Below are positions 1 through 64,000 of a stretch of 64,000 nucleotides of DNA, in pieces. The notes beneath the pieces are model-generated. The model had not been told where the DNA came from. It worked only from the letters and a program-made list of their open reading frames with translations, and searched no databases. Both the position numbers and the translations under genes were made by a program. Source of the DNA: an uncultured Acidobacteriaceae bacterium (GTDB lineage: Bacteria > Acidobacteriota > Terriglobia > Terriglobales > Acidobacteriaceae). The stretch spans positions 800,685 through 864,684 of the forward strand of contig CAVYSC010000002.1 of NCBI GenBank assembly GCA_963771135.1, read 5' to 3'. Numbering within the stretch: the stretch's first letter is position 1; the number at the start of each line of letters is the position of its first letter.

Positions 1-180
1 CGAAGGAGGAGCCACCGCTGCCGGCGCCTGCGTCGCCGCGCTCCTCGCCGCCATCGCTCGCGCCTCATCGTCGGCGTTCGGAAAAATCCCCCGGCTCGCC
101 AGCACACTCTCCAGCCGGGTCACTCGCGCGCGCAGCTCCGCGACCTCTCGTTCCACGCTGCCGGATTCATTCGGGCCCAT
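1..180 (-). CDS. hypothetical protein, N-terminal part (continues beyond window start)
   Basis: Reverse strand is open from ATG (178-180) to position 1: MGPNESGSVEREVAELRARVTRLESVLASRGIFPNADDEA... Absent from the ORF track because no stop lies in the window. No family recognised. Confidence 0.3.
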   Translation of the reverse strand, partial: MGPNESGSVEREVAELRARVTRLESVLASRGIFPNADDEARAMAARSAATQAPAAVAPPS

Positions 181-266
181 GGCAGCCCCACTGTACACCC
201 GATACCTCGAAAGTGGGAGCGTCTCGACTCGTCCGCCCCTTACCTCCGGGTAAAATCGAAATCGCC

Positions 267-989
267 ATGGATTCTGGCCGCTCTCCAGCCACGCGGCACA
301 TCCTCGCCATCGACGACGACCCCATCAGCCTGTCCATCGCCGCCATTCTGCTCGAATCCGACGGATGGACCGTCCTCCAGGCTTCGGGCGGTCACGAGGC
401 CCTCCAGCTCCTTGCCGATTGCGCCCACGCGCCCGACTGCATCCTCGCCGATCTCCGCATGCCTGGCCTGGCCGGCCCCGAGCTCGCCCGCCATCTCCGC
501 AGTGCCGTGCCCGGTGCGCGACTCTTCGCCATGTCCGCCACGCCGCCGCCCGCCGTCGATGGCTTCGACGGCGTCCTCTCCAAGCCCCTGGTCCTGGAAG
601 CCCTCCGCTCCGCGCTCGCGCAGCAGTCGCCGGCCGCCCCCGCAGCCGACTCCGCCGCCGATCCCGACGCCGCCATTGACGCCGCCGTCTTCGACCGCCT
701 CTCGCTCGCCATGTCGTCCGCTGCGCTCCGCCAGGTCATCATCGTTTTCCTCCAGGATGCCGCCGCGCGCCTCGCCGTCATGCGCCGCGCCGACCCCGCC
801 ACCATCCGCCGCGAGGCCCACACCATCAAGGGCGGAGCCGCCATGATCGGCGCCCGCCAGGTCGCCCAGGCCGCCGCTACCCTCGAGTCCGGTATTGACC
901 ACGAAGGTGAGCGCTCCCGCAAACTTGACGAAATCGAGGCCCATTGCCGCCGCGCAGAGGTTATATTGTTGCAAAGGCTGAAACTATGA
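267..989 (+). CDS. response regulator receiver domain fused to a C-terminal Hpt phosphotransfer domain
   Basis: ORF 213..989. REC signature ILAIDDDPISL...ILADLRMPGLAG...SKP. C-terminal Hpt motif HTIKGGAAMIGA. ATG at 267 preferred over the GTG at 213. Confidence 0.8.
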   Translation: MDSGRSPATRHILAIDDDPISLSIAAILLESDGWTVLQASGGHEALQLLADCAHAPDCILADLRMPGLAGPELARHLRSAVPGARLFAMSATPPPAVDGFDGVLSKPLVLEALRSALAQQSPAAPAADSAADPDAAIDAAVFDRLSLAMSSAALRQVIIVFLQDAAARLAVMRRADPATIRREAHTIKGGAAMIGARQVAQAAATLESGIDHEGERSRKLDEIEAHCRRAEVILLQRLKL

Positions 990-1696
990 CCGCTCCGGCT
1001 CGGCCAACTCCTCCTCGTCCCACGCGTCCAGGCTCCGCACCCATTCGCATTGTCATCGCCGACGACCATCCTGTGGTCCGCATCGGCGTCCGCAACATGC
1101 TCCAGTCCGACCGCGGCCTCGAAGTCGTCGGCGACTGCAGCGACGGCGATGAGGCCATCACTCAAACTCTCGAGCTGCTGCCCGACATTCTTCTGCTCGA
1201 TCTCTACATGCCGCGCCTGCCCGGCCTTGAGGCTATGCGCGCCATCATGAACAGCTCGCCCTCGGTCAAGATCATTCTGCTCACCGCCACCATCACCACC
1301 CAGCAGATCATCGAGGCTCTCCAGATCGGCGCTCGCGGCATCGTCCTCAAGGACGCCCTCGCCGGCGATCTCAACACCGCCATCCGCGCCGTGGTCGGCG
1401 GCGATTACTGGATTGGCGGACGCCGCGTCGTCAACCTGGTCGGCGCCCTCCACGAGCTCATGCAGCAGGCGGCCGTTCCCGAGCGCAAAACCTTCGGCCT
1501 CACCCCGCGCGAGATGGAAGTAGTCGGCTGCATCGTGGAAGGCTGCTCCAACCGCGACATCGCGAAGCAGTTCACCCTCAGCGAAGAGACGGTAAAGCGT
1601 CACCTCTCCAACATCTTTGACAAAACCGGCGTTTCCACCCGTCTCGAACTGGCCATGTTCGCCATCGCCCACCACCTCGTTACGCCCGAGAAATAA
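986..1696 (+). CDS. NarL/FixJ-family response regulator (REC + LuxR-type HTH)
   Basis: IRIVIADDHPVVR..LLLDLYMPRLPG (REC) and LTPREMEVVGCIVEGCSNRDIAKQFTLSEETVKRHLSNIFDKTGV (LuxR HTH). ATG 986 overlaps the upstream TGA (ATGA at 986-989). Confidence 0.9.
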   Translation: MTAPARPTPPRPTRPGSAPIRIVIADDHPVVRIGVRNMLQSDRGLEVVGDCSDGDEAITQTLELLPDILLLDLYMPRLPGLEAMRAIMNSSPSVKIILLTATITTQQIIEALQIGARGIVLKDALAGDLNTAIRAVVGGDYWIGGRRVVNLVGALHELMQQAAVPERKTFGLTPREMEVVGCIVEGCSNRDIAKQFTLSEETVKRHLSNIFDKTGVSTRLELAMFAIAHHLVTPEK

Positions 1697-1718
1697 AAAA
1701 GCGGAGGCCGGCCTCTCC
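1694..1718 (-). terminator. weak candidate intrinsic terminator after the DUF378 gene
   Basis: Palindrome gaggccggcctc (1704-1715) followed on the minus strand by gcttttttattt. The stem is only 4-5 bp once a loop is allowed. Confidence 0.35.
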
Positions 1719-1740
1719 AACCAGCCCCCGCGGAGCAAAC

Positions 1741-1968
1741 TCAGTGGCTCGACGTTGTCCTCGCCGGATGCCACCGATGCTGCATTTGCTTCCAGCTGAC
1801 GACCTGATACAGCGCCGCCAACCCCACCAGCACATAGACCAGCCGGCTCACCGCCGAGAACTGCCCCAGAATGCTGGCCACCAGATCGAAGTGAAACCCT
1901 CCGAACAGACCCCAGTTCAGTCCGCCGACAATCACCAGAATTGCTGCCAGAACATCCACCGCTTTCAT
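1741..1968 (-). CDS. DUF378-family small membrane protein
   Basis: MKAVDVLAAILVIVGGLNWGLFGGFHFDLVASILG...LVGLAALY, the typical two-TM DUF378 pattern. ATG at 1968 inside ORF 1741..1986. Confidence 0.75.
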   Translation of the reverse strand: MKAVDVLAAILVIVGGLNWGLFGGFHFDLVASILGQFSAVSRLVYVLVGLAALYQVVSWKQMQHRWHPARTTSSH

Positions 1969-2007
1969 ATCGCTTTCCTCTCTCAACAGATTTGAGTTTC
2001 CCCGTGC

Positions 2008-2493
2008 TTACCGGCTGGGCGGCATCAGCACCTGGTCGATCGCGTGAATCACGCCGTTCGACGCGCCCACGTTCGCCTGAATCACCTGTGCGTTATCCAC
2101 CATCACCTTTCCGCCGGAGACCGTGAACAGCACCTTGGCCCCTTCCAGAGTCTCTGCGGAATGCATGTGCTCCACCGCCTTCGCATCCAGCCGCCCCGCT
2201 ACCACGTGATACAGCAGGATCGACCGCAGTTTGTCCCGGTTCTCCGGCTTCAGCAGCATCTCCAGCGTCCCCGGCGGCAGCTTGGCAAACGCCGCATTGG
2301 TAGGCGCAAATACCGTGTATGGTCCCTTGCCCTCCAGCGCGCCCGTCAGTCCCGCCGCCTGCAGCGCCTGCGTCAGCGTGCTGAACGAGCTGTTCGCAGC
2401 CGCCGTCTGCGCAATGTCCATGGGCGCAGCCGCTGTCGCCACGCCGCTCACCAGTCCCAGCGTCAGAGCCAGGATTCCGAATCTCTTCAACAT
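2008..2493 (-). CDS. fasciclin (FAS1) domain protein, secreted
   Basis: Signal peptide MLKRFGILALTLGLVSGVATAAA, then the FAS1 motifs YTVFAPTNAAFAKLP and LLYHVV. Confidence 0.85.
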   Translation of the reverse strand: MLKRFGILALTLGLVSGVATAAAPMDIAQTAAANSSFSTLTQALQAAGLTGALEGKGPYTVFAPTNAAFAKLPPGTLEMLLKPENRDKLRSILLYHVVAGRLDAKAVEHMHSAETLEGAKVLFTVSGGKVMVDNAQVIQANVGASNGVIHAIDQVLMPPSR

Positions 2494-2537
2494 GCAGTTT
2501 CCTCCGCGAACGGGCGCTTCCTGCGCCCGTCCTGCTA

Positions 2538-3242
2538 TTGACAGTAAAGAAAAAATACTTGAGTGTGGGGCAAGAGAGCTCCGCGGCGTCGGTTGACTTG
2601 CTCACCGCGAAAAAACGAGGCAGAAACTTGAAGCAGAAGAAATCCGCTGTCCCCGACGTCATCGAGGAGTCCATTCGGCCCTACGCCATCGCCGAGAAAC
2701 TCCGCACTTTGCGCCTCCGCAAAAGCATGGGGCTGGCCCAGCTCGCGCAGCACACCGGCCTCTCGCCGGCCATGCTCTCCCGCCTTGAAAACGCCCGCCT
2801 TGTGCCCACCCTGCCCACCCTCGTGCGCATTGCCCTCGTCTTCGATGTGGGCCTGGACTATTTCTTTACCGATCCCCGCAAGCGCCACGTGGTGGCAGTG
2901 GCCCGCCGCCAGGAGCGCCGGAAATTTCCTGCCGATCCCAAAAGCCCGAGTGTCCCCTGGCATTTTGAGAGTCTTGATTTTCGCGCCCGCGAGCGCCACT
3001 TCAACGGCTATCTCGCCCATTTCCACGCCGCGCCCGCTGCCCGCGTCACGCCTCATTTCCATCCCGGAGCCGAGCTGCTCTATCTCATCGAGGGCGAGCT
3101 TGAGCTCTCCATCGGGACCGAAACAATTCGCCTTTCCGCCGGCGACTCCATCTATTTCGATTCCATCCAGAAGCACGCTTACCGCAGCGTGGGCGACGGA
3201 ACCTGCACGGCGGTCGTGATCACCACCAGGCAGCCTTCCTGA
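2538..3242 (+). CDS. XRE-family HTH regulator with C-terminal cupin domain
   Basis: HTH LRLRKSMGLAQLAQHTGLSPAMLSRLENA and cupin HFHPGAELLYLIEGELELSIG...SIYFDSIQKHAY. The true start is uncertain (TTG/GTG candidates between 2538 and 2630; no ATG). Confidence 0.8.
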   Translation: MTVKKKYLSVGQESSAASVDLLTAKKRGRNLKQKKSAVPDVIEESIRPYAIAEKLRTLRLRKSMGLAQLAQHTGLSPAMLSRLENARLVPTLPTLVRIALVFDVGLDYFFTDPRKRHVVAVARRQERRKFPADPKSPSVPWHFESLDFRARERHFNGYLAHFHAAPAARVTPHFHPGAELLYLIEGELELSIGTETIRLSAGDSIYFDSIQKHAYRSVGDGTCTAVVITTRQPS

Positions 3243-3315
3243 CCCCCGCCCCTGTGATTCGCGTCACAGAGCCTTCCTTTTGCTTCCCCGTATCGTCCAA
3301 TCAGGTGCGATCGTG

Positions 3316-3424
3316 GAACTGGTCTCATAAAAGCGTCGTACCGCCCACGGCTGGAATGCGACCCGCCTCCAAAGCGGGTCGCAGAATCTGGACCGAAGTG
3401 GCGATTCCTATATGAGACCAGTTC
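3316..3424 (+). other. 109-nt structured element in the leader of the flavoprotein reductase gene (candidate cis-regulatory RNA or MITE-like insert)
   Basis: Perfect 14-bp closing stem gaactggtctcata (3316-3329) / tatgagaccagttc (3411-3424). It encloses a perfect 9-bp hairpin gcgacccgc-ctccaaa-gcgggtcgc (3358-3382). Confidence 0.3.
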
Positions 3425-3465
3425 TAGTAACCTGACAGGTCGTGCCGCCCAGGGGACAGCACAGG

Positions 3466-4626
3466 ATGCAGACCGAGGCAACCGAAACTCTCGAATCCAC
3501 CGTTTACGATCGCAAGCACCCGTATCCGGCCACCGTTCTCGACAATCATCTCCTCACCGGCTCCGGCTCCGAAAAAGAAACCCGCCACATCGAGCTCTCT
3601 CTCGGCGACTCCGGCATTACGTATCTCCCCGGCGATTCCGCCGGCATCCTTCCCACCAATCCCTGTGCCATGGTTGAGGAGGTCCTTCGCCGCCTCTCCT
3701 TCACCGGCGACGAGCCCGTGAAAGATTTCTACGGCGAGCTCACCGATCTCCGCGCCGCGCTCACTTCCTGGCTCATGATCGGCAAGCTTTCCGGCACCAC
3801 GGTCCGCTCCTGGGCCTCGCTCACGGAACACCCTGAGCTCGCCGAGCTCCTCCAGCCCGGCAACAAAGACAAGCTCGACGCTTACCTCTGGGGCCGCGAA
3901 TTTCTCGATCTCGTCGAGCACGCTCCCGCCAAAATCCAGGATCCGCAGCAGCTCTTCAAGCTCCTGCCGCGTCTCGCCCCGCGCCTCTATTCCGTCTCGT
4001 CGAGTCAGGCCCTTCGTCGCGACTCCGTCGACCTCACCGTCCGCATCGTGCGCTACCAGAGCCTGGGCCGCGCCCGTCTCGGCGTCTGCTCCGGCCAGTT
4101 GGGCGAGCGCAGCCCCGCCGGCTGCAAACTGCCCGTCTTCATTCATTCGAACAAGCTCTTCCGCCTGCCCGAAGATCCCGACGTGCCCGTCATCATGGTT
4201 GGCCCCGGCACCGGCGTTGCGCCCTTCCGCGCCTACCTCCAGCACAAGCAGGCCTCGCTCGGCCGCTGGCCCATGTGGCTCTTCTTCGGCGATCAGCGCT
4301 ACGCGCAGGACTTCCTCTACCGGGATGAGTTCGAAGCCTGGGTCGCCGACGGCACGCTCAACCGCCTCGACACCGCCTTCTCCCGCGATCAGGCCTTCAA
4401 AATTTACGTGCAGGATCGCATCCGCGAGCAATCCGCCGAACTGTGGCGCTGGCTCGACCAGGGCGCGTACTTCTACGTCTGCGGAGACTCCCAGCGCATG
4501 GCTCCCGATGTCGAAAAGGCGCTGCTCGACGCTGTCGCCACGCACAGCGGCCGCGGCCCCGAATACGCCCAGGAATTCCTCGCCGCGATGAAGAAGCAAA
4601 AACGCTACCTCCGCGACGTGTACTAA
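3466..4626 (+). CDS. CysJ/NADPH-P450-reductase-like flavoprotein (FAD/NADPH-binding module only)
   Basis: RLYSVSSS (FAD), MVGPGTGVAPFRAYL (NADPH), YFYVCGDSQRMAPDVEKAL, C-terminal YLRDVY. No flavodoxin domain. ATG 3466 inside ORF 3442..4626. Confidence 0.85.
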   Translation: MQTEATETLESTVYDRKHPYPATVLDNHLLTGSGSEKETRHIELSLGDSGITYLPGDSAGILPTNPCAMVEEVLRRLSFTGDEPVKDFYGELTDLRAALTSWLMIGKLSGTTVRSWASLTEHPELAELLQPGNKDKLDAYLWGREFLDLVEHAPAKIQDPQQLFKLLPRLAPRLYSVSSSQALRRDSVDLTVRIVRYQSLGRARLGVCSGQLGERSPAGCKLPVFIHSNKLFRLPEDPDVPVIMVGPGTGVAPFRAYLQHKQASLGRWPMWLFFGDQRYAQDFLYRDEFEAWVADGTLNRLDTAFSRDQAFKIYVQDRIREQSAELWRWLDQGAYFYVCGDSQRMAPDVEKALLDAVATHSGRGPEYAQEFLAAMKKQKRYLRDVY

Positions 4627-4760
4627 GAGATGTGGTTGTCATCCGGAGCGAAGAGATGTAGTTGTCATCCTGAGCGAAGTTCGCCGCTCGCAGAGCGGCG
4701 AACGAGTCGAAGGACCTGCATTTCAATCGGCAGGGTGCCCCACCTTGCCGCGGTCCCCGG
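4627..4760. repeat. composite intergenic repeat: 2 x 26-bp tandem, 10-bp hairpin, REP half-site
   Basis: gagatgtGgttgtcatccGgagcgaa (4627-4652) / gagatgtAgttgtcatccTgagcgaa (4653-4678). Hairpin ttcgccgctc-gca-gagcggcgaa (4680-4702). Then cgaaggacctgcatttc and gggtgccccacc (4733-). Related copy at 17726-17802. Confidence 0.6.
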
Positions 4761-4774
4761 CGTTAGCGTAATGC

Positions 4775-4802
4775 CTGACCACTGATCACCGGCTACTCCC
4801 CT
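4775..4802. repeat. heptanucleotide tandem array
   Basis: ctgacca ctgatca ccggcta ctcccct. Abuts the stop codon of the TonB-like gene. Confidence 0.55.
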
Positions 4803-5560
4803 CAATACAGCCTGAAATTCATCTCGATGGTGATTCGCTCCGCCACCGGTTTCCCGTCGCGCGTAGTCGCCGGCGAGAACCGGTACTGGCCCACGCACGC
4901 CACCGCCTTTTCGTCGAGCCCATGTCCAAGGGACTTTTCTACGCGGATGTCGGTCGGCATCCCCTGTTCATCCACCACCGTCGAGACGATCACCACGCCC
5001 TGAACCCTCTTCCTTCTCGCCTGCTCGGAATACTCCGGGTCGGGCGCATAGAGGATTCGAGGAGGCCGCACTCCGGCATGCGCCATGAAACCCATGTCCC
5101 CGCCGCTCGGGCAGGGCCACAGACTCGGAATCGACTCAGGAATCCCGAAAAATGGCACCCGCACGCAGACCAGCACCGGCACGGGCTTGCCGTTCAGCGT
5201 TCCGGCCTCGAATTTCGACGACTTCACCGCGGCAATCGCAGCATCTTCCAGAGCTTCGAGCCGTGAGCTGAACGCCGCAACATCCTTCACCGTCCCATCG
5301 GCCCCAATCACCGCGGTCATGCGGACCATGAGCAGATGATCCGCGTGGATGTTCGCGGGAGGATTGGCTTGCGCCGCCTCCACAATCCTGGGCGAAACCA
5401 CGCCCCCCTCCACGCGATACACGCCGTCCTGATCCGGCGTAGGCGCCGCAGTTTGTGCCGTTCCGCTCGCCGGTGCCGCCGGATTCTGCTGCGCGCCCGC
5501 GCCCGCCGCGGCAATTGCCAGAAAAGCCACGACCCACCGCACTTTCTCGATGCGTCTCAT
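4802..5560 (-). CDS. TonB C-terminal domain protein (energy transducer TonB family)
   Basis: C-terminal YSEQARRKRVQGVVIVSTVVDEQGMPTDIRVEKSLGHGLDEKAVACVGQYRFSPAT, plus an upstream second TonB_C-like segment. ATG 5560 is preceded by GGAGGAAGAA. Confidence 0.8.
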   Translation of the reverse strand: MRRIEKVRWVVAFLAIAAAGAGAQQNPAAPASGTAQTAAPTPDQDGVYRVEGGVVSPRIVEAAQANPPANIHADHLLMVRMTAVIGADGTVKDVAAFSSRLEALEDAAIAAVKSSKFEAGTLNGKPVPVLVCVRVPFFGIPESIPSLWPCPSGGDMGFMAHAGVRPPRILYAPDPEYSEQARRKRVQGVVIVSTVVDEQGMPTDIRVEKSLGHGLDEKAVACVGQYRFSPATTRDGKPVAERITIEMNFRLY

Positions 5561-5624
5561 TTCTTCCTCCGCAGACAACTGAAGCCCCGGCTACCTTCGC
5601 GCGCGCTCACCGGCAGCGCAATGT

Positions 5625-5687
5625 CTGATCACTGACTACTGATCACTGACAACTGACAACTAACAACTGACAACTGTCTACTGTCCC
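5625..5687. repeat. heptanucleotide tandem array (9 units)
   Basis: ctgatca ctgacta ctgatca ctgacaa ctgacaa ctaacaa ctgacaa ctgtcta ctgtccc. Spans the stop of the SpoIIE gene. Confidence 0.85.
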
Positions 5688-7852
5688 CCCCGATCCTCCT
5701 TCCGTCGTCCCGTCGTCACCGCTTCCGCCACAATCTCCTGCAACACGCGGAACTCCTCCCCGCCATCGGCCTCGCGCACCACCGTCAGCACCGTCACATC
5801 GTCGTCCTGCCCGAACCCCGCCGCCGCTGCGGCCACCGTTTCCGCATCCGGCTCCGCCGCCACCAGCGCCTGCACGCGCTCGAACCCGAACAGCTCGCCC
5901 TCCGCATTCCGCGCCTCCGGCAATCCGTCGGTATAGAGCGTCAACCGGTCCCCGGCGCGCATCCTGATCCGCGTCGTCGCATAATCCGCCGCGGCCACCA
6001 TCCCCAGGGGCAGCGCGCCCGGCAGCGTCACCTCTTCGCCGTTCAGCAGCGGAGCCAGATGTCCCGCGCTCGCCGCCACGCACTCCCCATGCGCTTCCAC
6101 CCGCACTGCCAGGCACGTTGCGAACCCGCCCTTCAGCCGCCCGTGCAGCCGCCGGTTCAAACCCTCCAGCAGCTTGGCCGGATCGCCGGTGGTCTCCGCC
6201 AGCGTGCGCACCGCGCCCACAATCAGCGCCACCGTCATCGCCGCCTTCAGCCCCTTGCCGCTCACGTCGCCCACCACGGCCAGCGTGCCGCCCTCCACCG
6301 GCAGGATCTGGAAGAAGTCTCCCCCCACCACCTGCGCCGGCCGGTATGCGCTCGACAGCCGATAGCCCGGCACCGCCGGCAGTTCCTCCGGCACCAGCAC
6401 CTGCTGCAACTCCTGCGCGTTCCGGAACTCCTCGTCCAGCAGATTCTGTTTCCGGCTCTGCTCCGCCTGATACCGCCAAACCGCGTACAGGATGGCCATC
6501 AACAGCAGCGTATCCGCCAACATGGCCGGAGTGAAGGTGATCCCCGCCACGACGAACACCGGCCGCCCGATCCAGGCTGCAGCCGTCCAATGCGTCCAGC
6601 GCGCACCGGCGCCGCCCCAGTCGCTCACCGCCTGAATCACGTTCACCAGCGTGGCGGCCATGGCCAGCAGCCAGCGCGACGCGTCCAGCCTGCGCCGCAG
6701 AGCAAATGCCACCAGCACCAGCACCCACGCCTCCACCAGCAGCGCGGGAATCGTCAGTCCGATATCCCACCTCAGAAAGACGTGCCCCGGCCAGGTGGTC
6801 CAGTGGAAGAGCTGCAGCGCGCCGTCGCCAAAATCGCCCGCCACGGCAATGCCAGCTGCCCACATCGTCCACCGCACCAGCCGCCGATCGTCGTGCAGGT
6901 TCAGCAGATACAGCAGCAGGAACCACAGCGAGACATCTTCCGCGCACACCACAAACGGAATCAACCCGTAGCTCCACTGGAAGCTCAGCAGTCCCGTCAA
7001 ATTAAACGGCAGCAGCAGCACCGCATGCGCCGTATAGAGCGCCAGCCACAACAGCATCCACTGCTTCCGGTCGCGCAGCCACGCCAGCAGCGCCAGCAGC
7101 GCCACGATGCCCTCCACCAGCGCAAGCCCCAGCCCGTACAGGCTGCCCTCGAGCCACATGGCGCTCTGCCGCCCCACCTTGTCGCCAATCGCCGCGGTGC
7201 TTCCCATCTCCAGCGTCGCCGGCAGCCCACCCACCTCCGGGCCGCTGAAGAAAACATACGGAGCCTTCCACACTCGAATCGCCAGCACGCCGGATTCCGG
7301 CCGCCCCAGCACCATCTGTCCCCGTCCGCACACAGGGCACAGGATCGCCACTCCCACCGGATAATCCGGCTCGTACCACACCGGATCCGGTGGCACCTTC
7401 CCATAACTCCCCACCAGCCGCCCGTTCCAGTACACCTCCGCCGCGTCCTCCACTGAGGGCAGCAGCAGCGCCAGCGTCCAGTCAGGATTGGCGCCCGCAT
7501 TCAGCACAATCTTCCGCCGATACCACCCAAAGCCCGTCAGGTTCCGGAATCCCTGCTCCTCCCACGACTTGCCTGTCTCAATGCGCGCCCATCCCGAATC
7601 GTCATACCCCGGCGCAGCCCACGCCAGATCATCGCCCGGATGAAACGCCCAGAGTCCGCCCACCGGAACCGCAGCCTTGCCCAGCTCGTTCGCCACCAGC
7701 GGCGCCGCGCCTCCGGCTGGCATGGCCGCCGCCGAAACGCCGCCGCCCGCAGGCCCATCCTGCGCTGCCAGCCTTGCCGGCGCGCAGGCAACCGCCAGCA
7801 GCGCCGCGACGCAGAGACACACGCTCCACATCCAGGGGGAATGTCTTTTCAT
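5678..7852 (-). CDS. membrane-bound PP2C/SpoIIE-family phosphatase with periplasmic sensor and multi-TM region
   Basis: C-terminal VGGDFFQILP...VVGDVSGKGLKAAM...TLYTDGLPEARN (SpoIIE). N-terminal signal peptide, a galactose-binding-like region, and about 7 TM helices. ATG 7852 (MKRHSPWMW). Confidence 0.85.
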   Translation of the reverse strand: MKRHSPWMWSVCLCVAALLAVACAPARLAAQDGPAGGGVSAAAMPAGGAAPLVANELGKAAVPVGGLWAFHPGDDLAWAAPGYDDSGWARIETGKSWEEQGFRNLTGFGWYRRKIVLNAGANPDWTLALLLPSVEDAAEVYWNGRLVGSYGKVPPDPVWYEPDYPVGVAILCPVCGRGQMVLGRPESGVLAIRVWKAPYVFFSGPEVGGLPATLEMGSTAAIGDKVGRQSAMWLEGSLYGLGLALVEGIVALLALLAWLRDRKQWMLLWLALYTAHAVLLLPFNLTGLLSFQWSYGLIPFVVCAEDVSLWFLLLYLLNLHDDRRLVRWTMWAAGIAVAGDFGDGALQLFHWTTWPGHVFLRWDIGLTIPALLVEAWVLVLVAFALRRRLDASRWLLAMAATLVNVIQAVSDWGGAGARWTHWTAAAWIGRPVFVVAGITFTPAMLADTLLLMAILYAVWRYQAEQSRKQNLLDEEFRNAQELQQVLVPEELPAVPGYRLSSAYRPAQVVGGDFFQILPVEGGTLAVVGDVSGKGLKAAMTVALIVGAVRTLAETTGDPAKLLEGLNRRLHGRLKGGFATCLAVRVEAHGECVAASAGHLAPLLNGEEVTLPGALPLGMVAAADYATTRIRMRAGDRLTLYTDGLPEARNAEGELFGFERVQALVAAEPDAETVAAAAAGFGQDDDVTVLTVVREADGGEEFRVLQEIVAEAVTTGRRKEDRGGQ

Positions 7853-7913
7853 GGTGTTGGAATCATAGCCGGATCGTCCCAATTTGGGCACCACAAATCC
7901 GCGCAATTCCGCG

Positions 7914-7991
7914 CAGACTACCCAGCTACCAGCTACCGGCTACGGGCTACCGGCTACCAGCTTCTGACTACGGACTACGGACTACTCCCCC
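7914..7991. repeat. heptanucleotide tandem array (11 units)
   Basis: cagacta cccagcta ccagcta ccggcta cgggcta ccggcta ccagctt ctgacta cggacta cggacta ctccccc. Lies in the divergent region between the SpoIIE and GntR genes. Confidence 0.85.
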
Positions 7992-8051
7992 ACGAAAAAC
8001 CTCTTGACAGATTCTCAAACCGTACTATTGTATTAGTACAGAGAACGAGAA

Positions 8052-8453
8052 ATGCTCTTCCGCGTCCATCCCGCTTCCGGCGTTCCCATCTACCTCCAGA
8101 TCGAGTCCCAGGTCCGCCATGCCGCCGCCGCCGGCGTGCTCCGCCACGACGATCAGCTTCCCTCCGTCCGCCGCCTCGCCGCTGAGCTCCGCGTCAATCC
8201 CAACACCGTCGCCCGCGCCTTTCAGAACCTCGAGCGCGACGGCGTCATCCGCACCGTGCCCGGTGGCGGCTGTTTCGTCAGCCAGCAATCGCCCGGCCTG
8301 CTCCGCGCGGAAAAAATTCGCCGCCTCAAGCCGCTGGCCACGCAGCTTGCCGTCGAAGCCAGCCAGCTTCGTTTTTCGCGCGAAGATACCCTTCGCCTGC
8401 TCGAACAATCCTTCAACGATCTCGGAGACAGCCATGACAGAACTCGTGGTTGA
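8052..8453 (+). CDS. GntR-family (YtrA-like) transcriptional regulator
   Basis: PIYLQIESQVRHAAAAGVLRHDDQLPSVRRLAAELRVNPNTVARAFQNLERDGVIRTVPGGGCFV. Confidence 0.9.
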   Translation: MLFRVHPASGVPIYLQIESQVRHAAAAGVLRHDDQLPSVRRLAAELRVNPNTVARAFQNLERDGVIRTVPGGGCFVSQQSPGLLRAEKIRRLKPLATQLAVEASQLRFSREDTLRLLEQSFNDLGDSHDRTRG

Positions 8454-9336
8454 AACGCAATCCCTCGTCAAGCGCTACGGCCGCGTCGTCGCGCTCGACG
8501 GCCTTTCGCTGGCCGTCCCTCGCGGCGCCGTCTACGGCTTCCTCGGCCGCAACGGAGCAGGGAAGACCACCGCCATCCGCGTCCTCGCCGGCCTCGCCCG
8601 CCCGCAATCCGGCGAAGCCCGCGTGCTTGGCCTCGACCCACGGCAGGACCGCCTCGCCATCCTCAGCCGCACCGGCTTCGTCATCGAGAAGACGTTGCTT
8701 CCTGCCATGACCGGCAACGATCTCGTCCGCTACAACCGCGGCTTCTTTCCGTCCTGGTCCGACGCGCTCGCAAAGAAATACGCCGAAGCCCTCGAAGTCC
8801 CCATGGATCGCAGGTTCCGCAAGCTCTCGCACGGCAACCGCACCAAGCTCTGCCTGCTGCTCGCGCTCGCGCAGGGCGCGGAGCTGCTCGTTCTCGACGA
8901 GCCCACCCTCGGCCTCGATCCGGTCATCACCGACCAGCTGCTCCGCCTCCTCATCGACGACTTCGCCGCCTCCGGCCGCACGCTTCTCCTCTCCTCGCAC
9001 CATTTGTCAGAGGTCGAGAAGATCGCCGACTGGGTCGGCATCATCCATCGCGGACGCCTGCTGCTCGAAGCCCAGCTCGACGACATCCGCGCCAACTACG
9101 CCCGCGTCCGCGCTTCCGGCAGCGGTCTGCCGCGCACCGCTCCTGAAATTGTCACCGTGTCAGATACAGAAGGTGTTTCGGATTATGTCCTCCGCTCGGG
9201 TGCGGAAAGCTTTGCCGCCGAACTGCGCAGCCACGGCGCCGTTGTCCTCGACATCTCGCCCATGAACCTCTCGGAAATCTTTCTCACCCTCGTCGGAAAG
9301 GAGAATCACGATGCTGCTGTGGAAGTCCTGGCGTGA
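8434..9336 (+). CDS. ABC transporter ATP-binding protein
   Basis: Walker A GRNGAGKTT, signature LSHGNRTKL, Walker B LLVLDEPT. ATG 8434 overlaps the GntR gene by 20 nt. Confidence 0.9.
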   Translation: MTELVVETQSLVKRYGRVVALDGLSLAVPRGAVYGFLGRNGAGKTTAIRVLAGLARPQSGEARVLGLDPRQDRLAILSRTGFVIEKTLLPAMTGNDLVRYNRGFFPSWSDALAKKYAEALEVPMDRRFRKLSHGNRTKLCLLLALAQGAELLVLDEPTLGLDPVITDQLLRLLIDDFAASGRTLLLSSHHLSEVEKIADWVGIIHRGRLLLEAQLDDIRANYARVRASGSGLPRTAPEIVTVSDTEGVSDYVLRSGAESFAAELRSHGAVVLDISPMNLSEIFLTLVGKENHDAAVEVLA

Positions 9337-10120
9337 TCTTCGCATCGCTTTCTTGGTCGGACTCGGCTGGCTCGCCCTCCTCGCTGTTGGCGTGATCCAG
9401 TATGCGCTCAGGAGTCCGTCCGGCCCTCCAACCGCCGTCGCGAATGCGGGCCAGACAGTCGCGGTCCTGATGGTCTTCGTCCTCATGCAGACCGTGGTCT
9501 TCACCCTCATCGCCTGGGCCATGGGAACCTTCGGCATCGGCCGCGACATCGGCGCGGGCTCCGGCTCGTTCGTTCTCTCGCGCCCTGTCCCGCGCGGCTA
9601 TTTTGTCTGGACCGAATGGGCCTCCGGCCTCATCGCCCTCGGTGTGCTGCTCCTGCTGTCGGCGCTGGGACTATGGCTCGCCGTCCGTTTCCACGCCATC
9701 CAGATCACCACCTCCACCAGCACGTCCACCGGCACGGGCGTCACCGCTACCCTTCAAACCTCGAGTCTCGCCTCGCTTCCCGTCGGCCCCGCCGCCCTTC
9801 AGGTTCTCTGCGCGTTCCTCTTCCTCGCGCTCGTCTTCGGCGTCACGCACCTGGGCACCGTCGCCTTCCGCCACTCCACTGCCGGGCTCCTCTTCAGCCT
9901 TAGCTTCTTCGTCGGCTGGCTCATCATCACCACGATCCTTGGTCACGAATACCCACGGATCGCCCCACACATCCCCGATCTGCTCCTGCGCCCCTTCGGT
10001 GGCGACCCGGAGCAAATGCAGCTCGTTCCGCATCTCACCGCATCGCTCCTCATCCGCATCGCCATCCTCCCGCTCTTCCCGCTGCTCGCGCACTTCTTGC
10101 TGCGCCGCACCGAGGTGTAG
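9311..10120 (+). CDS. multi-pass membrane protein, probable ABC-2-type permease partner
   Basis: Six or so hydrophobic segments. Overlaps the ATPase gene by 26 nt, in the classic GntR-ATPase-permease order. No sequence family recognised with certainty. Confidence 0.6.
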   Translation: MLLWKSWRDLRIAFLVGLGWLALLAVGVIQYALRSPSGPPTAVANAGQTVAVLMVFVLMQTVVFTLIAWAMGTFGIGRDIGAGSGSFVLSRPVPRGYFVWTEWASGLIALGVLLLLSALGLWLAVRFHAIQITTSTSTSTGTGVTATLQTSSLASLPVGPAALQVLCAFLFLALVFGVTHLGTVAFRHSTAGLLFSLSFFVGWLIITTILGHEYPRIAPHIPDLLLRPFGGDPEQMQLVPHLTASLLIRIAILPLFPLLAHFLLRRTEV

Positions 10121-10186
10121 CCGCTGGAAGCTGGCTGCTGGCTACCGACTACTGGCATCTGGCTGCTGGTGGCTGAATCTCTGATA
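10117..10186. repeat. heptanucleotide tandem array (10 units)
   Basis: gtagccg ctggaag ctggctg ctggcta ccgacta ctggcat ctggctg ctggtgg ctgaatc tctgata. Starts at the permease stop codon. Confidence 0.8.
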
Positions 10187-10207
10187 TTCTGAATATCGGA
10201 GATTCAG
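10173..10207. promoter_or_regulatory. 35-bp nested palindrome covering the SD of the AbrB-type antitoxin (candidate TA operator or SD-sequestering hairpin)
   Basis: ctgaatctc-t-gatattc-t-gaatatc-g-gagattcag. All three arm pairs are perfectly complementary. It ends 2 nt before ATG 10210 and includes GGAG. Confidence 0.4.
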
Positions 10208-10209
10208 CC

Positions 10210-10596
10210 ATGGAAACCACCCGCATCGGCAAGCGCGGAACCCTCGTCATTCCCGTCAAGCTGCGCCAGCGGTTCGCCCTGCAGGAGGGCGACCTCCTCG
10301 TCACCGAAGAGCGCGAGGACGGAATCCTGCTGCGCCCAGCTATCGCCGTTCCCGTCGAAATCTATACCCCCGAACGCAAAGCCGAGTTCCTCCTCAACAA
10401 CGCCGTCACCCAGGAGGATTACGACGACTCCTGCCGCATCATCCGCGATGATTTCGGCCTCAATCCCGCCGAAATCCCCCACACCGACCCCAGAATGCGC
10501 GCCAGGCTCCCCTCAAATGCCGAATTCGATAAGAGAATGAGCCGGACAAACCGCCGCATCGGAAAAGAGCAAGGCTTGCGGCGAAAGCATGCCTGA
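10210..10596 (+). CDS. AbrB/MazE/SpoVT-family antitoxin with extended C-terminal region
   Basis: METTRIGKRGTLVIPVKLRQRFALQEGDLLVTEEREDGILLRPA (swapped-hairpin AbrB fold motif). Overlaps the PIN gene by 8 nt. Confidence 0.8.
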   Translation: METTRIGKRGTLVIPVKLRQRFALQEGDLLVTEEREDGILLRPAIAVPVEIYTPERKAEFLLNNAVTQEDYDDSCRIIRDDFGLNPAEIPHTDPRMRARLPSNAEFDKRMSRTNRRIGKEQGLRRKHA

Positions 10597-11020
10597 CCTC
10601 CTGCGTGTTTTCCTCGATGCAAACATCCTTTTTTCGGCAGCATTGAAGCCAGAGAGCCGGTTCCTGGATTTCTGGAAAATGCGCAATCTGGTCCCGCTTA
10701 CTTCCATGTATGCGGCCGACGAGGCACGGCGAAACTGCGTCAACGATGCGCACGCGAGCCGGCTGGTCGCTCTGCTGGAACAGACCCATTTTGTTTCCGA
10801 TGTGCCCGGTGCGCTGCTTCCGGCACAGATCAGGCTACCCGCCAAAGATGCGCCCGTCCTCGCTGCGGCCATGCACGCCGGAGCGGATTACCTGATTACC
10901 GGCGACCGTCACCATTTCCAACGCTGGATGAACCTCCGCATCCCAACCGCCGTCGGTGTGATCGTTATCCAGGAGCCCTCGCAGTTTCTCGATGAGCACC
11001 TGGATCGCCTGGAGAAATGA
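10589..11020 (+). CDS. PIN-domain toxin
   Basis: VFLDANILFSAAL near the N-terminus and LITGDRHHF near the C-terminus, placing the acidic residues as expected for a PIN domain. Confidence 0.8.
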   Translation: MPDLLRVFLDANILFSAALKPESRFLDFWKMRNLVPLTSMYAADEARRNCVNDAHASRLVALLEQTHFVSDVPGALLPAQIRLPAKDAPVLAAAMHAGADYLITGDRHHFQRWMNLRIPTAVGVIVIQEPSQFLDEHLDRLEK

Positions 11021-11039
11021 AAGCCGTCGCGCCCAGCGT

Positions 11040-11095
11040 CTGATGGCTGGCCGCCGGCTACTGGCCCCGGGCTACCGGCTACTGTCTCCTGTCCC
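11040..11095. repeat. heptanucleotide tandem array (8 units)
   Basis: ctgatgg ctggccg ccggcta ctggccc cgggcta ccggcta ctgtctc ctgtccc. The last codons and the stop of murC (minus strand) lie inside it. Confidence 0.8.
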
Positions 11096-12485
11096 CAATC
11101 TCTCCACCACCACCGGCGCCAAATGCGACACATTCCCCGCGCCCAGCGTCAGGATCGCGTCACCCTCGCGCGCTCGCCCCGTCGCCCGCGCAATCGCTTC
11201 GTCCGGCGTCTTCGCGTACTCCACGCGATCGTCGCCGCGCGACTTGCGGATGGCCTTCACCAGCGCCTGGGCGGTCACGCCCGCGATGGGCTCCTCGCTC
11301 GCCGCGTAAATGTCCAGCACCTCCACCGACGCCGCGTCATCGAACGCGCGCCGCGAACTCGTCCATCAGGTCGCGCGTGCGCGTGTAGCGATGCGGCTGG
11401 AAGATCACGTGCACCGCGCCGAAGCCGCACTCCTTCGCCGCGCGCAGCGTCGCTCGAATCTCCGTCGGATGGTGCCCGTAGTCGTCCACCACCGTCACGC
11501 CGCGCACGCAGCCCTTGGTCTGGAACCGCCGGTCCACGCCGCGAAACGCCGCCAGCCCCGCCGCAATCGCCTCCGGCTGGATCTCCAGTTGCGCCGCAAT
11601 CGCCACCGCCGCCGTGGCATTCAGCACGTTGTGCATCCCCGGCACGTGCAGCTCCAGCGGCCCATACACTTGCCCATTTGCCGCCACTTCAAACCGCGAT
11701 CGGCATTTCGGTTCGCCGCACTTTGCCTCTCCGGTGCCGGGCAGCAGCCGCACCACAAAATCCGCCTGCGGCGACGTCCCGTACGTGAACACCCGCCGCC
11801 GCACGCGCGGCAAAATCGCCGCCAGCCGCGCGTCGTCCACGCACGCCACGCATGCCCCGTAGAACGGCACCTTGTCCATGAACTCCACGAACGCGCTTTC
11901 CACGTCGGCCATGTCGCGGTAACAGTCCATGTGCTCGCGGTCCAGATTCGTCACCACCGCCAGAATCGGCGACAGCCGCAGGAACGACCGGTCGCTCTCG
12001 TCCGCCTCCGCCACCAGATATTGCGACTGCCCCAGCCGCGCGTTCGACCCGATCGCATCCACGCGCCCGCCCACCACCACCGTCGGATCCAGTCCGCCCG
12101 CGGTCAGCACCTGTGCCACCATCGAGGTCGTCGTGGTTTTCCCATGCATCCCGGCGACGGCGATCCCGTACTTCAGCCGCATCAGCTCGGCCAGCATTTC
12201 CGCGCGCTGGATCACCGGAATCTTCCGCGCGCGCGCCTCCGCCAATTCCGGATTGTCCGCGTGCACGGCCGAGCTCATCACCACCACGCCCGCGCCCACC
12301 ACGTTGGCCGCCGCGTGTCCCTCGAAGACGGTCGCGCCCAGCTCCGTCAGCCGCTCCGTCACCGGCGATCGCTTCAGGTCCGACCCGCTCACCGGATACT
12401 GCAGGCTCAGCAGGATCTCCGCGATCCCGCTCATCCCAATCCCGCCGATCCCGATAAAGTGAACCCGCTGCGCCTTCGCGAACAT
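11072..12485 (-). CDS. murC: UDP-N-acetylmuramate--L-alanine ligase, interrupted by one apparent +1 frameshift near 11345
   Basis: [26 protein letters not shown]...[14 protein letters not shown]...[18 protein letters not shown] (ORF 11337..13088 frame). Continues in another frame as [22 protein letters not shown]...(ORF 11072..11326). Removing one G from gcggcgcgcg restores EFAARFDDAAS. Confidence 0.9.
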
Positions 12486-12560
12486 ATAAGAAGTAAAACA
12501 GAATTCTGGAAATAGAAGTAAAGCAGAATTCTGGAAATAGAAGTAAGACAGATTCTCCGT
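12486..12560. repeat. AT-rich 25/26-bp tandem repeat, 2.9 copies, directly upstream of the murC start
   Basis: ataagaagtaaaacagaattctggaa / atagaagtaaagcagaattctggaa / atagaagtaagacagattctccgt. Each full copy carries a GAATTC palindrome. Confidence 0.75.
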
Positions 12561-12585
12561 ATCCTCTGTGTCCTCTGTGGTGAAA
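12555..12585. repeat. 31-nt dispersed motif (copy 1 of 2)
   Basis: ctccgtatcctctgtgtcctctgtggtgaaa, compared with ctccgtgtcctctgtgctctccgtggtgaaa at 17846-17876. Confidence 0.6.
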
Positions 12586-12595
12586 CTAGCTCGAG

Positions 12596-13930
12596 CTACT
12601 GAAACCCCGCCAGCTCCATGGCCTGCGCGCACGCCGGAATGCTCATGAACGTTTTCCAGATCAGCCCCGTCCGCACATTCTCCGCCATCAGCACTGAAAT
12701 CCCCTGATCGATCCCCAGCACATACGGGCAATACCAGTTTGCCGACGGATGAAACGCGTCCACAAAGCCGTATCGCCCCCACGCCGCGCCCCAGTTCGTC
12801 TTCAGCGCTTCCAGCATCGCCAGGCACTGATTCGGCAGAAACACCAGCGAGCCCGCCGCCGCGCACGGCACCACCGTCCCGTCGATCGGGCCGAAGGCCG
12901 GAGGGCCGCCCCACGCGGTATACCCGCCCACATAATCCGACGACGTGATCCCCCAGTACTCTTCGCTGTACCAGGCGCCCTGCACCGACGGATACGCCAG
13001 GCAGAACGTCTCGTGCGCCTGCGTCGCCGCGATGGAGTTGTTGAAGTAGTTCGCGTACGCGTCCTGCTTGTTCCGGAAGTCGAACCACGCGTGCGAATAC
13101 TGATGCACAAACAGCGGATCGCTGCCGCTGCTGATGTAGCTGTATCCCTCATACTCGAGCGTCGGCCGCGCAAAGGCCTCCCAGCAACTGGGGGCAATGG
13201 GATACGTGGGCGAGCCCATCGCCAGCAGGTACAGCATCATCAGCTCGCAGTAGGTGTCGTATCGCGTCGGTGTGAAGCCGTTCACCGGATCCCACGCCTG
13301 CGCGAAGGTGCTGGCGCCGTTCAGCATCCATGGCCAGTTCACGCGTTGGTATAGCTGGTCTGCCAGCGACGCCACCGTCGGATCGCCCAGCCAGGCGCTC
13401 GCCGCCAGCACCCCGCACAGGAAGATCGCCATGTCCATCGACGACACGTTGGCGCCCGCCAGCGGCTGCCCTGTATTCACATCGTTGAAGTGGTACAGAA
13501 AGCCGTTCCGCTCCGGCATCTGGTTCAGGTGGAAACTCAGCGTCGTCTGCACCCGCTCCAGAATCTGATCGTGCGGCTGATACCCGCGGCTGTCCGCCAC
13601 GCACAGCGCCGTCAGCCCAAAGCCCGTCGCTGCAATGCTCGACTCCGTGCTGCTCGTATCGAACGCCCCGCCCAGATTGTTCCCGGCGTGGTCCAGCACC
13701 TGTCCGTTGTTGGGATTCGCCTGCTCCCAGAAGTAAAGGCAGCCCTGTTGCTCCATCGCATCCAGGAACGCGTTATCCGCCGCGCTCGGCGCAAAGGTCC
13801 CCACCGGCAGGCTCGGCGGCCATTCCTGGCTCTGCGTTCCTCTGCTGCTTCCTCCGCCGCATCCGCTCGCGGAAAGCAGCGCATATCCCGCGGCGCCGGC
13901 CGTCGTGCGCAGCATCGCACGCCGGCTCAT
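12596..13930 (-). CDS. glucoamylase-family (PF10091/GH144-like, putative beta-1,2-glucanase) exported protein
   Basis: Tat/lipoprotein-like leader [26 protein letters not shown]. Motifs [48 protein letters not shown]. Family assignment is from memory of these motifs. Confidence 0.6.
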
Positions 13931-14020
13931 CGGGCGAAAAGCAAATCCAGCGAAGCGGGTCCGGGTCACTGCACCGCCTCCGTTTCGCGGTGCCCTCATC
14001 ATAAATCCGCGCTGCGCGCT

Positions 14021-14596
14021 TCACTGGACCGTCGTCACCTCGGCGGCGGTTGTCGGCATCTCCAGCGGCTTCTGGTTCATGAAGTCCACCGACACGGTGA
14101 AGCTTTGCCGCTCGTCCCAATCCTGTTTGCTCACGGTGAAATGGAAGATCATCTGCCCGTCGATCTCCTGTCCAGGCTGCAGCGTGATGTCCCGGCGCAC
14201 CGGCGTCTTCTTCGCGCTCGCCAGCTTCGGATACGCGACGAAGACCTTCCCGAAATCCGACTCACCCGCCGCCAGGCTTCGCAGCGTTTTGCCGTCGTGC
14301 AGCGTCAGGTCTCCCCACATTTCATGCAGATACAGCGGCAGCTTGGTCGTGCTCCTGATCTTCACGTCGGCCAGCACGATCACCTCGTCGTACGTATTCG
14401 GCCCGCCATCCACCTGGCCCAGGCCGCCTCCCGTCGACAGCTCCCGGTGGATCGGATACACCGTCATCGACACCACCTGCCCCGCGTGTACCGGTCCTTT
14501 GTAGGTGGCCCACACGTAGCCGGCCACGATCCCCCCCACGACCACCACAGCGATCAGCACCGCGACCGCCTGATTCAGTCCGCTCCGCTCCTGCAT
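14021..14596 (-). CDS. hypothetical membrane-anchored protein
   Basis: Single N-terminal TM (AVAVLIAVVVVGGIVAGYVWA) followed by a beta-rich domain. Tightly spaced with the flanking minus-strand genes. Confidence 0.5.
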   Translation of the reverse strand: MQERSGLNQAVAVLIAVVVVGGIVAGYVWATYKGPVHAGQVVSMTVYPIHRELSTGGGLGQVDGGPNTYDEVIVLADVKIRSTTKLPLYLHEMWGDLTLHDGKTLRSLAAGESDFGKVFVAYPKLASAKKTPVRRDITLQPGQEIDGQMIFHFTVSKQDWDERQSFTVSVDFMNQKPLEMPTTAAEVTTVQ

Positions 14597-14624
14597 CTCG
14601 TTCTCGCCTTTCTCGAATTCCGCG

Positions 14625-16370
14625 TTATGCCGGCCGTGGCCTGAGCGCGCTCAGAAACTCCCGCGCCCCCAGCGTATTCAGCACATCCTGCTTCTCCAGC
14701 CAGGCCCGCCGCAGTTGCCGCACCCCGTACCGCATCTTGCTGAGGTGACTCGTATGATGCGAATCCGTGTTCACCGTGATCCGGCAGCCCAGCTCTTTCG
14801 CCAGCCGCAGATCCCGGTCGCACAGGTCCAGCCGGTCGGGATACGCATTGTGCTCCACGGCCACGCCCAGTTCCGCCGCCCGCCGCAGCACTGCCGCCAG
14901 ATCGATCGCGAACGGCTCGCGGCGCAGCAGCAGCCGCCCCGTGGGATGCCCCAAAATCCGCAGATATGGATTCTCGATCGCCCGCAGCACCCGCTCCGTC
15001 ATCTGCGCCTCCGGCTGGTTGAACAGCGAGTGGACGCTCCCGATCACCACATCCATCTGCGCCAGCACGTCGTCGGACAAATCCAGCGCGCCATCGCCCA
15101 GAATGTCCACTTCAATCCCCGCGAAGACGCGAATCTTTCCCTCCATCTCCGCGTCCACTTCCTTGATCCGCTTCACATGCTCCAGCGCCCGCTTGTCATC
15201 GAGGCCATTCGTCATCGCCAGGTTTTTTGAGTGGTCCGTGATCGCGATGTATGCGTAGCCGCGCTCCAGTCCCGCCTCGGCCATCTCGCGGATCGAGTTC
15301 TTCCCATCCGTCGCATGCGTGTGCATGTGCACGTCCCCGCGGATGTCGCTCTCCTCAATCAGCGTTGGCAGCCGATGCTGTTCCGCCGCCTCAATCTCGC
15401 CGTTGTTCTCGCGCAGCTCCGGCGGAATCCAGTCCATCCCCAGCGCCGCGTAAATCTCTTCTTCCGTCGCGCCCGCCACAAACGCGCCATCGTCCACGCG
15501 CGCCAGCGCGTACTCGCTCAGCGTGTAGCCGCGTTTCAACGCCCGCTGCCGCACGCTCACGTTGTGCATCTTCGATCCTGTGAAATACTGCAGCGCCGCC
15601 CCGTACGAGCCTTCCGGCAGCAGACGCACATCCACCTGCAGCCCGCTCCGCAGCCGGAAGCTCACCTTATTCTGTCCCTTGGCCAGCATCGTCGTCGCCG
15701 GCGGATACGCCGCCACATGCTCCACCGCCGCGCTCACGCAATCCTCCGCGCACGCCGGCCCCGTCGCCAGAATGTCCAGGTCGCCCACCGTGTCGCGCCC
15801 GCGCCGCAGCGACCCCGCCGGCAAAATCGTCGTGAACCCCGGAAACTCCCGCAGATACGCGATCAGCTTCTCCGCCGCCGTCTCCGCCACGTCGATCAGG
15901 AACCGCCCGCTGTTCTGCTTGTAGTCCTCAATGCCCTTGCGCAGCTTCTCCACCAGCTTGTCGCCGAAGCGCGGCAGCCCCGCCAGCCGTCCCTCGGCAA
16001 TGGCCTTTTCCAGCTCTTCCACGCTGCCCACTTGCAAAGCGTCCCACAGCAGCGCCACCGTCTTTGGACCCATCCCCGGCAGCCGCAGCAGCTCCAGCAT
16101 CGTCGGCTTGTATTTCGCCAGCAGCTCTTCGCGCAGCGGCAGCGTGCCTGCGTGCTCGATTTCCCGGATATTCGCCGCCATCCCCTTGCCGATGCCGGGA
16201 ATCTCCTGCAATTTTTTTGGATCGTCCGCGATCGTGCTCAACTGGAGCGTCGACGACTCGACGGCCTCGGCGGCCCGCCGGTACGAGCGAATGCGGAAGG
16301 GATCGCCGCCGCCGATCTCCAGCAGGTCCGCCGTCTCCGCCAGCAACTGCGCCATGGACCGGTTATCCAT
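14625..16370 (-). CDS. polX: family X DNA polymerase with C-terminal PHP domain
   Basis: N-terminal MDNRSMAQLLAETADLLEIGGGDPFRIRSYRRAA, HhH GIGKGMA, Pol-beta core GSLRRGRDTVGDLDIL, PHP GDVHMHTHATDG...ITDHS. Confidence 0.9.
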   Translation of the reverse strand: MDNRSMAQLLAETADLLEIGGGDPFRIRSYRRAAEAVESSTLQLSTIADDPKKLQEIPGIGKGMAANIREIEHAGTLPLREELLAKYKPTMLELLRLPGMGPKTVALLWDALQVGSVEELEKAIAEGRLAGLPRFGDKLVEKLRKGIEDYKQNSGRFLIDVAETAAEKLIAYLREFPGFTTILPAGSLRRGRDTVGDLDILATGPACAEDCVSAAVEHVAAYPPATTMLAKGQNKVSFRLRSGLQVDVRLLPEGSYGAALQYFTGSKMHNVSVRQRALKRGYTLSEYALARVDDGAFVAGATEEEIYAALGMDWIPPELRENNGEIEAAEQHRLPTLIEESDIRGDVHMHTHATDGKNSIREMAEAGLERGYAYIAITDHSKNLAMTNGLDDKRALEHVKRIKEVDAEMEGKIRVFAGIEVDILGDGALDLSDDVLAQMDVVIGSVHSLFNQPEAQMTERVLRAIENPYLRILGHPTGRLLLRREPFAIDLAAVLRRAAELGVAVEHNAYPDRLDLCDRDLRLAKELGCRITVNTDSHHTSHLSKMRYGVRQLRRAWLEKQDVLNTLGAREFLSALRPRPA

Positions 16371-16509
16371 CGCAGTCGATTACACCATGCGGGAAGAAGG
16401 GAATCCAGGCACGCCGCACCGATGGGGCGTGTCTGCAGGCACGTCTGGGAGAAACTGCGTCGGCTGTTGAGGAAACGCGGATAAAAATTAGGATTGCGGG
16501 TGTTGCCGC

Positions 16510-16734
16510 TTACGCTACTTCTCGGGCGCGTACCACCTGATCCGCTTGTGGACCCTTTTGTCCCTGGATAATGTCGAACTCCACGTCGTCGCCTTCTTTC
16601 AGGCTCTTGTATCCATCCACCTGGATCGCGCTGTAGTGGACAAACACATCGGGTCCATCGTCACGGCCGATGAATCCATATCCCTTCGCGTTGTTGAACC
16701 ACTTCACCTTACCCTTGTACTGAGCCACAAACAC
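16510..16734 (-). CDS. cold-shock protein (CspA family)
   Basis: [31 protein letters not shown] (RNP1/RNP2). Start is GTG 16734 or GTG 16728; the latter has better SD spacing. Confidence 0.9.
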
Positions 16735-16850
16735 GAACCTCTCTCGCGCAGATCAGGTGGGGGGTTCCCAACCTGTAACCCATAGAGACGCTGCCCTTGT
16801 CTCTTTGGTTTGCTGCGCTGCCTCCGAATCCCGCTGGGAACCCACGAAGC

Positions 16851-17025
16851 CGGGTGCCCCACATCTGCCTGACGTTGGCAGATGTGGGAGAGCATGACCT
16901 CCTGCAGCCTGCTGCGGCACCATTTCGCGGGCGCACACCCCAACGCGCCGGAGGCGCAACGCTGATTAGCCCAGCACTTCAGTGCTGGGAAAGCGGAGAA
17001 AAAAAAGGGAGTCCCGGAGGGAGGA
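16851..17025. repeat. composite ~175-bp two-hairpin intergenic element, copy A
   Basis: cgggtgccccacatctgcc-tgacgtt-ggcagatgtgggag (12-bp perfect stem), then ggcgcaacgctgattagcccagcacttcagtgctgggaaagc (8-bp stem), then gagtcccggaggga. Same order and orientation as 28790-28940. Confidence 0.75.
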
Positions 17026-17044
17026 CGCAAGGCCAGGCGGGGGT

Positions 17045-17689
17045 TCACCCCCGCTTCCCCAGCCGCCTCGCATAACTCAGCACCGCGATGATCGTTTTCC
17101 CGTCCTGCATCTTCCCCGCATCGATCACCCGCAGCACCTCCTTCAGCGGAACCATCTGCAGCTCCAGCCACTCGTCGTCATCCGGGCTCGTCTTGCCCGG
17201 CGTCAGGCCCTCCGCCAGAAACACCTGCATCCACTCGCCCAAAAATCCCGGGCTGGGATAATACTTCGCCAGCTTCGACCACTTCTTCGCCGTGTACCCG
17301 GTCTCTTCCTGGAGCTCCCGCTTCGCCCCCGCCAGGCGATCCTCGTTCGCCTCCAGTTTGCCCGCGGGAATCTCGTACAGATATTGCTGCGCCGCGTGCC
17401 GGTATTGCCGCTCAATCAGCACCAGCGGATTCTTCCTGCTCTTCCGTCCATCCACCGCCAGAATCACCGTCGACCCGCCGTGCCGCACCACTTCGCGCAT
17501 GGCCTCCTTGCCGTTCCCTTCGCGAATCTCCTCTGCGATCACGCGGAACAGCTTCCCGTCGTACGCCACGCGCGACGACAGCACCTTCGCCGGCTTCCCC
17601 GGATCGATCTTCAGTTTCTTCCGCACCGGCACCGCATGCGCTTCTTTTTTCCCGGACTTCTTCGCGTCTTTCTTCTTCTTTTTCCCCAT
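17045..17689 (-). CDS. NUDIX hydrolase (ADP-ribose pyrophosphatase-like)
   Basis: Nudix box GKLEANEDRLAGAKRELQEETGY. Lys-rich N-terminal tail. Confidence 0.85.
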   Translation of the reverse strand: MGKKKKKDAKKSGKKEAHAVPVRKKLKIDPGKPAKVLSSRVAYDGKLFRVIAEEIREGNGKEAMREVVRHGGSTVILAVDGRKSRKNPLVLIERQYRHAAQQYLYEIPAGKLEANEDRLAGAKRELQEETGYTAKKWSKLAKYYPSPGFLGEWMQVFLAEGLTPGKTSPDDDEWLELQMVPLKEVLRVIDAGKMQDGKTIIAVLSYARRLGKRG

Positions 17690-17725
17690 CGCTCCCTCGC
17701 AGTTCCTACCCTACCATTCAACTCG

Positions 17726-17802
17726 GTCATCCCGAGTGCCGCACTGTGGGGCCCCGTCGCGTTGGTCGCGATGGGGCAAGCGGCGCGAGGGACCTGCTTT
17801 CC
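17726..17802. repeat. dispersed intergenic element related to 4660-4720
   Basis: gtcatcccgag...ccccgtcgcg-ttgg-tcgcgatgggg...cgagggacctgctttcc, compared with gtcatcctgag...hairpin...cgaaggacctgcatttc. Confidence 0.45.
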
Positions 17803-17845
17803 AAAACCTCCCGGCTCGACCGCTCACCTGCGCTCCCCAACACAT

Positions 17846-17876
17846 CTCCGTGTCCTCTGTGCTCTCCGTGGTGAAA
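17846..17876. repeat. 31-nt dispersed motif (copy 2 of 2)
   Basis: ctccgtgtcctctgtgctctccgtggtgaaa. See 12555-12585. Confidence 0.6.
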
Positions 17877-17947
17877 GGCTCTGAATCCCCACCCCGCTCC
17901 CCCGCATCCGAAATCCATCCGATCTCCCGTGAGAGACTAAACCACGA

Positions 17948-19759
17948 GTGCGCGTCGACTGCTACCCCATCTCGCTGCTGCCCCGGCTCTCGCGGCTCTT
18001 TCTCGACTACACCGCGAGCCACGAGCCCATCGCGCCCTTCTACGCCGCCACTCCCTTCTCCTGGAAGCCCTCCGCGCACAATCCCACTCATCGCGCCGCC
18101 CTCGCCGATCTTCTCCGCGACCAAAACCTCTCGTACGGCGCCGGCGAAAAGACCCTCGCCAACATCGAGAAGCTCCGCAACGGTGCCAGTGCGATCGTCA
18201 CCGGCCAGCAGGTCGCGCTCTTTGGCGGACCCCTCTTCACGCTCTTCAAGGCCGCGACCGCCATCCATCGCGCCCAAAAAATCGATACGGATACCGGGGC
18301 CCCCGGCGAGCTTGCTCGCCGGGGTGGTGGCGCCGTCCCCATCTTCTGGCTCGCCTCGGAAGATCACGACCTCGCCGAAGTCGATCACGTCACGCTGCCC
18401 GCGCGCCACGCCCTGCACACGCTGCGCCTGCATTCTGAAGAACCACATTCCGGCCGCCCCGTCGGCTCCATCCCGCTCGGCCCGCAAATCACCCAGCTTC
18501 TCGACCGCGCCGCGGAGCTCATCGGCGGCACGCCCGAATTCGATCTCCTCGCCGCCGCGTACACGCCCCAGGCCACCTACGCCTCCGCCTTCGCGCGCTG
18601 GCTTTCCGCCGTCTTCGCCGATCACGGCCTCATCGTCCTCGACGCGTCCTCGCGCGCCTTCCACGCACTCGGCGCGCCCGTCCTGCGCCATGCCCTCGAG
18701 CACGCCGCCGACCTCGAAGCCGCCCTGCACCAGCGCGACCGCCTCCTTGCCGAGCGCGGCTACCACTCGCAGGTCCTCGTCGCGCCGGGCAGCAGCCTGC
18801 TCTTCCTCATCGACGAAGCCACCGGCGCGCGCCAACCCCTTCGCCACAAAAACGGCTCGTGGATCGCCACTCACATGGGTGCCCCACCCTTGTCCGCAGG
18901 ACAGGGTGGGATAGAGAAAACTTCGGGTGCCCCACCCTTGTCCGCAGGACAGGGTGGGATAGAGAAAATCTCGGGTGCCCCACCCTTGTCCGCAGGACAG
19001 GGTGGGCCAGAGAAAACCTCGGGTGCCCCACCCTTGTCCGCAGGACAGGGTGGGCCAGAGAAAACCTCCTACTCCACCTCAGATCTCCTCGCCATCCTCG
19101 ACGCCGCCCCCGAGCGCCTCAGCCCCAACGCCCTCCTGCGCCCCGTCTTTCAGGATTACCTGCTGCCCACCGCGGCCTACATCGCCGGCCCCGCGGAGAT
19201 CGCCTACTTCGCGCAGTCGCAGGTGCTCTATCAAGCGATCCTCGGCCGCAGCACGCCCATTCTGCCGCGCCTCAGCGCCACGCTCATTGAGCCGTCCATC
19301 GGCAAAGTCCTCGCCCAGCACGATCTCTCGCTCGCCGACATCCTCTCCGCGCATCCCGACGAGCTGGCCCACCGTCTCGGCGCGCGCGCCCTGCCCGTCG
19401 AAGGCAAGCTACAGCTCGCCGCCACCGGCAACGCGCTCGACGCGGAACTCCAGCAGCTCATCTCCTGGATGGAATCGCTCTCGCCCTCGCTCGGCCGCTC
19501 CGCTCAGGTCTCGGCCTCGAAAATGCGCTATCAGATGAACCGTCTCCGCCGCCTGGCCGCCAACTACCAGCTCCAGCGCGAAGGCAGCATCCGCCGCCAC
19601 GTCGACACGCTCTTCTTCAATCTCTTCCCTGACCGTCACCCGCAGGAGCGCAGCATCGGCGGCGTCGCGTATCTCTCCCGCACCGGATCCCCGCTGCTCT
19701 CGACGCTGATCGACCAATCCGCCGACGACTGCCCCGGCCACAAAGCCATCTGGCTGTGA
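17948..19759 (+). CDS. bshC: bacillithiol biosynthesis cysteine-adding enzyme BshC, carrying a 64-aa repeat insertion
   Basis: VTGQQVALFGGPLFTLFKAATAI, PERLSPNALLRPVFQDYLLPTAAYIAGPAEIAYF. About 600 aa versus my recollection of about 540 aa for BshC; the excess equals the repeat block. Confidence 0.8.
   Translation: MRVDCYPISLLPRLSRLFLDYTASHEPIAPFYAATPFSWKPSAHNPTHRAALADLLRDQNLSYGAGEKTLANIEKLRNGASAIVTGQQVALFGGPLFTLFKAATAIHRAQKIDTDTGAPGELARRGGGAVPIFWLASEDHDLAEVDHVTLPARHALHTLRLHSEEPHSGRPVGSIPLGPQITQLLDRAAELIGGTPEFDLLAAAYTPQATYASAFARWLSAVFADHGLIVLDASSRAFHALGAPVLRHALEHAADLEAALHQRDRLLAERGYHSQVLVAPGSSLLFLIDEATGARQPLRHKNGSWIATHMGAPPLSAGQGGIEKTSGAPPLSAGQGGIEKISGAPPLSAGQGGPEKTSGAPPLSAGQGGPEKTSYSTSDLLAILDAAPERLSPNALLRPVFQDYLLPTAAYIAGPAEIAYFAQSQVLYQAILGRSTPILPRLSATLIEPSIGKVLAQHDLSLADILSAHPDELAHRLGARALPVEGKLQLAATGNALDAELQQLISWMESLSPSLGRSAQVSASKMRYQMNRLRRLAANYQLQREGSIRRHVDTLFFNLFPDRHPQERSIGGVAYLSRTGSPLLSTLIDQSADDCPGHKAIWL
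18878..19069 (+). repeat. 4 x 48-bp perfect-phase tandem of a REP-like hairpin, in frame inside bshC
   Basis: ggtgccccacccttgtccgcaggacagggtggg[at/cc]agagaaaa[ct]ctc[gc] x4, translated as GAPPLSAGQGG(I/P)EK(T/I)S x4. The same hairpin occurs intergenically at 27617 and 27904. Confidence 0.9.
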
Positions 19760-19900
19760 CCACACAGCAGTACGTTTGCACTGATTAGAGGAAAAAGTGG
19801 AGTACAATTTGCACAACCACCAATGGAGCGTGAGCTTCTTGGATGGGAAATTCAATTCTCTTGCGGGGCAAAGGCCTCCAAGCAGACGAAAGGAAAACAC

Positions 19901-21078
19901 ATGGTACTCACCATCCCTATCGCCCAGGAGCAAATCCGCTCCTTCCAAGACCCCAACCGACCCTCAATCCGCATCCTCCACGCACTGGTTCGCGTGCTGG
20001 ATTGGCCAGACAACGTCCCGCTTGACCCCGACCCGCGCGTCCCGAAGGAAAAGGGGCCGGTAGTCAAAAGGATCTCTGCGTCGCTTGGCAGGGGCGACGG
20101 CCGCTTCCACCTGCTAAACAGGGGGATCACCCTCTCCGTCAAGAAAGCTGAGTTTGACAACCAAGTCGGAAAACTGCGCCTCCACCTTCCAGATGACGAA
20201 ACCTATGGGATTATCGACGGAGGCCACACGGACTTCGCGATTAAGAGTACAGTGAAATCGCATCGCGACGCCGGCAATGAACAGTTTCTCGGCAATCAGT
20301 ATGTTCACGTTGAGATCCTTTCAAGGATCGAGAATGATCTCGCCGACATCGCCGAGGCGAGGAATTACAGCGCGCAATTGAAACCCTGGACACTCGCCGC
20401 CTACCGCGATGATTTCAAGTGGTTCCTCGATGCGCTAGGGGAGGATTACTGCCGCTCTATCAAAGTGAGCGAGAACGATCCACAGCCCGTCGGAATCCTT
20501 GACCTAATCCAAGTCATGTGTGCGATAAATCCAGCTCTATACGAACCGACAAGCACATCCATCAACGAGACATACAAAAACGCGGGCAAGTGCCTTCAAA
20601 ACTTCGTGCAGAAAGACGATCCGTACAAGTTCAGGGCCTTGAGGCCGCTTTGCAGGGACATAGTTCGTCTGTACGACTACATCCGCCTCAACTGGAAGAC
20701 CGCCTATAATGCGGAAGACGAAACTGGACGGAGAGGGCGGATCGGTGCCGGGTGGAAATGCAAAAGCGACAACGCAACAGGTCTGCGCTGGCGACCTATC
20801 ATTTCCTCGAAGACAGGCCGGTCCAAGGAGAGCTGCCAATAGAAAAGGGCTTCGCCATCCCCATGATCTCGAGCTTTCGAGCCCTCATCGTGAAAGACCG
20901 CAAGGGTAAATTGAGTTGGTACACTGACCCGTTCGCGTATTTCGATGAGCACGGCTCACACCTGGTGCGCCTGATCATGACTGCAAGCGACCAGTCCGGC
21001 GGCGATCCTCACCAAGTTGGCCGCGATCCCCAGGTCTATACCTCCCTCTATTCGGAGGTGCGTCGCTGGTGTCCTTGA
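19901..21078 (+). CDS. AIPR-like (abortive-infection phage-resistance family) protein, with one apparent frameshift near 20750-20800
   Basis: HLLNRGITLSVKKAEF...YGIIDGGHTDFAI...YVHVEILSRIENDLADIAEARNYSAQL resembles the AIPR core (assignment from memory). ORF 19823..20842 continues in ORF 20752..21078. Visibly lower G+C. SD-like aggaaaa before ATG 19901. Confidence 0.55.
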
Positions 21079-21183
21079 TGGAAATTAGAGAGCGAACTTC
21101 TCAGAGGAATAACCGCGCGGGCCCCGCCTGAGCGGCGGGGCTACGTCTCCCGATGGGCATGGGTCCCAGAGTCGGCCGATGCC

Positions 21184-21222
21184 GGGTGCCCCACATACGC
21201 CCATGTGTTCGCAGATGTGGGA
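21184..21222. repeat. GGGTGCCCCAC-type REP hairpin (degenerate)
   Basis: gggtgccccacatacgcccatgtgttcgcagatgtgggatc. Confidence 0.5.
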
Positions 21223-21265
21223 TCGCGTCAAGTCCATTACGCCGCCGCGCCACTTTTCTTGAACG

Positions 21266-21349
21266 CTGATCACTGCACGGCGAACACTACCCCTAGCCCG
21301 TAACCCCTAACCCCTATCCCCTGCCCCCTACACCCTACCCCCTGCCCTG
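21266..21349. repeat. heptanucleotide tandem array (12 units, C-rich variant)
   Basis: ctgatca ctgcacg gcgaaca ctacccc tagcccg taacccc taacccc tatcccc tgccccc tacaccc taccccc tgccctg. Confidence 0.8.
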
Positions 21350-21382
21350 CGCTACACTCACCCTCGTACGCGGATTCGCACC

Positions 21383-21694
21383 ATGGCCGCCAAATCCCAT
21401 TCCACCATCGACGTAGCCTGCCCCGACTGCGGGGCCCTCCTCAAGATCGATCCCGAAACCCGCGCCGTCATCGCCCACACCCCCGCGCCCCGCAAGCGCA
21501 CCTTCGAGGATTTCGACCAGGCCACCCGCGCCATGAAGGAAGCCGAAGAGCGCAAGGAGAGCCTCTTCCGCCAGTCCATGGAAGCCGAGAAGAATCGCGA
21601 AGATGTCTTCAACAAGCGCTTTGAAGAGGCCATGAAAAAGGCCAAGGAAACCCCCGACACCGGCAAGCCGCTCCGCGAATTCGATCTCGACTGA
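21383..21694 (+). CDS. hypothetical protein with N-terminal CxxC zinc-ribbon-like motif and charged helical tail
   Basis: MAAKSHSTIDVACPDCGALLKIDPETRAVIAH..., Lys/Glu-rich C-terminus. Coding-like codon usage. Confidence 0.55.
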   Translation: MAAKSHSTIDVACPDCGALLKIDPETRAVIAHTPAPRKRTFEDFDQATRAMKEAEERKESLFRQSMEAEKNREDVFNKRFEEAMKKAKETPDTGKPLREFDLD

Positions 21695-21735
21695 TCTCCG
21701 CGGCATCTAACTTTCCTGGGAGCGTCGAACACTTC

Positions 21736-22059
21736 ATGGATTCCGAGACCAACCTCATGCCCTTCCCGCAACGCAGTGAAGAAGACAGCCTCACCTGGCA
21801 CCGCGGCGTGGCCGCCGGCTCGCTCGTCGCCGGCGCGCTCCTGCTCGTCACCGGATACCGCCGCGCCGGTCTCGCCGTCGCCGCCGCCGGAGCCACCGTC
21901 GCTCTCCTTGAAAACCCCGAAGCCGTGCGCAATTTCTGGAATTCCATTCCCGACCTGGTCCACACCAGCCAGGATTTCCTCTCCCGCGCCGAAAGCCTCA
22001 TCGACGACATCAATCGCCAGCGCGCCCGCATCCGCAACATGCTCTCTCGCGAAGCCTGA
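21736..22059 (+). CDS. hypothetical small membrane protein
   Basis: Two hydrophobic helices (AAGSLVAGALLLVTGY, GLAVAAAGATVALL) followed by an amphipathic tail. Confidence 0.5.
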   Translation: MDSETNLMPFPQRSEEDSLTWHRGVAAGSLVAGALLLVTGYRRAGLAVAAAGATVALLENPEAVRNFWNSIPDLVHTSQDFLSRAESLIDDINRQRARIRNMLSREA

Positions 22060-22137
22060 CGCTCACAGATCCGCGCTCTCACCATCGCTCCGCTCATCCG
22101 TCCAATAACGTTGCGCCCCCGCGGCCTCGCGCCGTCC

Positions 22138-22172
22138 CTGATCCCTGATCCCTTCAATCCCTATCCCCTCGC
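22138..22172. repeat. heptanucleotide tandem array (5 units)
   Basis: ctgatcc ctgatcc cttcaat ccctatc ccctcgc. Confidence 0.6.
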
Positions 22173-22190
22173 CGTTACACTAAAACCAGC

Positions 22191-24689
22191 ATGAAGCGCA
22201 CCATCACGCACTACGAGCTGGAGCGCAAGCTCGGCGCCGGCGGCAGCGGCGTCGTCTGGCTCGCCAACGACACCCAGCTCATGCGCCCCGTCGTCATGAA
22301 AGTCCTCCGCCGCGGCGCGCTCACGCCCGAGCAGATGCGCACCACCGTCCTCCGCGAAGCCCGTCTCGCCTCCGCCATCGAGCACCCCAACGTCTGCGCC
22401 ATCTACGAGGTCGGCGAAGAGGGCAACGAAGCCTTCATCGTCATGCAATACGTCCCCGGCCAGTCGCTGGATAAGCTCATCGCCCGCGGTCCCGCCACGC
22501 TTCCGCTCCTGCTCTCCGTCGGCATCCAGATCGCCGACGGCCTGCACGCCGCGCACGTGCTCGGCATCTTCCATCGCGACCTCAAGCCCGCCAACGTCAT
22601 GCTCACCGACGGCGGCCTCGCCAAGATCCTCGACTTTGGCCTCGCCCGCCGTCTCCCGCCCGAAAAAATGGACTTCGATCCCGCCACCGCCGGCCGTCGC
22701 AAGCCAGGCGCGCCCATCGCCACCTACACCGCGCGCGGCGGCACCGTCGCCTACATGGCTCCCGAGCAGTTCGTTACCGGACAAAGCTCCGTCCAGTCCG
22801 ACCTCTGGGCCCTCGGCGTCATCCTCTACGAGCTCGCCAGCGGCCGCCATCCCTTCGTCCGCCCCGACCTCGAAGAATTCCAGGCCATCCGCGCCATCCA
22901 GTACCAGGAAGTCGCGCCGCTCGACGCCATCCCGCCCGAGCTCAGCTCCGTCATCCTCACCCTGCTCAAGAAAAATCCCGCCGACCGCTACGCCTCCGCC
23001 GCTGAAGTCCGCGAGGCCCTCAAGACCATCATGAAGACGCTGCAGATCGAGACCGGCACCATCCCCGGCGATGCCGCCGCTGTCCTGCCGCCTTCCACGC
23101 CCGCCGAAGAAGAGAAGCGCGCCACCGGCCTGCTCTCCATGCTGGCCGAGCGCTTCCGCGAGTCCGCCCCCGAGCGCGTCCGCGAGAACTCCATCCTCGT
23201 CCTCCCCTTCCGCAATCTCGGCGCCGCCGACGTCGCCCCGCTCTACGGATTCGCCCTCGCCGACGCCATCGCCACCCGCATCGCCCGCATGTCTTCGCTC
23301 GTCGTCCGCCCCTCCAGCGCGCTCATGAACGTCCCCGTCGCCCACATGGACCCCCTCGCCGTCGGCCAAAAGCTCCTCGTCGACTGGGTCCTCACCGGCA
23401 GCTTCGCCCGCTCCGCCGACGGATTCGACCTCAGCTGGCAGCTCCTCGACGTCGACCATCAAAGCGTCCGCGGCGGCGGCTCCATCAGCGTGCCGTCCTT
23501 CGATCTCATCGCTGTCCAAACCGAGATCTGCAACGAAGTCTTCGCGTCACTCGAAGGCACCGGTGCCCTGAGAACGTTCGCTGGACGCGAAGCCCCAGCC
23601 GAGCGCGCAGCCCCTCCTCGCACCGCTTCCATCGGCGAAGAAGTCAGCGAAGAATACCTCCAGGCTCGCGCCTCGCTCTCCGGATTCATGCAGCGCACCG
23701 GCAACCGCGCCGACCTCGACCGCGCCCGCGACACCTTCGAAGCCGTCACCCAGCGCGATCCCTCCTTCGCCGCCGCCTTCAGCGGCCTCGGCATCGCCGA
23801 GCTCCAGTACATCCGTTACGGATTCGGCGGCCACATGCACGTCATGGCCGCGCGCCGCGCTCTTGACCGCGCTCTCGAGCTCGATCCCGGCTCCGTCGAG
23901 ACCAACCTCTACCGCATCTACATGCTCCTCTCCCGCGGCGAAAAGGAGTCGGCCCGCCACGGCATCGAGCACCTCCTCCGCACCGCCGCCAACGACTGGA
24001 ACGTTCATCTGGTCGCCGGCCTCACCCTCCGCCTCGACGGCATGTACGACGAGGCCATGGCCCAGTTCCATCGCTCGCTCACGCTCAACCCCTCCAACGC
24101 CGCCGCCATCTACAACCATCGCGCCCGCGTCTACCAGTATCAAAACCAGCTCGAGCTGGCCGAGGAGGAGCTGCAGAAGGGCCTCACCCTCGAGCCGCGC
24201 TACCCGCTCCTGCGCACCTCGCTCGCCTACCAGCGCATGCGCCAGGGAGACCTCGCGCAGGCCATCGACGTCCTCGAAACCGTCATCCGCGACGACGCCT
24301 CCATGCGCATCGCCGTCCCCACGCTGGCCATGTGCTACGTGCAGCAGGGCGACCGCGCCCGCGCCGCCTCGCTCATCACTGAGGAGTCCATGGCCGCCGC
24401 CGAAGCCGACAGCGAGATGGCCTATCGCCTCGCCACCTACTTCGCCGTCGATGGAGACGAAGCCGAAGCCCTCCACTGGCTGCGCCGCGCCATCTATCTG
24501 GGGAACGAGAACTATCCCTGGTTCAGCCGCAACCCGGCCTGGAACCGCCTCCGCACCCACGCCGACTTCGAGCGCATCCTGGAGGACCTGAAGAAGTCCT
24601 TCCGCCGCAACCAGCGCACCTGGAAACGCCTGCTGGCGGAGTCAGAAGCGTGCATGGCGGCGCGACACTCGGTGGAATCGAAGAAGTAA
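22191..24689 (+). CDS. Ser/Thr protein kinase with C-terminal TPR-repeat region
   Basis: GAGGSGVVWLA, HRDLKPANVML, DFGLA, APEQ (Hanks motifs). TPR-like repeats in the C-terminal about 350 aa. Confidence 0.9.
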   Translation: MKRTITHYELERKLGAGGSGVVWLANDTQLMRPVVMKVLRRGALTPEQMRTTVLREARLASAIEHPNVCAIYEVGEEGNEAFIVMQYVPGQSLDKLIARGPATLPLLLSVGIQIADGLHAAHVLGIFHRDLKPANVMLTDGGLAKILDFGLARRLPPEKMDFDPATAGRRKPGAPIATYTARGGTVAYMAPEQFVTGQSSVQSDLWALGVILYELASGRHPFVRPDLEEFQAIRAIQYQEVAPLDAIPPELSSVILTLLKKNPADRYASAAEVREALKTIMKTLQIETGTIPGDAAAVLPPSTPAEEEKRATGLLSMLAERFRESAPERVRENSILVLPFRNLGAADVAPLYGFALADAIATRIARMSSLVVRPSSALMNVPVAHMDPLAVGQKLLVDWVLTGSFARSADGFDLSWQLLDVDHQSVRGGGSISVPSFDLIAVQTEICNEVFASLEGTGALRTFAGREAPAERAAPPRTASIGEEVSEEYLQARASLSGFMQRTGNRADLDRARDTFEAVTQRDPSFAAAFSGLGIAELQYIRYGFGGHMHVMAARRALDRALELDPGSVETNLYRIYMLLSRGEKESARHGIEHLLRTAANDWNVHLVAGLTLRLDGMYDEAMAQFHRSLTLNPSNAAAIYNHRARVYQYQNQLELAEEELQKGLTLEPRYPLLRTSLAYQRMRQGDLAQAIDVLETVIRDDASMRIAVPTLAMCYVQQGDRARAASLITEESMAAAEADSEMAYRLATYFAVDGDEAEALHWLRRAIYLGNENYPWFSRNPAWNRLRTHADFERILEDLKKSFRRNQRTWKRLLAESEACMAARHSVESKK

Positions 24690-24805
24690 CGGTGTGGAAA
24701 AACCGGTACCAATTAAGGACAGAGCCTGAATCGGAACACCCGCCATGACGATGTCAATTATGTACCCGGATTTCAACTTCCATTTCGTTCAGAGCACCCT
24801 TAGAT

Positions 24806-25484
24806 TTGAGTCAGGCCAAGGGCAAGCGCCACGAGCAGACCCGAGCTGTCAGATGCAGGCCAGGATCTACTCCGGGCGGTCGGAGGGCGCAAGTTCCGGA
24901 CGATTATCGCCGATCCGCCTTGGCAGTCGAGAGCAGGATCGGGAAAATCACCCGCCGAGCGCGAGCGGCTCTCGCGAAACGGCTCCATGGCGGTGAAGAC
25001 ATATTCGCATAGCCGGTACCGCTCGTCGCGTCCGAGACAGCCCACCTGTCCAGTGGGTCCCAATGCTTTGCTGCCTGAAGGACTCACGGTGATGGATGCT
25101 TGGGGCTTCAAGTTCAGGAGGAACCTGGTGTCGGCACAAAGTGAGGATGGACGGCGGCTCAGACGGTCTCGGCGTCGGACTCTATTTTGTAACGGCAGCG
25201 AACTGATTCTCTTCGGAACCCGCGGAAAAAACGCGAGAACGCTCCAATCAGGCCGTTCCCAGGTGAAGCTCGCCTCGAGGCGCAACGACTCCTCGAAAGC
25301 CCGACGAACAATACCCGATCATCGAGGCGTGCAGCCCGGCCCATACTTGGAGCTGTTCGCGCGCGGCGATCGAAAAGGCTGGTTCGGGTGGGGCGATCAA
25401 GCCGACGATTCGTACGAGCCGAGCTGGAAAACGTACGCAAACCACTCCCAGAGCGCACAGGCCGACCTAGGATTTGGCGACTAA
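24806..25484 (+). pseudogene. MT-A70-family DNA N6-adenine methyltransferase, decayed (about 6 frameshifts plus one in-frame TAG)
   Basis: Fragments in three frames: FRTIIADPPWQ, GKSPAERERLSR, EDIFA*PVPLVASETAHL, VPNALLPEGLTVMDAWGFKF, WCRHKVRMDGGSDGLGVGLYF, ELILFGTRGKNARTL, RKPDEQYPIIEACSP, GPYLELFARGDRKGW. The TAG at 25010-25012 sits where the family has Leu (ALPV). Confidence 0.75.
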
Positions 25485-25609
25485 CCCTCTCAGGGCTCAA
25501 TAATCCGAAACGCGAACATGACCACGACCTCTCGCGCTTAGACTGCCGAGTCGAAATTTGGCGACTTTTGCTGCCTCGAATTACACTTCCACTTGACGAG
25601 GCCACGAGA

Positions 25610-26290
25610 ATGTTATTGCGTCCATTGAGCTTTACGAAAAATCTTGGCGGATTCCAAAATGCTTATGCGGCGATTCGCAAGGGTTACGCACCCGGCATCT
25701 CGGTCCAGCAGTTCAGGCGCCGATGCGGTCTCGGCGACGGGCAATCGCTACTCGTTACCGAGTTTCTCCTCGGAACACAGATCCAAGGAGACGAAGAACG
25801 CATACTGGCCGACACTCTCGTTGTTCAGACTTTGAGTTCGCCCCACAGCCCGCTAATTGCCCGGCTGTACTTCTTCGCGATCAATCTGAATATGCCAGGC
25901 GAGCGAATCAAAGAACTGCATTCACATCCGGCCGACATACAGAACGAACTCGTTCGGCAATATCTCTACGCCGACGATAGCCTTCAGCCTCAGAGTTTTG
26001 ACAAAGATCGCTCCCTGGAGCCAACGGTCAAGGGAATCGGCCAGTTCCACTCTCGCGATGCCCTCCGAAAATGGGTGACTAATTACAGCTATATGTTCGG
26101 CCAGTGCGGTTTTGTGCCCACGCCCGGGAACCGCCTCGAAACCTTCCCCGATGCGTGGGCAGCTCTCGCCCTTCGGCTCTTCTTCGAGAGATATGCTGCG
26201 ACAAACCCAAATCCCGATGCGGTCGAACTGATTGCCGAGGCGAAATCCAGGGAGCTGCACAAGCTGCTAGGAGTCCAAGTGCATGGCTAG
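25610..26290 (+). CDS. hypothetical protein (226 aa), no recognisable family
   Basis: Intact ORF from ATG 25610 (MLLRPLSFTKNLGGFQNAYAAIRKGY...) inside ORF 25388..26290. Lower G+C. Lies between the methylase remnant and the HNH nuclease. Confidence 0.45.
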   Translation: MLLRPLSFTKNLGGFQNAYAAIRKGYAPGISVQQFRRRCGLGDGQSLLVTEFLLGTQIQGDEERILADTLVVQTLSSPHSPLIARLYFFAINLNMPGERIKELHSHPADIQNELVRQYLYADDSLQPQSFDKDRSLEPTVKGIGQFHSRDALRKWVTNYSYMFGQCGFVPTPGNRLETFPDAWAALALRLFFERYAATNPNPDAVELIAEAKSRELHKLLGVQVHG

Positions 26291-26316
26291 ATGAACGAAT
26301 CTCAGGCGCCGCCGAT

Positions 26317-26822
26317 ATGTTTCTGGCGGGCGAGGAGTCCGCATTCCAGGGCTTCGAGGAGACTGACAGGGAACGTCAAGCGGCCGCTCATGGAGATGCA
26401 CCGCCTCCTCCGGCCCGCGGAGAAACACAGCGAAGAGAGACTTCTGTTCGCCAACTCCTCCGCAGAAGCGATAATGTTCGGTTCCTGCATACGGTCTACG
26501 CCGGCGAATGCCAACTCTCGGGAGTAGGCTGGTCATGCCCGACGGCTCGTTCTCAGTTGACTGCGCTCACGTTCGCCCGCTTGGAAGGCCGCATTCCGGC
26601 GAGGATGACGTTTCTAACATGCTCTCGCTATCGCCGACCATGCACCGTCTTTTCGATCGTGGATGTATTCGCATCGATCCAGACACGCTGTCCATCAGAT
26701 TGCTCCACGGCAACCACATTCCTCACCGTGACCGCCTCGTGCTGAAAGGAGGACACCGGATAAAGCGGCAGAATCTCGACTATCACGTCTCGGAAGTGCT
26801 CCGAGAGCCGATTTCCCGATGA
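26317..26822 (+). CDS. HNH endonuclease (PF13391-like), with one apparent frameshift near 26524
   Basis: RFLHTVYAGECQLSGVG (frame of ORF 26104..26745) joins RLVMPDGSFSVDCAHVRPLGRPHSGEDDVSNMLSLSPTMHRLFDRGCIRIDPD (ORF 26508..26822). Confidence 0.65.
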
Positions 26823-26890
26823 TTGCCAGCCTCCCCACCTTGTCGCTTCCGCTGCGACAGGTCATGCGAAGCCACATGTCTCCCGATCTC

Positions 26891-26918
26891 TGATCACTCA
26901 CGACTGATCACTCGCCCC
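26891..26918. repeat. heptanucleotide tandem array (4 units)
   Basis: ctgatca ctcacga ctgatca ctcgccc. Confidence 0.5.
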
Positions 26919-26985
26919 CTCACACCGCCGCCCCAATCGCCGCCACTCGACCCCTCGTCACTTCCTTGCTCAGCCGCTTCCGCCC

Positions 26986-27318
26986 TCACCCCCCGTCGCA
27001 CCCCAGCGAAAACCGCAGCGCCGCACAAATCTCCCGCATCCGCGCGGAGCTGAGCTGCGCCACCCGCTTGCCCAGATCGTCTCGCCGAACCGTGACCGCG
27101 TTGTGCAGATTCACCGCGCAGCGCGCTTTCATGCCGTCCTCTTCGCCCAGCACAACCTCAGAGGGCACGCCGCGGATCGTCGACGTGACGGGAGCAACGG
27201 TGACCGCGGAAAGATACTCGAGAGCGCTCTCCCGCGTCAGCACCACCACCGGCCGTCTTTTGTCCGGCCGCCCGAAGGAGTACAGCCGAACGTCGCCTCG
27301 TCCTATTCTTCCGGCCAC
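26986..27318 (-). CDS. mazF: MazF/PemK-family endoribonuclease toxin
   Basis: GRGDVRLYSFGRPDKRRPVVVLTRESALEYLSAVTVAPVTSTIRGVPSEVVLG...CAVNLHNAVTVRRDDL. The GTG at 27318 overlaps the antitoxin stop. Confidence 0.8.
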   Translation of the reverse strand: MAGRIGRGDVRLYSFGRPDKRRPVVVLTRESALEYLSAVTVAPVTSTIRGVPSEVVLGEEDGMKARCAVNLHNAVTVRRDDLGKRVAQLSSARMREICAALRFSLGCDGG

Positions 27319-27549
27319 GCCGCCCTCCCGGCCCACAATCTCATTTCTTCCGAGTCCTGCGGCTGCCCGGAGTAGCCCGCACGGTCCCGCTCCTCCAGCG
27401 CGCGGAGTTTCCAGCTTCCGCAAGTGCTCCCGCAGCGCTTCACGCACCAGAGCGGACCGGTTCCGCTTGAGCTTGCGCGCCGCCCGATCCGTAGCCGCCA
27501 GCAGCTTCCGGTCGAGCACTACCTGCACCGTTTCCATCGCTGTTCCCAT
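27303..27549 (-). CDS. ribbon-helix-helix (CopG-like) antitoxin, with one apparent frameshift at the A-run 27408-27410
   Basis: METVQVVLDRKLLAATDRAARKLKRNRSALVREALREHLRKLE, then in the +1 frame LRALEERDRAGYSGQPQDSEEMRLWAGRAAWPEE*. Removing one A from gaaactc restores a normal antitoxin. Confidence 0.7.
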
Positions 27550-27616
27550 TGTCGACTCCACTCCACAGTCTACTCCACAGTGGATGCGGAATCGGTCTTC
27601 TTCCGCTGCCTCCCCC

Positions 27617-27660
27617 GGGTGCCCCACCCTTGTCCGCAGTCTTATCGCGGACAGGGTGGG
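27617..27660. repeat. GGGTGCCCCAC-type REP hairpin
   Basis: gggtgccccacccttgtccgc-agtcttat-cgcggacagggtggg. Confidence 0.7.
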
Positions 27661-27881
27661 CGGAGTCACACCACTCCCGACCTCTATTCCCTATAACCCA
27701 TCCCCTGCTCCGCCCCCCTCACACCGCCGCCGCAATCGCCGCCTCCCGATCCTTCTTCCGCTCCAAAAAGTCGTACCAGCTCTCCCCCTCCTGCGGAGCC
27801 ACCATCTCCGTAACCTTCCCTTCCGTCCGCACCAGCGCCCGATCCCACTGCTCCTTCACCCCGGAAACACCGACCGGTGCA

Positions 27882-28754
27882 TCACCGCCTCCGGCCCAGT
27901 CCCGGGTGCCCCACCCTTGTCCGGGGCCCCCGACGCGCCTGTAGTTGGCGCGACGGGGTGGTTGTCGTCGTTTCAGGCGACAGGGTGGGTCCAGCAGCAG
28001 CCTCTGCGGCAGCCGGCTCGCTGATCGCCGGTTTCTGATCCCCGATCCCTGATCCCTGATCACTGTTTTCCGGCTGCTGGCCGCTGGCCGCTGGCAGCTC
28101 GTCACTCATCCCCGCCTTGCGCAGCGCCTCCTTCCGATCCCACTCCGCGCGGATCACCGCCCTCCTGGCGTCCTCCTCCTCCATCCTCTTGAACTCCTGG
28201 CGGTATTTCTCCGCCCCCTCGTCGATCCCCCGCATCAACTCATCCCACCACGCTCTGGGATTCTCCGCCGCCTTCGGTTCGTCTGCGGCGGACGCAGTTC
28301 CTGCACCCTGCACCGTGGCCCCTGCCCCCTCCTCCATCCTCTCCACGAACCGCCCCATCAGCCCGTCCAGCTTTTCCGCGCCCATCCTCTCCGCCAGCGC
28401 CGCATACCGCAGCGCCGCATTCTGTGTCGCCACGCGCCGATCCAGCCTCCGCTCGGCGTCGCGGCACCCTTCCAGCATCACGCGCCCATTCGCCGGCGGA
28501 ATCGATCCCAGCGCCATCGCCCGCACCGTCTGCGACCGCACAAAGGCGATCGACGCCTCGTCATCCAGCAGCGGAATCGTCAGCGCCATCAGCCCGCTCG
28601 CCTCGCGATACCGCGCGTGCGCGTGGCAACGAGTCTCACCCACCGCAGGAATCCCCCGGCACGGCTCCCCATTCTCCCGCACCACCTCACACCGCCGCCC
28701 CACCACGTGACTCTGCGCTTCCTCCCGCCCGCTCTGCTCTTCCATTTCGCTCAT
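27882..28754 (-). CDS. hypothetical protein; the C-terminal third is encoded by repeat DNA, so the true 3' end is uncertain
   Basis: MSEMEEQSGREEAQSHVVGRRCEVVRENGEPCRGIPAVGETRCHAHARY... (Cys/His cluster, helical charged middle). From about 28111 downstream the frame reads through a heptamer array and a REP element. Confidence 0.45.
   Translation of the reverse strand: MSEMEEQSGREEAQSHVVGRRCEVVRENGEPCRGIPAVGETRCHAHARYREASGLMALTIPLLDDEASIAFVRSQTVRAMALGSIPPANGRVMLEGCRDAERRLDRRVATQNAALRYAALAERMGAEKLDGLMGRFVERMEEGAGATVQGAGTASAADEPKAAENPRAWWDELMRGIDEGAEKYRQEFKRMEEEDARRAVIRAEWDRKEALRKAGMSDELPAASGQQPENSDQGSGIGDQKPAISEPAAAEAAAGPTLSPETTTTTPSRQLQARRGPRTRVGHPGLGRRR
27904..27994. repeat. GGGTGCCCCAC-type REP with an enlarged, internally structured loop
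   Basis: gggtgccccacccttgtccgg...cgcgcc-tgtagtt-ggcgcg...gcgacagggtgggtcc. Confidence 0.6.
28021..28111. repeat. heptanucleotide tandem array (13 units)
   Basis: ctgatcg ccggttt ctgatcc ccgatcc ctgatcc ctgatca ctgtttt ccggctg ctggccg ctggccg ctggcag ctcgtca ctcatcc. Confidence 0.8.
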
Positions 28755-28789
28755 GACCTGTTTCGCTCTCCTTGCCCCTGGTGAACTCT

Positions 28790-28940
28790 CGGGTGCCCCA
28801 CATCTGCCCGAAGTTGGCAGATCTGGGAGGCCACTGCTCCATCCCCGGCGTAACTCCCCGCGCCGAAGGCGCAACGCTGACTAGCCCAGCACTTCAGTGC
28901 TGGGAAAGCTCGCATGAAAACTCGAGTCCCGGAGGGACGG
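28790..28940. repeat. composite two-hairpin intergenic element, copy B
   Basis: cgggtgccccacatctgcc-cgaagtt-ggcagatctgggag, then ggcgcaacgctgactagcccagcacttcagtgctgggaaagc, then gagtcccggaggga. Compare 16851-17025. Confidence 0.75.
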
Positions 28941-28949
28941 CGCTGCAAT

Positions 28950-28985
28950 CCCCAAAAAAGAGAGGCTCGCCACCCGGCGAGCCTC
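28950..28985 (-). terminator. intrinsic terminator (minus strand)
   Basis: Perfect 10-bp stem gaggctcgcc-accc-ggcgagcctc (28962-28985), followed on the minus strand by tcttttttgggg. Confidence 0.6.
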
Positions 28986-29002
28986 AACCCTGACCCCTAC
29001 TC

Positions 29003-29033
29003 AAAAGGCCCCGCACGGGGCGGAGCCTTTTTT
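29003..29033. terminator. bidirectional-looking intrinsic terminator
   Basis: aaaa-ggccccgc-acggg-gcggagcc-tttttt. The 8-bp stem has one mismatch, a T6 tail on the plus strand and an A4 run upstream. Confidence 0.5.
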
Positions 29034-29308
29034 CTTACCATCTATATTCAGAATACCAATTCCAGACAATTAGCCCGCCAAATATCTTTGGCCTTTTTCG
29101 CCTAACTCGCGCGCCAAACAAACAACTTATCCTAGCCCATTACTTCCGTAAGGGCTTGACAATGGTTTTTCATACTCCTGGAATCCCTGGGGTGCGAACA
29201 CGCGAACCCTATTGACCAAACGATAACAGGGATTGCCTTCCTCGCCACCCTATGAAACCTGCCCCTAACCCCCATGGATTCAACTCGGTTTACCACCCCG
29301 ACACCCCA

Positions 29309-31042
29309 TCAATCCAATCGATACTTCGTCTCCGCCAGGTGGTAGAGCGGGCGCCAGACCAATCGGTTGATGGTGACGACCATGAGGGCCATGATCATGG
29401 TTCCGGCTAACAGGACGGCGTAGTTGGCCTGGTCGCTGGCGGCGCTGATCTGCGCGCCCAGGCCGAGGGTCATGAGCGTGCGTCCTTTCACCTGAAAGTA
29501 CTCGGCGACGATGGAGGCGTTCCACGCTCCTCCCGATGCGGTGATGAGCCCGGTGATGAGGAAGGGGAAGATGCCGGGGAGGATGACGGTGGTCCATCGC
29601 TGCACGTTCGAGAAGCGGAAGAGCGTGGCGATCTCCCTGAGCTCGGAGGGAATGGCCTGGGCTCCGGCAATGACGTTGAAGAGGATGTACCACTGGGCCG
29701 CGAGCAGCATGAGCGCGATGGAGCCGAAGCCGAGCGAGACGCCGAGACGCGCGAGCGCGATGAGGATGAGCGGAAAGAGCGCGGTGGCGGGGAAGGACGC
29801 GGCGATCTGCGCGATGGGCTGGAGCAGGCGCGAGAGGCGAGGCTGGAAGCCGATGGCGACGCCGACGGGAATGGTCCAGAGCGAGCCGAGGAGGAGCGCG
29901 GCGTTGACGCGGGCGAAGGTGAGGCCGGCGCCGGCGAGGAGGGTGAGGAACTCGGTGCGGTGGATCTCTTTGAGGAGCAGGGCGGCGTGGAAGGCGGCGA
30001 CGGCGATGAGGCCGAGCAGTGCGACGCCAACGATCCAATAGGCAGCGGTGACGCCGCGGCGGGATTCGGTGCGCGGCGCGCGCGGCTGGCGGGCGCGGTC
30101 GGCGAGGGTGGAGTAGAACCACTCCGACATGGGGCCGAAGGTGCGGCGCCCGATGGAGGCGAGGATGCGGGAGTTGCGCAGGGCGTGGAGGACGGGCGAG
30201 GTGACGCGCTCCTCGCTTTCAAGAGTCTCGAATTTGAACTTGTCGGACCAGGCGATGAGCGGGCGCCAGAGGAGCTGGTCGATGACGACGATGATGAGGA
30301 CCATGGCGGCGAGTCCCCAGGCGAGGGCACGGTAGTCGCCCGCGGAGGCGGCGGTTTGCAGATACGAGCCGAGGCCGGGGAGGCGATATTCGCGGCTGCC
30401 GACGGGGAACATCTCGCAGACCATGAGGAAGAACCAGCCGTTGGCGACGGAGACGATGGAGTTCCAGATGAGGCCGATGGCGGCGAAGGGCAGCTCCAGC
30501 TGGAAGAGGCGCTGGAGGCGGGAGAAGCGGTTGATCTCACAGGCTTCCATGAGCTCGCGGGGAATGCTTTTGAGCGAGGTGTAGAAGCTGAAGGCCATGT
30601 TCCAGACTTCGCCGGTGAAGATGAGGAGGATGGCGCCCGCCTCAATACCGAGCTGGCGGGATGGGAAGAGGGAGATCATGGCCAGCATGACGCCGGGGAG
30701 AAAGCTGAGGACGGGGATGGACTGGAGGATGTCGAGAGTGGCGATGAGGAGGGCTTCAAGGCGCTTGTTGTAGGCGGCGGTGTATCCGTAGGCGATGGCG
30801 AAGGCGAGCGAGAGCGCGTAGGCGACGAAGATGCGGACGAGGGAGTAGACGGCGTAGAGCGGGAGATGCGAGGGCGTGAGGTGGATGACGACTTCGGGGA
30901 TGGCGGCGCTGAACCAGAACTTGGCGATCCAGAGAATGGCGTAGAAGCCGGCGAGGAGGGCGGCGGCGACGGTGAGATCGAGGAAGAAGGGCCAGGTGCG
31001 CTCGACGGCGAGCTGTTTGGAGAGGGTGAAACGGGGCCTCAT
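29309..31042 (-). CDS. ABC transporter permease, fused double BPD-type (nitrate/sulfonate/bicarbonate-like family)
   Basis: MRPRFTLSKQLAVERTWPFF... with two permease repeats (each with an EAA-like loop, e.g. LKSIPRELMEACEINRFSRLQRLFQLELP and AIPSELREIATLFRFSNVQRWTTVILP). ATG 31042 overlaps the ATPase TGA (ATGA). Confidence 0.85.
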   Translation of the reverse strand: MRPRFTLSKQLAVERTWPFFLDLTVAAALLAGFYAILWIAKFWFSAAIPEVVIHLTPSHLPLYAVYSLVRIFVAYALSLAFAIAYGYTAAYNKRLEALLIATLDILQSIPVLSFLPGVMLAMISLFPSRQLGIEAGAILLIFTGEVWNMAFSFYTSLKSIPRELMEACEINRFSRLQRLFQLELPFAAIGLIWNSIVSVANGWFFLMVCEMFPVGSREYRLPGLGSYLQTAASAGDYRALAWGLAAMVLIIVVIDQLLWRPLIAWSDKFKFETLESEERVTSPVLHALRNSRILASIGRRTFGPMSEWFYSTLADRARQPRAPRTESRRGVTAAYWIVGVALLGLIAVAAFHAALLLKEIHRTEFLTLLAGAGLTFARVNAALLLGSLWTIPVGVAIGFQPRLSRLLQPIAQIAASFPATALFPLILIALARLGVSLGFGSIALMLLAAQWYILFNVIAGAQAIPSELREIATLFRFSNVQRWTTVILPGIFPFLITGLITASGGAWNASIVAEYFQVKGRTLMTLGLGAQISAASDQANYAVLLAGTMIMALMVVTINRLVWRPLYHLAETKYRLD

Positions 31043-32396
31043 TTGGCCGGCTCCGGCGCGGGATCCGGATCTCCTCATGCTCGTGCTCGGCAAGCACGAA
31101 GCGGCGGCGGGAGTCGTCCCAGTCAAAGAGCTCGGCGTAGCGGCCCCAGGAGATGGCGGTTTCGAGCTGGCGGCGGCATTCGTCGTCGGAGAACTGCTCA
31201 TCGAGCATGTCGAGGAAGAATTCCTCGGGAACGGAGTGGTCGGTCTTGTTGGCGAGGGCGCGGGTGATCTGGCGGAGGAGCAGGACGTGATCGACGGCGG
31301 CCTGGCGGAAGAGCTCTTTCTGCCTGAGGATCTCGGATTCGGCGTAGGCGCGGCCTTCGGGGGTGATGGCGGCGTCGCCCTCCTCAATGCGGAGGAAGCC
31401 GAGGAGCTGCGAGGCTTCGACGATGGGGAAGAGGTCGTCGATCTCGAAGGCGAGCTCGTCGGCGAGGCGGTAGATGTCGGTGCGGCCGCCGAAGTCGATG
31501 ATGAGCTCGAGGAGGCCGGCGATGCCGCCGGGGCGGGCGTGGGGGAGCATCTCGTAGCGCATCTGGCGCTGGTCGCGGATGCGGCGGCCGCCGGCGATCA
31601 CGGGCATTTCGGCGGGGACGACGTCGGGCTGGGTGAGGACCTTATAGATGTAGTCGACGAGGGCGGTGAAGGCGGCGTCTTTGCGCTCGCGAGGCTGCGG
31701 AAGCGCGACTTTGAAATCGGTGCGGACGTGGCCGGGATTGCGGCCGAGGACGATGATGCGGTCGGCGAGGAGGACGGCTTCCTCGATGTTGTGGGTGACG
31801 AGGAAGATGGCTTTGGTGGGGATGGTCTTCTTCTGCCAGAGCTCGAGGAGCTCGCCCCGGAGGTTGTCGGCGGTGAGGACGTCGAGGGCGGAGAAAGGCT
31901 CGTCCATGAAAAGGACTTCAGGCTCGACGACGAGAGCGCGGGCGAATCCGACGCGCTGGCGCATGCCGCCGGAGAGCTCGCGGGGGTAGGCGGCTTCGAA
32001 TCCGTCGAGGCCGACGGTGTCGAGGATCTTGAGGCTGCGGCGATGGCGCTCGGTGGCTTCCATGCCACGGGCCTTCAGCGGCGCCTGAACGTTCTCGAGG
32101 ACGGTGAGCCAGGGGAAGAGGGCAAAGCTCTGGAAGACGATGGAGACGTTGGGCTGGGTGTTGGCGACGTCCTGGCCATGCCAGAGGACCGTGCCGGCGG
32201 AAGGGCGGGAGAGGCCGGAAAGCATGCGGAGCAGCGTGGATTTACCGGAACCGGAGGGGCCGAGGAGGGCGACGATCTCGCCGGGAAAGATGGCGAGGTC
32301 AGTGGGAGCAATGACCTGAATGCGCGCGTCCCGCGACTGCGCGTAGAACTTCTCGACCTGCCGTGCCTGGATAATCGGTTCGGTCATTTGCACCAT
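31039..32396 (-). CDS. ABC transporter ATP-binding protein with C-terminal AAA-associated domain, with one apparent frameshift near 31070
   Basis: GPSGSGKSTLL, LSGGMRQRVGFARAL, LFMDEPFSALD. The C-terminal domain has GGIAGLLELIIDFGGRTDIYRLADE. The frame that ends EDPDPAPEPAK* at TGA 31039-31041 restores coupling with the permease start. Confidence 0.85.
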
Positions 32397-32597
32397 AGGG
32401 CCTGCGGATTTCCACTGCAATCCGGCGGGAGGGCATCGGGGAAATTATGGCTGATTTCAATGTAAGATGGGAGGGGTTGCTGCGGGATGAAGCATCTCCC
32501 AAAGTCAGCGTATCATCCCCAGGTATAGCCCCGTCCGGCCGATCGGAAGCGCCGGTTACCCTGATTCATTCGATTTTGAGGATTTGGTAAGAAGCGA

Positions 32598-32981
32598 ATG
32601 CCCGAACAGCAGACGGCGAACCAAGCGAAGCCCCGAGTGCTCGTCGTGGATGACGAGCGCGTGATTGCCGACACCCTGGCGATCATCCTGAATCAGAGCG
32701 GATTCCATGCGACAGCGGTGTACAGCGGCGAGAAAGCCGTGGAGATGGCGGAGAAGCTGCGGCCGGACATGGTGATCAGCGACGTCATCATGAACGACCT
32801 GAACGGGATCGATGCGGCGATCCAGATCCGCGCCATGCTGCCGGGCTGCAAGATTTTGCTGTTCTCGGGACAGGCGGCGACGGCCGATCTGCTGGACCGG
32901 GTGCGGAGCCAGGGGCACGAGTTCGAGATCCTGGCGAAGCCGGTCCACCCGCAGGACCTGCTGGCGCGGCTGCGGAGCTGA
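32598..32981 (+). CDS. single-domain CheY-like response regulator
   Basis: RVLVVDDERVIADTL...MVISDVIMNDLNGID...ILAKPVHPQDLL. Confidence 0.9.
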   Translation: MPEQQTANQAKPRVLVVDDERVIADTLAIILNQSGFHATAVYSGEKAVEMAEKLRPDMVISDVIMNDLNGIDAAIQIRAMLPGCKILLFSGQAATADLLDRVRSQGHEFEILAKPVHPQDLLARLRS

Positions 32982-33326
32982 GAGCCTGTGGCGGCGGACG
33001 GCGAGCCAACGCAGCGACGGGGTGGCCTCGATGAGTGACTCGGCGACAAGGGCGTCTGAACGAAGCCGCAGGCGTGGCGGGAAGCCGAAGAATTGCACTA
33101 AACGTCCTGGGCGAGGAAACGGAGCTTCGCTCTCAGGCGATCAGTCCCGTCTCTCGACAGAGCCTCCGTCGGCTGGCAGCCAGGCAGGTTGGCATAGACC
33201 AGCATCCCTTCCTGCAAAGCGAGGATGCCCCGCAAGCGATATTCCGGCATTTCGGTGGGTGAGGTTGAATCCAAGGCGTTCAAGATTGACCAGACTCGAC
33301 AAAGCCAGATGAGATCTACTACCCGA

Positions 33327-33500
33327 ATGGAAACACCAATAGAAATTCTGACGGTCACCCGGGACGAGCGCGACGGGATCATTGTGAGCTTCTCGGACGG
33401 CACGACTGGCGAGTATGTCGTGGAGGAGCTACTGGGACTAAGGCCGAAGAGGGAATGGACTAAACCGCCTCCAGAATCGGGTTCGGATCAATCAGGCTGA
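33327..33500 (+). CDS. small hypothetical protein (DUF2442-like?)
   Basis: METPIEILTVTRDERDGIIVSFSDGTTGEYVVEELLGL. Overlapped by an antisense ORF (33098..33403), so coding status is uncertain. Confidence 0.35.
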   Translation: METPIEILTVTRDERDGIIVSFSDGTTGEYVVEELLGLRPKREWTKPPPESGSDQSG

Positions 33501-33571
33501 CCCGTTGAGTCCGTCGTGGCGGGTTGCGCCGGGCTCTGCCAACATGGAATTCGATGGGAGGAATCCGCCGC

Positions 33572-34315
33572 TCACACGAGCTTCGCCCGTTTGGCGGATC
33601 GTGCTCGACTGGGTGGGGGGTCGAGGAGTTTGGGCTTTGACGAATTCTCCTCTGGTAACCGGTCGTGCAAAACCGCGTTGAGCAGCGACTTGTGAACCCG
33701 AATGCCGCCATTGTAATCAATGTAGCCGAGCTTCCTGAAGCGATTCATGAAGAAGCTGACACGCGATCGAGTGGTACCGATCATCTCCGCAAGAGTCCCC
33801 TGCGTTACCGGTGGGATCAGTGCCTCCGGCTTACCCGGTTCACCATACTCCGCCATCAGCAAGAGCGTCCGCGCCAACCGCCTCTCGCTGGAGTTGAATA
33901 GCTGATCGAGGAGATCCGCCTGGGTTCTCATGCCCCGAATCACGATGAACTTCAAGAAAAAGGTGGAGAAATCATGCTCCTTCTGCAGGACGCGGAGTAT
34001 TTCCGCCGTCGCGATCCTGAGGACCGTGCAGTCGGTAATGGCTGAGGCGGTGACCGTTCGCCGCGTTCCCGCTCCGGCGATCGACTCCTCGCCAAAGAAA
34101 TCCCCGGCGGCGAGCAACGTAACCGTCGCTTCTTTGCCGTTGCTGGAAATGACGGTGAGCTTCGCCCGGCCAGTCTGAAGATAAAACACAGCGTCGGCTG
34201 GGTTTCCCTGGGAAAAGAAAATCTGCTTTGCCGTGTGATTGCTGATGCTTCGTCCTGGCCCTTCGGCTGCGAGAAAAGCGGCTATATCAAAGGGCCTCCC
34301 GGTTACTCTACCCAT
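33572..34315 (-). CDS. Crp/Fnr-family transcriptional regulator
   Basis: cNMP-binding FFSQGNPADAVFYLQTGRAKLTV...GDFFGE and HTH TQGTLAEMIGTTRSRVSFFMNRFRKLGYI. Confidence 0.9.
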   Translation of the reverse strand: MGRVTGRPFDIAAFLAAEGPGRSISNHTAKQIFFSQGNPADAVFYLQTGRAKLTVISSNGKEATVTLLAAGDFFGEESIAGAGTRRTVTASAITDCTVLRIATAEILRVLQKEHDFSTFFLKFIVIRGMRTQADLLDQLFNSSERRLARTLLLMAEYGEPGKPEALIPPVTQGTLAEMIGTTRSRVSFFMNRFRKLGYIDYNGGIRVHKSLLNAVLHDRLPEENSSKPKLLDPPPSRARSAKRAKLV

Positions 34316-34617
34316 CTAGACGGCCTCTTCCTGAGTGTGGTCTGGTCACGGATAATCTTCATCAGCGCTGCGTCGGGCCGGCGACGCTGCCATCATCCCG
34401 TTCCAGTGCGCGCGCAATTCTTCTTCGAAGCGAAGATAGCATTGCAACCGGTAATTGTCTGTTCCGTTTAGCACACCTCGCTATATCGATTTGGACAGGC
34501 ACCAGGAGCAGCTTCTCAAGGGTTGATCGAATGGGTGGGCCGCCATCTGGCGGTGAACCCTCTGAGAAGCGCGGCCGGGAGCCGCCAGAGGCAAGAGTTG
34601 GCCTGGCTGCAAGGTTT

Positions 34618-34802
34618 ACCTGAACGGGATCGACGCGGCGATCCAGATCCGCGCGATGCTGCCGGGCTGCAAGATTCTTCTGTTCTCCGGGCAGGCGGCG
34701 ACGGCCGATCTGCTGGAGCGCGTGCGGCAGCAGGGGCACGAGTTCGAGATTCTGGCGAAGCCGGTACACTCGCAGGATCTGCTGGCGCGGCTGCGGAGCT
34801 GA
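34618..34802 (+). pseudogene. 5'-truncated duplicate of the response-regulator 3' end
   Basis: About 91% identical over 185 nt to 32797-32981. Reads LNGIDAAIQIRAMLPGCKILLFSGQAATADLLERVRQQGHEFEILAKPVHSQDLLARLRS*. No upstream REC half. Confidence 0.8.
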
Positions 34803-34807
34803 TAGAG

Positions 34808-34866
34808 CCAGGGATCAGTAGTCAGGGATCAGGGATCAGGGGTCAGGGGTGTCAGTGATCAGGGTC
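34808..34866. repeat. heptanucleotide tandem array (8 units)
   Basis: ccaggga tcagtag tcaggga tcaggga tcagggg tcagggg tgtcagtga tcagggt. Confidence 0.8.
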
Positions 34867-35116
34867 ACCCTGGCGCCGATGGCGGACCAAGACCCGGACT
34901 CTCGCTGCCTCGCCATGCTCGCCGCATTCCGGTGAGGCCAGCGGCTCCCCTGGACGGTTTTCCTTGATCGCCTCCTGCCTGCATTCGGCTCTCCGTGTGC
35001 AAAACGCCGGTGAATTCACGCCCGGTTCATCCCCTCTTTAGCTCCCGTTCAAATCCAGGCAGCACAGTGGGAGTCGGACACCCCGCGTGACGGGGCGCTC
35101 GCGATGGAGGCGTGCC

Positions 35117-38074
35117 ATGATTCCCACCTTCCCCCGGCGGACCGCGTGTGTGTTGATGCTGATGGCGCTGAGCGCAACGGGCGCGTCGCACGGGCAATCG
35201 AGAATTGGATCCACCAGCAGCGGGCCGGGCGCCATGACGGGCGCGAGCGCACCGGCGGCGCCCAGCGGCCACGGCAGCGTGAGCGGGACGGTGAAGGATA
35301 CGAGCGGAGCGGTGGTTGCGCACGCGCAGATCGTTCTCCAGCCCGGTGGAAACACGGCAGTGTCGAACGCACAAGGCGATTTCTACCTGCAGAACGTGCC
35401 GGCCGGCAAATACACGATCACGATTTCGGATATCGGCTTTCAGGATGCCGTTTCCACCGTCGTTGTCACCGGCGGGCAAAACACCGTGGCCGACACCACC
35501 ATGAAAGTCGCTTCCACCAGCCAGCGCGTGGTTGTGACCGCGAATGTCGGAGGCGACGTTGCGGCCATCAACGAGCAGCGCACATCGGCGAACATCCTGA
35601 ACGTGATGACGGCTCAACAAATTCAGAACCTGCCCAACGCGAGTGTTGCCACGGTTCTGGGCCGCATGCCCGGGGTCACCGTTCAGATCAATGAAGGCGA
35701 GCCGCAGTACGTGCAGATCCGCGGCACCGAGCCACGCCTGAGCAACACCACTATGGATGGAGTCATCGTTCCGGGACCTGACCCCCAGGTGCGCCAGGTG
35801 GATCTGTGGGTGATCCCCGGTGATCTGGTGGGAGCGGTGCAGATCAACAAAACGCTTTCCGCGAATGAGGATGGCGACGCCATCGGCGGGTCCGTGAACA
35901 TGCAGATGAAACAGGCTACCAGCAACCGGCCGACGCTCGATCTGGAGAGCGTGGGCGGCTGGAACCCTATCGACACCGGCCAGCCGTGGTTTCGCGACGA
36001 TGCGACGGTGGGGAAGCGCTTCGGCGCCAACCAGCGGTTTGGCGTCATGTTCAGCTTCAGCTACGACCTGAACGATCTGGGCACCGATGACGTGGAGCCC
36101 ACGCCGGACCTCGCCCTCAACAGCAATGCCACGGCTTACGACAACATCTCGCTTCGCCAGTATTTTTACAATCACACGCGTTATGGTTTTGGCGGGAGCG
36201 CCGACTACAAGCTGAACGAGGGATCGGACCTGTTTGTGCACGGCCTGTTCTCGAACTTCAAGGATTACGGCCAGAAATACGAGTACGACATCAGTTCCAA
36301 TGCAGGGACTCAGGGCCAGTCGCCGGGCGGGGGAGGCATATCGTTTTCCAACAGTCTGCGCCGGCCGAATTATCAGATTTCGCTGCTGACCCTGGGCGGG
36401 GATCATGTTTTCAAAAGATCGTGGGCAAAGTGGGTGCTCTCGGCGGGCCACTCGCGCGAAGGAAATGCGGCAGGCAATCCGGGCGCGGACTTCGATCCTC
36501 TGAATATGGCGAACGGAAATCCGGTGGGAAGCGACTGCGTCTATACCCCGGCGGCCAATCGCAGCATTTATCGGCCGCAGTTTAACTGCGGGAGCGACCC
36601 GATCTATGATCCGACGCAATATTTCCTGAACGACGTCAACCTGACGTCGGGGGATGCTGTGCAGCTGAATTTGACCGCGGCTGGGTCCTACGGGCTGAAC
36701 TACGATTTGGGGACCCACGCGTCGACGCTGGAGTTCGGCGCGCAGATCCGCAACGAGCACAAGGGGCAGGATGCGACTTCGCCGACTTACGATTGCGATG
36801 CCATGGCCAACGCCACCAATCCCAACCCCGCTCCGTGTACCGGGACGCCGCCGCTGATGTCAATGTTCAGCAGCAGCTTTAAAGACCCCTCCTATTACGG
36901 CGGCAGCTACCAGATGGGTCCGATCACGCATTTCGAACAGATCGCTACATGGCTGGCAAATAATCCCGGTGTCATTCCGCTGGACGTGGAAGCGACCCAC
37001 CTGAACTCAGACCCTGCCAATTACAACCTGCAGGAGAGAATTACGGCGGGCTACATCATGAACACGCTGGACCTGGGCAGCCGGGCCAGCCTGCAGACAG
37101 GGCTGCGGATCGAGGCGACGAACGAGTCCAATACCGGCTATCTGGTCACAGACGATGACAATGGCGAGTGGCTTTCAACGGCTCCAGTCCACGCGGCAGG
37201 GTCCTATATCAGCCCGCTGCCGAGCGTGCAGTTTCGCTACCGGCTCGACCAGAACTCCGACATCCGCGCCGTGTATGGGCGCGGGATTTCCCGGCCCAAT
37301 CCGTACGACCTGGTGCCGTACAAGACGCTGGATGAGTCGACCAATCCCAACACGGAGAGTATCGGTAATCCGGCGCTGGTGGCCGAACACGCCAACGACT
37401 ACGACATTCTGTACGAGAAATTTTTGCCCTCGGTGGGCATGATCGAAGGCGGGTATTTCTACAAGCAGCTGGGTGACCCTCTGGTTCCAACGCAGACGAT
37501 TGTGCCCAACCCGTTTCCGAATCCGATCACGCCAACGGTGTATCTGAACCAGACGATCAACAGCGGACACGCCTACGTACAGGGAATGGAATTCGCGTAT
37601 CAGCAGCACCTGACCTTCCTGCCGGGCGTGCTGTCGAATGCGCGCATCGATGCCAACATGACCTGGACGAACTCGAAAGACTACGGTCTGCCGGGCCGCA
37701 CGGATACGCCGCCGCAGATCGGCCAGGCGCCGTGGTCGTATAACATCACTCCTTCGTATGCGACCAAACGCGGGATCGTCGAGCTCGGCATCTCCTACGA
37801 CGGCCCCAATCTCGCCGCGTATCAGTGGCAAACCGGCAACATCGGCACGGTCACGGGGCCGTTCGGGGACAACTATTACTACGGGCGCACGCAGGTGGAT
37901 GCCCAGGCGACCTACTATTTGGGCCGAGGGTTCAGTGCCACCGCCTCGGAGGAGAATGCCAACAATGCGGTTCTCGGCTTCTACAATGGCAGCCCGCAGT
38001 ACATGGTGCAGCGCGAGTATTACAAGCCGATCTATTACGGCGGACTGCGCTGGGATTTCGGCGGCGAGCGCTAA
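35117..38074 (+). CDS. TonB-dependent receptor with N-terminal carboxypeptidase-regulatory-like domain
   Basis: Signal peptide. GSVSGTVKDTSGAVVAHAQIVLQPGGNTAVSNAQGDFYLQNVPAGKYTITIS (CarboxypepD_reg). Plug NILNVMTAQQIQNLPNASVATVLGRMPGV. Long beta-barrel. Confidence 0.9.
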   Translation: MIPTFPRRTACVLMLMALSATGASHGQSRIGSTSSGPGAMTGASAPAAPSGHGSVSGTVKDTSGAVVAHAQIVLQPGGNTAVSNAQGDFYLQNVPAGKYTITISDIGFQDAVSTVVVTGGQNTVADTTMKVASTSQRVVVTANVGGDVAAINEQRTSANILNVMTAQQIQNLPNASVATVLGRMPGVTVQINEGEPQYVQIRGTEPRLSNTTMDGVIVPGPDPQVRQVDLWVIPGDLVGAVQINKTLSANEDGDAIGGSVNMQMKQATSNRPTLDLESVGGWNPIDTGQPWFRDDATVGKRFGANQRFGVMFSFSYDLNDLGTDDVEPTPDLALNSNATAYDNISLRQYFYNHTRYGFGGSADYKLNEGSDLFVHGLFSNFKDYGQKYEYDISSNAGTQGQSPGGGGISFSNSLRRPNYQISLLTLGGDHVFKRSWAKWVLSAGHSREGNAAGNPGADFDPLNMANGNPVGSDCVYTPAANRSIYRPQFNCGSDPIYDPTQYFLNDVNLTSGDAVQLNLTAAGSYGLNYDLGTHASTLEFGAQIRNEHKGQDATSPTYDCDAMANATNPNPAPCTGTPPLMSMFSSSFKDPSYYGGSYQMGPITHFEQIATWLANNPGVIPLDVEATHLNSDPANYNLQERITAGYIMNTLDLGSRASLQTGLRIEATNESNTGYLVTDDDNGEWLSTAPVHAAGSYISPLPSVQFRYRLDQNSDIRAVYGRGISRPNPYDLVPYKTLDESTNPNTESIGNPALVAEHANDYDILYEKFLPSVGMIEGGYFYKQLGDPLVPTQTIVPNPFPNPITPTVYLNQTINSGHAYVQGMEFAYQQHLTFLPGVLSNARIDANMTWTNSKDYGLPGRTDTPPQIGQAPWSYNITPSYATKRGIVELGISYDGPNLAAYQWQTGNIGTVTGPFGDNYYYGRTQVDAQATYYLGRGFSATASEENANNAVLGFYNGSPQYMVQREYYKPIYYGGLRWDFGGER

Positions 38075-38131
38075 GATGTTCGCAGGCCGCCGGGGCCTCT
38101 CAACGGCGGCCTGTCTTTTTGGGAGAACCAA

Positions 38132-39427
38132 TTGACTGCATCGATGCTGCGGCGGATTGCGCTGCCTGTGCTGGTGCTCGCGAGCTGCGGAGTTGCGCCC
38201 GGCCAGGCGCAGGCGCGAACGAAGAATCCAGAACAACTGGAGTATGTGGTGGTGCTCACGCGCCATGGAGTGCGGGCGCCGGGGGGCAAGTTGTCGAGCT
38301 ACGGGCGCTACTCGGCGCTGCCCTGGCCGACGTGGGATGTGCCGCCGGATTATCTGACGCCGCATGGCTATCAACTGATGAAGCTGTTCGGCGCCTACGA
38401 CCGGGCGTGGCTGGCGCAGGAGGGGTTGTTCGGCGCATCGGGGTGCGTGGATGCGGCAGGGGTGAGCATTGTGGCGGACTCCGACCAGCGCACGCGCGAA
38501 ACGGGGAAAGCGCTGGCCGAGGGAATGTTTCCAGGGTGTGGGATCCGGGTGCAGGCGTTGCCGGAAGGAACGCACGATCCGCTGTTTCATGCGATGGCCG
38601 CGGGGGCGGCGCGGTCGAATCCCGCGCTGGAGACGGCGGCGATCGCCGGTCGCATGGGCGGCGACGCCGGCAACCTGACGCTCGCGTATCGCGCTCAACT
38701 GGAGGAGCTGGAGAAGGTACTCAATGGGTGCGGTCACGCCCCTGAGGGCGCTCATCCGCCTGTTTCGCTTTTCGATGTGCCGGCGACGCTACAGGCGGGC
38801 ACGCCGAGACATCCGGTGGAGCTGAGTGGGCCGCTGATGACCGCCTCGACGGTGACGGAGAATTTCCTGCTGGAATACACGAACGGCATGCCTGCCGCGG
38901 ACGTGGGATGGGGCTGCGTGGACGGGCAGGAGCTTCGCTCGCTGATGCAGCTGCACAGCGCCGCCGAGGACATGAAAGGCCGCACGTTCGCAGTCGCCAG
39001 GATCGATTCCGCGAATCTGTTGCAGCACATTCTGGCGGCGCTGGAGCAGCACGCGACGGGCGAGCCGGCGCGGGGAGCGCCCGGAAAACGGGGAGATCGG
39101 CTGCTGATTCTGTCGGGGCACGACACGAATATCGCGAATGTGGCGGGGGCGCTCCGTCTGGACTGGATCCTGGACGGGCGCCGCGACGATACGCCGCCCG
39201 GGGGCGCGCTGGTGTTCGAGCTGTGGCGCTCGCGGGACACCGGAGCACTGTCCGTTCGGATCGAGTACACCGCGCAGACGCTGGAGCAGATGCGCGCGGC
39301 TGAGGCGCTGACGCTGGCGACTCCGCCGGATCGCGTGCCGGTGTTTGTGCCGGGTTGCAGCCGAGAGGACATGACCTGTTCCTGGCAGGGCTTTGCGGCA
39401 ACGGTGCGCCAGGCGCTGCAGCGCTGA
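38132..39427 (+). CDS. histidine acid phosphatase (AppA/phytase-like), exported
   Basis: Catalytic RHGVRAP (VVLTRHGVRAPG) and HD motif (LSGHDTNIANV). Signal peptide. The start may be ATG 38144. Confidence 0.85.
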   Translation: MTASMLRRIALPVLVLASCGVAPGQAQARTKNPEQLEYVVVLTRHGVRAPGGKLSSYGRYSALPWPTWDVPPDYLTPHGYQLMKLFGAYDRAWLAQEGLFGASGCVDAAGVSIVADSDQRTRETGKALAEGMFPGCGIRVQALPEGTHDPLFHAMAAGAARSNPALETAAIAGRMGGDAGNLTLAYRAQLEELEKVLNGCGHAPEGAHPPVSLFDVPATLQAGTPRHPVELSGPLMTASTVTENFLLEYTNGMPAADVGWGCVDGQELRSLMQLHSAAEDMKGRTFAVARIDSANLLQHILAALEQHATGEPARGAPGKRGDRLLILSGHDTNIANVAGALRLDWILDGRRDDTPPGGALVFELWRSRDTGALSVRIEYTAQTLEQMRAAEALTLATPPDRVPVFVPGCSREDMTCSWQGFAATVRQALQR

Positions 39428-39632
39428 CGGGAGCAGGTTCCAGCCGGAACAATCAGCAGCAGCGGCCGGGCGCAGCTCTGGCCATTGGGGTGGGGGAGAT
39501 TTTAAATTCTTCCCTGGCAACCAATTTCAGAGGAACGGCATCCCTCCCCCTAGCTCAATCTATCTTCCTCCCCCGCGACGCATGGGTCGGTCAGAATAAT
39601 AACGGCTCCCTGCGCGTCAATTTTGATTGAGA

Positions 39633-41739
39633 ATGGTACGACCGATGTTCTCAACACTCGATGAAGGCAGCCTGGCCACAGCTTCGCTTCCCCGAGCGGT
39701 GCGGCACTGCCGCCTGATTCTGGCGGCCGCGGGCGCATGCCTGGTGATGACTGCTCCGGCTCTCAGCGCGCAGCGGGCCGTGCAGCAGACCGTGCAGCAG
39801 ACCGTGGCGATCAATCAGAATCCCCTGAAGACGATGAGCCTGGAACAACTGGGCAATATCCAGGTGACCACGGTCTCCAAGGAGCCGGAGGAAGTGTGGA
39901 AGACGGCGGCGGCGGTTTATGTGATCACGCAGGACGACATCCAGCGCTCGGGGGCGAGGAATATTCCCGAGGCGTTGCGGCTGGCGCCGGGGGTTGAGGT
40001 GGCGCGCATTACGGCGGGTGAGTATGCCGATCGGCATCCGCGGATTCAACAGCCGGCTGTCGCGGTACGTTCTGGTGCTGATCGACGGCCGTACCGTGTA
40101 CACAACGCTGACGGCGGGAACGTATTGGGAAACGCAGGACACGTTCCTCCAGGATGTGGACCGGATTGAGGTGATCCGTGGGCCGGGGGGCACGATCTGG
40201 GGGCCGAATGCGGTCAACGGGGTGATCAACATCATCACGAAGAATGCCAGCGATACGCAGGGAGCGGCGGGTACGGCGGGCGGCGGCAATGTGGAGCAGG
40301 ACTTCGGAGATGCCCGCTTCGGCTATGGCAACGGCAAAGGGCTGAACTACCGCGTGTACGTAAAGGGATTCGGATGGGCGCCGGAATATCACGCCGACGG
40401 CAACAACTACGACGACTGGCACGGCGGGCAGGGCGGATTCCGGATGGACTGGGACCGGCATGGCCGCGACAGCTGGCGGCTGCAGGGCGATGTGTACGGC
40501 CAGGATTTCGGCGAGCGGGCGGGGGCCGCGAGCTACAATCCCCCGGCCAACTACGACCTCTCGGGCGATGCGACTCTTTACGGAGGCAACGTCCTCGGGA
40601 GCTGGAGACGCGTGCAGGGGAAGGACCGGGATCTGGACGTGGAAGCCTATTATGCCCACGACACGCGGAACGAGGTGAATTTCGGGGACATTCGCAACAC
40701 GGTGGACGTGGACTTCAACGATCGCTTTCCGCTGCGGCGGCAGGAGGTGTCGTGGGGCGGCACGGTGCGCGCGAGCCACGGCCATGAGACAGAGCTGTAC
40801 TCCGGACTGACGTTCACGCCGTCGCAGAGGACCGACCTTCTGTATCAGGCGTTCGTGCAGGATGAAGTGAGCGTGGCGCCGAACCGGCTGTCGTTGATTG
40901 CCGGGACGAAGGTGCTGAAGACGAACTACACGGGCGTGCTGGCGGAGCCGGATGTGCGGCTGATGTATACGCCGACCGGGACGCAGACCTTGTGGGCGGC
41001 GTACACGCACGCGCTGCGCACGCCGGCGGACGTGGAGCGGGATTTCAATCTGTCGAGTTTCCTCGGCTACCAGTCCGGGCTGCCGGTGATGGCGCGATTC
41101 AGCGCGAATCCGAAATTTCGCTCGGAGCAGGTGAATGGGTATGAGGCGGGCTATCGGGTATCCGCGGGCAGCAAGTTCTATCTGGACCTGGCCAGCTTCT
41201 ACAACCATTACGGCGACGCATTCAGCGAAGATCTGGTGCAGGCGCCGTACGTGGAGACGAATCCGGCGCCCACGCACGTTCTGATTCCGGCGCAATTCGG
41301 CAACGGGCTGGTAGCGACGACCACCGGCGGAGAGATCGCGCCGGAATGGCGGGTGACTGACTGGTGGCGGGTGGGGGGCTGGTACAGTTTTCTGGAAATG
41401 CACGTGAAGAAGGGGACGAACTCGAAGGATATCGGGAGCGCGCCGGCAGAGCAGGGATCGAGTCCCGAACATCAGGCGCTGATTGAAAACGGGTTCGATC
41501 TGCCGAAGTCCGTGGGCGTGAGCACATATGTGCGCTACGTGAGCGCGCTGCCCGGCATTCAGGTGGCCTCGTACTGGACCGGGAATGCGACCGTCCACTG
41601 GGCGGCGACACGCCACATCGGACTGACGGTTGCGGGCCGGGATCTCTTCCAGCCGCACCATGTTGAGTTCAGTTACGATCCAGGGCCGGCGGTCGGGATC
41701 CGGCGCAGCTTCTACGGCGAGATCACTTTCAGCCGGTAA
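39633..41739 (+). CDS. TonB-dependent receptor, with one apparent frameshift near 40025
   Basis: Plug VYVITQDDIQRSGARNIPEALRLAPGVEVARITAGEY (ORF 39627..40169) continues as PIGIRGFNSRLSRYVLVLIDGRTVY...IEVIRGPGGTIWGPNAVNGVINIITK (ORF 39994..41739). Confidence 0.8.
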
Positions 41740-41760
41740 GCGGGGCGGAGCCGTCGAGCG

Positions 41761-41829
41761 CTGGTGTGCATGGAGATCGAGCCTTCGTATTTCTGCACGA
41801 TTCCCTTGCTGACCCAGAGGCCGAGGAGA
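41761..41829 (-). pseudogene. possible remnant of a histidine-kinase HATPase_c G2-box region
   Basis: The minus frame reads LLGLWVSKGIVQKYEGSISMHTS, like the GLGLxxxxxIVxxHGGxI motif. No upstream kinase sequence is present. Confidence 0.3.
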
Positions 41830-41924
41830 TTCTGCCGCTCCGGAACCTTTGGCCGGCCTGGGACGTATGGCTTCACAGGCTCCCCAGATTTCGGAAACAG
41901 AATTCATCTCCCCGAGGCACAGCG

Positions 41925-44399
41925 ATGCGGATCTTCCCGGACCGGTTCAGGCAGCTCCTGCGGAGGCTCGGGCGCGCTCCGCTGTTCACAGCGCTTACGC
42001 TGATCACGCTGGCTCTGGGCATTGGCGCCACTACGCTGATCTTCAGCGTGCTGGATGGAGTGTTGCTGAGGCCGCTGCCGTATCCACAGCCGGAGCGGCT
42101 GATCGGGGTCTGGTTCCACTCGCCGGTGGTCAATTTCCAGGACCTCAACATCGCGCCGTTCCTGTACTTCACCATCCGGGAGCAAAACAAAACGCTGGAG
42201 GACGTGGGCGCTTACACCGGCGACTCGCTCACCGTGACCGGCACGGGCGAGCCCGAGCACGTGAGCGGGCTCGATGTGACAGAAGGCGTGCTGCCCATTC
42301 TTGGCGTGAGGCCGGCGCTGGGGCGGTTGTTCACGCAGCAGGACGATACGGCGGGCGCTCCGCAAACGGTGATGCTTTCCTACGCGTACTGGCAGAAGAA
42401 ATTCGGAGGGGCGCGTTCCGTCATTGGGCAGTCGATGACGGTGGACGGCAAGCCACGGCAAATCGTCGGCGTGCTGCCGCGAGGATTTCATTTCCTGAGC
42501 TGGGATGACGCGGCGCTGGTGGTGCCCATGCAGTGGGATCGTTCGACGACCAAGCTCGGGGATTTCAGCTATGAAGGGCTGGCGCGGCTGAAGCCCGGCG
42601 TGACGATGGCGCAGGCCAGCGCGGATCTGCAGCGGCTGATCCCGATCTCGATCCGCAGCTATCCGCCGCCGGAGGGCTACAGCGAAAAGCTGTTTGAGTC
42701 GGCCAGATTCAGCACGAATCTGCGGCCGCTGAAGCGGGACGTGGTGGGCGATGTGGGCCAAGTGCTGTGGGTGCTGATGGGCTCCATCATCATGGTGCTG
42801 CTGATTGCCTGCGCGAATGTGGCGAACCTGCTGCTGGTGCGGGTGGAAGGACGGCGGCAGGAGCTGGCGATCTGTTCGGCACTGGGCGCGGGGTGGAGAA
42901 GGATTGCGGGCGATCTTCTGCTGGAGAGCATCACGCTGACCCTGATCGGCAGCGCGCTGGGACTGGGGCTGGCGTTCGCGGGCCTCCGCATGCTGGTGGC
43001 GATGGCTCCGGATTTACCGCGCCTGCACGAGATCGGGATCGACCTGCCGGTGCTTCTGTTCGCGCTGGCGCTGGCGGTGGTTACCGGAGTGCTGATCGGG
43101 CTGATACCGGTCTTCAAATTCACGGGAGGCCACCTGAGCACGTCGTTGCGCGAAGGCGGGCGCGCGCTGAGCCAGAGCCGGGAACGGCATCGCGCGCGGA
43201 GCACGCTGGTGGTGATCCAGGTGGCGCTGGCGCTGGTGCTGCTGATCTGCTCCGGGCTGATGATTCGGACGTTCCGGGCACTGGAGCAGGTGAACCCCGG
43301 ATTCAGCGATCCAAATGCGCTGCAAACTTTCCGCATCTGGATTCCGGACACACAGATTCCGGACAAGAATCGCGATCAGCTGATCCATATGGAGCAGGCC
43401 ATGATGGGCAAGCTGGCGGGGCTGCCGGGGGTGCAGTCGGTGGCGCTGACGAGCGCGGCGCCGATGAGCGGAAACGAATCCAACGATCTGATCTATGCCG
43501 CGGACCGGACGTATGGCGAGGGGGAGATTCCGCCCATCCGGCGCTTCATCTATGTGTCCCCGGGACTGTTCGGGACGATGGGCACTCCACTGCTGGCGGG
43601 ACGCGACTTTACCTGGGAGGACACGTACGACAAGCTCCCGGTGGCGGTGGTTTCAGAGAACTTTGCGAAGGAGTACTGGGGCAGCGCGCAGAATGCGCTG
43701 GGCAAACGGATCCGCTCGGGATCGGCGGACGACTGGCGCGAGATCGTCGGGGTGGTGGGCGATGTGCACGCGGACGGGGTGGAGCAGAAGGCTCCCACAA
43801 CGGTCTACTGGCCGCTGATGATGAACAATTTCGATACGCAGAAGGAGAGAGTGCAGCGCGGGGTGACGTATGTGATCCGGACGCGGCAGGCTGGGTCGCA
43901 GGCGTTCCTGAGTGAGGCGCGGCGCGTGATCTGGTCGGCTGACGCGAGCCTGCCGCTCGCCGATCCGAATACTCTGGGTTATTACTACGCGCGCTCGATG
44001 GCGCGGACGTCGTTCACGCTGGTGATGCTGGGGGTTGCCGGACTGATGGCGCTGCTGCTGGGCGTGGTGGGCATCTACGGCGTGATTTCCTACTCGGTGA
44101 CGCAGCGCACGCGGGAGATTGGGATTCGGATGGCGCTGGGAGCGCAGCGGGGCGAGATTCTCGGCTTGTTTGTCCGCCACGGACTGGTGCTGACAGGCAT
44201 CGGCATGGGATGCGGAATGGCAGCGGCGTTCGCGGCGATGCGCCTGATGCAATCGCTGCTGTTCGGGGTGAGCCCCTACGATCCGGTGACGTATGCCGCT
44301 ATCACGGTGACGATTTTTGCGACCGCATGGCTGGCCTGCTGGCTGCCATCGCGCAAAGCACTTACCGTGGACCCGATGAACGCACTGCGCGCGGAGTGA
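41925..44399 (+). CDS. ADOP-family duplicated FtsX/MacB-type permease
   Basis: MRIFPDRFRQLLRRLGRAPLFTALTLITLALGIGATTLIFSVLDGVLLRPLPYPQPERL, with two MacB_PCD/FtsX repeats. C-terminal VDPMNALRAE. Confidence 0.9.
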   Translation: MRIFPDRFRQLLRRLGRAPLFTALTLITLALGIGATTLIFSVLDGVLLRPLPYPQPERLIGVWFHSPVVNFQDLNIAPFLYFTIREQNKTLEDVGAYTGDSLTVTGTGEPEHVSGLDVTEGVLPILGVRPALGRLFTQQDDTAGAPQTVMLSYAYWQKKFGGARSVIGQSMTVDGKPRQIVGVLPRGFHFLSWDDAALVVPMQWDRSTTKLGDFSYEGLARLKPGVTMAQASADLQRLIPISIRSYPPPEGYSEKLFESARFSTNLRPLKRDVVGDVGQVLWVLMGSIIMVLLIACANVANLLLVRVEGRRQELAICSALGAGWRRIAGDLLLESITLTLIGSALGLGLAFAGLRMLVAMAPDLPRLHEIGIDLPVLLFALALAVVTGVLIGLIPVFKFTGGHLSTSLREGGRALSQSRERHRARSTLVVIQVALALVLLICSGLMIRTFRALEQVNPGFSDPNALQTFRIWIPDTQIPDKNRDQLIHMEQAMMGKLAGLPGVQSVALTSAAPMSGNESNDLIYAADRTYGEGEIPPIRRFIYVSPGLFGTMGTPLLAGRDFTWEDTYDKLPVAVVSENFAKEYWGSAQNALGKRIRSGSADDWREIVGVVGDVHADGVEQKAPTTVYWPLMMNNFDTQKERVQRGVTYVIRTRQAGSQAFLSEARRVIWSADASLPLADPNTLGYYYARSMARTSFTLVMLGVAGLMALLLGVVGIYGVISYSVTQRTREIGIRMALGAQRGEILGLFVRHGLVLTGIGMGCGMAAAFAAMRLMQSLLFGVSPYDPVTYAAITVTIFATAWLACWLPSRKALTVDPMNALRAE

Positions 44400-44502
44400 G
44401 GGGGAGAGGACGGCGAAGGTTATTCGGACGGGAAGCAGCGTGGCGGAATTTGGACTGCTGCCATAAGGGGCGCGGGCGGGCAGGCAACGTTGGCGGCGAG
44501 GA

Positions 44503-47208
44503 TTACTTCTTCAGGTCCGCGGTCCAGTTAGTGACGAGCGTGAGCGGCTCGGTGCTGGCCTGGACCACCGACTGGTTGATGAGGAACTTCTTGCCGTCGG
44601 CGGGGACGGCATAGGGACCGTAGGGTCCGTCGACCATCGGCGATTTGAGAAGCGGATGGGGCGTTCCGAGCTGGACGCCTCCTCCGTTCTCCGACACATC
44701 CACCGCCATGAGCTGATCGCCCTGGACGAAATAGAGCTCCTTGCCATCGCGGCGCCAGGCGGGGTTTGAGCCGCCAGAGACCGAAACCTGCCATTTGCTC
44801 GAGCCGCTGGGAAATGGCTGGAGGTAGACCTCAAACCGGCCGCTCTCGTTGTTGGCGTAGGCCAGCCATTTCCCATCGGGAGAGACAGCGGGGGCTACGT
44901 CGAGAAACTGCGTTTGCACCAGGGGAAAGGGTTTCTTATCGCCGAACATGGGGAGGGCAAAGATGTCCCATTCGGTCTTCGATTTCGGGTCGAGGCGCAT
45001 GAAAACGAGGTAACGGCCATCGGGCGATATGGAGTATGGGGCGACCTCAGCGCTGCTGTCGAGCAGCGTCTCCGCAGGTCCCGTTCCATCCGCATTCTTT
45101 CGAACCAGGGTGGTCGGAGTACCAACCGCCCCGGAAGCATACACGACCGATTTGCCATCGGGCCACCACACCGGATCCAGGCTCTCGCCCGGACCAAACG
45201 TGAGCCGCGTTCTGGTGTTGCGCGTGAGGTCCACAACCCAGATGTCAGCCGTGCCGCCGCTGTTGATACTGAGGGCCAGCCTGGCGCCGTCCGGCGAAAG
45301 GGTGGGGAAGGAAAAGTTTCCGCTCTCCGGAAATATCGAGTTGCCTTGCTTGCCGGAACGGTCATACCAGAAGAGCTGCGAGCCTCCGCCGACGGAGCCG
45401 CCCTGGTAGAGGAGCTCGCCGGTTTGCGACGCGGTGACGACGGGAGCCCAGACGTCGGTGTTCACCGCGACGTGGTCGGCGAGCGGCTGGGCATCGCCTT
45501 CCAGGGCGAGCTTGGCGGGATCGAAGCGCTGGGCCATGAGAGTGTTGTCGCGGACAAAGAGGAGATATCCCGCAGCATACGTCGCGCCCGCATTGGTCTG
45601 GAGGAGCAACGTGCGCTGGTTCGAACCCAGCGCGTTCAGATAGATGCCTGTTTCTTTGGCCTTGGCGGAATGAGCAAAATAGAAGTAGTGCTTGCCGTCA
45701 GGAAGGAACTGCGGCCAGCGCTCGGAGTTCTCCGTCCCCTGCAGCGTGGTGAGCGGGACAGCGGTGCCGCCGCCCGCATCCACGCGCATGAGGGCCGCAT
45801 CGGCGGCAGGGGCGAGAATGATCGTCCCATCCATGCTCCAGGCGCCGCCACGTCCGCTGGACGCAGCGCAGAGCGCCTGCGGCGGGCCCCCATTGGCATC
45901 GATCCTGTTCAGTTCCTGGTTGGCGAAAAACGCCACGAAGCGGCTGTCGGCCGACCAGAACGGGTACGTTGCACCTTCGGTTCCAGCCAGCGGTTGCGCC
46001 ACGGACGAATTGAGCGGCTGCACCCACAGCATCTGATGGCCGTCGGCAGCACTGGCAACGAAGGCGAGACGCTTTCCATCCGGCGAGAGCACGGGCAAGC
46101 CACCGGTGTTGCCGTTGATGGCCAGGCTGGATTTGTCGGGTGGCAGGATGTAGGAGTGGACGGAGGTGGTCGGGGTGCTTTGGGAGGCGAGCCAGAGCCA
46201 GCCGACTGACGCAGCCGCAAGAGCGAGCACGCCGGCCACGGCCCAGGGGAGCCAGATCCATCGGCGAGGCGCGGAGCTTGCGGATGCGGGAGTTGCGGCA
46301 GTTTGCGGGGCCTCGGCGATGGCCTGTAGCTGGAGCTTGAGGTCGTGCGCGGTCTGGACGCGCTCGTCGGGGTCCTTTTCCAGACAGATTTGAATGAGCC
46401 GAGCGAGCGCCAGAGGCGTGGACGGCTGCAATTGGGTAACGGAGGGCGGATCGACGGCGAGGATTTGCCCGACGATGCTGGCCTGGGTTTTGCCCTCGAA
46501 GGCGCGCTTGCCGGTGGCCATCTCGAAGAGCATGACGGCGAAGGCGAAGATGTCGGAGCGGGCGTCGGCTTCCATGCCCTGAATCTGCTCGGGAGACATG
46601 TACTGCACGGTGCCGATGACGGAGCCCGCCATGGAGACCGGCGAAGCCGGCGAGGGCGCGGGGCTGGTTTGGGTGAGCGCGGCGAAGACGGAGACGGACT
46701 TGCCGGAGCCGGTGCCGGCGGCCATGGCTGTGGGCGATGGCTTGGCGAGGCCGAAATCCAGCAGCTTGGCGCCGGCTTTGGTGAGCATGACGTTGCCGGG
46801 CTTGAGATCGCGATGGACGACGCCGGCGCGGTGCGCTTTTTCGAGCGCGTCGGCCAGCTCGATGGCGATGCGCAGGAGCTCCGGCGTGGGCAGCGGGCCT
46901 TTCTTCAGTCGATCGGCGAGGGATTCGCCCTCGAGGAATTCCATGACGAGGAAGTCAGTGCCGTTCTCGCTGCCGACGTCGTGCAGGACGCAGATGTTCG
47001 GGTGCTGGAGCTGAGAGATGACGCGGGCCTCGCGCTCGAAGCGGGCCTTCAGATCCGGCGAGGCGATGAGCGATGAGTTGAGGATCTTGATGGCGACGGT
47101 GCGGTCAAGGCGGGTGTCGCGGGCGCGATAGACCTCGCCCATGCCACCGGCGCCGAGGGGCGCGACGATTTCATACGGCCCGAGCCGGCTTGCTGCAGCG
47201 AGCGTCAT
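44503..47208 (-). CDS. Ser/Thr protein kinase fused to TolB-like beta-propeller repeats
   Basis: GAGGMGEVYRA, HRDLKPGNVML, DFGLA, SPEQ. One TM segment. The C-terminal 550 aa carry repeated SPDGK/WSPDG propeller motifs. Confidence 0.9.
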   Translation of the reverse strand: MTLAAASRLGPYEIVAPLGAGGMGEVYRARDTRLDRTVAIKILNSSLIASPDLKARFEREARVISQLQHPNICVLHDVGSENGTDFLVMEFLEGESLADRLKKGPLPTPELLRIAIELADALEKAHRAGVVHRDLKPGNVMLTKAGAKLLDFGLAKPSPTAMAAGTGSGKSVSVFAALTQTSPAPSPASPVSMAGSVIGTVQYMSPEQIQGMEADARSDIFAFAVMLFEMATGKRAFEGKTQASIVGQILAVDPPSVTQLQPSTPLALARLIQICLEKDPDERVQTAHDLKLQLQAIAEAPQTAATPASASSAPRRWIWLPWAVAGVLALAAASVGWLWLASQSTPTTSVHSYILPPDKSSLAINGNTGGLPVLSPDGKRLAFVASAADGHQMLWVQPLNSSVAQPLAGTEGATYPFWSADSRFVAFFANQELNRIDANGGPPQALCAASSGRGGAWSMDGTIILAPAADAALMRVDAGGGTAVPLTTLQGTENSERWPQFLPDGKHYFYFAHSAKAKETGIYLNALGSNQRTLLLQTNAGATYAAGYLLFVRDNTLMAQRFDPAKLALEGDAQPLADHVAVNTDVWAPVVTASQTGELLYQGGSVGGGSQLFWYDRSGKQGNSIFPESGNFSFPTLSPDGARLALSINSGGTADIWVVDLTRNTRTRLTFGPGESLDPVWWPDGKSVVYASGAVGTPTTLVRKNADGTGPAETLLDSSAEVAPYSISPDGRYLVFMRLDPKSKTEWDIFALPMFGDKKPFPLVQTQFLDVAPAVSPDGKWLAYANNESGRFEVYLQPFPSGSSKWQVSVSGGSNPAWRRDGKELYFVQGDQLMAVDVSENGGGVQLGTPHPLLKSPMVDGPYGPYAVPADGKKFLINQSVVQASTEPLTLVTNWTADLKK

Positions 47209-47283
47209 TCCATCCTCTGGGGAGAGTGGAGGAAGTGTATCGCAACCCGATGGAGCGGCGCGAGAACTTCCTTGTTGGTCCAG

Positions 47284-47332
47284 GACTGCTGCCGGCGGTA
47301 GTCAGTCATCGATGGCCAGCAGTCAGCGATCT
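47284..47332. repeat. degenerate heptanucleotide array
   Basis: gactgct gccggcg gtagtca gtcatcg atggcca gcagtca gcgatct. Confidence 0.4.
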
Positions 47333-47354
47333 GAATTGCGGACCGCATCCCGCA

Positions 47355-49163
47355 TTACTGCGGCGAGTGCCCGCGCGGATACCAGGTGATGCGCACTTCG
47401 GCGGTGGTGTCGTTGTGCAGGGTATTGGTGTAGACGGGGTAGGTGAGGATGGGAGCCTTCCAGCCCTCGTACTGTACGAGGCCGCGGATCTCGAGGTCGT
47501 GGCCGATCCACTCGCGCACCGAACCGGCGAAGTCGTTTTGGGTGGTGCCGCCGGGGAAGAACTTGATGGACGCCTTGGCGCGGCGGTACATGAACTGCAC
47601 GTCGCTTCTTCCGGAGAGGTGATAGGTGAGCCAGCCCTGGCCGCCTTTGGCCTGGCGGCCGATCCAGTCGCCGAGGAGGAATCCGTTGTTGGTGGGGCCC
47701 TGTTTCTGGATGCCCTCGAAGTAATAGAAGGCGCCGCGGACATCGCGGGAGCCCACCGGTCCCGCGTCGGTGCTGGCGCCTTCTACGCGCAGGCTGAGCT
47801 GCTGCAGGCCGGGGAACCTTGCCAGATAAATGCCGGGATGCACGGCGGCGCGGCGCGGAGCATCGATAGGGCTGACGTCATCGTGAACCAGGGAGTCGGT
47901 GTATAAGGTGACCCAGTCGCGCAGGAAGGGGAGGCGGTAGTCAAAATCGAAGGTGCCGAAGCGCGCGCCGGGATCGTTTCTTGAATTCTTCACCGCGTAC
48001 GATACGTTCTGGAAACTGAAAAAGCTCTTGAGGAAAGTGTGCAGGGTGATGGGCTCGTGGCCCAGGCCGCCCCAGATGACCATGCGGCTGAAGCCGAATT
48101 CGAGATTGCGGGTGGGCTTGAAGCTGATTTTCTCAACGTGAACCCAGGGACCTTCCGGATCAGTGTGGCCCTTGAGGCTGCCGACGGCGAAGTCGTAACG
48201 GAAGGGGCCGGTGAGGCGGGAGACCAGAGGGATGCGGAGGGGCTCGACGCGATCGATCTGAAACTGATAGACGCCCTCGGCGTTGTCGCTCCACAACATG
48301 CTGGCGCCGCGATCCGGACCCATCCAGTGGTCGCTCTTGCCGAAGGAAATCTCGTGGTTGAGGGCGTGAAAGGAGAGCGTGGCCTCCATGATGCGCGCAT
48401 TGTTTGCGCCGTAGAGGGGGCCTTCCGGGAGGGTGGGCTGCAGCGCGTTGGTGGTGATGGGGATGGTGTCGATATCGTCCGAGAGGTATTGCGCCAATGC
48501 CGGCGAATAGCCTGCTGCGGGAGCGCCGCGTTGGTACTCGCCTCGGTAATAGAGTGAGAAACGGCCCGCTTCAGCGCGGAAACTGAAGCCGGTGTAATCG
48601 TTGAAGCCGCCCTGGTAGGGCCGGCCGTAATCGTCGACGATTGACTGGCCCAGATGAAAGCTGTCGCGCAGGACCGTGCCGTTGATGCCGCGAAAATCCT
48701 GATAGACGCTGTCGAGCTGCGCGCCGGGATGAACGAGCGTGGTGGCGTTATCGATGTCGGGCTGGACTTCCTGGAGCACCGCCAGGTAGATCTGCTTTGC
48801 CTGGTCGTCGTCGCTGTTGTCGATGGCATCGGCGCTCTCCTGGAGCATGTGGGCGATGCTGAGACGGGTCCAGGGACGGAGGCCGAGGAAAGCGGTGTCG
48901 AGAAAGCCGAGGGAGTGCAGACGGTCCAGCTCCGGATAAATCCAACTGTCCATGGGCACGTAGGTCGAGCCTTCCGCGCTGGTGATGATGACCGGGGGAG
49001 CCGGTTGGCCGGCGAAGGGATTCGGCTGCGTTGCCTGGGCCTGGAGAGAAGGAGCGAGCACGCCAGCAAGGAGCGCTGCGGACAGGAAAAAGGAGGATCT
49101 CAAGGGCACCTCGGCGGGTTCCAGCATTCGTGCGGCGCGGATCGGCGGAGCCTGCCTGTCCAT
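47355..49163 (-). CDS. wzi: capsule assembly Wzi-family outer-membrane protein
   Basis: YVPMDSWIYPELDRLHSLGFLDTAFLGLRPWTRLSIAHML (Wzi N-terminal helical motif) followed by a beta-barrel-like remainder. An alternative start is ATG 49127. Confidence 0.75.
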   Translation of the reverse strand: MDRQAPPIRAARMLEPAEVPLRSSFFLSAALLAGVLAPSLQAQATQPNPFAGQPAPPVIITSAEGSTYVPMDSWIYPELDRLHSLGFLDTAFLGLRPWTRLSIAHMLQESADAIDNSDDDQAKQIYLAVLQEVQPDIDNATTLVHPGAQLDSVYQDFRGINGTVLRDSFHLGQSIVDDYGRPYQGGFNDYTGFSFRAEAGRFSLYYRGEYQRGAPAAGYSPALAQYLSDDIDTIPITTNALQPTLPEGPLYGANNARIMEATLSFHALNHEISFGKSDHWMGPDRGASMLWSDNAEGVYQFQIDRVEPLRIPLVSRLTGPFRYDFAVGSLKGHTDPEGPWVHVEKISFKPTRNLEFGFSRMVIWGGLGHEPITLHTFLKSFFSFQNVSYAVKNSRNDPGARFGTFDFDYRLPFLRDWVTLYTDSLVHDDVSPIDAPRRAAVHPGIYLARFPGLQQLSLRVEGASTDAGPVGSRDVRGAFYYFEGIQKQGPTNNGFLLGDWIGRQAKGGQGWLTYHLSGRSDVQFMYRRAKASIKFFPGGTTQNDFAGSVREWIGHDLEIRGLVQYEGWKAPILTYPVYTNTLHNDTTAEVRITWYPRGHSPQ

Positions 49164-49229
49164 TGTGCTGCCACAGGTTGTCTGGTGATTTCAGCCTGGA
49201 CGATTGATGGGGGGATGTCAAGGCGGGGA

Positions 49230-49274
49230 GGGGCAGGAGTCAGGAGACAGGAGTCCGTAGTCCGTGATCAGGGG
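49230..49274. repeat. heptanucleotide tandem array (6 units)
   Basis: ggggcag gagtcag gagacag gagtccg tagtccg tgatcag. Confidence 0.7.
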
Positions 49275-49492
49275 AAAAAGAGAATGAGGCAGGAGGCGCA
49301 GATTCGCGAGCAGCGGGGCATGGCGCATTTTAACGCGGGAAAAACAGGTTCGTGCTGCCACAACTGCCATCGCTGGGCAGAAGCGACGGCATCCGCAAGC
49401 AAGGACAGCCGCAGATTCTTCGCTCACCACCCCCGAACGGAACAACGTTCGGGGGCCCGTTCGCTCAGAATGACAAATCCACTCAGTCTGCC

Positions 49493-52164
49493 TTACGCGT
49501 GCGCCGGATCGGCGCGTTCGGTGTCGACGTGCAGGTCTTTGAAGGCAGCCTGGGCTTTCTTCGCGTCGAACTTGCCGTCGCGGACGAGTTTCGAGAGCGT
49601 CGCGGTGACGACGGACTCCGCGTTGACCTCGAAGTGGCGGCGCAGGTGCTCGCGATTGTCGCTGCGGCCGAAGCCGTCGGTGCCGAGCGAGACGAGGCGC
49701 GTGGTGAGCCACGGCGCCAACTGGTCGGGCACGGCCTTCATGTAATCCTCGCGGCGATGATGGGACCTTTGGTTTTCGCGAGCGTGGAGACGATGTACGG
49801 GGTCTTCTCCGGCTTGTCGGGATGCAGGCGGTTCCAGCGCTCGACGCCGAGGGCTTCGCGGCGCAGCTCGTTGTAGCTGGTGACGCTCCAGACATCGGTG
49901 TGCACGCCGTATTTGTCCGCGAGGATGTCGTGCGCGCGAAGGACTTCGTTGAGGATGGGACCACTGCCGAAGAGCTGTGCCACGGCCTTGCCGGCGGGCG
50001 CAGCCTTGAGGCGATAGATGCCGCGCAGAATGCCTTCGCGCGCGCCTTCCGGCATCTCGGGCATGGCGTAGTCCTCGTTGTACATGGTGATGTAGTAGAA
50101 GAGGGCCTCGTCTTCCTGGTACATGCGGCGCAGGCCATCCTGGAGGATCACGGCCATCTCGTAGACGTAAGCGGGATCGTAGCTGACGCAGGTGGGGATG
50201 ACGCTCATGAGCACGTGACTGTGGCCATCCTGGTGCTGGAGGCCTTCGCCGAGCATAGTGGTGCGGCCCGCGGTGCCGGCCATGAGGAAGCCCTTGCCGC
50301 GCGCATCCGCGAAAGCCCACATCATGTCGCCGACGCGCTGGAATCCGAACATGGAGTAGTACATGTAGAAGGGAATCGTGGGCACGCGGTAATTGGCGTA
50401 CGCCGTGCCCGCGGCGGTGAAAGAAGCCATGGAGCCAGCTTCGGTGATGCCTTCCTCGAGGATCTGGCCGTCGCGCTCTTCGCGGTAGTAGAGGAGCATG
50501 TCGACGTCGTGCGGCTTGTACTTCTGGCCTTCGCTGGCGTAGATGCCGACCTGGCGGATGGCGGACTCGAGGCCGAAGGTGCGGCCTTCATCGGGCACGA
50601 TGGGCACGATCGAGCTTGCCGGTCTTCTCGTCCTTCATGAGATGGCGCAGCATGCTGACGAAGCCCATGGTGGTGGAGACGGCGCGGCCGCTGCGAGCCG
50701 CTGGTCCACTCGCCGAAGTCTTGGATCGGGGGCGCCTGGAAGTCGATCTTCGGCACTTCGCGCCTGGGCATGTAGCCGCCGAGCGAGCGGCGGCGCTCCT
50801 GCATGTAGAGCATCTCGGGCGATTCCTGCGGCGGACGATAGAGCTTGCCGGCGCGGGCATCGGCCTCGGGGATGGGCAGGTCGAAACGCTTGGTAAAATC
50901 GACGAGCGCGTCGTCCGCCAGCTTCTTTTCCTGGTGCGAGGCGTTGCGCGCCTGGGTGCTGCCGAGTCCGTAGCCTTTGACGGTTTTGGCGAGGATGACG
51001 GTGGGACCGCCCTTGTGCTCGACGGCGCGCTTGTAGGCGTTGTAGATCTTGCGGGCGTCGTGTCCGCCGCGATGCAGGTGGAAGATTTCGTCGTCGGACA
51101 TGTGCTCGACGAGCTTGAGCAGCTCAGGATACTTGCCGAAGAACTCGCTGCGGATGTAGGCGCCGCCCTTGGCCTTGAAGGCCTGGTATTCGCCGTCGAC
51201 GCACTCTTCCATGCGCTTGAGCAGCAGGCCGGTGTGGTCGCGCTCGAAGAGAGCGTCCCAGTCGGAACCCCAGATGACTTTGATGACGTTCCAGCCCGCG
51301 CCGAGGAAGACGGCTTCCAGCTCGTCGATGATGCGGCCGTTGCCGCGCACCGGACCGTCGAGGCGCTGGAGGTTGCAGTTGACGACGAAGATGAGGTTGT
51401 CGAGCTTCTCGCGGCGAGCGATGGAGAGCGCGCCGAGGGAATCGACTTCGTCGGTTTCGCCGTCGCCGAGGAAGGCCCAGATTTTGCGCGGCGTGGTCTG
51501 GATGAGACCGCGATGCTCGAGGTAGCGCATGAAGCGCGCCTGATAGATCGGCGTTCAGCGGGCCAATGCCCATGGAGACGGTAGGGAAACGCCAGAAATC
51601 GGGCATGAGCCAGGGGTGCGGATACGAGGAGAGGCCGGGCGTTTCGCGCAGCTCGTGGCGGAAGTTGAGGATGCGCTGCTCGTCGAGGCGGCCGAGCAGA
51701 AAGGCGCGCGAGTAAATGCCCGGGCTGGCGTGGCCCTGGAAGTAGATGAGATCGCCGGGCTGATCGCCATAGGCGGCGTGGAAGAAATGGTTGAAGCCGA
51801 CTTCGAGCAGCGTGGCCAGCGAAGAATAGGTGGCGATGTGGCCGCCGATGCCGTGGTCCTTCTTGTTCTGGCCGTGCACCATGGCGAGGGCGTTCCAGCG
51901 GATGAGGCTCTCGATGCGGCGCTCGAGCGCGCGGTCACCGGGATACGGGACTTCTTCATGCTTCGGGATGGTGTTGACGTAGGGCGTGACCAGCTCGCTG
52001 GGCTGCGAAATGCCGGCCTCGCGGGCGCGCTGTTTGAGCGCGGCGAGGATCTCAGCGCCCTGATCAGGGCCCTCGGCGACGACCACGTCGTCAAACGCTT
52101 CGATCCACTCGCGAAGCTCCTGGGAAAAATCAGTCTGGGCGGGAACGGTGACTTTCGTTGTCAT
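49493..52164 (-). CDS. aceE: pyruvate dehydrogenase E1 component (homodimeric AceE type), split by four apparent frameshifts
   Basis: Collinear AceE segments lie in ORFs 51124..52164, 50322..51530, 50588..50860, 49738..50607 and 49493..50320. Junctions are near 51550 (extra C), 50695 (extra C), 50611 (extra G) and 49752 (missing nt). Each junction restores conserved sequence, e.g. PLNAIYQARFMRYLEHRG and EKTGKLIVPIVPDEGRTFG. Confidence 0.9.
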
Positions 52165-52940
52165 AGAACCTCAGTAAAAACGTGTTCGCCATCGTTGGCC
52201 GCGCGGGCCGTCTCGGCGCCGGCTTCGGCGAGAATCTCGCGGCGCCACTCGTGGGCGGGCAGGCCACGCGCTTCCAGCCAGTGTTCGAGATGCGCGACGG
52301 CGTCTTCTGTCTCTGCGGTGCGCGCCGGCCATGGGGCGCAGAGAATGCGCGTGGGGCCGGATCCTTCGCGGGCGCGGACGATGGACTCATGCGCGACGCG
52401 GAAGAGGGCAATCACGTCCTGCGCGTCAACGGGAATGGAGATGAGGGGATTGGTGTCGGGGGCGGACCGGGTGCGGGGCTTGCTGATTGTGGGCGCGGCG
52501 GGCGCGTCCTCCACAAAGAGGACAGGCAGCCTGGCGCCGCCGGCGATGGTTTGCGCTTCGCGCAGGAGATCTTCCGCCGCTCCGCTGGAGACGACGACGG
52601 TGACGCGCTCGTTCTTTTTCAGCCGGTCCGCGGTAGCGCGCGCGAGGGCAGCGATGACGCGCTCGGCGAAGGGCGCGGACGTCTCGGTGAGGTGTATGGC
52701 CGTGGGGATTGGATCGTCCGCCACGAGCGTGTCGCCGGTGCGCAACTCGGAGCTGACGGCGGCCAGCGCGGCCTCGCGGCCCTCGCGCGCGTGCCCATGG
52801 CCGTTGGCTTGCTGCACGCCGAGGCGCAGGCGCAGAGTGAGCTCGTAGAGCTGGCGGAATTTCGCGTCGCTGATGAGGGTGTGGCCGTGCTTGCCGTTCG
52901 CCGCGGCAGACGGAACCCTGCTGCTTGCCTGGATGGCCAT
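52161..52940 (-). CDS. degenerate E1-alpha-like (TPP-dehydrogenase-like) protein, translationally coupled to aceE
   Basis: KFRQLYELTLRLRL, REGREAALAAV, VTVVVSSGAAEDLLREAQTIAGGARLPVLFVEDA and IPVDAQDVIALFRVAHESIVRAREGSGPTRI follow the E1-alpha order, but the GDG TPP motif is absent. Its TGA overlaps the aceE ATG (ATGA at 52161-52164). Confidence 0.4.
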   Translation of the reverse strand: MAIQASSRVPSAAANGKHGHTLISDAKFRQLYELTLRLRLGVQQANGHGHAREGREAALAAVSSELRTGDTLVADDPIPTAIHLTETSAPFAERVIAALARATADRLKKNERVTVVVSSGAAEDLLREAQTIAGGARLPVLFVEDAPAAPTISKPRTRSAPDTNPLISIPVDAQDVIALFRVAHESIVRAREGSGPTRILCAPWPARTAETEDAVAHLEHWLEARGLPAHEWRREILAEAGAETARAANDGEHVFTEVL

Positions 52941-53260
52941 GCTTGCTGAGATGTTCCTCGCGGGGATGCGGATGCGGCCTTTGGTGCGCCGGCACGCCGG
53001 AACCGCGCGTGCGCTGCGCCGTTCCCGCTCTATAAAAATTGTAGCGCAGCGACAGGCGGGAGCGCGCGGGAGGCGGGAGGGCGCTGCTTTTTCGATCGCA
53101 GGTGCGGGATGTCCGAATTCCGGACGCGAGGGGGGGTACGGAGTGGCTCAGATTTCAACAGATTTGTGCATAACCCGGTGGATTACTCGAGGGTCGCTGG
53201 CTGCAAGGCAGGATTGGTGGGCGCTTGAGCGTTCTGCACTCGGAGCGATGCAGTTTTTCA

Positions 53261-53337
53261 GGAGACGGGAGACGGGAGACAGGAGTCGGTAGCCGGTAGC
53301 CGGTAGCCGGTAGCTGGTAGCCGGTGATCAGAAGCCA
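53261..53337. repeat. heptanucleotide tandem array (11 units)
   Basis: ggagacg ggagacg ggagaca ggagtcg gtagccg gtagccg gtagccg gtagctg gtagccg gtgatca gaagcca. Lies just downstream of the argJ stop. Confidence 0.85.
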
Positions 53338-53342
53338 CGCTG

Positions 53343-54585
53343 TCAGGTTGAGTAGTCGGCGTTGATGTGGACGTACTCGGCGGTGAGGTCGGTGGTCCAG
53401 AAGCGGCAGGCGACCGGGGCCTGGTGCGAGCTGGATGGCGATGGAGAATTCGGGCTGCGCGATGATAGGCGTGGGCGGCGGCTTCGTCGAAGTCCGGGCG
53501 CGCGTCCGCCACTGGCGGCAGATGGGCAGAATTGCCGAACCAGATGTCGATGCGCGCGGGATCGATTGACCGCGCCGGAGTAGCCGACGGCTGCGATCAG
53601 GCGTCCCCAGTTGGGATCGCAGCCGGCCCAGGCGGTTTTGACCAGCGGCGAGTGGGCGATGGCCTTGGCGATCTTGAGCGCGTCGGCATCGGTGGCGGCG
53701 CCTTCGATGTGCAATTCGACAACATGGGTGATGCCCTCGCCGTCGGCGACGATCTGACGGGCGAGCGAGGTGCAGACCTGGGTGAGCGCGGCGGCGAAGG
53801 CGGTGTTGCCGACGACGGAGCCGCTCACGTCCGAGCGCCTGAGGCGAGCAGGAGGACGGTGTCGTTGGTGGAGGTGTCGCCGTCGACGGAGATGCGGTTG
53901 AAGCTGACTTCGATGGCGGCGCGGAGGATAGGCGTCGAGGACGGCAGGCTCGATCGCGGCGTCGGTGAGGACGTAAACGAGCATGGTGGCGTGAGGCACG
54001 AGCTGCGGATGAATCATGCCTGAGCCTTTGCCGAGGGCGGCGATGCGGACTTCCTGGCACGGTCCTGGCCGCCGATGTCGATGGCGGGCAAAGGCGGTTT
54101 TCTCGACGCGTGTCGGTGGTGAGGATGGCCTGGGCAACTTGCTGGAAGTGGTCGAACTCCGAGCTGAACGATCGGCGAGCAGCGGGAAGGGCGGCGACGA
54201 GCTTCTCGGCAGGCAGGGGGACGCCGATGATGCCGGTGGAGGAGGGAAAGACTTCGTCCGAGCGGTGCAGCCGAAGGTTGCGGCGGCGGCGCAGCAGGCT
54301 TGCGCGCAGCGGCCAGACCCGCTTCGCCAGCGGCGCAATTGGCGTTGCCGGCGTTGACGGCGGCGACGCGGACAAGGCCGCCGCTGGCGCTGGAGATGGG
54401 CGGTCGATAATGATGGGCGCGGCGTGGATGCGGTTGGCGGTGAAGATGGCGGCGGCGCTGGCAGGGCGATCGGCCACGATGAGGGCGAAATCGGGCTTGC
54501 CGCTGGCCTTGATGCCGGCTTTGGCGGCGGCAAATCGGAAGCCGCGAGGGGGGGCGTCGGGAGGGGTCAGGGATTCGTCGGGCAT
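53343..54585 (-). CDS. argJ: bifunctional ornithine acetyltransferase/N-acetylglutamate synthase ArgJ, with at least 8 apparent frame changes
   Basis: Conserved pieces alternate among all three frames: [20 protein letters not shown] / [13 protein letters not shown] / [28 protein letters not shown] / [25 protein letters not shown] / [31 protein letters not shown] / [36 protein letters not shown] / [11 protein letters not shown] / [13 protein letters not shown] / [21 protein letters not shown]. The span is 1243 nt, not a multiple of 3. Confidence 0.8.
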
Positions 54586-54633
54586 GGGCGATATATCAAT
54601 GTAACAAGTTCGCCGTCTGACATAAATTTTTGC

Positions 54634-55416
54634 GTGGGCGAAGCCGACTTCCTGCTGATGCGGAACGTGAATGTGGCGCGGGGCGACAACGTCGTTCTGC
54701 ACGAAATTTCGCTGCGCCTTGCGACGGGCGAGCATGTGGCGATCCTGGGACCGAATGGGTGCGGGAAATCGACGCTGATCAAAACGATCACCTGCCAGTG
54801 CTATCCGATCGTGACGCCGGAAACCGAGCTGTTGCTGCTGGGGCGGAAGCGATGGGACGTATCGCAGCTTCGCTCGCATCTGGGCGTCGTGTCGGCGGAA
54901 CTGCCGGGCGAGCGCACGCCGGTGACGTCGGGGCTGGACGCGGTGATCGCGGGATTCTTCTCGGCGTCTACTTTGTGGCCGAATCTGCACGTGACGCCGG
55001 AGATGCGGGTGCACGCGCAGGAGGCGCTGCATCTGATGATGGCCGAGCATCTGGCGGGGAAGCTGGTGGGGGAGATGTCGGCGGGGGAGCAGCGGCGGAT
55101 CATGATCGCGCGCGCGCTGGTTCACCAGCCGGAGATGCTGCTGCTGGATGAGCCGTCGAATGCGCTGGATCTGGCGGCGCAGCGCGAACTGCGCGAGGCG
55201 CTGCGAAGGGTAGCGCGGCAGGGCGTGGGCATCGTGATGGTGACGCACCACCTGGCGGACATCATTCCGGAGATCGATCGCGTGATCCTGATGCGGGAGG
55301 GACGGATCTTTGCGGATGGGCCGAAGCGGGAGCTGATTACGGCGGAGACGCTGCGGGCGCTGTTCGGCGTGGAAGTGTCGCTGGTGGAGCATGAGGGATC
55401 GTGGCACTCGTGGTAG
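54634..55416 (+). CDS. ABC transporter ATP-binding protein (ModF/YlmA-like, no adjacent permease)
   Basis: GPNGCGKSTLIK, MSAGEQRRIMIARAL, LLLDEPSNALD, VTHH. Start is GTG 54634 or ATG 54658. Confidence 0.8.
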   Translation: MGEADFLLMRNVNVARGDNVVLHEISLRLATGEHVAILGPNGCGKSTLIKTITCQCYPIVTPETELLLLGRKRWDVSQLRSHLGVVSAELPGERTPVTSGLDAVIAGFFSASTLWPNLHVTPEMRVHAQEALHLMMAEHLAGKLVGEMSAGEQRRIMIARALVHQPEMLLLDEPSNALDLAAQRELREALRRVARQGVGIVMVTHHLADIIPEIDRVILMREGRIFADGPKRELITAETLRALFGVEVSLVEHEGSWHSW

Positions 55417-55469
55417 GCGGTGATCAGTTGTCAGTGATCAGTTGTCAGTGATCAGTGGTCTGTTTCAGC
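55414..55469. repeat. heptanucleotide tandem array (8 units)
   Basis: taggcgg tgatcag ttgtcag tgatcag ttgtcag tgatcag tggtctg tttcagc. Begins with the gene's own TAG. Confidence 0.85.
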
Positions 55470-55487
55470 CCTGTGGTTCAGGCAAAA

Positions 55488-56768
55488 ATGCGACTGACCG
55501 TGAGGATTTCGATTGTCGCCGTGATGCTCGTGGCGATGTGCGCCTCCGCCAGCGCGCAGATGCCGATGGGCGGGACGCCGCACACGTTCGAGCAGGAGAT
55601 TAGAAGCCACGACACGTCGGGTACGGCTGCCGAGCCGAATTCCGTGCCGCAGCCGATGTGGATGGCGATGCACGGCGCGTGGATGACGATGTTTCACGGC
55701 AATGCCTTCGTTGCCGATATCCAGCAGACGAGCCCGCGCGGCGGCGACAAACTCTTCTCGACCAACTGGTGGATGCCGATGGCGCAGCGCGGCTGGGGCC
55801 GCAGCCAGCTAACGCTGCGCGCCATGCTGAGCCTGGAACCGGCGACGATTACCGGGCGGCAGTATCCATTGCTGTTTCAGCAGGGTGAGACGGCGTATGG
55901 GAATCCGATTGCGGATGGGCAACATCCGCACGATTTCTTCATGGAGACGGCGGCGATCTACGATTATTCGATTTCGAGCCGGACGCTGGTGAGTTTCTAT
56001 CTGGCTCCGGTCGGCGATCCCGCGATTGGGCCGATTGCGTTTCCGCATCGGGTGTCGGCTTTGGAAGATCCGGTCGCGACGCTCGGCCATCATCAGGAGG
56101 ATTCAACGCACATCTCCGACGGCGTGGTGACGGCGGGGCTGGCGCACGGGTGGGCGCGGATGGAGGCCAGCGGATTTCATGGCCGCGAGCCGAACGAGCA
56201 GCGGTGGGCAATTCAGCAGGGAGCGATGGATTCGTGGTCGCTGCGGCTGACGCTGCAACCCGGACAAAACTGGAGCGGGCAGGTTTCCTACGGACGGCTG
56301 CACAGTCCGGAAGCGCTGTATCCGACGGAGGACCAGGCGCGCACGACCGCATCGATCCTGTACAACCGAGCTTTGCATGCCGGGAACTGGGCGAACACGG
56401 TGGCGTGGGGACACACGCGGTCGATTCCGGATGGCGCCATTGAGAACAGCTACCTGCTCGAGTCGACGCTGCGCTTTTGGCGACGCAATTATGCATGGAC
56501 GCGGATCGAGGATGTCGCGCGCACGAATGAGCTGCTGCTCGGGGAGCGTCCTCTGCCGCCTGGTTTCCAGGAGGAGCCGGTGGGGCGCGTGCAGGCCTAT
56601 ACGTTCGGGTACGATCGCGATTTGCCGCGGCTGCCGCATTTCGAGACAGCTCTGGGCGCGCAGGTGACCGCATACGCCGACAGCACGAAATTGCAGCCGG
56701 TGTATGGAACGGATCCATTGGGGGTGGTGGTGTTTTTGCGGGTGCGGCCGGTGGGGCGGGGACAGTGA
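55488..56768 (+). CDS. hypothetical exported protein (possibly an outer-membrane beta-barrel)
   Basis: Signal peptide MRLTVRISIVAVMLVAMCASASAQ. Aromatic-rich alternating pattern. No family recognised. Confidence 0.5.
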   Translation: MRLTVRISIVAVMLVAMCASASAQMPMGGTPHTFEQEIRSHDTSGTAAEPNSVPQPMWMAMHGAWMTMFHGNAFVADIQQTSPRGGDKLFSTNWWMPMAQRGWGRSQLTLRAMLSLEPATITGRQYPLLFQQGETAYGNPIADGQHPHDFFMETAAIYDYSISSRTLVSFYLAPVGDPAIGPIAFPHRVSALEDPVATLGHHQEDSTHISDGVVTAGLAHGWARMEASGFHGREPNEQRWAIQQGAMDSWSLRLTLQPGQNWSGQVSYGRLHSPEALYPTEDQARTTASILYNRALHAGNWANTVAWGHTRSIPDGAIENSYLLESTLRFWRRNYAWTRIEDVARTNELLLGERPLPPGFQEEPVGRVQAYTFGYDRDLPRLPHFETALGAQVTAYADSTKLQPVYGTDPLGVVVFLRVRPVGRGQ

Positions 56769-56808
56769 GGGGAGTCGTCGAGAGTTGCTCACCTTATTCG
56801 CGATGAGG

Positions 56809-56835
56809 CTGCGGACAAGGGTGGGGCACCCAGCT
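56809..56835. repeat. REP half-site (reverse orientation)
   Basis: gctgcggacaagggtggggcacccagc is the reverse complement of gggtgccccacccttgtccgcagc. Confidence 0.55.
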
Positions 56836-56886
56836 TGATTCCTGGTCTTGATTCCGAGGCTGGGCCGCGTTAACGTAGCGGTACAC

Positions 56887-56908
56887 GGGAAAGGAGGATG
56901 ATCCAGCC
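56887..56908 (+). other. 22-nt tract complementary to the conserved 16S rRNA 3' terminus
   Basis: gggaaaggagg-a-tgatccagcc, compared with the universal reverse-primer sequence AAGGAGGTGATCCAGCC. All 17 primer positions match, with one inserted A. Confidence 0.5.
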
Positions 56909-57162
56909 TATGAAAAATTCCGATGGTAGTAGTTGCACGACGACACGTGAGGTGACTGAGGCTTAGAGCCGCTTTTCGCCGGAAACCTAAGTCCTGGCGT
57001 CAACACAACGCCGAGGCCCGCCAGACCGGTCCTGCACGATTGCAGGGCCGGCGCGCAAGCGAATGGCGCCTCAGGTCAAACTCCACAGCTCACCGGTGAT
57101 GAAGGCCCGCATGCCGAACCAGGCAGCGGGCCTTTCACGTTTGGGGCTGGGACATCCGCGGC

Positions 57163-57197
57163 TATATGACCATGGTAAGATGACCATAGTCATATGG
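57163..57197. promoter_or_regulatory. candidate operator upstream of the Phd/VapC module
   Basis: tatatgaccatggtaagatgaccatagtcatatgg. Inverted atatgac/gtcatat arms and a direct atgaccat x2, lying 10 nt upstream of GTG 57207. Confidence 0.3.
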
Positions 57198-57206
57198 AGA
57201 AGAACC

Positions 57207-57524
57207 GTGAAAACGCTTCCAGCAGGAAAATTCAAGGCGCAGTGCCTCGCGTTGATTGATGATGTGTACGAGCACGGAGGCGAGGTGTTGATCACGAAGA
57301 GGGGCAAGCCCAAGGCAAAACTGGTGCCGATTGCCGAAAGGAAGCCCGAGAGCACCTTTGGGTTTCTGAAAGGGAGAGCCAGGGTAGTGGGCGACATCGT
57401 CTCGCCGATCGTTGAGCCCGGGGAATGGGATCAGGATGTCTTTCCGCCGAGCACTCGGGAGCCGGGGCGTGACCGCGAGAAGATCAAACCGGAGCGTTCC
57501 GGGAGGGCAAGGCGGCGCGCGTGA
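57207..57524 (+). CDS. Phd/YefM-family antitoxin
   Basis: KTLPAGKFKAQCLALIDDVYEHGGEVLITKRGKPKAKLVPI. GGAG lies 7 nt before GTG 57207. Its TGA overlaps the vapC GTG (GTGA at 57521-57524). Confidence 0.75.
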   Translation: MKTLPAGKFKAQCLALIDDVYEHGGEVLITKRGKPKAKLVPIAERKPESTFGFLKGRARVVGDIVSPIVEPGEWDQDVFPPSTREPGRDREKIKPERSGRARRRA

Positions 57525-57913
57525 TCGCACTGGACACGAATGCTGTTGTCTGGCTCGGCGAGAATCCGGAGCGGCTATCCCGTGCGGCAGTTCGGGCCAT
57601 TGAGAGCGCGGTGGAGAGCGGCGAAGGTCTCATGGTTTCCAGCGCATCCTTTTATGAGATTGCGCTGGGGATTCAGCGCGGACGAATTGAGACTTCGGCC
57701 ACGATCGAGGAGCTTCTGGCTGCCATTGAGCGCCGGTTCATGGTCGCTCCGATGACGGCGGAGATTGCGACCGCCGCGGCTCAGCTTCCCACGGAATTTC
57801 CTCGCGATCCGTTTGACCGCATCATTGCCGCGACGGCCATGGCGCACCGCGCTCCTCTGGTTACAGCGGATGAGCAGATTCGCAAATCCCGCGTTCTTCG
57901 CGTGATCTGGTAG
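57521..57913 (+). CDS. vapC: VapC-family PIN-domain toxin
   Basis: IALDTNAVVWL...SSASFYEIAL...DPFDRIIAATAMAHRAPLVTADEQI. Confidence 0.9.
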   Translation: MIALDTNAVVWLGENPERLSRAAVRAIESAVESGEGLMVSSASFYEIALGIQRGRIETSATIEELLAAIERRFMVAPMTAEIATAAAQLPTEFPRDPFDRIIAATAMAHRAPLVTADEQIRKSRVLRVIW

Positions 57914-57953
57914 GCGTCTCGTCGCGCGTCGCATGCGGACGTAGAATGTCCTC

Positions 57954-58724
57954 ATGGAACCCCTGGTCATTGCAGGCAAAGCGTTTCAGTCCCGTTTGAT
58001 CGTGGGCACGGGCAAATACAAGGATGGGCCGGAGACGCAGGCGGCCATTGAAGCGTCGGGTGCGGAGATGGTGACGGTGGCGGTGCGGCGCGTGAACCTC
58101 GACCGCTCGCGCGAGTCGCTGCTGGACTACATCGATCCACGGCGGTATTTTCTGCTGCCGAACACGGCCGGCTGCTACACGGCCGATGAGGCGGTGCGGG
58201 CGGCGCGGCTGGGGCGGGAAGTCGGGATTTCCGATTGGGTGAAGGTGGAGGTGATCGGGGACCAGGCCACGCTGTATCCCGACGTGCAGGCGACGCTGGA
58301 GGCGACGCGCACGCTGGTGAAGGAAGGATTCACGGTGCTGCCGTACACGTCGGACGACGTGGTGTTCGCGCGCCGGCTGATCGATGCGGGAGCGGCGGCG
58401 GTGATGCCGCTGGCAGCGCCGATTGGGAGTGGGCTGGGGATCCAGAACCGCGCCACGCTGCAGATTCTGCGGGAGAAGATCACGGAGGTGCCGCTGATTG
58501 TGGATGCCGGCGTAGGGACGGCGTCGGACGCGGCGCTGGCGATGGAGATGGGCGCGGACGCGGTGCTGATGAACACGGCGATTGCGGCGGCGGCGAATCC
58601 GATTGTGATGGCGGAGGCGATGCAGCACGCGGTGCTGGCCGGACGCCTGGCGTATCTGGCGGGACGCATGGCGCGGAAGCTGTACGCGACGGCGAGCTCG
58701 CCACTGGAAGGGGTGAGCCGGTAA
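57954..58724 (+). CDS. thiG: thiazole synthase
   Basis: [19 protein letters not shown]...LLPNTAGC...VKVEVIGD...[14 protein letters not shown]...[13 protein letters not shown]. Confidence 0.95.
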
Positions 58725-58771
58725 GGCGGGGATCAGTGGTCAGTGATCAGTTGTCAGTTGTCAGTGATCAG
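58722..58771. repeat. heptanucleotide tandem array (7 units)
   Basis: taaggcg gggatcag tggtcag tgatcag ttgtcag ttgtcag tgatcag. Begins with the thiG TAA. Confidence 0.85.
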
Positions 58772-58872
58772 ACGTGGCCGTTGCGAATCTTTGCCGTTTC
58801 TACGCCGTCCTCTTGCGGTAAACTGCTGATGAATTCCTTCGGGTTCGGCTCTCCTGCGCTGAGGTTGCATCG

Positions 58873-59385
58873 ATGCGTGTTTGCGGTATTGACTGCGGGA
58901 CCGAAACCACCGGCTACGGCATCGTCGAGTGGGACGATCGCACCCGTGATCCACGCCTGGTTTCTCTCAGCTTTGGGGGAATCTGCCCGCCCAAAAAGGC
59001 CGCTCTGCCGCAGCGGCTGGCCTTTGTTCATGCGGAATTGGTGACGCTGCTGGCACGGTTCCAGCCGGATGTCGTCTCCGTGGAGGAAGTCTTCTATTCG
59101 GTCAACGCGAAATCGGCGCTGAAGCTGGGACATGTGCGCGGAGTGGCGCTGCTGGCCGCGGCGAGCGCGGGGATTCCAGTGGCCGAATACGCGCCACTGA
59201 CGATCAAGGCAACGGTGACCGGGTACGGACTGGCGGCGAAGGAGCAGGTGCAGTTCATGGTGGCGCGATTGCTCGCGCTGGCGGAAACGCCGGAGCCCGC
59301 GGACGCCGCCGACGCGCTGGCGATCGCGATTTGCCATATCCATCACGCGCAAACGCTCTCGTTGCAGGAGGCTCAGGTCAGCTAG
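58873..59385 (+). CDS. ruvC: crossover junction endodeoxyribonuclease RuvC
   Basis: MRVCGIDCGTETTGYGIV...VSVEEVFYSVNAKSALKLGHVRG...ADAADALAIAICH. Confidence 0.95.
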   Translation: MRVCGIDCGTETTGYGIVEWDDRTRDPRLVSLSFGGICPPKKAALPQRLAFVHAELVTLLARFQPDVVSVEEVFYSVNAKSALKLGHVRGVALLAAASAGIPVAEYAPLTIKATVTGYGLAAKEQVQFMVARLLALAETPEPADAADALAIAICHIHHAQTLSLQEAQVS

Positions 59386-59387
59386 CC

Positions 59388-60098
59388 ATGCGGATCCGCC
59401 ATGTTCCCACGCTCCTGGCCGTCGCGCTGGCTGCCGGCACCCTGGCCGCGCAGTCACGGCCGACGAGCCCCGCGCAGGCACAGCTTTCCGACCTTACCGT
59501 GGGGTCGGGCCGCATCGTGTATACGTTCGATCAGCCGGAACTGCAGCCGCCCCACTACACGATCACGATTGAAGAGAATGGCCTGGGGCGTTTTGTGTCG
59601 AAAGCCGGCGCTCCACCCTCCGATGGGAGCGACGACGTGTATCCGGCGCCAATGGACCGCGAAATTCGCGTGGATCCGGGACTGCTCGCGGATCTTTTTC
59701 GCTATGCGAGGGCGCACGAGTACTTCAACGAAGACTGCAACCGCAGCGGGCGGCGGGCGTTTACGGGCAATAAGACGATCACGTACGTTGGGCCGGATGG
59801 CCGCGGGTCGTGCGCGTTTGTGTGGGCGTCCGATGCCGAGTTGCAGCAGCTGTCGGACCGGTTGAACGCGGTCGCGTTCACGCTGGAGATCGGGCGGCGG
59901 CTGGACGTGGAAGTGCACCACTATCCGCTGGGCCTGGACGCGGAGCTGGAGTCGCTGCAAAACGCGATCAAGGAGCAGCAAGCGTCGGACTTGCCGAATA
60001 TCGCGCCGGAGTTGCAGTACATCGCCTCCGATCAGGACGTGATGGACCGGGTGCGGCGGCGCGCGCTGGCGCTGCTGTCGGGAGCGAGGAGCCAGTAG
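59388..60098 (+). CDS. hypothetical exported protein
   Basis: Signal peptide MRIRHVPTLLAVALAAGTLAAQS. ATG lies 3 nt after the ruvC stop. No family recognised. Confidence 0.5.
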   Translation: MRIRHVPTLLAVALAAGTLAAQSRPTSPAQAQLSDLTVGSGRIVYTFDQPELQPPHYTITIEENGLGRFVSKAGAPPSDGSDDVYPAPMDREIRVDPGLLADLFRYARAHEYFNEDCNRSGRRAFTGNKTITYVGPDGRGSCAFVWASDAELQQLSDRLNAVAFTLEIGRRLDVEVHHYPLGLDAELESLQNAIKEQQASDLPNIAPELQYIASDQDVMDRVRRRALALLSGARSQ

Positions 60099-60199
60099 CC
60101 AGTAGCCGGTAGCCGGTGGCCAGTAGCCGGGAGCCGGTAGGCGGTGGCCAGTAGTCAGTAGCCGGTAGCCAGCAGCCGGTGATCAGGAGTCCGGAGTCG
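60088..60199. repeat. heptanucleotide tandem array (16 units, the largest in the window)
   Basis: ggagcca gtagcca gtagccg gtagccg gtggcca gtagccg ggagccg gtaggcg gtggcca gtagtca gtagccg gtagcca gcagccg gtgatca ggagtcc ggagtcg. The upstream gene's TAG lies in unit 2. Confidence 0.9.
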
Positions 60200-60208
60200 G
60201 ACTCCGTT

Positions 60209-60230
60209 CTGTCGAAATCCTGTCGTCTTC
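60209..60230 (+). promoter_or_regulatory. Pho-box-like direct repeat upstream of pstS
   Basis: CTGTCGaaatc CTGTCGtcttc, two hexamers at 11-bp spacing as in the E. coli PhoB box CTGTCA-N5-CTGTCA. It lies about 300 nt upstream of the pstS ATG. Confidence 0.4.
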
Positions 60231-60533
60231 CAGTCCTCTTTGCCCATCCGGCATACCCCTATTGTGAAAGCTCGGTTAATTTCGCAACTCCTACCCGGGA
60301 GAAAGGCCAATCCGGCGTGGGAACGCGGTATTCTCCCTTCGCAGCGGAAGCCCTGTTTTCCGCTTCGGCCGTAACCCTAAAGTGTTCCATCACTCCGGGA
60401 TGCAGGTTTAACGATGCCGCAACATTGGTTCCCTAAGATAGCGGCTGACGGCGATATCGCCTGAGGAAGGGGAGGGACGATGATGCAGTTTTGGAAAAGC
60501 GTGGAAACGATGAAGCGGGGGGATGGACGAAAG

Positions 60534-61583
60534 ATGAGCAAGTTCAGCAAGATCATGAGCGGGCGGCTGTTTCTGGGAGCAGGCGTGGCACTGGCATGCG
60601 CCTCCGTCCTGGCGGTCGCGGCGTACGCGGCGGGAACCATCACCGGCGCCGGCAGCACCTGGGTTTATCCGCTGGTTGCCAAGTGGTCCGCAGCCTACCA
60701 GGCGAAAACCGGCATTCAGGTGAACTACCAGTCGATCGGATCGGGCGGCGGAATCGCGCAGATCGAAGCCGGGACGGTGGCCTTTGGCGCGAGCGACATG
60801 CCGCTGACCCCGGAAGCTCTCCGCGCCGCGGGGCTGATTCAGTTCCCGACGGCGGTGGCCGGCGAAGATCTGGTCTACAACATTCCAGGAATCGGACCGG
60901 AACAACTGGTTCTGAGCGGGCCGGTGGTTGCCGATATCTATCTGGCGAAAATCAAGAAGTGGAACGATCCGGAGATTGCCAAGCTGAACCCCGGTCTGAA
61001 CCTGCCCGACATGGACGTCACGGTGGTGCACCGGTCCGACGGCTCGGGGACGACCTTTACGTTCTGCGATTACCTCTCGAAAGTCAGCCAGGAATGGAAG
61101 GAAAAAGTGGGCGAAAACACCTCTGTGGCCTGGCCGACCGGGGTTGGCGGAAAAGGCAATGAGGGCGTGGCGTCGTATGTGCAGCGCATCCGCGGCTCGA
61201 TTGGCTACGTCGAGTACGCCTACATCGTGGAGAATCATCTGGCCGATGCCCGTATGATTAACCGCGACGGCAAGATCGTCGCACCCAGCCTCAAGGGCTT
61301 TCAGGACGCGTCGGCGCACGTGGACTGGACCAAGGCGCAGGACTTTTACGTGATCCTGCCCTACCAGCCCGGCCCCGATACCTGGCCGATTGCGGGTTGC
61401 ACGTGGCAGATCCTGCGGAAGAATGCTCCCAAGGCGCAGAACCAGGCCGTCATGAGGTTCTTCGACTGGGGCTTTGAGCACGGACAGCAGATGGCCACGT
61501 CGATTGCTTTCGGCCCCTTGCCGCCGAGCACCGTCAATGCTATCAAGGCCTATTGGCAGAGGGAACTCGGCTACGGCATGTGA
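60534..61583 (+). CDS. pstS: phosphate ABC transporter substrate-binding protein
   Basis: ITGAGSTWVYPLVAKWSAAYQAKTGIQVNYQSIGSGGGIAQI...FGASDMPL...HRSDGSGTTF. Start is ATG 60534 (or 60510). Confidence 0.9.
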   Translation: MSKFSKIMSGRLFLGAGVALACASVLAVAAYAAGTITGAGSTWVYPLVAKWSAAYQAKTGIQVNYQSIGSGGGIAQIEAGTVAFGASDMPLTPEALRAAGLIQFPTAVAGEDLVYNIPGIGPEQLVLSGPVVADIYLAKIKKWNDPEIAKLNPGLNLPDMDVTVVHRSDGSGTTFTFCDYLSKVSQEWKEKVGENTSVAWPTGVGGKGNEGVASYVQRIRGSIGYVEYAYIVENHLADARMINRDGKIVAPSLKGFQDASAHVDWTKAQDFYVILPYQPGPDTWPIAGCTWQILRKNAPKAQNQAVMRFFDWGFEHGQQMATSIAFGPLPPSTVNAIKAYWQRELGYGM

Positions 61584-61629
61584 GTGGTGCTGCCGCCAGT
61601 TTTGTAAGCTCTTGCAATAAGGGAACTGT

Positions 61630-62634
61630 ATGAATGATTCGGATGCTGTGGCGCAGGCCGGATTAGGGCCTGCGTCCACGGTGCCGGAGGCACCAGGGAG
61701 ATCGTGGCGCCTGTCGGGCGATTTTTTGTTTCACCAGGCGGCGGTGCTGGCGGCGTTCCTGGCCGCGGCGGCGCTGTTTGCCACGGTGATCGCGATCACC
61801 ATCGACAGCTGGACGTCGATCCATACGTTTGGCGTCTGGGGATTTCTCAAATCGAGCGAGTGGAACCCGGTTACCCAGACGTTCGGGGCATTTCCGTTCA
61901 TTGTCGGGACGCTGGTCAGTTCGGCCATTGCCCTGGTTCTTGCGGTACCGCTGAGCTTTGGGGTCGCGGTGTTCATCGCCGAGATTGCCCCAAACTGGAT
62001 CAGGAAGCCAATCGCTGGAGCCATCGAGCTGCTGGCGGGCATCCCCAGCATTGTTTATGGCATGTGGGGTCTGCTGGTTTTCGCGCCGGTGTTTGCCAAT
62101 ATGGAGCCGTGGATCAGCAACACATTTGGAAACATCCCGGGGATAGGCGCGCTGTTTCAGGGTCCACCGATGGGGATCGGCATGCTGACCGCGGGGATTA
62201 TCCTGGCGGTCATGATTCTGCCGTACATCTCGTCGATCATGCGGGATGTGTTCCTGATCGTGCCATCGTCGCTGCGTGAATCGGCGTATGCGATGGGGTG
62301 CACGACCTGGGAGGTGGCGTGGCACATCACGTTGCCGTATACGCGCTCGGCGGTGATCGGCGGGATTTTTCTGGGCCTGGGCCGCGCCCTGGGCGAGACG
62401 ATGGCTGTGACTTTCGTGATCGGCAACAGCAACATGATCTCGTCAAGCCTGCTGATGCCCGGCGCGACCATCCCTTCCGTCCTGGCCAATGAATTCACGG
62501 AAGCGACGACCAAGCTCTATGTGTCTTCGCTGATCTACCTGGGGCTGGTCCTGATCGCGATCACGCTGGTGGTGCGGTTTCTGGCCGTACTGCTGATACG
62601 GCGCCTTGGCCGCGGAGAAGGAGCGTCAACGTGA
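61630..62634 (+). CDS. pstC: phosphate ABC transporter permease PstC
   Basis: Multi-TM with the EAA loop SSLRESAYAMGCTTWEVAWHITLPYTRSAVIGG. Sits between pstS and pstA. Confidence 0.9.
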   Translation: MNDSDAVAQAGLGPASTVPEAPGRSWRLSGDFLFHQAAVLAAFLAAAALFATVIAITIDSWTSIHTFGVWGFLKSSEWNPVTQTFGAFPFIVGTLVSSAIALVLAVPLSFGVAVFIAEIAPNWIRKPIAGAIELLAGIPSIVYGMWGLLVFAPVFANMEPWISNTFGNIPGIGALFQGPPMGIGMLTAGIILAVMILPYISSIMRDVFLIVPSSLRESAYAMGCTTWEVAWHITLPYTRSAVIGGIFLGLGRALGETMAVTFVIGNSNMISSSLLMPGATIPSVLANEFTEATTKLYVSSLIYLGLVLIAITLVVRFLAVLLIRRLGRGEGAST

Positions 62635-63479
62635 GCGGCGTGGTTGCAAGGCGCCGCGTCATCGACGTGGCCACCAAGATTCTGATGGGCGTGGCGACGC
62701 TCATCGGGATATTTTTCCTGTTATGGATCCTGTGGACGACGCTGAGGTTCGGCGTGGCCGGCCTGCACTGGGATCTGTTTACCAAGGACACCCCGCCGCC
62801 GGGCACCGACGGCTACGGGCTTCGCAACGCATTTGTCGGGAGTCTGATTCTGCTGGGGTTATCGCTGCTGATCGGAGTGCCGGTGGGATTGATGGCGGGC
62901 ACTTGGCTGGCGGAATATGGCTTTAACAGCCGGATTGCGAACGCGGTGCGATTCATCAACGACATCATGCTGAGCGCGCCGTCGATTGAGATCGGATTGT
63001 TTGCCTATGCGATCATGGTCGACCCCATGGGACACTTTTCGGCGCTGTCCGGCAGTTTCGCGCTGGCGGTACTGATGGTTCCAATCATTGTGCGCACGAC
63101 GGACGAAATGCTGAGCCTCGTGACCAGCGACATGCGCGAGGCGGCGATTGCCCTGGGAGCGCCGAAATCGGTGGTGATCACCAAGGTGACGTGGGTTGCA
63201 GCGCGCGCAGGCATTCTGACCGGGATATTGATTGGTCTGGCCCGTATCTCCGGCGAGACAGCCCCGCTGCTGTTCACCTGCCTGAACAACCAGTACTTTT
63301 CGACCGACGTGATGCATCCCATGGCCAATATTCCGTATGTGATATTCCAGTTTGCGCTCAGCCCTTATACGAACTGGCAGCAAATGGCCTGGGCTGCGGC
63401 ATTCATCACGGTGGTGTTTGTGCTCGTGCTGAGCGCGCTTGCGCGCTTTTTCCTCGGAAGGGTGCAGGTGCAGAAATGA
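62631..63479 (+). CDS. pstA: phosphate ABC transporter permease PstA
   Basis: [33 protein letters not shown]. Its GTG overlaps the pstC stop by 4 nt. Confidence 0.9.
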
Positions 63480-64000
63480 CTCCCGATCCAGCAGAAGGAT
63501 TCTCCATGCCGAATGTCCCCGTTTCCATCAAGCCGACCGCCGCGATCCATCCGGCTGCCAGCGCGCACAGTGGCGTGACGGCTCGACAGCCGGTGAAGAT
63601 CGCCGCCCGAGACCTGAACTTCTACTACGGCAAGTTTCATGCCATTAAGGACATCAACGTCGAGATCCGCCAGAACACGGTGACGGCGTTCATTGGGCCG
63701 TCGGGATGCGGGAAATCGACGTTGTTGCGGATTTTCAACCGCATTTACGATCTCTATCCGGGGCAGCGTGCCGAGGGTGAGGTGATGCTGGATGGCGAAA
63801 ACATCCTGACGCCGAAGAAGTTCCCGCAACTGCGGGCCAAGGTGGGCATGGTTTTCCAAAAGCCGACGCCCTTCTCGATGTCGATCTACGAGAACATCGC
63901 GTTTGGGATTCGGCTGTATAAGAGGCCGCCGCGGACGGAAATGGACCATCGCGTGGAGCGTGCTTTGGCGGGGGCCGGCTTGTGGGATGAAGTGAAGGAG
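63476..64000 (+). CDS. pstB: phosphate ABC transporter ATP-binding protein PstB (3' end beyond the window)
   Basis: My own translation from ATG 63476 (ATGA overlap with pstA): ...[56 protein letters not shown]...[22 protein letters not shown]. Open to position 64000. Confidence 0.9.

Follow-up and report, generated by a model that had tools for sequence, protein, structure and literature searches.

In-frame palindromes in conserved genes are already known, being textbook material for Rickettsia and the subject of sporadic reports for REPs. The palindromic elements of Rickettsia (RPEs) are about 100–150 bp long, and target-site duplications are typical of another class of small repeats, the MITEs. 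RPEs inside Rickettsia genes are reportedly treated by Ogata et al. under the titles 'Selfish DNA in protein-coding genes of Rickettsia' and 'Protein coding palindromes are a unique but recurrent feature in Rickettsia'. In-frame palindromic repeats have been documented both for these elements and for REPs of several species, with clusters encoding 43–82 aa in Thauera and R. conorii (Di Nocera et al. 2013, PMC3733652). MITEs are small, non-autonomous repeats bounded by inverted repeats; they can lie inside genes and supply coding sequence (Delihas 2008, PMC2229807; review PMC10969869). They measure 70–300 bp, with TIRs of 15–30 bp (PMC3733652). Acidobacteria possess RAYT-like HUH transposases (TIRYT or class 3 TnpA-Y1), the genes for which have 'atypical secondary structures' on either side, and these structures can be multi-copy (PMC3733652; Quentin et al. 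2018, PMC6006769).

The locus described here is the ORF at 17948–19759 (plus strand, 603 aa, GTG start according to the ORF tool) of a 64-kb window, the whole stretch of DNA that was analysed. It encodes the bacillithiol biosynthesis cysteine-adding enzyme BshC, as indicated by a full-length match to TIGR03998 (386 bits vs a cut-off of 266), matches to PF10079 and PF24850, and the presence of the N-terminal Rossmann-like and C-terminal coiled-coil domains. Four head-to-tail units of 48 bp begin at a codon boundary of this ORF and occupy positions 18878–19069 in frame, with 96% matches. TRF places the array at 18877–19068 (period 48, 4.0 copies, no indels, score 342) and ranks it as by far the strongest tandem array in the window; there are exactly four matches to the 28-nt hairpin core (18883, 18931, 18979 and 19027), against 0 expected from 100 shuffles. 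The frame runs from ...HKNGSWIATHM through four repeats of GAPPLSAGQGG(I/P)EK(T/I)S into YSTSDLLAILDAAPERLSPNALLRP with no stop codon, and the array makes up BshC residues 311–374. TRF and the reading of the ORF thus confirm the four in-frame copies and the 64 added residues of the preliminary description.

Each unit consists of two parts. The 33-nt hairpin element, translated as GAPPLSAGQGG, is found on the plus strand at 18878–18910, 18926–18958, 18974–19006 and 19022–19054. The copies are separated by 15-bp spacers, ATAGAGAAAACTTCG (IEKTS, 18911–18925), ATAGAGAAAATCTCG (IEKIS, 18959–18973) and CCAGAGAAAACCTCG (PEKTS, 19007–19021), and the last copy is followed by a native-type flank, CCAGAGAAAACCTCC (PEKTS, 19055–19069), which shares 14 of its 15 bases with the third spacer. 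This flank is homologous to the SAKTT/LAKTS of single-copy orthologues, where these native codons directly follow the 33-bp element, and it is likely to be the template of the spacers, which duplicate the native downstream codons. Among the matches listed, the 15-bp spacer is absent beside the other genomic copies of the 33-nt element, and their 3' flanks are unrelated to it. On this comparison of bases, the 48-bp unit is a 33-bp element plus 15 bp of host bshC codons. Because the spacers copy local downstream bshC codons, the array can be read as one insertion with local tandem duplication, not as four insertions, and its expansion would be due not to the element's activity but to ordinary tandem duplication in place. 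An earlier reading of the unit as a 48-bp REP-like hairpin was correct as to the REP-like family but not as to the size of the element, which is 33 bp. The units can be told apart by the codon after the hairpin (ATA in units 1–2, CCA in units 3–4) and by ACT/ATC/ACC variants, and the paired substitutions uphold the stepwise duplication suggested previously. On the minus strand, every unit junction scores as terminator-like. A CRISPR array, taken as 23–50-nt repeats with unique spacers of similar length in non-coding DNA, was rejected, as the 15-nt spacers nearly match one another and the flank, and the array lies inside an ORF under purifying selection.

The mobile part comprises only the 33 bp GGTGCCCCACCCTTGTCCGCAGGACAGGGTGGG (11 codons), which are stop-free in all six frames and fold into a 12-pair stem with one bulge and a 3-nt loop (about −20.7 kcal/mol as RNA, −11.8 as DNA, z = −3.5). 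As a short (20–40 bp) imperfect palindrome forming a stem-loop, the element has the general form of a REP. Its head, GGTGCCCCACCCTTGTC, has seven matches in the window, as opposed to 0.25 expected. Those outside bshC are at 27618 (+) and 27905 (+), each one base from the position given for it in the preliminary description (27617 and 27904), and at 56830–56814 (−), an extra copy, which brings the element loci in the window to four. At 27618 and 27905, both arms of the bshC element recur around longer loops. The first of these copies (27618–27660, a 43-nt form with a 9-nt loop) is probably located upstream of an RHH/MazF gene; the second (27905–27989, a form of about 84 nt) combines the same head and tail with an internal segment of about 54 nt, and a near-identical counterpart of it sits in MetH of L019. 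The minus-strand copy is degenerate, with a head at 56814–56830 and a decayed 3' arm (AATAAGGTGAG). The 18-nt head was present in at least 112 genome stretches, with more than 100 loci in Acidobacteriaceae/Terriglobales genomes. Among the matches listed, every copy whose 3' arm also matches comes from Acidobacteriota, the length classes are 33, 41 and 45 nt, most copies have no spanning ORF, and all copies compared have conserved ends, (Y)GGGTGCCCCAC on one side and GTGGG on the opposite side. The foot GGTGCCCCAC...GTGGG is common to the family, whose members vary in the loop and the upper part of the stem. Membership of the element in a dispersed, apparently mostly intergenic REP-like hairpin family of soil Acidobacteriaceae is supported. 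Multi-copy loci include L035 and L111, with three copies each, spaced by about 163 bp and about 180 bp, respectively. In Rfam, no family matched the element; sub-threshold miRNA hairpin models (20–27 bits vs gathering scores of 78–90) were the only hits and were rejected as chance. GGTGCCCCACCC was not found in the literature searched, an absence that holds for that literature alone.

In related genomes, the same element is inserted in frame in at least six conserved gene families besides bshC: class II RNR (L046, L048), Tgt (L093), MetH (L019), ComEC (L016), amine oxidase (L038, L071, L090, L110) and GFO/IDH/MocA oxidoreductase (L115). Pfam domains flanking the insert on either side were confirmed in one representative per gene family and in two for RNR, and L038, L071 and L110 were assigned to amine oxidase through similar flanking sequence only. 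Six of the seven gene families with Pfam-supported inserts use the GAPPLS sense frame. All of these copies were identified from DNA and not by protein search; a protein-database search with the 64-aa insert returned 1825 word-sharing candidates, none with E ≤10, the repetitive low-complexity query probably having been down-weighted. Given these families and the in-frame palindromes already documented (PMC3733652), to call the bshC case unusual, as had been done, was an overstatement.

Orthologues that are 80–99% identical carry 0, 1, 2, about 3 or 4 units at one codon position, the kind of in-frame variation among close relatives that defines a coding VNTR or minisatellite. The empty state of the loop, GSW-QAG-K, is seen in P0005–8 and P0011–13, one unit in P0002, P0004 and P0014, two in P0001, about three with internal deletions in P0003, and four in P0018/L004 (NCBI MAG GCA_049581605.1, contig JBAUSG010000106.1), which is 99% identical. 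P0010 has a strongly diverged copy, and L123/P0009 retains only ...CCG GGT GGA AAA GAA AAG..., which is a footprint left when the hairpin was deleted between the two parts of the GGTG...GGTG direct repeat that the element itself contains. In the comparison with relatives that the preliminary description called for, close orthologues show either an empty site or a lower copy number, and a second assembly has the same four copies; the refuting conditions named there do not refute the finding. A codon-level comparison of 12 loci showed a five-codon extension of the loop (I/F-T/A-T/P-H/S-x) before the element in all element-bearing alleles (I-A-T-H-M, 18863–18877 of the window, plus strand) that is missing from the short 'W-QAG-K' alleles. 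Presence and absence of the insert are interleaved, not monophyletic, on the bshC gene tree, so that a single simple insertion history does not fit; a close relative that is 92% identical (P0005) has no insert. The 'QAG' alleles were considered as products of insert deletion and rejected in that role: their CAG GCC GGS AAA differs by a single substitution from the short ancestral loop CTG GCC GGA AAA, while derivation from an element allele would take two deletions and three substitutions. Independent gain in each lineage was judged unlikely because the five-codon extension is homologous in all element-bearing alleles. The BshC loop holds family A in one clade and a different family, GGTGCCCCATTCAAGCC...GGCTTGAGTGGG, in another.

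The BshC of the window keeps every invariant column of a 120-sequence alignment, and the best PDB match of its AF2 model is 4WBD (TM 0.72). Residues 314–367 are modelled as coil with pLDDT below 50, between strands 304–308 and 372–375, whose flanks have pLDDT of at least 90; on the B. subtilis BshC structure (4WBD), the insert falls after residue 303 and before residue 316. The insert is accordingly predicted to form a disordered surface loop at the tip of a β-hairpin, and the orthologue alignment and the model support a variable surface loop as the insertion point. The values of dN/dS range from 0.09 to 0.26 across all bshC pairs, including 0.148 for L002/L005, both insert-bearing, indicating that bshC is still under purifying selection. 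Apart from the insert, the insert-bearing bshC looks functional.

The best explanation of these data, to which we assign a probability of roughly 80%, is one in-frame insertion of the 33-bp element, followed by tandem duplication together with native codons in a tolerated loop. In one sub-clade of Acidobacteriaceae, the imperfect palindrome would have entered the tip of the BshC β-hairpin loop in an ancestor or within the gene pool, and bshC would have stayed open since the element has a length divisible by three, is free of stops in every frame and in this frame encodes small flexible residues. Later, the 48-bp segment made up of the element and the next five native codons may have been duplicated in tandem, probably through slippage during replication or through units recombining unequally. 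Two units would have arisen first and diverged (ATA vs CCA), and each would then have been duplicated to give four. The resulting BshC presumably has 64 additional residues in a disordered surface loop, which the enzyme would tolerate without benefiting from it. Neither the window nor the loci fetched showed a transposase or any other function for mobilisation, so we infer insertion from family membership and the pattern of presence and absence. The copies examined had no RAYT/REPtron nearby, and a regular-expression scan for the HUH...Y motif, a crude motif test, gave no matches across every ORF in the window and in 124 loci (about 1 Mb).

The hairpins might instead have been retained in bshC as a selected protein loop or for a role at the DNA or RNA level, such as mRNA stabilisation or processing, ribosome or polymerase pausing, antisense termination or a protein-binding site, in which case selection, or gene conversion with other copies in the genome as donors, would maintain the sequence. 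Between the window and L006, bshC has diverged by 17.6% (p-distance 0.176) and the adjacent 30 nt of loop codons by about 33% (10 positions), while the element differs at 0 of 33 positions (binomial P about 0.002); likewise, all three differences between the arrays of the window and L004 are in spacers, none in the 132 nt of hairpin. The hairpin is more conserved than expected of a neutral loop, which hints at constraint or homogenisation acting on DNA or RNA. The recurrent GAPPLS frame, the terminator-like junctions and the reported effects of REPs on mRNA stability and termination (PMC3733652) point in the same direction, although purifying selection against Cys/Trp/Arg-rich frames explains the frame bias equally well. 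However, the closest relatives, such as P0005, manage without the insert, the stems of the L002/L005 lineage are decaying (2–4 changes in 33 nt vs a gene p-distance of 0.052), P0010 has diverged and P0009 has lost the hairpin, and host genes and insertion positions are mutually unrelated. Retention for a function thus appears improbable.

Two other alternatives concern the array itself. Its 192 bp of near-identical 48-bp units is a size that short-read assemblers can miscount, the copy number in the window comes from the assembled contig, and the exact BshC protein of the window has no database record, so a true locus of one or two units might have been inflated or mis-joined from short reads. 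Such an artefact is very unlikely in view of the independent MAG L004, where four units in the same order, with three private substitutions, are internal to the contig and have unique sequence on both sides; moreover, the units are distinguishable, relatives independently show two and about three units with a 48-bp period, and the reading frame is intact. We attach still less credence to a 48-bp mobile unit that inserted four times beside itself by self-targeting. REP-type elements are often clustered, and the copies at L035 and L111 are regularly spaced, but the 15-bp part, attached to no other 33-nt copy among the matches listed from at least 112 loci, is nearly identical to the native downstream codons, which directly follow the element in single-copy orthologues. 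A metagenome scan for the unit-unit junction found it in the L002 contig only, itself a bshC.

The conservation of the hairpin also bears on a broader and more tentative reading, which we consider possible but would not favour: an undescribed hairpin superfamily of Acidobacteriaceae, with a constant foot and interchangeable upper stems, may be actively held at consensus even in housekeeping genes via gene conversion, re-insertion or selection on DNA/RNA structure, the BshC loop being a recurrent target or an exchanged allele. Were this the case, it would be a free-living, phylum-wide counterpart of the 'coding palindromes' of Rickettsia, with ongoing homogenisation open to study; and if strict hairpin conservation and interleaved presence/absence reflect gene conversion or targeted re-insertion, they would offer new insight into the persistence of small repeats in genes. 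In-frame insertion as such is apparently common in the abundant Acidobacteriaceae of soil and peat, and the bshC case adds tandem amplification, with a 64-residue insert in an enzyme of redox metabolism. Inserts of this kind inflate protein lengths, split domain matches and break short-read assemblies, and the natural series of 0–4 units provides a test of disordered-loop tolerance in an enzyme.

Compared with known systems, the element resembles MITEs as a small repeat able to lie inside genes, but the 33-nt form is too short, has a single stem-loop and lacks a clear target duplication; no consistent flanking duplication was found around the copies compared among the matches listed. The form of about 84 nt at 27905 has MITE-like proportions, and no duplication was seen there. 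With REPs, it shares a 20–40 bp imperfect palindrome with a conserved foot; REPs form several families per genome and are mainly extragenic, with a minority wholly inside ORFs (PMC3733652), a distribution that the element may share. The foot, however, is GGTG(CCCCAC), in contrast to the GTAG or CGTC tag of the two described superfamilies, which are defined by a conserved GT[AG]G or CGTC tetranucleotide at one end. TIRYT / class 3 TnpA-Y1 transposases occur in the same phylum as the host of the bshC element and are obvious candidate mobilisers, a lead rather than a result; their published motifs (GGGGWSAS, foot CnGA) are unlike the element. Like a coding minisatellite, the array is an in-frame tandem repeat with 0–4 copies among close relatives, a number expected to change via slippage or unequal recombination; unlike one, its unit was seeded by a mobile hairpin, not by native coding sequence, and its host is a housekeeping enzyme, not a surface protein. 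With RPEs, the element shares dispersal as a palindrome both between genes and in frame within many unrelated conserved genes (here BshC, class II RNR, Tgt, MetH, amine oxidase, ComEC and GFO/IDH/MocA), which remain open and carry the inserts in tolerated surface regions. RPEs, however, are known only from Rickettsia and are longer, at about 100–150 bp, whereas the acidobacterial element, in free-living soil Acidobacteriaceae, measures 33–45 nt, shows no sequence resemblance to RPEs and in bshC has been amplified in tandem along with host codons.

Tandem Repeats Finder places a single outstanding tandem array in the window, at 18877-19068 (period 48, 4.0 copies, 96% matches, no indels, score 342), and there are exactly four occurrences of its 28-nt core, CCCACCCTTGTCCGCAGGACAGGGTGGG, as against 0 expected from shuffles. 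The array starts at the first position of a codon in the open reading frame at 17948-19759 (+ strand, 603 aa), which encodes BshC (TIGR03998, scoring 386 bits where the cut-off is 266; also PF10079 and PF24850), and is translated as ...RHKNGSWIATHM, the units GAPPLSAGQGGIEKTS, GAPPLSAGQGGIEKIS, GAPPLSAGQGGPEKTS and GAPPLSAGQGGPEKTS, and then YSTSDLLAILDAAPERLSPNALLRP. The repeat finder, the core count and the open frame bear out the preliminary description of four in-frame 48-bp hairpin copies within bshC; the array is genuine and firmly supported, and most of the earlier interpretation holds. On the minus strand, the unit junctions (18925-18937, 18973-18985 and 19021-19033) read GGGTGGGGCACCC followed by GA(G/A)(G/A)TTTTCT and score as terminator-like in a scan (four sites in the region versus 1.3 expected).

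Orthologous bshC DNA was fetched and its codons were aligned. Genes with a single copy have the layout W-(F/I/T)T(T/P)H-x-[GGT GCC CCA CCC TTG TCC GCA GGA CAG GGT GGG]-(S/L)A-K-T-(T/S)-Y, so that the inserted block comprises 33 nt, or 11 codons (GAPPLSAGQGG), with native codons directly after it. In the window, the 15 nt behind each hairpin (xxx GAG AAA AyC TCG) are a copy of the native flank, spacer 3 (CCAGAGAAAACCTCG) and the terminal flank (CCAGAGAAAACCTCC) sharing 14 of 15 bases, and this 15-bp tail is found on none of the other 33-nt copies in other genomes among the matches listed. Each 48-bp unit therefore combines the element with five host codons, and it was this segment that was duplicated locally in tandem to form the array. 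Thus the tandem unit is indeed 48 bp, as first described, but the hairpin element itself is only 33 bp, the remaining 15 bp being co-amplified host codons. Two units may have diverged before each was duplicated; the order ATA, ATA, CCA, CCA fits this scheme, as it fits the stepwise duplication proposed earlier.

In an alignment of 120 homologues, the widespread state of the BshC loop is a short turn, ...RRKNGSW(L/F)AGK(T)QYST..., and loop length varies in many lineages without any element. In the clade of the window's own protein (Q), the homologues P0005-8 and P0011-13 have no unit (W-QAG-K), P0002, P0004 and P0014 have one, P0001 has two, P0003 has about three with internal in-frame deletions, and P0018 has four. 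The last is encoded by L004 (NCBI GCA_049581605.1), a separate assembly that is 99% identical and in which the array is contig-internal and bears three private substitutions, all in spacers. Comparison with relatives thus yields a second four-unit array besides alleles of zero, one, two and about three units, and the separate L004 assembly, with its contig-internal array and private substitutions, argues against an assembly artefact. Multi-unit arrays appear rare, because a search of metagenomes for the junction between two units matched the L002 contig alone. The same loop also accommodates other hairpins: a third family, GGTGCCCCATTCAAGCC...GGCTTGAGTGGG, is translated there twice as GAPFKPSFGLSGQ in P0019 (L008, 2067-3863), and P0052, P0055, P0079, P0015, P0040 and P0050 carry different hairpin elements in it as well, which makes the loop either a recurrent target or the sole tolerated site.

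Q retains all columns that are invariant in the 120-sequence alignment, and dN/dS is 0.09-0.26 in every pair (0.148 for L002/L005, both with the insert), so the gene carrying the insert still looks functional. The AlphaFold2 model (mean pLDDT 76) has its best PDB match in Bacillus subtilis BshC (4WBD; E = 7e-25, TM 0.72), and by sequence the insert falls between 4WBD residues 303 and 316. Residues 314-367 are modelled without secondary structure and at pLDDT below 50, flanked by strands 304-308 and 372-375 in neighbourhoods of at least 90 pLDDT. The insert is accordingly predicted to protrude as a disordered segment from the tip of a beta-hairpin, in a loop whose length varies among homologues, which agrees with the surface-loop or linker position expected at the outset.

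In neighbour-joining bootstraps with the insert masked, element-bearing and empty alleles came out as sisters: Q with P0005 (82/100 protein, 166/200 DNA and 53/200 third-position replicates), {P0001, P0004} with P0011 (91/100 protein, 198/200 DNA) and P0014 with P0017 (98/100 protein, 193-200/200 DNA). Monophyly of either allele class was never recovered in these bootstraps. All element alleles have in common a homologous five-codon extension 5' of the element, and all core-clade empty alleles read CAG GCC GGS AAA, the ancestral short loop plus one substitution; each class therefore looks homologous by descent. We judge recombination of short tracts between lineages likelier than repeated independent gain. 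Repeated loss of the element may also have produced the interleaving. In P0009 (L123) just CCG GGT GGA AAA GAA AAG remains at this site, which is what deletion of the hairpin between its own GGTG...GGTG direct repeat would leave.

Conservation is stronger in the hairpin than around it: Q and L006 have the same element (0/33 differences), whereas their genes are 17.6% divergent and the neighbouring 30 nt differ at 10 positions. In the L002/L005 lineage, however, the hairpin stems are decaying. Candidate causes of the strict conservation are gene conversion by copies elsewhere in the genome, re-insertion and selection on structure. The folding energy of the hairpin is -11.8 kcal/mol for DNA (z = -3.5) and -20.7 kcal/mol for RNA, the whole array has a folding z of -5.4, and all six frames of the 33-mer are free of stop codons.

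The head of the element, GGTGCCCCACCCTTGTC, also occurs at 27618 (+), 27905 (+) and 56830-56814 (-), for seven matches in the window versus 0.25 expected. The first two, the further copies noted earlier, have both arms and longer loops (43-nt and ~84-nt forms); the 3' arm of the third is decayed. The copy at 27618-27660 lies within the first 17 codons of an ORF (26986-27669, -) with RHH_1 (CopG-type antitoxin, aa 48-84) and PemK/MazF toxin (aa 124-221) matches, probably upstream of its true start. The long-loop form at 27905-27989 (GGTGCCCCACCCTTGTCCGGGGCCCCCGACGCGCCTGTAGTTGGCGCGACGGGGTGG...) is matched almost exactly by a form translated in frame in the MetH of L019 (GAPPLSGAHGAPVVGATGWDFHP), and appears to combine two hairpins, one nested in the other. 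A scan with the 18-nt head in one genome per species gave at least 112 stretches; among the matches listed, those in which the 3' arm also matches are all from Acidobacteriota (Acidobacteriaceae, Terriglobales, Korobacteraceae, 'Sulfotelmatobacter') and fall into length classes of 33, 41 and 45 nt, GATTTTGACTTTC coming next in the 45-nt class. The few head matches outside this phylum have no second arm and were dismissed as chance. The identical 33-mer is present at 12 or more sites outside bshC. A sister family, GGTGCCCCACATCTGCC...GGCAGATGTGGGA (16853-16888, 21185-21221 and 28792-28827, all +; degenerate relative at 4734), has the same foot as the bshC element, GGTGCCCCAC...GTGGGA, and a different upper stem, ATCTGCC/GGCAGAT, which suggests a superfamily in which the foot is conserved and the stems are interchangeable. 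The element lies inside ~163-bp and ~180-bp direct repeats, three copies each, in L035 (5885-6228) and L111 (7284-7681) respectively, and in L022 (679, 1422) and L064 (369, 3447) copies sharing the same flanks are separated by 0.7 kb and 3 kb; the element thus also travels within, or seeds, larger repeats.

Fetched loci were searched for open frames that cross an element and have coding-type GC3 to either side of it, and representative candidates were checked by Pfam. In-frame copies were found in class II ribonucleotide reductase (L046, L048; linker between the barrel and TSCPD domains), queuine tRNA-ribosyltransferase Tgt (L093; splitting the TGT match), methionine synthase MetH (L019; between the homocysteine-methyltransferase and pterin-binding domains), flavin amine oxidase (L038, L071, L090, L110; 45-nt class), ComEC (L016; antisense) and a GFO/IDH/MocA oxidoreductase (L115). 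Counting BshC, six of the seven gene families use the sense frame GAPPLS.... In-frame copies are therefore general in Acidobacteriaceae and apparently common; the in-frame hairpin in bshC, initially considered unusual, is real but, with six other gene families affected, not peculiar to this gene. The single ComEC/Rec2 gene of L016 appears to carry different hairpin-derived peptides, SHPVRQIQADKGGAP and HPAKPTTGFSGTPGWGTQIGWGTR, with SSHPVAPRAGATRVGHP just upstream of the likely start codon, indicating that elements inserted more than once in this gene and close to it. The window also has unusually many heptanucleotide tandem arrays (3-12 copies), most without a spanning ORF, at 5631-5683, 7916-7985, 10123-10169, 11047-11082, 21289-21347, 28035-28099, 28300-28330, 34809-34848, 49234-49255, 53261-53325, 55420-55460, 58733-58771 and 60079-60180. 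The same heptamer type occurs in frame in the L048 ribonucleotide reductase ('DNRQLTTDN', twice), and heptamers of this type are found in L046 too.

The classic in-frame palindromes are the RPEs of Rickettsia, which are 100-150 bp long. Intragenic REPs are reported from several species, some clusters of them encoding 43-82 aa, and Acidobacteria have a sharply defined RAYT-like 'TIRYT' transposase group (Di Nocera et al. 2013, PMC3733652) as well as class 3 TnpA-Y1 with atypical hairpins on the flanks (Quentin et al. 2018, PMC6006769). A crude motif scan of the window and fetched loci found no transposase near the element, Rfam has no family matching it, and none of the papers searched contains its sequence. 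The bshC element behaves like a REP or RPE, yet it differs from both in sequence: its foot is GGTG, whereas that of REPs is GTAG or CGTC, and it measures 33-45 nt as against the 100-150 bp of RPEs.

Follow-up and report, generated by a model that had tools for sequence, protein, structure and literature searches.

Short tandem arrays of heptanucleotides stand about once per 4 kb in a 64-kb stretch of DNA from an uncultured Acidobacteriaceae bacterium (hereafter the window, i.e., the whole of the DNA that was analysed), and their orientation is set by the strand bias of the GC skew, a point that the initial annotation of this DNA had missed. What is new here is the strand-locking of the arrays to the GC skew, coupled with a lack of polarity in isolated copies of their units. 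We propose that the arrays are probably hypermutable heptanucleotide SSRs that undergo orientation-dependent replication slippage and that have recently proliferated in one uncultured Acidobacteriaceae lineage.

Period-7 arrays exceed the expectation from shuffled sequence

The initial annotation had reported at least 16 arrays of 4-16 units with a strict 7-nt period and had suggested a tandem-repeat scan. In the window, such a scan singles out period 7: there are 12 strict period-7 arrays, compared with 0.03 expected from 30 dinucleotide-preserving shuffles of the 64 kb, and 18 against 0.33 in shuffles at a looser threshold. When the self-match scan is broken down by period, it gives 12 arrays at period 7, 11 at 14 and 4 at 12, and zero or one at periods 4-6, 8-11, 13 and 15 (zero at 5, 8, 10 and 11); among the non-multiples of 3, the excess is confined to period 7. 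TRF made period-7 calls at or adjoining 12 of the 16 reported starts, and the heptamer structure is visible in register at all 16 sites (Table 1). The observation is confirmed, and 12 of the listed sites are robust. The other four are weak (4775 and 26890, with three units each; 22138, with two; 47298, degenerate), so the range of 4-16 units is too generous for them, and a single 9-nt unit that interrupts the array at 34808 makes the period less than perfectly strict.

Table 1. Heptanucleotide arrays of the window and the position of the GC-skew switch.
Feature	Coordinates	Strand	Units and setting
Array, weak, 3 units	4775..4795	-	G-form GTAGCCG GTGATCA GTGGTCA; between convergent genes, 7 nt from TonB stop
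Array, 9 units	5625..5687	-	CTGATCA/CTGACAA on + strand; overlaps SpoIIE-domain gene stop; upstream of TonB
Array, ~10 units	7914..7985	-	CYGGCTA/CGGACTA on + strand; divergent region, SpoIIE-domain start/GntR start
Array, ~8 units	10117..10172	-	CTGGCTR; begins 2 nt past stop of 9311-10120 gene; upstream of MazE-like gene
Array, ~8 units	11040..11095	-	CYGGCTA, CTGTCYC; between convergent PIN and murC; overlaps murC 3' end
Array, one CTGATCA then ~8 CCCCTAN	21266..21347	-	- strand AGGGGKT; ends 35 nt upstream of + strand ORF
Array, 2 CTGATCC units	22138..22151	-	Upstream of Ser/Thr kinase gene
Array, weak	26890..26910	-	CTGATCA, divergent unit, CTGATCA; in strain-variable segment, ~60 nt from junction
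Array, 12 units	28021..28104	-	CTGATCC block then CTGGCCG block; inside 345-aa hypothetical - strand ORF
Cumulative GC-skew minimum	29336..29336	.	+ strand skew ~-0.3 to ~+0.3; array orientation flips here
Array, ~8 units	34808..34863	+	GGGATCA/GGGGTCA, GTGATCA last; divergent region, Crp-family gene/TonB-dependent receptor gene
Array, weak, degenerate	47298..47332	+	GTAGTCA ... GCAGTCA; between kinase gene start and Wzi gene stop
Array, ~6 units	49230..49271	+	GGAGTCA, GGAGACA, GTAGTCC, GTGATCA last; upstream of Wzi gene
Array, 10 units	53261..53330	+	GGAGACG x3, GGAGTCG, GTAGCCG x5, GTGATCA last; 13 nt from ArgJ stop
Array, 6 units	55418..55459	+	GTGATCA alternating with GTTGTCA; begins 1 nt past ABC ATPase stop
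Array, 6 units	58729..58771	+	GGGATCA GTGGTCA GTGATCA GTTGTCA GTTGTCA GTGATCA; 4 nt past thiG stop, upstream of ruvC
Array, 16 units, focal site	60088..60199	+	GTAGCCR-rich, ends GTGATCA GGAGTCC GGAGTCG; upstream of pstS

The same arrays, often base for base, are found in Illumina (Logan, MEGAHIT), long-read and NCBI assemblies made independently from several samples, and this recurrence across independent Illumina and long-read metagenome assemblies means that they are not assembly artefacts. The window itself differs from the Illumina contigs by single-base indels, one of which splits murC; these suggest that it is a long-read consensus with residual errors.

All units are, as had been proposed, variants of one loose consensus, which on the G-form strand reads G[T/G][A/G][G/A][T/C]C[A/G] (GKRRYCR). 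A single PWM accommodates the units of all 16 sites, G1 and C6 being invariant across 113 units, and the commonest units are GTGATCA, GTAGCCG and GTTGTCA. Periodic CAG/CTG is present within the units. The palindrome TGATCA is concentrated in the arrays, which hold 16 of its 27 copies but account for 1.4% of the sequence, and GTGATCA is the final unit on the G-form strand in six of nine arrays but the first in only one (permutation p = 0.001). The flanks of the arrays, read by eye, hold no conserved sequence in common.

The host is indeed not cyanobacterial, as the initial annotation had judged. The neighbourhood of ThiG has its best matches in Acidobacteriaceae MAGs (95%) and in Paracidobacterium acidisoli (91%), and Acido-Lenti-1 RNA, with two matches, is the sole Rfam family detected in the window at gathering thresholds.

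Arrays lie mostly between genes

Fifteen of the 16 arrays are intergenic or clip the ends of ORFs. They are found in convergent, divergent and tandem settings, and both orientations relative to the flanking genes occur, in line with the earlier description. The same description placed every array in intergenic DNA or at ORF termini, which is true of all but one: array 28021-28104 lies inside a 345-aa ORF that was called in two independent assemblies and in which the codon-position GC is of the coding type to either side of the repeat. The 84 nt of this array correspond to 12 units and to 28 codons, in frame, and encode a low-complexity linker.

Most arrays are 3' of the stops of housekeeping genes (e.g., thiG, argJ, murC). 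Nine of the 16 are at most 25 nt from a stop codon, several precede a start codon by 14-40 nt, and the stop codon of ORF 59388-60098 falls inside the array at 60088. The link with stop codons that had been pointed out results for the most part from the abundance of stops in this kind of period-7 sequence: most arrays have stop codons in all three frames of at least one strand, so that ORFs ending at arrays are largely automatic. Two arrays that overlap stop codons could alter C-terminal tails; the SpoIIE-domain protein has 738 aa in the window and 718 aa in strain L213. In phase-variation contingency loci, repeats sit in coding regions or promoters, where a change in units turns a gene on or off, and the genes are typically of the surface or restriction-modification type; the arrays of the window do change in units between strains and may alter such tails, but they mostly follow housekeeping genes.

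Array orientation follows the GC skew

The GC skew tracks the half of the window and not the direction of the genes, with third-codon-position values of -0.46 and -0.35 on the left and of +0.19 and +0.39 on the right. Across the sharp switch at 29,336, the genes keep their order in the independent assemblies L204-L206. No dnaA domain was found among the ORFs at ~25-38 kb, and DnaA boxes (TTATCCACA, at most one mismatch) occur at chance level in the window, with no cluster and no copy near 29.3 kb. We therefore refer to this position as a skew switch of the origin type, stopping short of naming it an origin, and we take the leading strand from the skew alone.

The G-form lies on the G-rich strand, presumably the leading one, in 16 of 16 arrays (p = 3e-5, for one 64-kb window with one skew switch). 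Orientation flips exactly at 29,336, independently of gene direction, with the same units mirrored on either side. Counted by strand, the ten commonest units number 62 versus 1 inside arrays and 43 versus 44 outside them. Since arrays are polar and isolated copies are not, it would be the array state, and not the motif, that senses the direction of replication. A separate family of REP-like hairpins (GGGTGCCCCAC), located elsewhere in the window, is polar too: ten of ten copies left of the switch are on the + strand, and the single copy on the right is reverse-complemented.

The 4.8 kb past the right end of the window contain no further array. In diverse metagenome contigs (n = 100 arrays), we found that the polarity is weak: the orientation agrees with the skew in 56 arrays and disagrees in 44, or 11 versus 3 when the absolute skew is at least 0.1. 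Neighbouring metagenome arrays are co-oriented in 11 cases and opposite in 20, often as inverted pairs. The Terriglobales-like contigs give 11 versus 9 overall, and five of five concordant arrays at an absolute skew of at least 0.08.

Arrays change between strains and are sparse in related species

Strains that are ~99% identical differ in the number and type of units at six of ~10 comparable arrays, and the changes consist of whole units that are gained, lost or replaced in place. The array at 60088 has 16 units in the window versus nine of different types in L001, and that at 22138 has two versus ~5-6 in L204. At 10117, strains differ by exactly 7 nt (one unit) and by changes of unit type; at 5625, three strains carry three different versions, with the TGATCA end conserved; and at 7914, unit substitutions are clustered in L213 and L217. 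Of the 26 gap positions that separate the window from L213, 23 fall inside two arrays. Not every array is in flux, since four are identical in every strain examined (4775 in L212 and L213, 11040 in L212-L214, 28021 in L204 and L205, 58729 in L001-L003). Where strains were compared at 5625, 22138 and 60088, conservation is at the 3' end of the G-form. Gene content also varies: the gene at 55418-56844 is in the window and absent from L003, with array 55418 at the breakpoint, and its ORF (55473-56768) has no Pfam or NCBIfam match.

Comparison of orthologous boundaries, another suggestion of the initial annotation, revealed no conservation of the array at the site compared. The thiG-ruvC spacer of close relatives has no array in the nearest species, and the 3' end of thiG carries ordinary hairpin terminators in distant relatives. 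The density of arrays is 1.9 per 10 kb here versus 0.16 per 10 kb in related species (~12-fold; 1.41 Mb from 80 species), which carry identical unit types, sparsely. A cultured relative, Paracidobacterium acidisoli (L011), has arrays as well. Recurring unit types are found at unrelated loci and in other phyla.

Arrays lack the marks of structured RNA and of other repeat classes

The arrays have folding z-scores between -0.3 and -2.7, much alike for the two strands, the G-form strand folding better by 1.9-2.1 kcal/mol. We rejected the hypothesis that the arrays are hairpins: folding is modest in the TGATCA-rich arrays, and those of the GTAGCCG type show no excess. At gathering thresholds, no array in the window has an Rfam match, and in a scan of 46-64 kb no terminator-like hairpin with a T-run overlaps an array. 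These null results support the earlier view that neither terminators, nor REP hairpins, nor coding sequence explain the arrays. Membership among REP/BIME, MITE or CRISPR elements was rejected as well, the units being contiguous, without spacers and without terminal inverted repeats. G-quadruplexes could form in array 21266-21347 (AGGGGKT), the only one with a G-tract per unit; most units cannot form them, and we did not retain the arrays as members of the G4-forming heptamers.

Origin of the arrays

We suggest that units would be gained, lost and homogenised by slipped-strand mispairing in replication, and that arrays would persist where they do little harm, mostly in the first nucleotides past stops and in other intergenic DNA. 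The one array that would have survived inside a gene is an in-frame multiple of 21 nt. Both expansion and survival would depend on the orientation to the replication fork, by analogy with CTG/CAG repeats in E. coli, so that one orientation accumulates. The conserved GTGATCA tends to the 3' end of the G-form while the 5' part of the array varies; if the skew switch is an origin, this 3' end would point away from it. A sequence-specific cellular function need not be invoked to explain the arrays, and incidental effects on neighbouring genes (altered C-terminal tails, spacing) are possible. Slippage alone explains neither the recurrence of the same few unit types across unrelated loci and across phyla nor the concentration of TGATCA in arrays, and some sequence-specific factor may be involved.

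Such a factor is central to another, unlikely reading, in which the arrays are binding sites of a lineage-specific DNA- or ssDNA-binding protein, one protomer per heptamer, with a polarity that would reflect, as in KOPS or Chi, a role linked to the orientation of the fork or chromosome. The protein could be a factor of the nucleoid, of replication or of segregation, or else be of the OB-fold or cold-shock type. CspB was reported to bind heptamer repeats with one protein per heptamer (PMC4679880), and the window has a cold-shock-domain gene at ~16510-16734. Binding sites would also accord with the common consensus and its invariant G1 and C6 over 113 units, with the recurrence of identical units across unrelated loci and distant taxa, with the strong concentration of TGATCA in arrays and with the strict polarity. 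They accord poorly with single unit copies that, unlike KOPS or Chi, are non-polar (43 versus 44), with arrays that are not kept at orthologous sites, with unit types that change between 99%-identical strains, and with close relatives that do with ~12 times fewer arrays.

It is less probable again that the arrays are products or signals of a replication-strand-specific process, growing directionally from a TGATCAG anchor distal to the switch, on one template, through a dedicated activity (e.g., a single-strand-specific nuclease, a transposase, a polymerase or a fork-associated binding protein) that would also orient the REP-like hairpins and add to the extreme GC skew.

That the arrays act in RNA, as 3'-end, insulator, stability, translational-coupling or 5'-UTR elements, is very unlikely. 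Comparable roles have been suggested for other heptamers, STRRs being thought to influence transcript stability or translational coupling (PMC2670836) and TAACTGA repeats to be sites of translational regulators (PMC4679880), and the proximity of nine of the 16 arrays to stops and of several to starts would fit such roles. However, it is the GC skew and not transcription that determines the strand of the G-form, so that an mRNA would carry the G-form or the C-form depending only on the direction of the gene. The scans for terminator-like hairpins with a T-run (46-64 kb) and for Rfam families found none on the arrays, folding of the GTAGCCG type is near the shuffled expectation, and no array is conserved at the orthologous 3' end of thiG, where distant relatives have their hairpin terminators.

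We give even less credence to arrays as footprints or targets of strand-specific mobile DNA, e.g., by IS200/IS605 or RAYT-type single-strand transposition, even if this would explain both the dispersal of units and their polarity. IS200/IS605 insertion is biased by replication direction, the REP-like hairpin family is also polar, an array sits at the breakpoint of the strain-variable gene at 55418-56844, and a second strain-variable segment ends ~60 nt from array 26890. Yet no transposase or RAYT domain was detected among ~45 ORFs scanned, the breakpoint ORF could not be matched to a known family, the flanks read by eye have no conserved sequence, and the gain, loss and replacement of units in place are typical of slippage and not of insertion. 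Finally, artefacts of sequencing or assembly, to which the single-base indels relative to Illumina contigs (including the one in murC) could point, are effectively refuted as the source of the arrays or of the skew switch by the independent assemblies (Illumina from Logan and MEGAHIT, and NCBI), where the arrays recur, often letter for letter, and by the gene order over the switch in L204-L206.

Heptamer tandem repeats have reportedly been known in bacteria since 1990. In several phyla, heptamers make up the most common class of long repeats. The lineage has three useful properties, i.e., its arrays are dense, are actively turning over between strains and are strictly oriented with the skew, and density, turnover and polarity together offer a direct handle on mechanism. 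The arrays are usable as strain-level markers for abundant uncultured soil Acidobacteriaceae, and they mark spots where gene callers will mis-set 3' ends.

Comparison with known heptamer repeats and polar motifs

The arrays belong to the heptanucleotide SSR/LSSR class: tandem excess, concentration in non-coding DNA and instability of copy number were all found. They resemble the LSSRs of Mrazek, Guo & Shah 2007, as these are summarised in PMC4679880 and PMC4692102, in having 7-nt tandem units beyond chance, in being intergenic and in their phylogenetic patchiness, and polymerase slippage is the origin that these summaries give as proposed for the heptamer excess. In the summary in PMC4679880, the genomes with the most 5-11-nt repeats are those of Burkholderia, cyanobacteria, actinobacteria and Xanthomonas, and Acidobacteria are not named. 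Neither summary mentions replication-strand polarity, which the arrays described here have, and where the LSSRs summarised there have one dominant unit, many variants fall here under one consensus.

The initial annotation had likened the arrays to the STRRs of heterocystous cyanobacteria and had implied that they are novel. The likeness holds for the general kind, as both are heptamer tandem arrays that are dispersed, mostly intergenic and variable between strains, in a heterocystous cyanobacterium there and an acidobacterium here. STRRs reportedly go back to Mazel et al. 1990, with the units CCCCAGT, TTGGTCA and CAACAGT. The likeness does not extend to the units, no two perfect tandem copies of these three being present in the window in any rotation or on either strand. 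TAACTGA, GGGAATC and GGGGATT tandems are also absent from the window, and the arrays are therefore not members of those named families. STRRs are described as 7-bp repeats of unknown function (PMC2670836) and have been used in strain fingerprinting (PMC5088731). Xanthomonas, Burkholderia, Beggiatoaceae and Bacteroidetes are already documented as hosts of heptamer repeats outside the cyanobacteria (PMC4679880, PMC4692102), and this lowers the novelty that had been implied.

The unit of the TAACTGA repeats (MacGregor 2015, PMC4679880), on the other strand and rotated, reads GTTATCA and fits the consensus found here. GTTATCA is one substitution away from both GTGATCA and GTTGTCA, which are among the commonest units, and a scan with the consensus beyond the window recovered GTTATCA arrays. 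TAACTGA repeats, which are found in marine Beggiatoaceae, in some cyanobacteria and in Bacteroidetes, are likewise intergenic and patchy (PMC4679880). In 'Maribeggiatoa' they consist of one exact unit, just upstream of starts and in a fixed orientation to the gene (PMC4679880), whereas the arrays here are heterogeneous, are mostly 3' of stops (9 of 16 abut one) and ignore the direction of genes.

The GGGAATC repeats of Xanthomonas and GGGGAYT repeats of Nostoc (Rehm et al. 2015, PMC4692102) are, like the arrays, intergenic, near ORFs and variable among close relatives; these G-quadruplex-forming repeats are 89-93% intergenic (PMC4692102). In Xanthomonas, GGGAATC shows no leading or lagging preference and is largely kept between the same genes in two species (PMC4692102). 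The arrays differ from these repeats on both counts, since their polarity is 16 of 16 and an array is missing at the orthologous site of a sister species.

An orientation tied to the replication strand is a trait that the arrays share with KOPS/FtsK-orienting sequences and Chi. KOPS and Chi are single 8-mers whose skew holds for every occurrence, those in genes included, and that flip at the origin and the terminus. We rejected membership in this kind of motif because single unit copies outside arrays are unskewed (43 versus 44). The instability of CTG/CAG repeats in E. coli depends on their orientation to the direction of replication. They offer a mechanism for expansion or survival in a single orientation, albeit one described for 3-nt units on plasmids, which is not known to produce genome-wide polar distributions. 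A similar mechanism may apply to the arrays, where the TGATCA palindrome would allow slipped hairpins to differ between the two strands.

Heptamer arrays of the window

The initial annotation reported at least 16 period-7 arrays, and these are real, although four of the 16 sites (4775, 22138, 26891 and 47284) are weak, with two to three units or degenerate units each. For 12 of the 16 starts, Tandem Repeats Finder lists a period-7 array either there or adjacent, and a self-match scan of the window gives 12 arrays at period 7, 11 at period 14, four at period 12, and none or one at each of the periods 4-6, 8-11, 13 and 15. The 12 strict period-7 arrays compare with 0.03 in 30 dinucleotide-preserving shuffles of the window, and the 18 found at a looser threshold with 0.33; against these shuffles there was no excess at other periods outside multiples of 3. 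Site 22138, despite its weakness, marks a genuine array locus: in a sister strain it holds about 5-6 units.

With 113 units of the 16 sites taken in the sense of the G-rich strand, the consensus is G-[T/G]-[A/G]-[G/A]-[T/C]-C-[A/G] (hereafter the G-form, its reverse complement being the C-form), with G at position 1 in 102 units and C at position 6 in 96. The commonest units are GTGATCA (14), GTAGCCG (12), GTTGTCA (7), GGGATCA (7) and GTAGTCA (5). The palindrome TGATCA marks the arrays: they occupy 1.4% of the sequence, and 16 of the window's 27 TGATCA copies fall within them. On the G-form strand, GTGATCA is the last unit in six of nine arrays and the first in one (permutation p = 0.001, with array ends set by eye).

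Arrays lie in convergent, divergent and tandem intergenic regions. The claim that all of them are intergenic or at ORF termini stands for all except 28021-28104, whose 84 nt (12 units, or 28 codons) run in frame within a 345-aa ORF. Two independent assemblies agree in calling this ORF, the array is flanked on either side by coding-like codon-position GC, and it encodes a low-complexity linker. The proximity to stop codons noted initially is correct in that nine of the 16 arrays have one within 25 nt, but it is largely automatic: most arrays have all three frames stopped on at least one strand, so that an ORF running into an array ends there. Toxin-antitoxin pairs (MazE-like/PIN, PhdYeFM/PIN and PemK/RHH) are dense in the window, and several adjoin arrays.

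Arrays follow the GC-skew strand

The feature that organises the arrays, and that the initial annotation missed, is the strand defined by GC skew. Skew in the window is unusually strong, about -0.2 up to about 29 kb and about +0.15 thereafter; locally it rises abruptly from -0.31 to +0.28, and the cumulative minimum is at 29,336 (the switch). Left of the switch, third-codon-position skew on the + strand is -0.46 for + strand genes and -0.35 for - strand genes; on the right, it is +0.19 and +0.39. Since the sign is the same for both gene strands within each half, the skew is a strand-wide, replication-type asymmetry and not an effect of gene orientation. Gene order across the switch is matched in three independent assemblies. 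The origin-type sign change falls in an AT-richer intergenic region of about 550 nt (28760-29310), and absolute skews of about 0.2 also occur at related Terriglobales loci (L009, L010, L020, L047 and L081). Neither a dnaA gene nor a cluster of DnaA boxes was found near the switch, so "origin" and "leading strand" are used here as readings of the skew.

To the left of the switch, each of the nine arrays has the C-form (CTGnnnn-type) on the + strand; to the right, each of the seven has the G-form there, independently of the direction of neighbouring genes. Polarity is thus concordant in 16 of 16 arrays (two-sided p = 3e-5), and in 12 of 12 when only robust arrays are counted; the main limitation is that the result comes from a single skew switch in a single 64-kb window. 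Identical specific units occur on both sides in mirrored orientation, which makes polarity a matter of motif orientation and not only of composition. Inside arrays, the ten commonest units are found 62 times on the G-rich strand and once on the C-rich strand; outside arrays the counts are 43 and 44, although heptamers of matched composition favour the G-rich strand 1.4-2.1-fold. Polarity is a property of the arrays, not of the heptamer words.

Arrays turn over between strains and species

Many of the arrays differ between strains that share about 99% identity in the flanking DNA (see table), and 23 of the 26 gap positions of a 12.7-kb alignment fall inside two of them. In arrays 5625, 22138 and 60088, the 3' end of the G-form is a conserved anchor and the 5' part varies. 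Between species, the array at the orthologous boundary is missing: the thiG-ruvC spacer is plain in the nearest species, and thiG is followed by an ordinary hairpin terminator in more distant ones. Per 10 kb, the window has 1.9 arrays; 80 related species, sampled over 1.41 Mb, have 0.16 and carry the same unit types sparsely (for example, CTGACAA/CTGGCTA in the related locus L040 and CTGATCC in P. acidisoli). Strain variation, the plain orthologous spacer and sparsity in relatives indicate labile, recently amplified arrays rather than conserved elements. In a distant relative (L066, 79% ThiG identity), a (TTGTCAG)x3-4 array at 10770-10803 directly follows the thiG stop, matching the window's thiG array in unit and position; closer relatives have none there, and it looks like an independent gain at the same kind of site.

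Other differences between assemblies were observed. Window segment 24647-26970 (2.3 kb), whose ORFs match no known family, is replaced by an unrelated 1.4-kb segment in L204 (2926-4371); array 26890-26910 is about 60 nt away from the right junction. Segment 55418-56844 has heptamer units at its junction and a REP-like element at its far end, and its ORF has no Pfam or NCBIfam match. The REP-like hairpin, scattered across the window, is itself strand-polar: left of the switch, its ten copies all have + orientation, and the sole copy to the right is reverse-complemented. In the BshC gene, a 48-nt unit with this element is present in four in-frame copies at 18877-19068, encoding GAPPLSAGQGGIEKTS four times; L212 has a single unit (579 aa versus 603 aa in the window), which makes the repeat a coding VNTR. 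Single-base indels relative to Illumina contigs occur at 11348, 27407, 27863, 27971 and 31065. The first splits murC, which is whole (470 aa) in L212-L214, and the PDH E1 gene (aceE; region 49738-52940) is apparently broken into several frames; these indels and breaks are probably residual long-read consensus errors, not pseudogenes.

Array variants and other features of the window and related contigs (L-numbers)
Feature	Position	Strand	Description
Array 60088	60088-60199		Uninterrupted series of 16 heptamers (GTAGCCR-rich) versus 9 units (GTGATCA/GGAGTCA/GTAGTCA) between strains
Array 10117	10117		Strains differ by exactly 7 nt, plus unit changes
Array 22138	22138		2 versus ~5-6 units between strains
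Array 5625	5625		Three strains, three different versions
Array 7914	7914		Clustered unit substitutions, length unchanged between strains
Array 55418	55418		Shorter in L003; adjoins present/absent gene
Arrays identical between strains	4775, 11040, 28021, 58729
Acido-Lenti-1 sRNA (RF01687)	16944-16989, 28859-28904	both -	Above gathering threshold
REP-like hairpin GGGTGCCCCAC(CC)	4733, 16852, 18877-19068, 21184, 27617, 27904, 28791	+
REP-like hairpin GGGTGCCCCAC(CC)	56821	reverse complement
ORF, 431 aa	55473-56768		Within 55418-56844; present in window, L001 and L002, absent in L003
Direct repeat, intergenic	4625-4679		26-nt unit x2.1, after FAD/NAD oxidoreductase gene; unrelated to heptamers
Direct repeat, intergenic	12489-12556		AT-rich 25-nt unit AGAAGTAAAACAGAATTCTGGAAAT x2.8, upstream of murC; unrelated to heptamers
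Toxin-antitoxin pairs	10210-11020, 57200-57913, ~26985-27547
Inverted array pairs	L133 775/937, L134 149/350, L159 10415/10517, L162 343/528, L183 1250/1350, L200 12196/12368

Host and wider distribution

The best matches of ThiG and its neighbourhood are Acidobacteriaceae MAGs (95% identity to the closest, 91% to Paracidobacterium acidisoli 4G-K13). The gene content fits this placement (carboxypeptidase-regulatory/TonB-dependent receptors, BshC, Wzi, and Ser/Thr kinases with TPR or PD40 repeats), and the two Acido-Lenti-1 sRNA matches agree with it. The species has no representative among 185,579 representative genomes; near-identical contigs (99.0-99.9%) are present in several soil metagenome assemblies.

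In a metagenome collection, at least 120 contigs of 19-75% GC carry seven consecutive consensus units, the number that we required. Among the matches listed is GTTATCA, a reverse-complement rotation of the Beggiatoaceae repeat TAACTGA; the window units thus belong, as single-base variants, to a heptamer class that is widespread. This wider set shows weak polarity: among the matches listed, flank skew in G-form orientation is positive for 56 arrays and negative for 44 (11 concordant versus 3 discordant where absolute skew is at least 0.1), and neighbouring arrays have the same orientation in 11 pairs and opposite orientations in 20, often as close inverted pairs. In such pairs, from other metagenome organisms, a G-form array is followed 100-400 nt on by a C-form one, unlike the uniform orientation in the window. 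On Terriglobales-like contigs, all five arrays with absolute skew of at least 0.08 are concordant and low-skew arrays are mixed; in skewed relatives, all three orientable arrays are concordant. Since the wider set is only weakly polar, strict polarity is a feature of this high-skew lineage and not of the whole class.

Origin of the arrays

The reading that we favour, with some confidence, is that the arrays are hypermutable heptanucleotide SSRs, made by slippage and amplified in this lineage, with a polarity set by fork orientation. Replication slippage would generate and remodel them, they would be tolerated in dispensable DNA, and their expansion or survival may depend on orientation relative to the fork, the G-rich strand presumably being the leading one. 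In E. coli, the instability of CTG/CAG repeats depends on orientation relative to replication; by analogy, orientation-dependent instability could cause the polarity of the window arrays, whose function is probably nil or incidental.

It is unlikely that proteins bind the arrays in a replication or segregation role, as single copies of the units are non-polar and unit type changes fast. An element acting at the RNA level is a poorer prospect still. Array orientation ignores transcription direction, making a strand-specific RNA role unlikely, and structure is lacking: GTAGCCG-type arrays show no folding beyond that of shuffled sequence, and in TGATCA-rich arrays folding is modest for either strand (z about -2.3 to -2.7), the G-form strand being more stable by 1.9-2.1 kcal/mol. 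No terminator-like site lies on any array, in line with the initial annotation. No Rfam family matches them. Footprints of a strand-specific mobile-DNA process would accommodate the polarity of the REP-like hairpins and the closeness of arrays to strain-variable segments, but neither a transposase nor conserved array flanks were found, and we regard this origin as very improbable. That the arrays are artefacts is refuted by their recovery, often base for base, from several samples in metagenome assemblies made independently from Illumina and from long reads.

Comparison with known heptamer repeats

The window arrays have the defining features of the general heptamer-repeat class, and their units fall outside every named family. 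The STRRs of filamentous cyanobacteria have units of about 7 bp and function unknown (PMC2670836), and TAACTGA repeats occur in Beggiatoaceae, cyanobacteria and Bacteroidetes (PMC4679880). As summarised in later papers, Mrazek et al. 2007 found that heptanucleotides rank first in abundance among long-SSR categories in most genomes surveyed, and proposed polymerase slippage as the cause (PMC4679880, PMC4692102). Describing the arrays as STRR-like repeats in a non-cyanobacterium was therefore right in kind, the host belonging to Acidobacteriaceae, but overstated their novelty, since heptamer repeats are a recognised class; in the open-access literature, we found no report of heptamer DNA repeats in Acidobacteria. 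The window arrays differ from the known cases in their strict polarity with the GC-skew strand, the restriction of this polarity to arrays and its absence from single copies, the terminal TGATCA anchor, the heterogeneity of units under one consensus, and high density with fast turnover of unit type. In contrast, GGGAATC repeats of Xanthomonas and GGGGAYT repeats of Nostoc favour neither the leading nor the lagging strand and are, for the most part, kept between species (PMC4692102). The class is old, but that published strand analysis would not lead one to expect arrays that are strand-locked while still evolving actively, and this behaviour makes the origin of heptamer arrays experimentally approachable.
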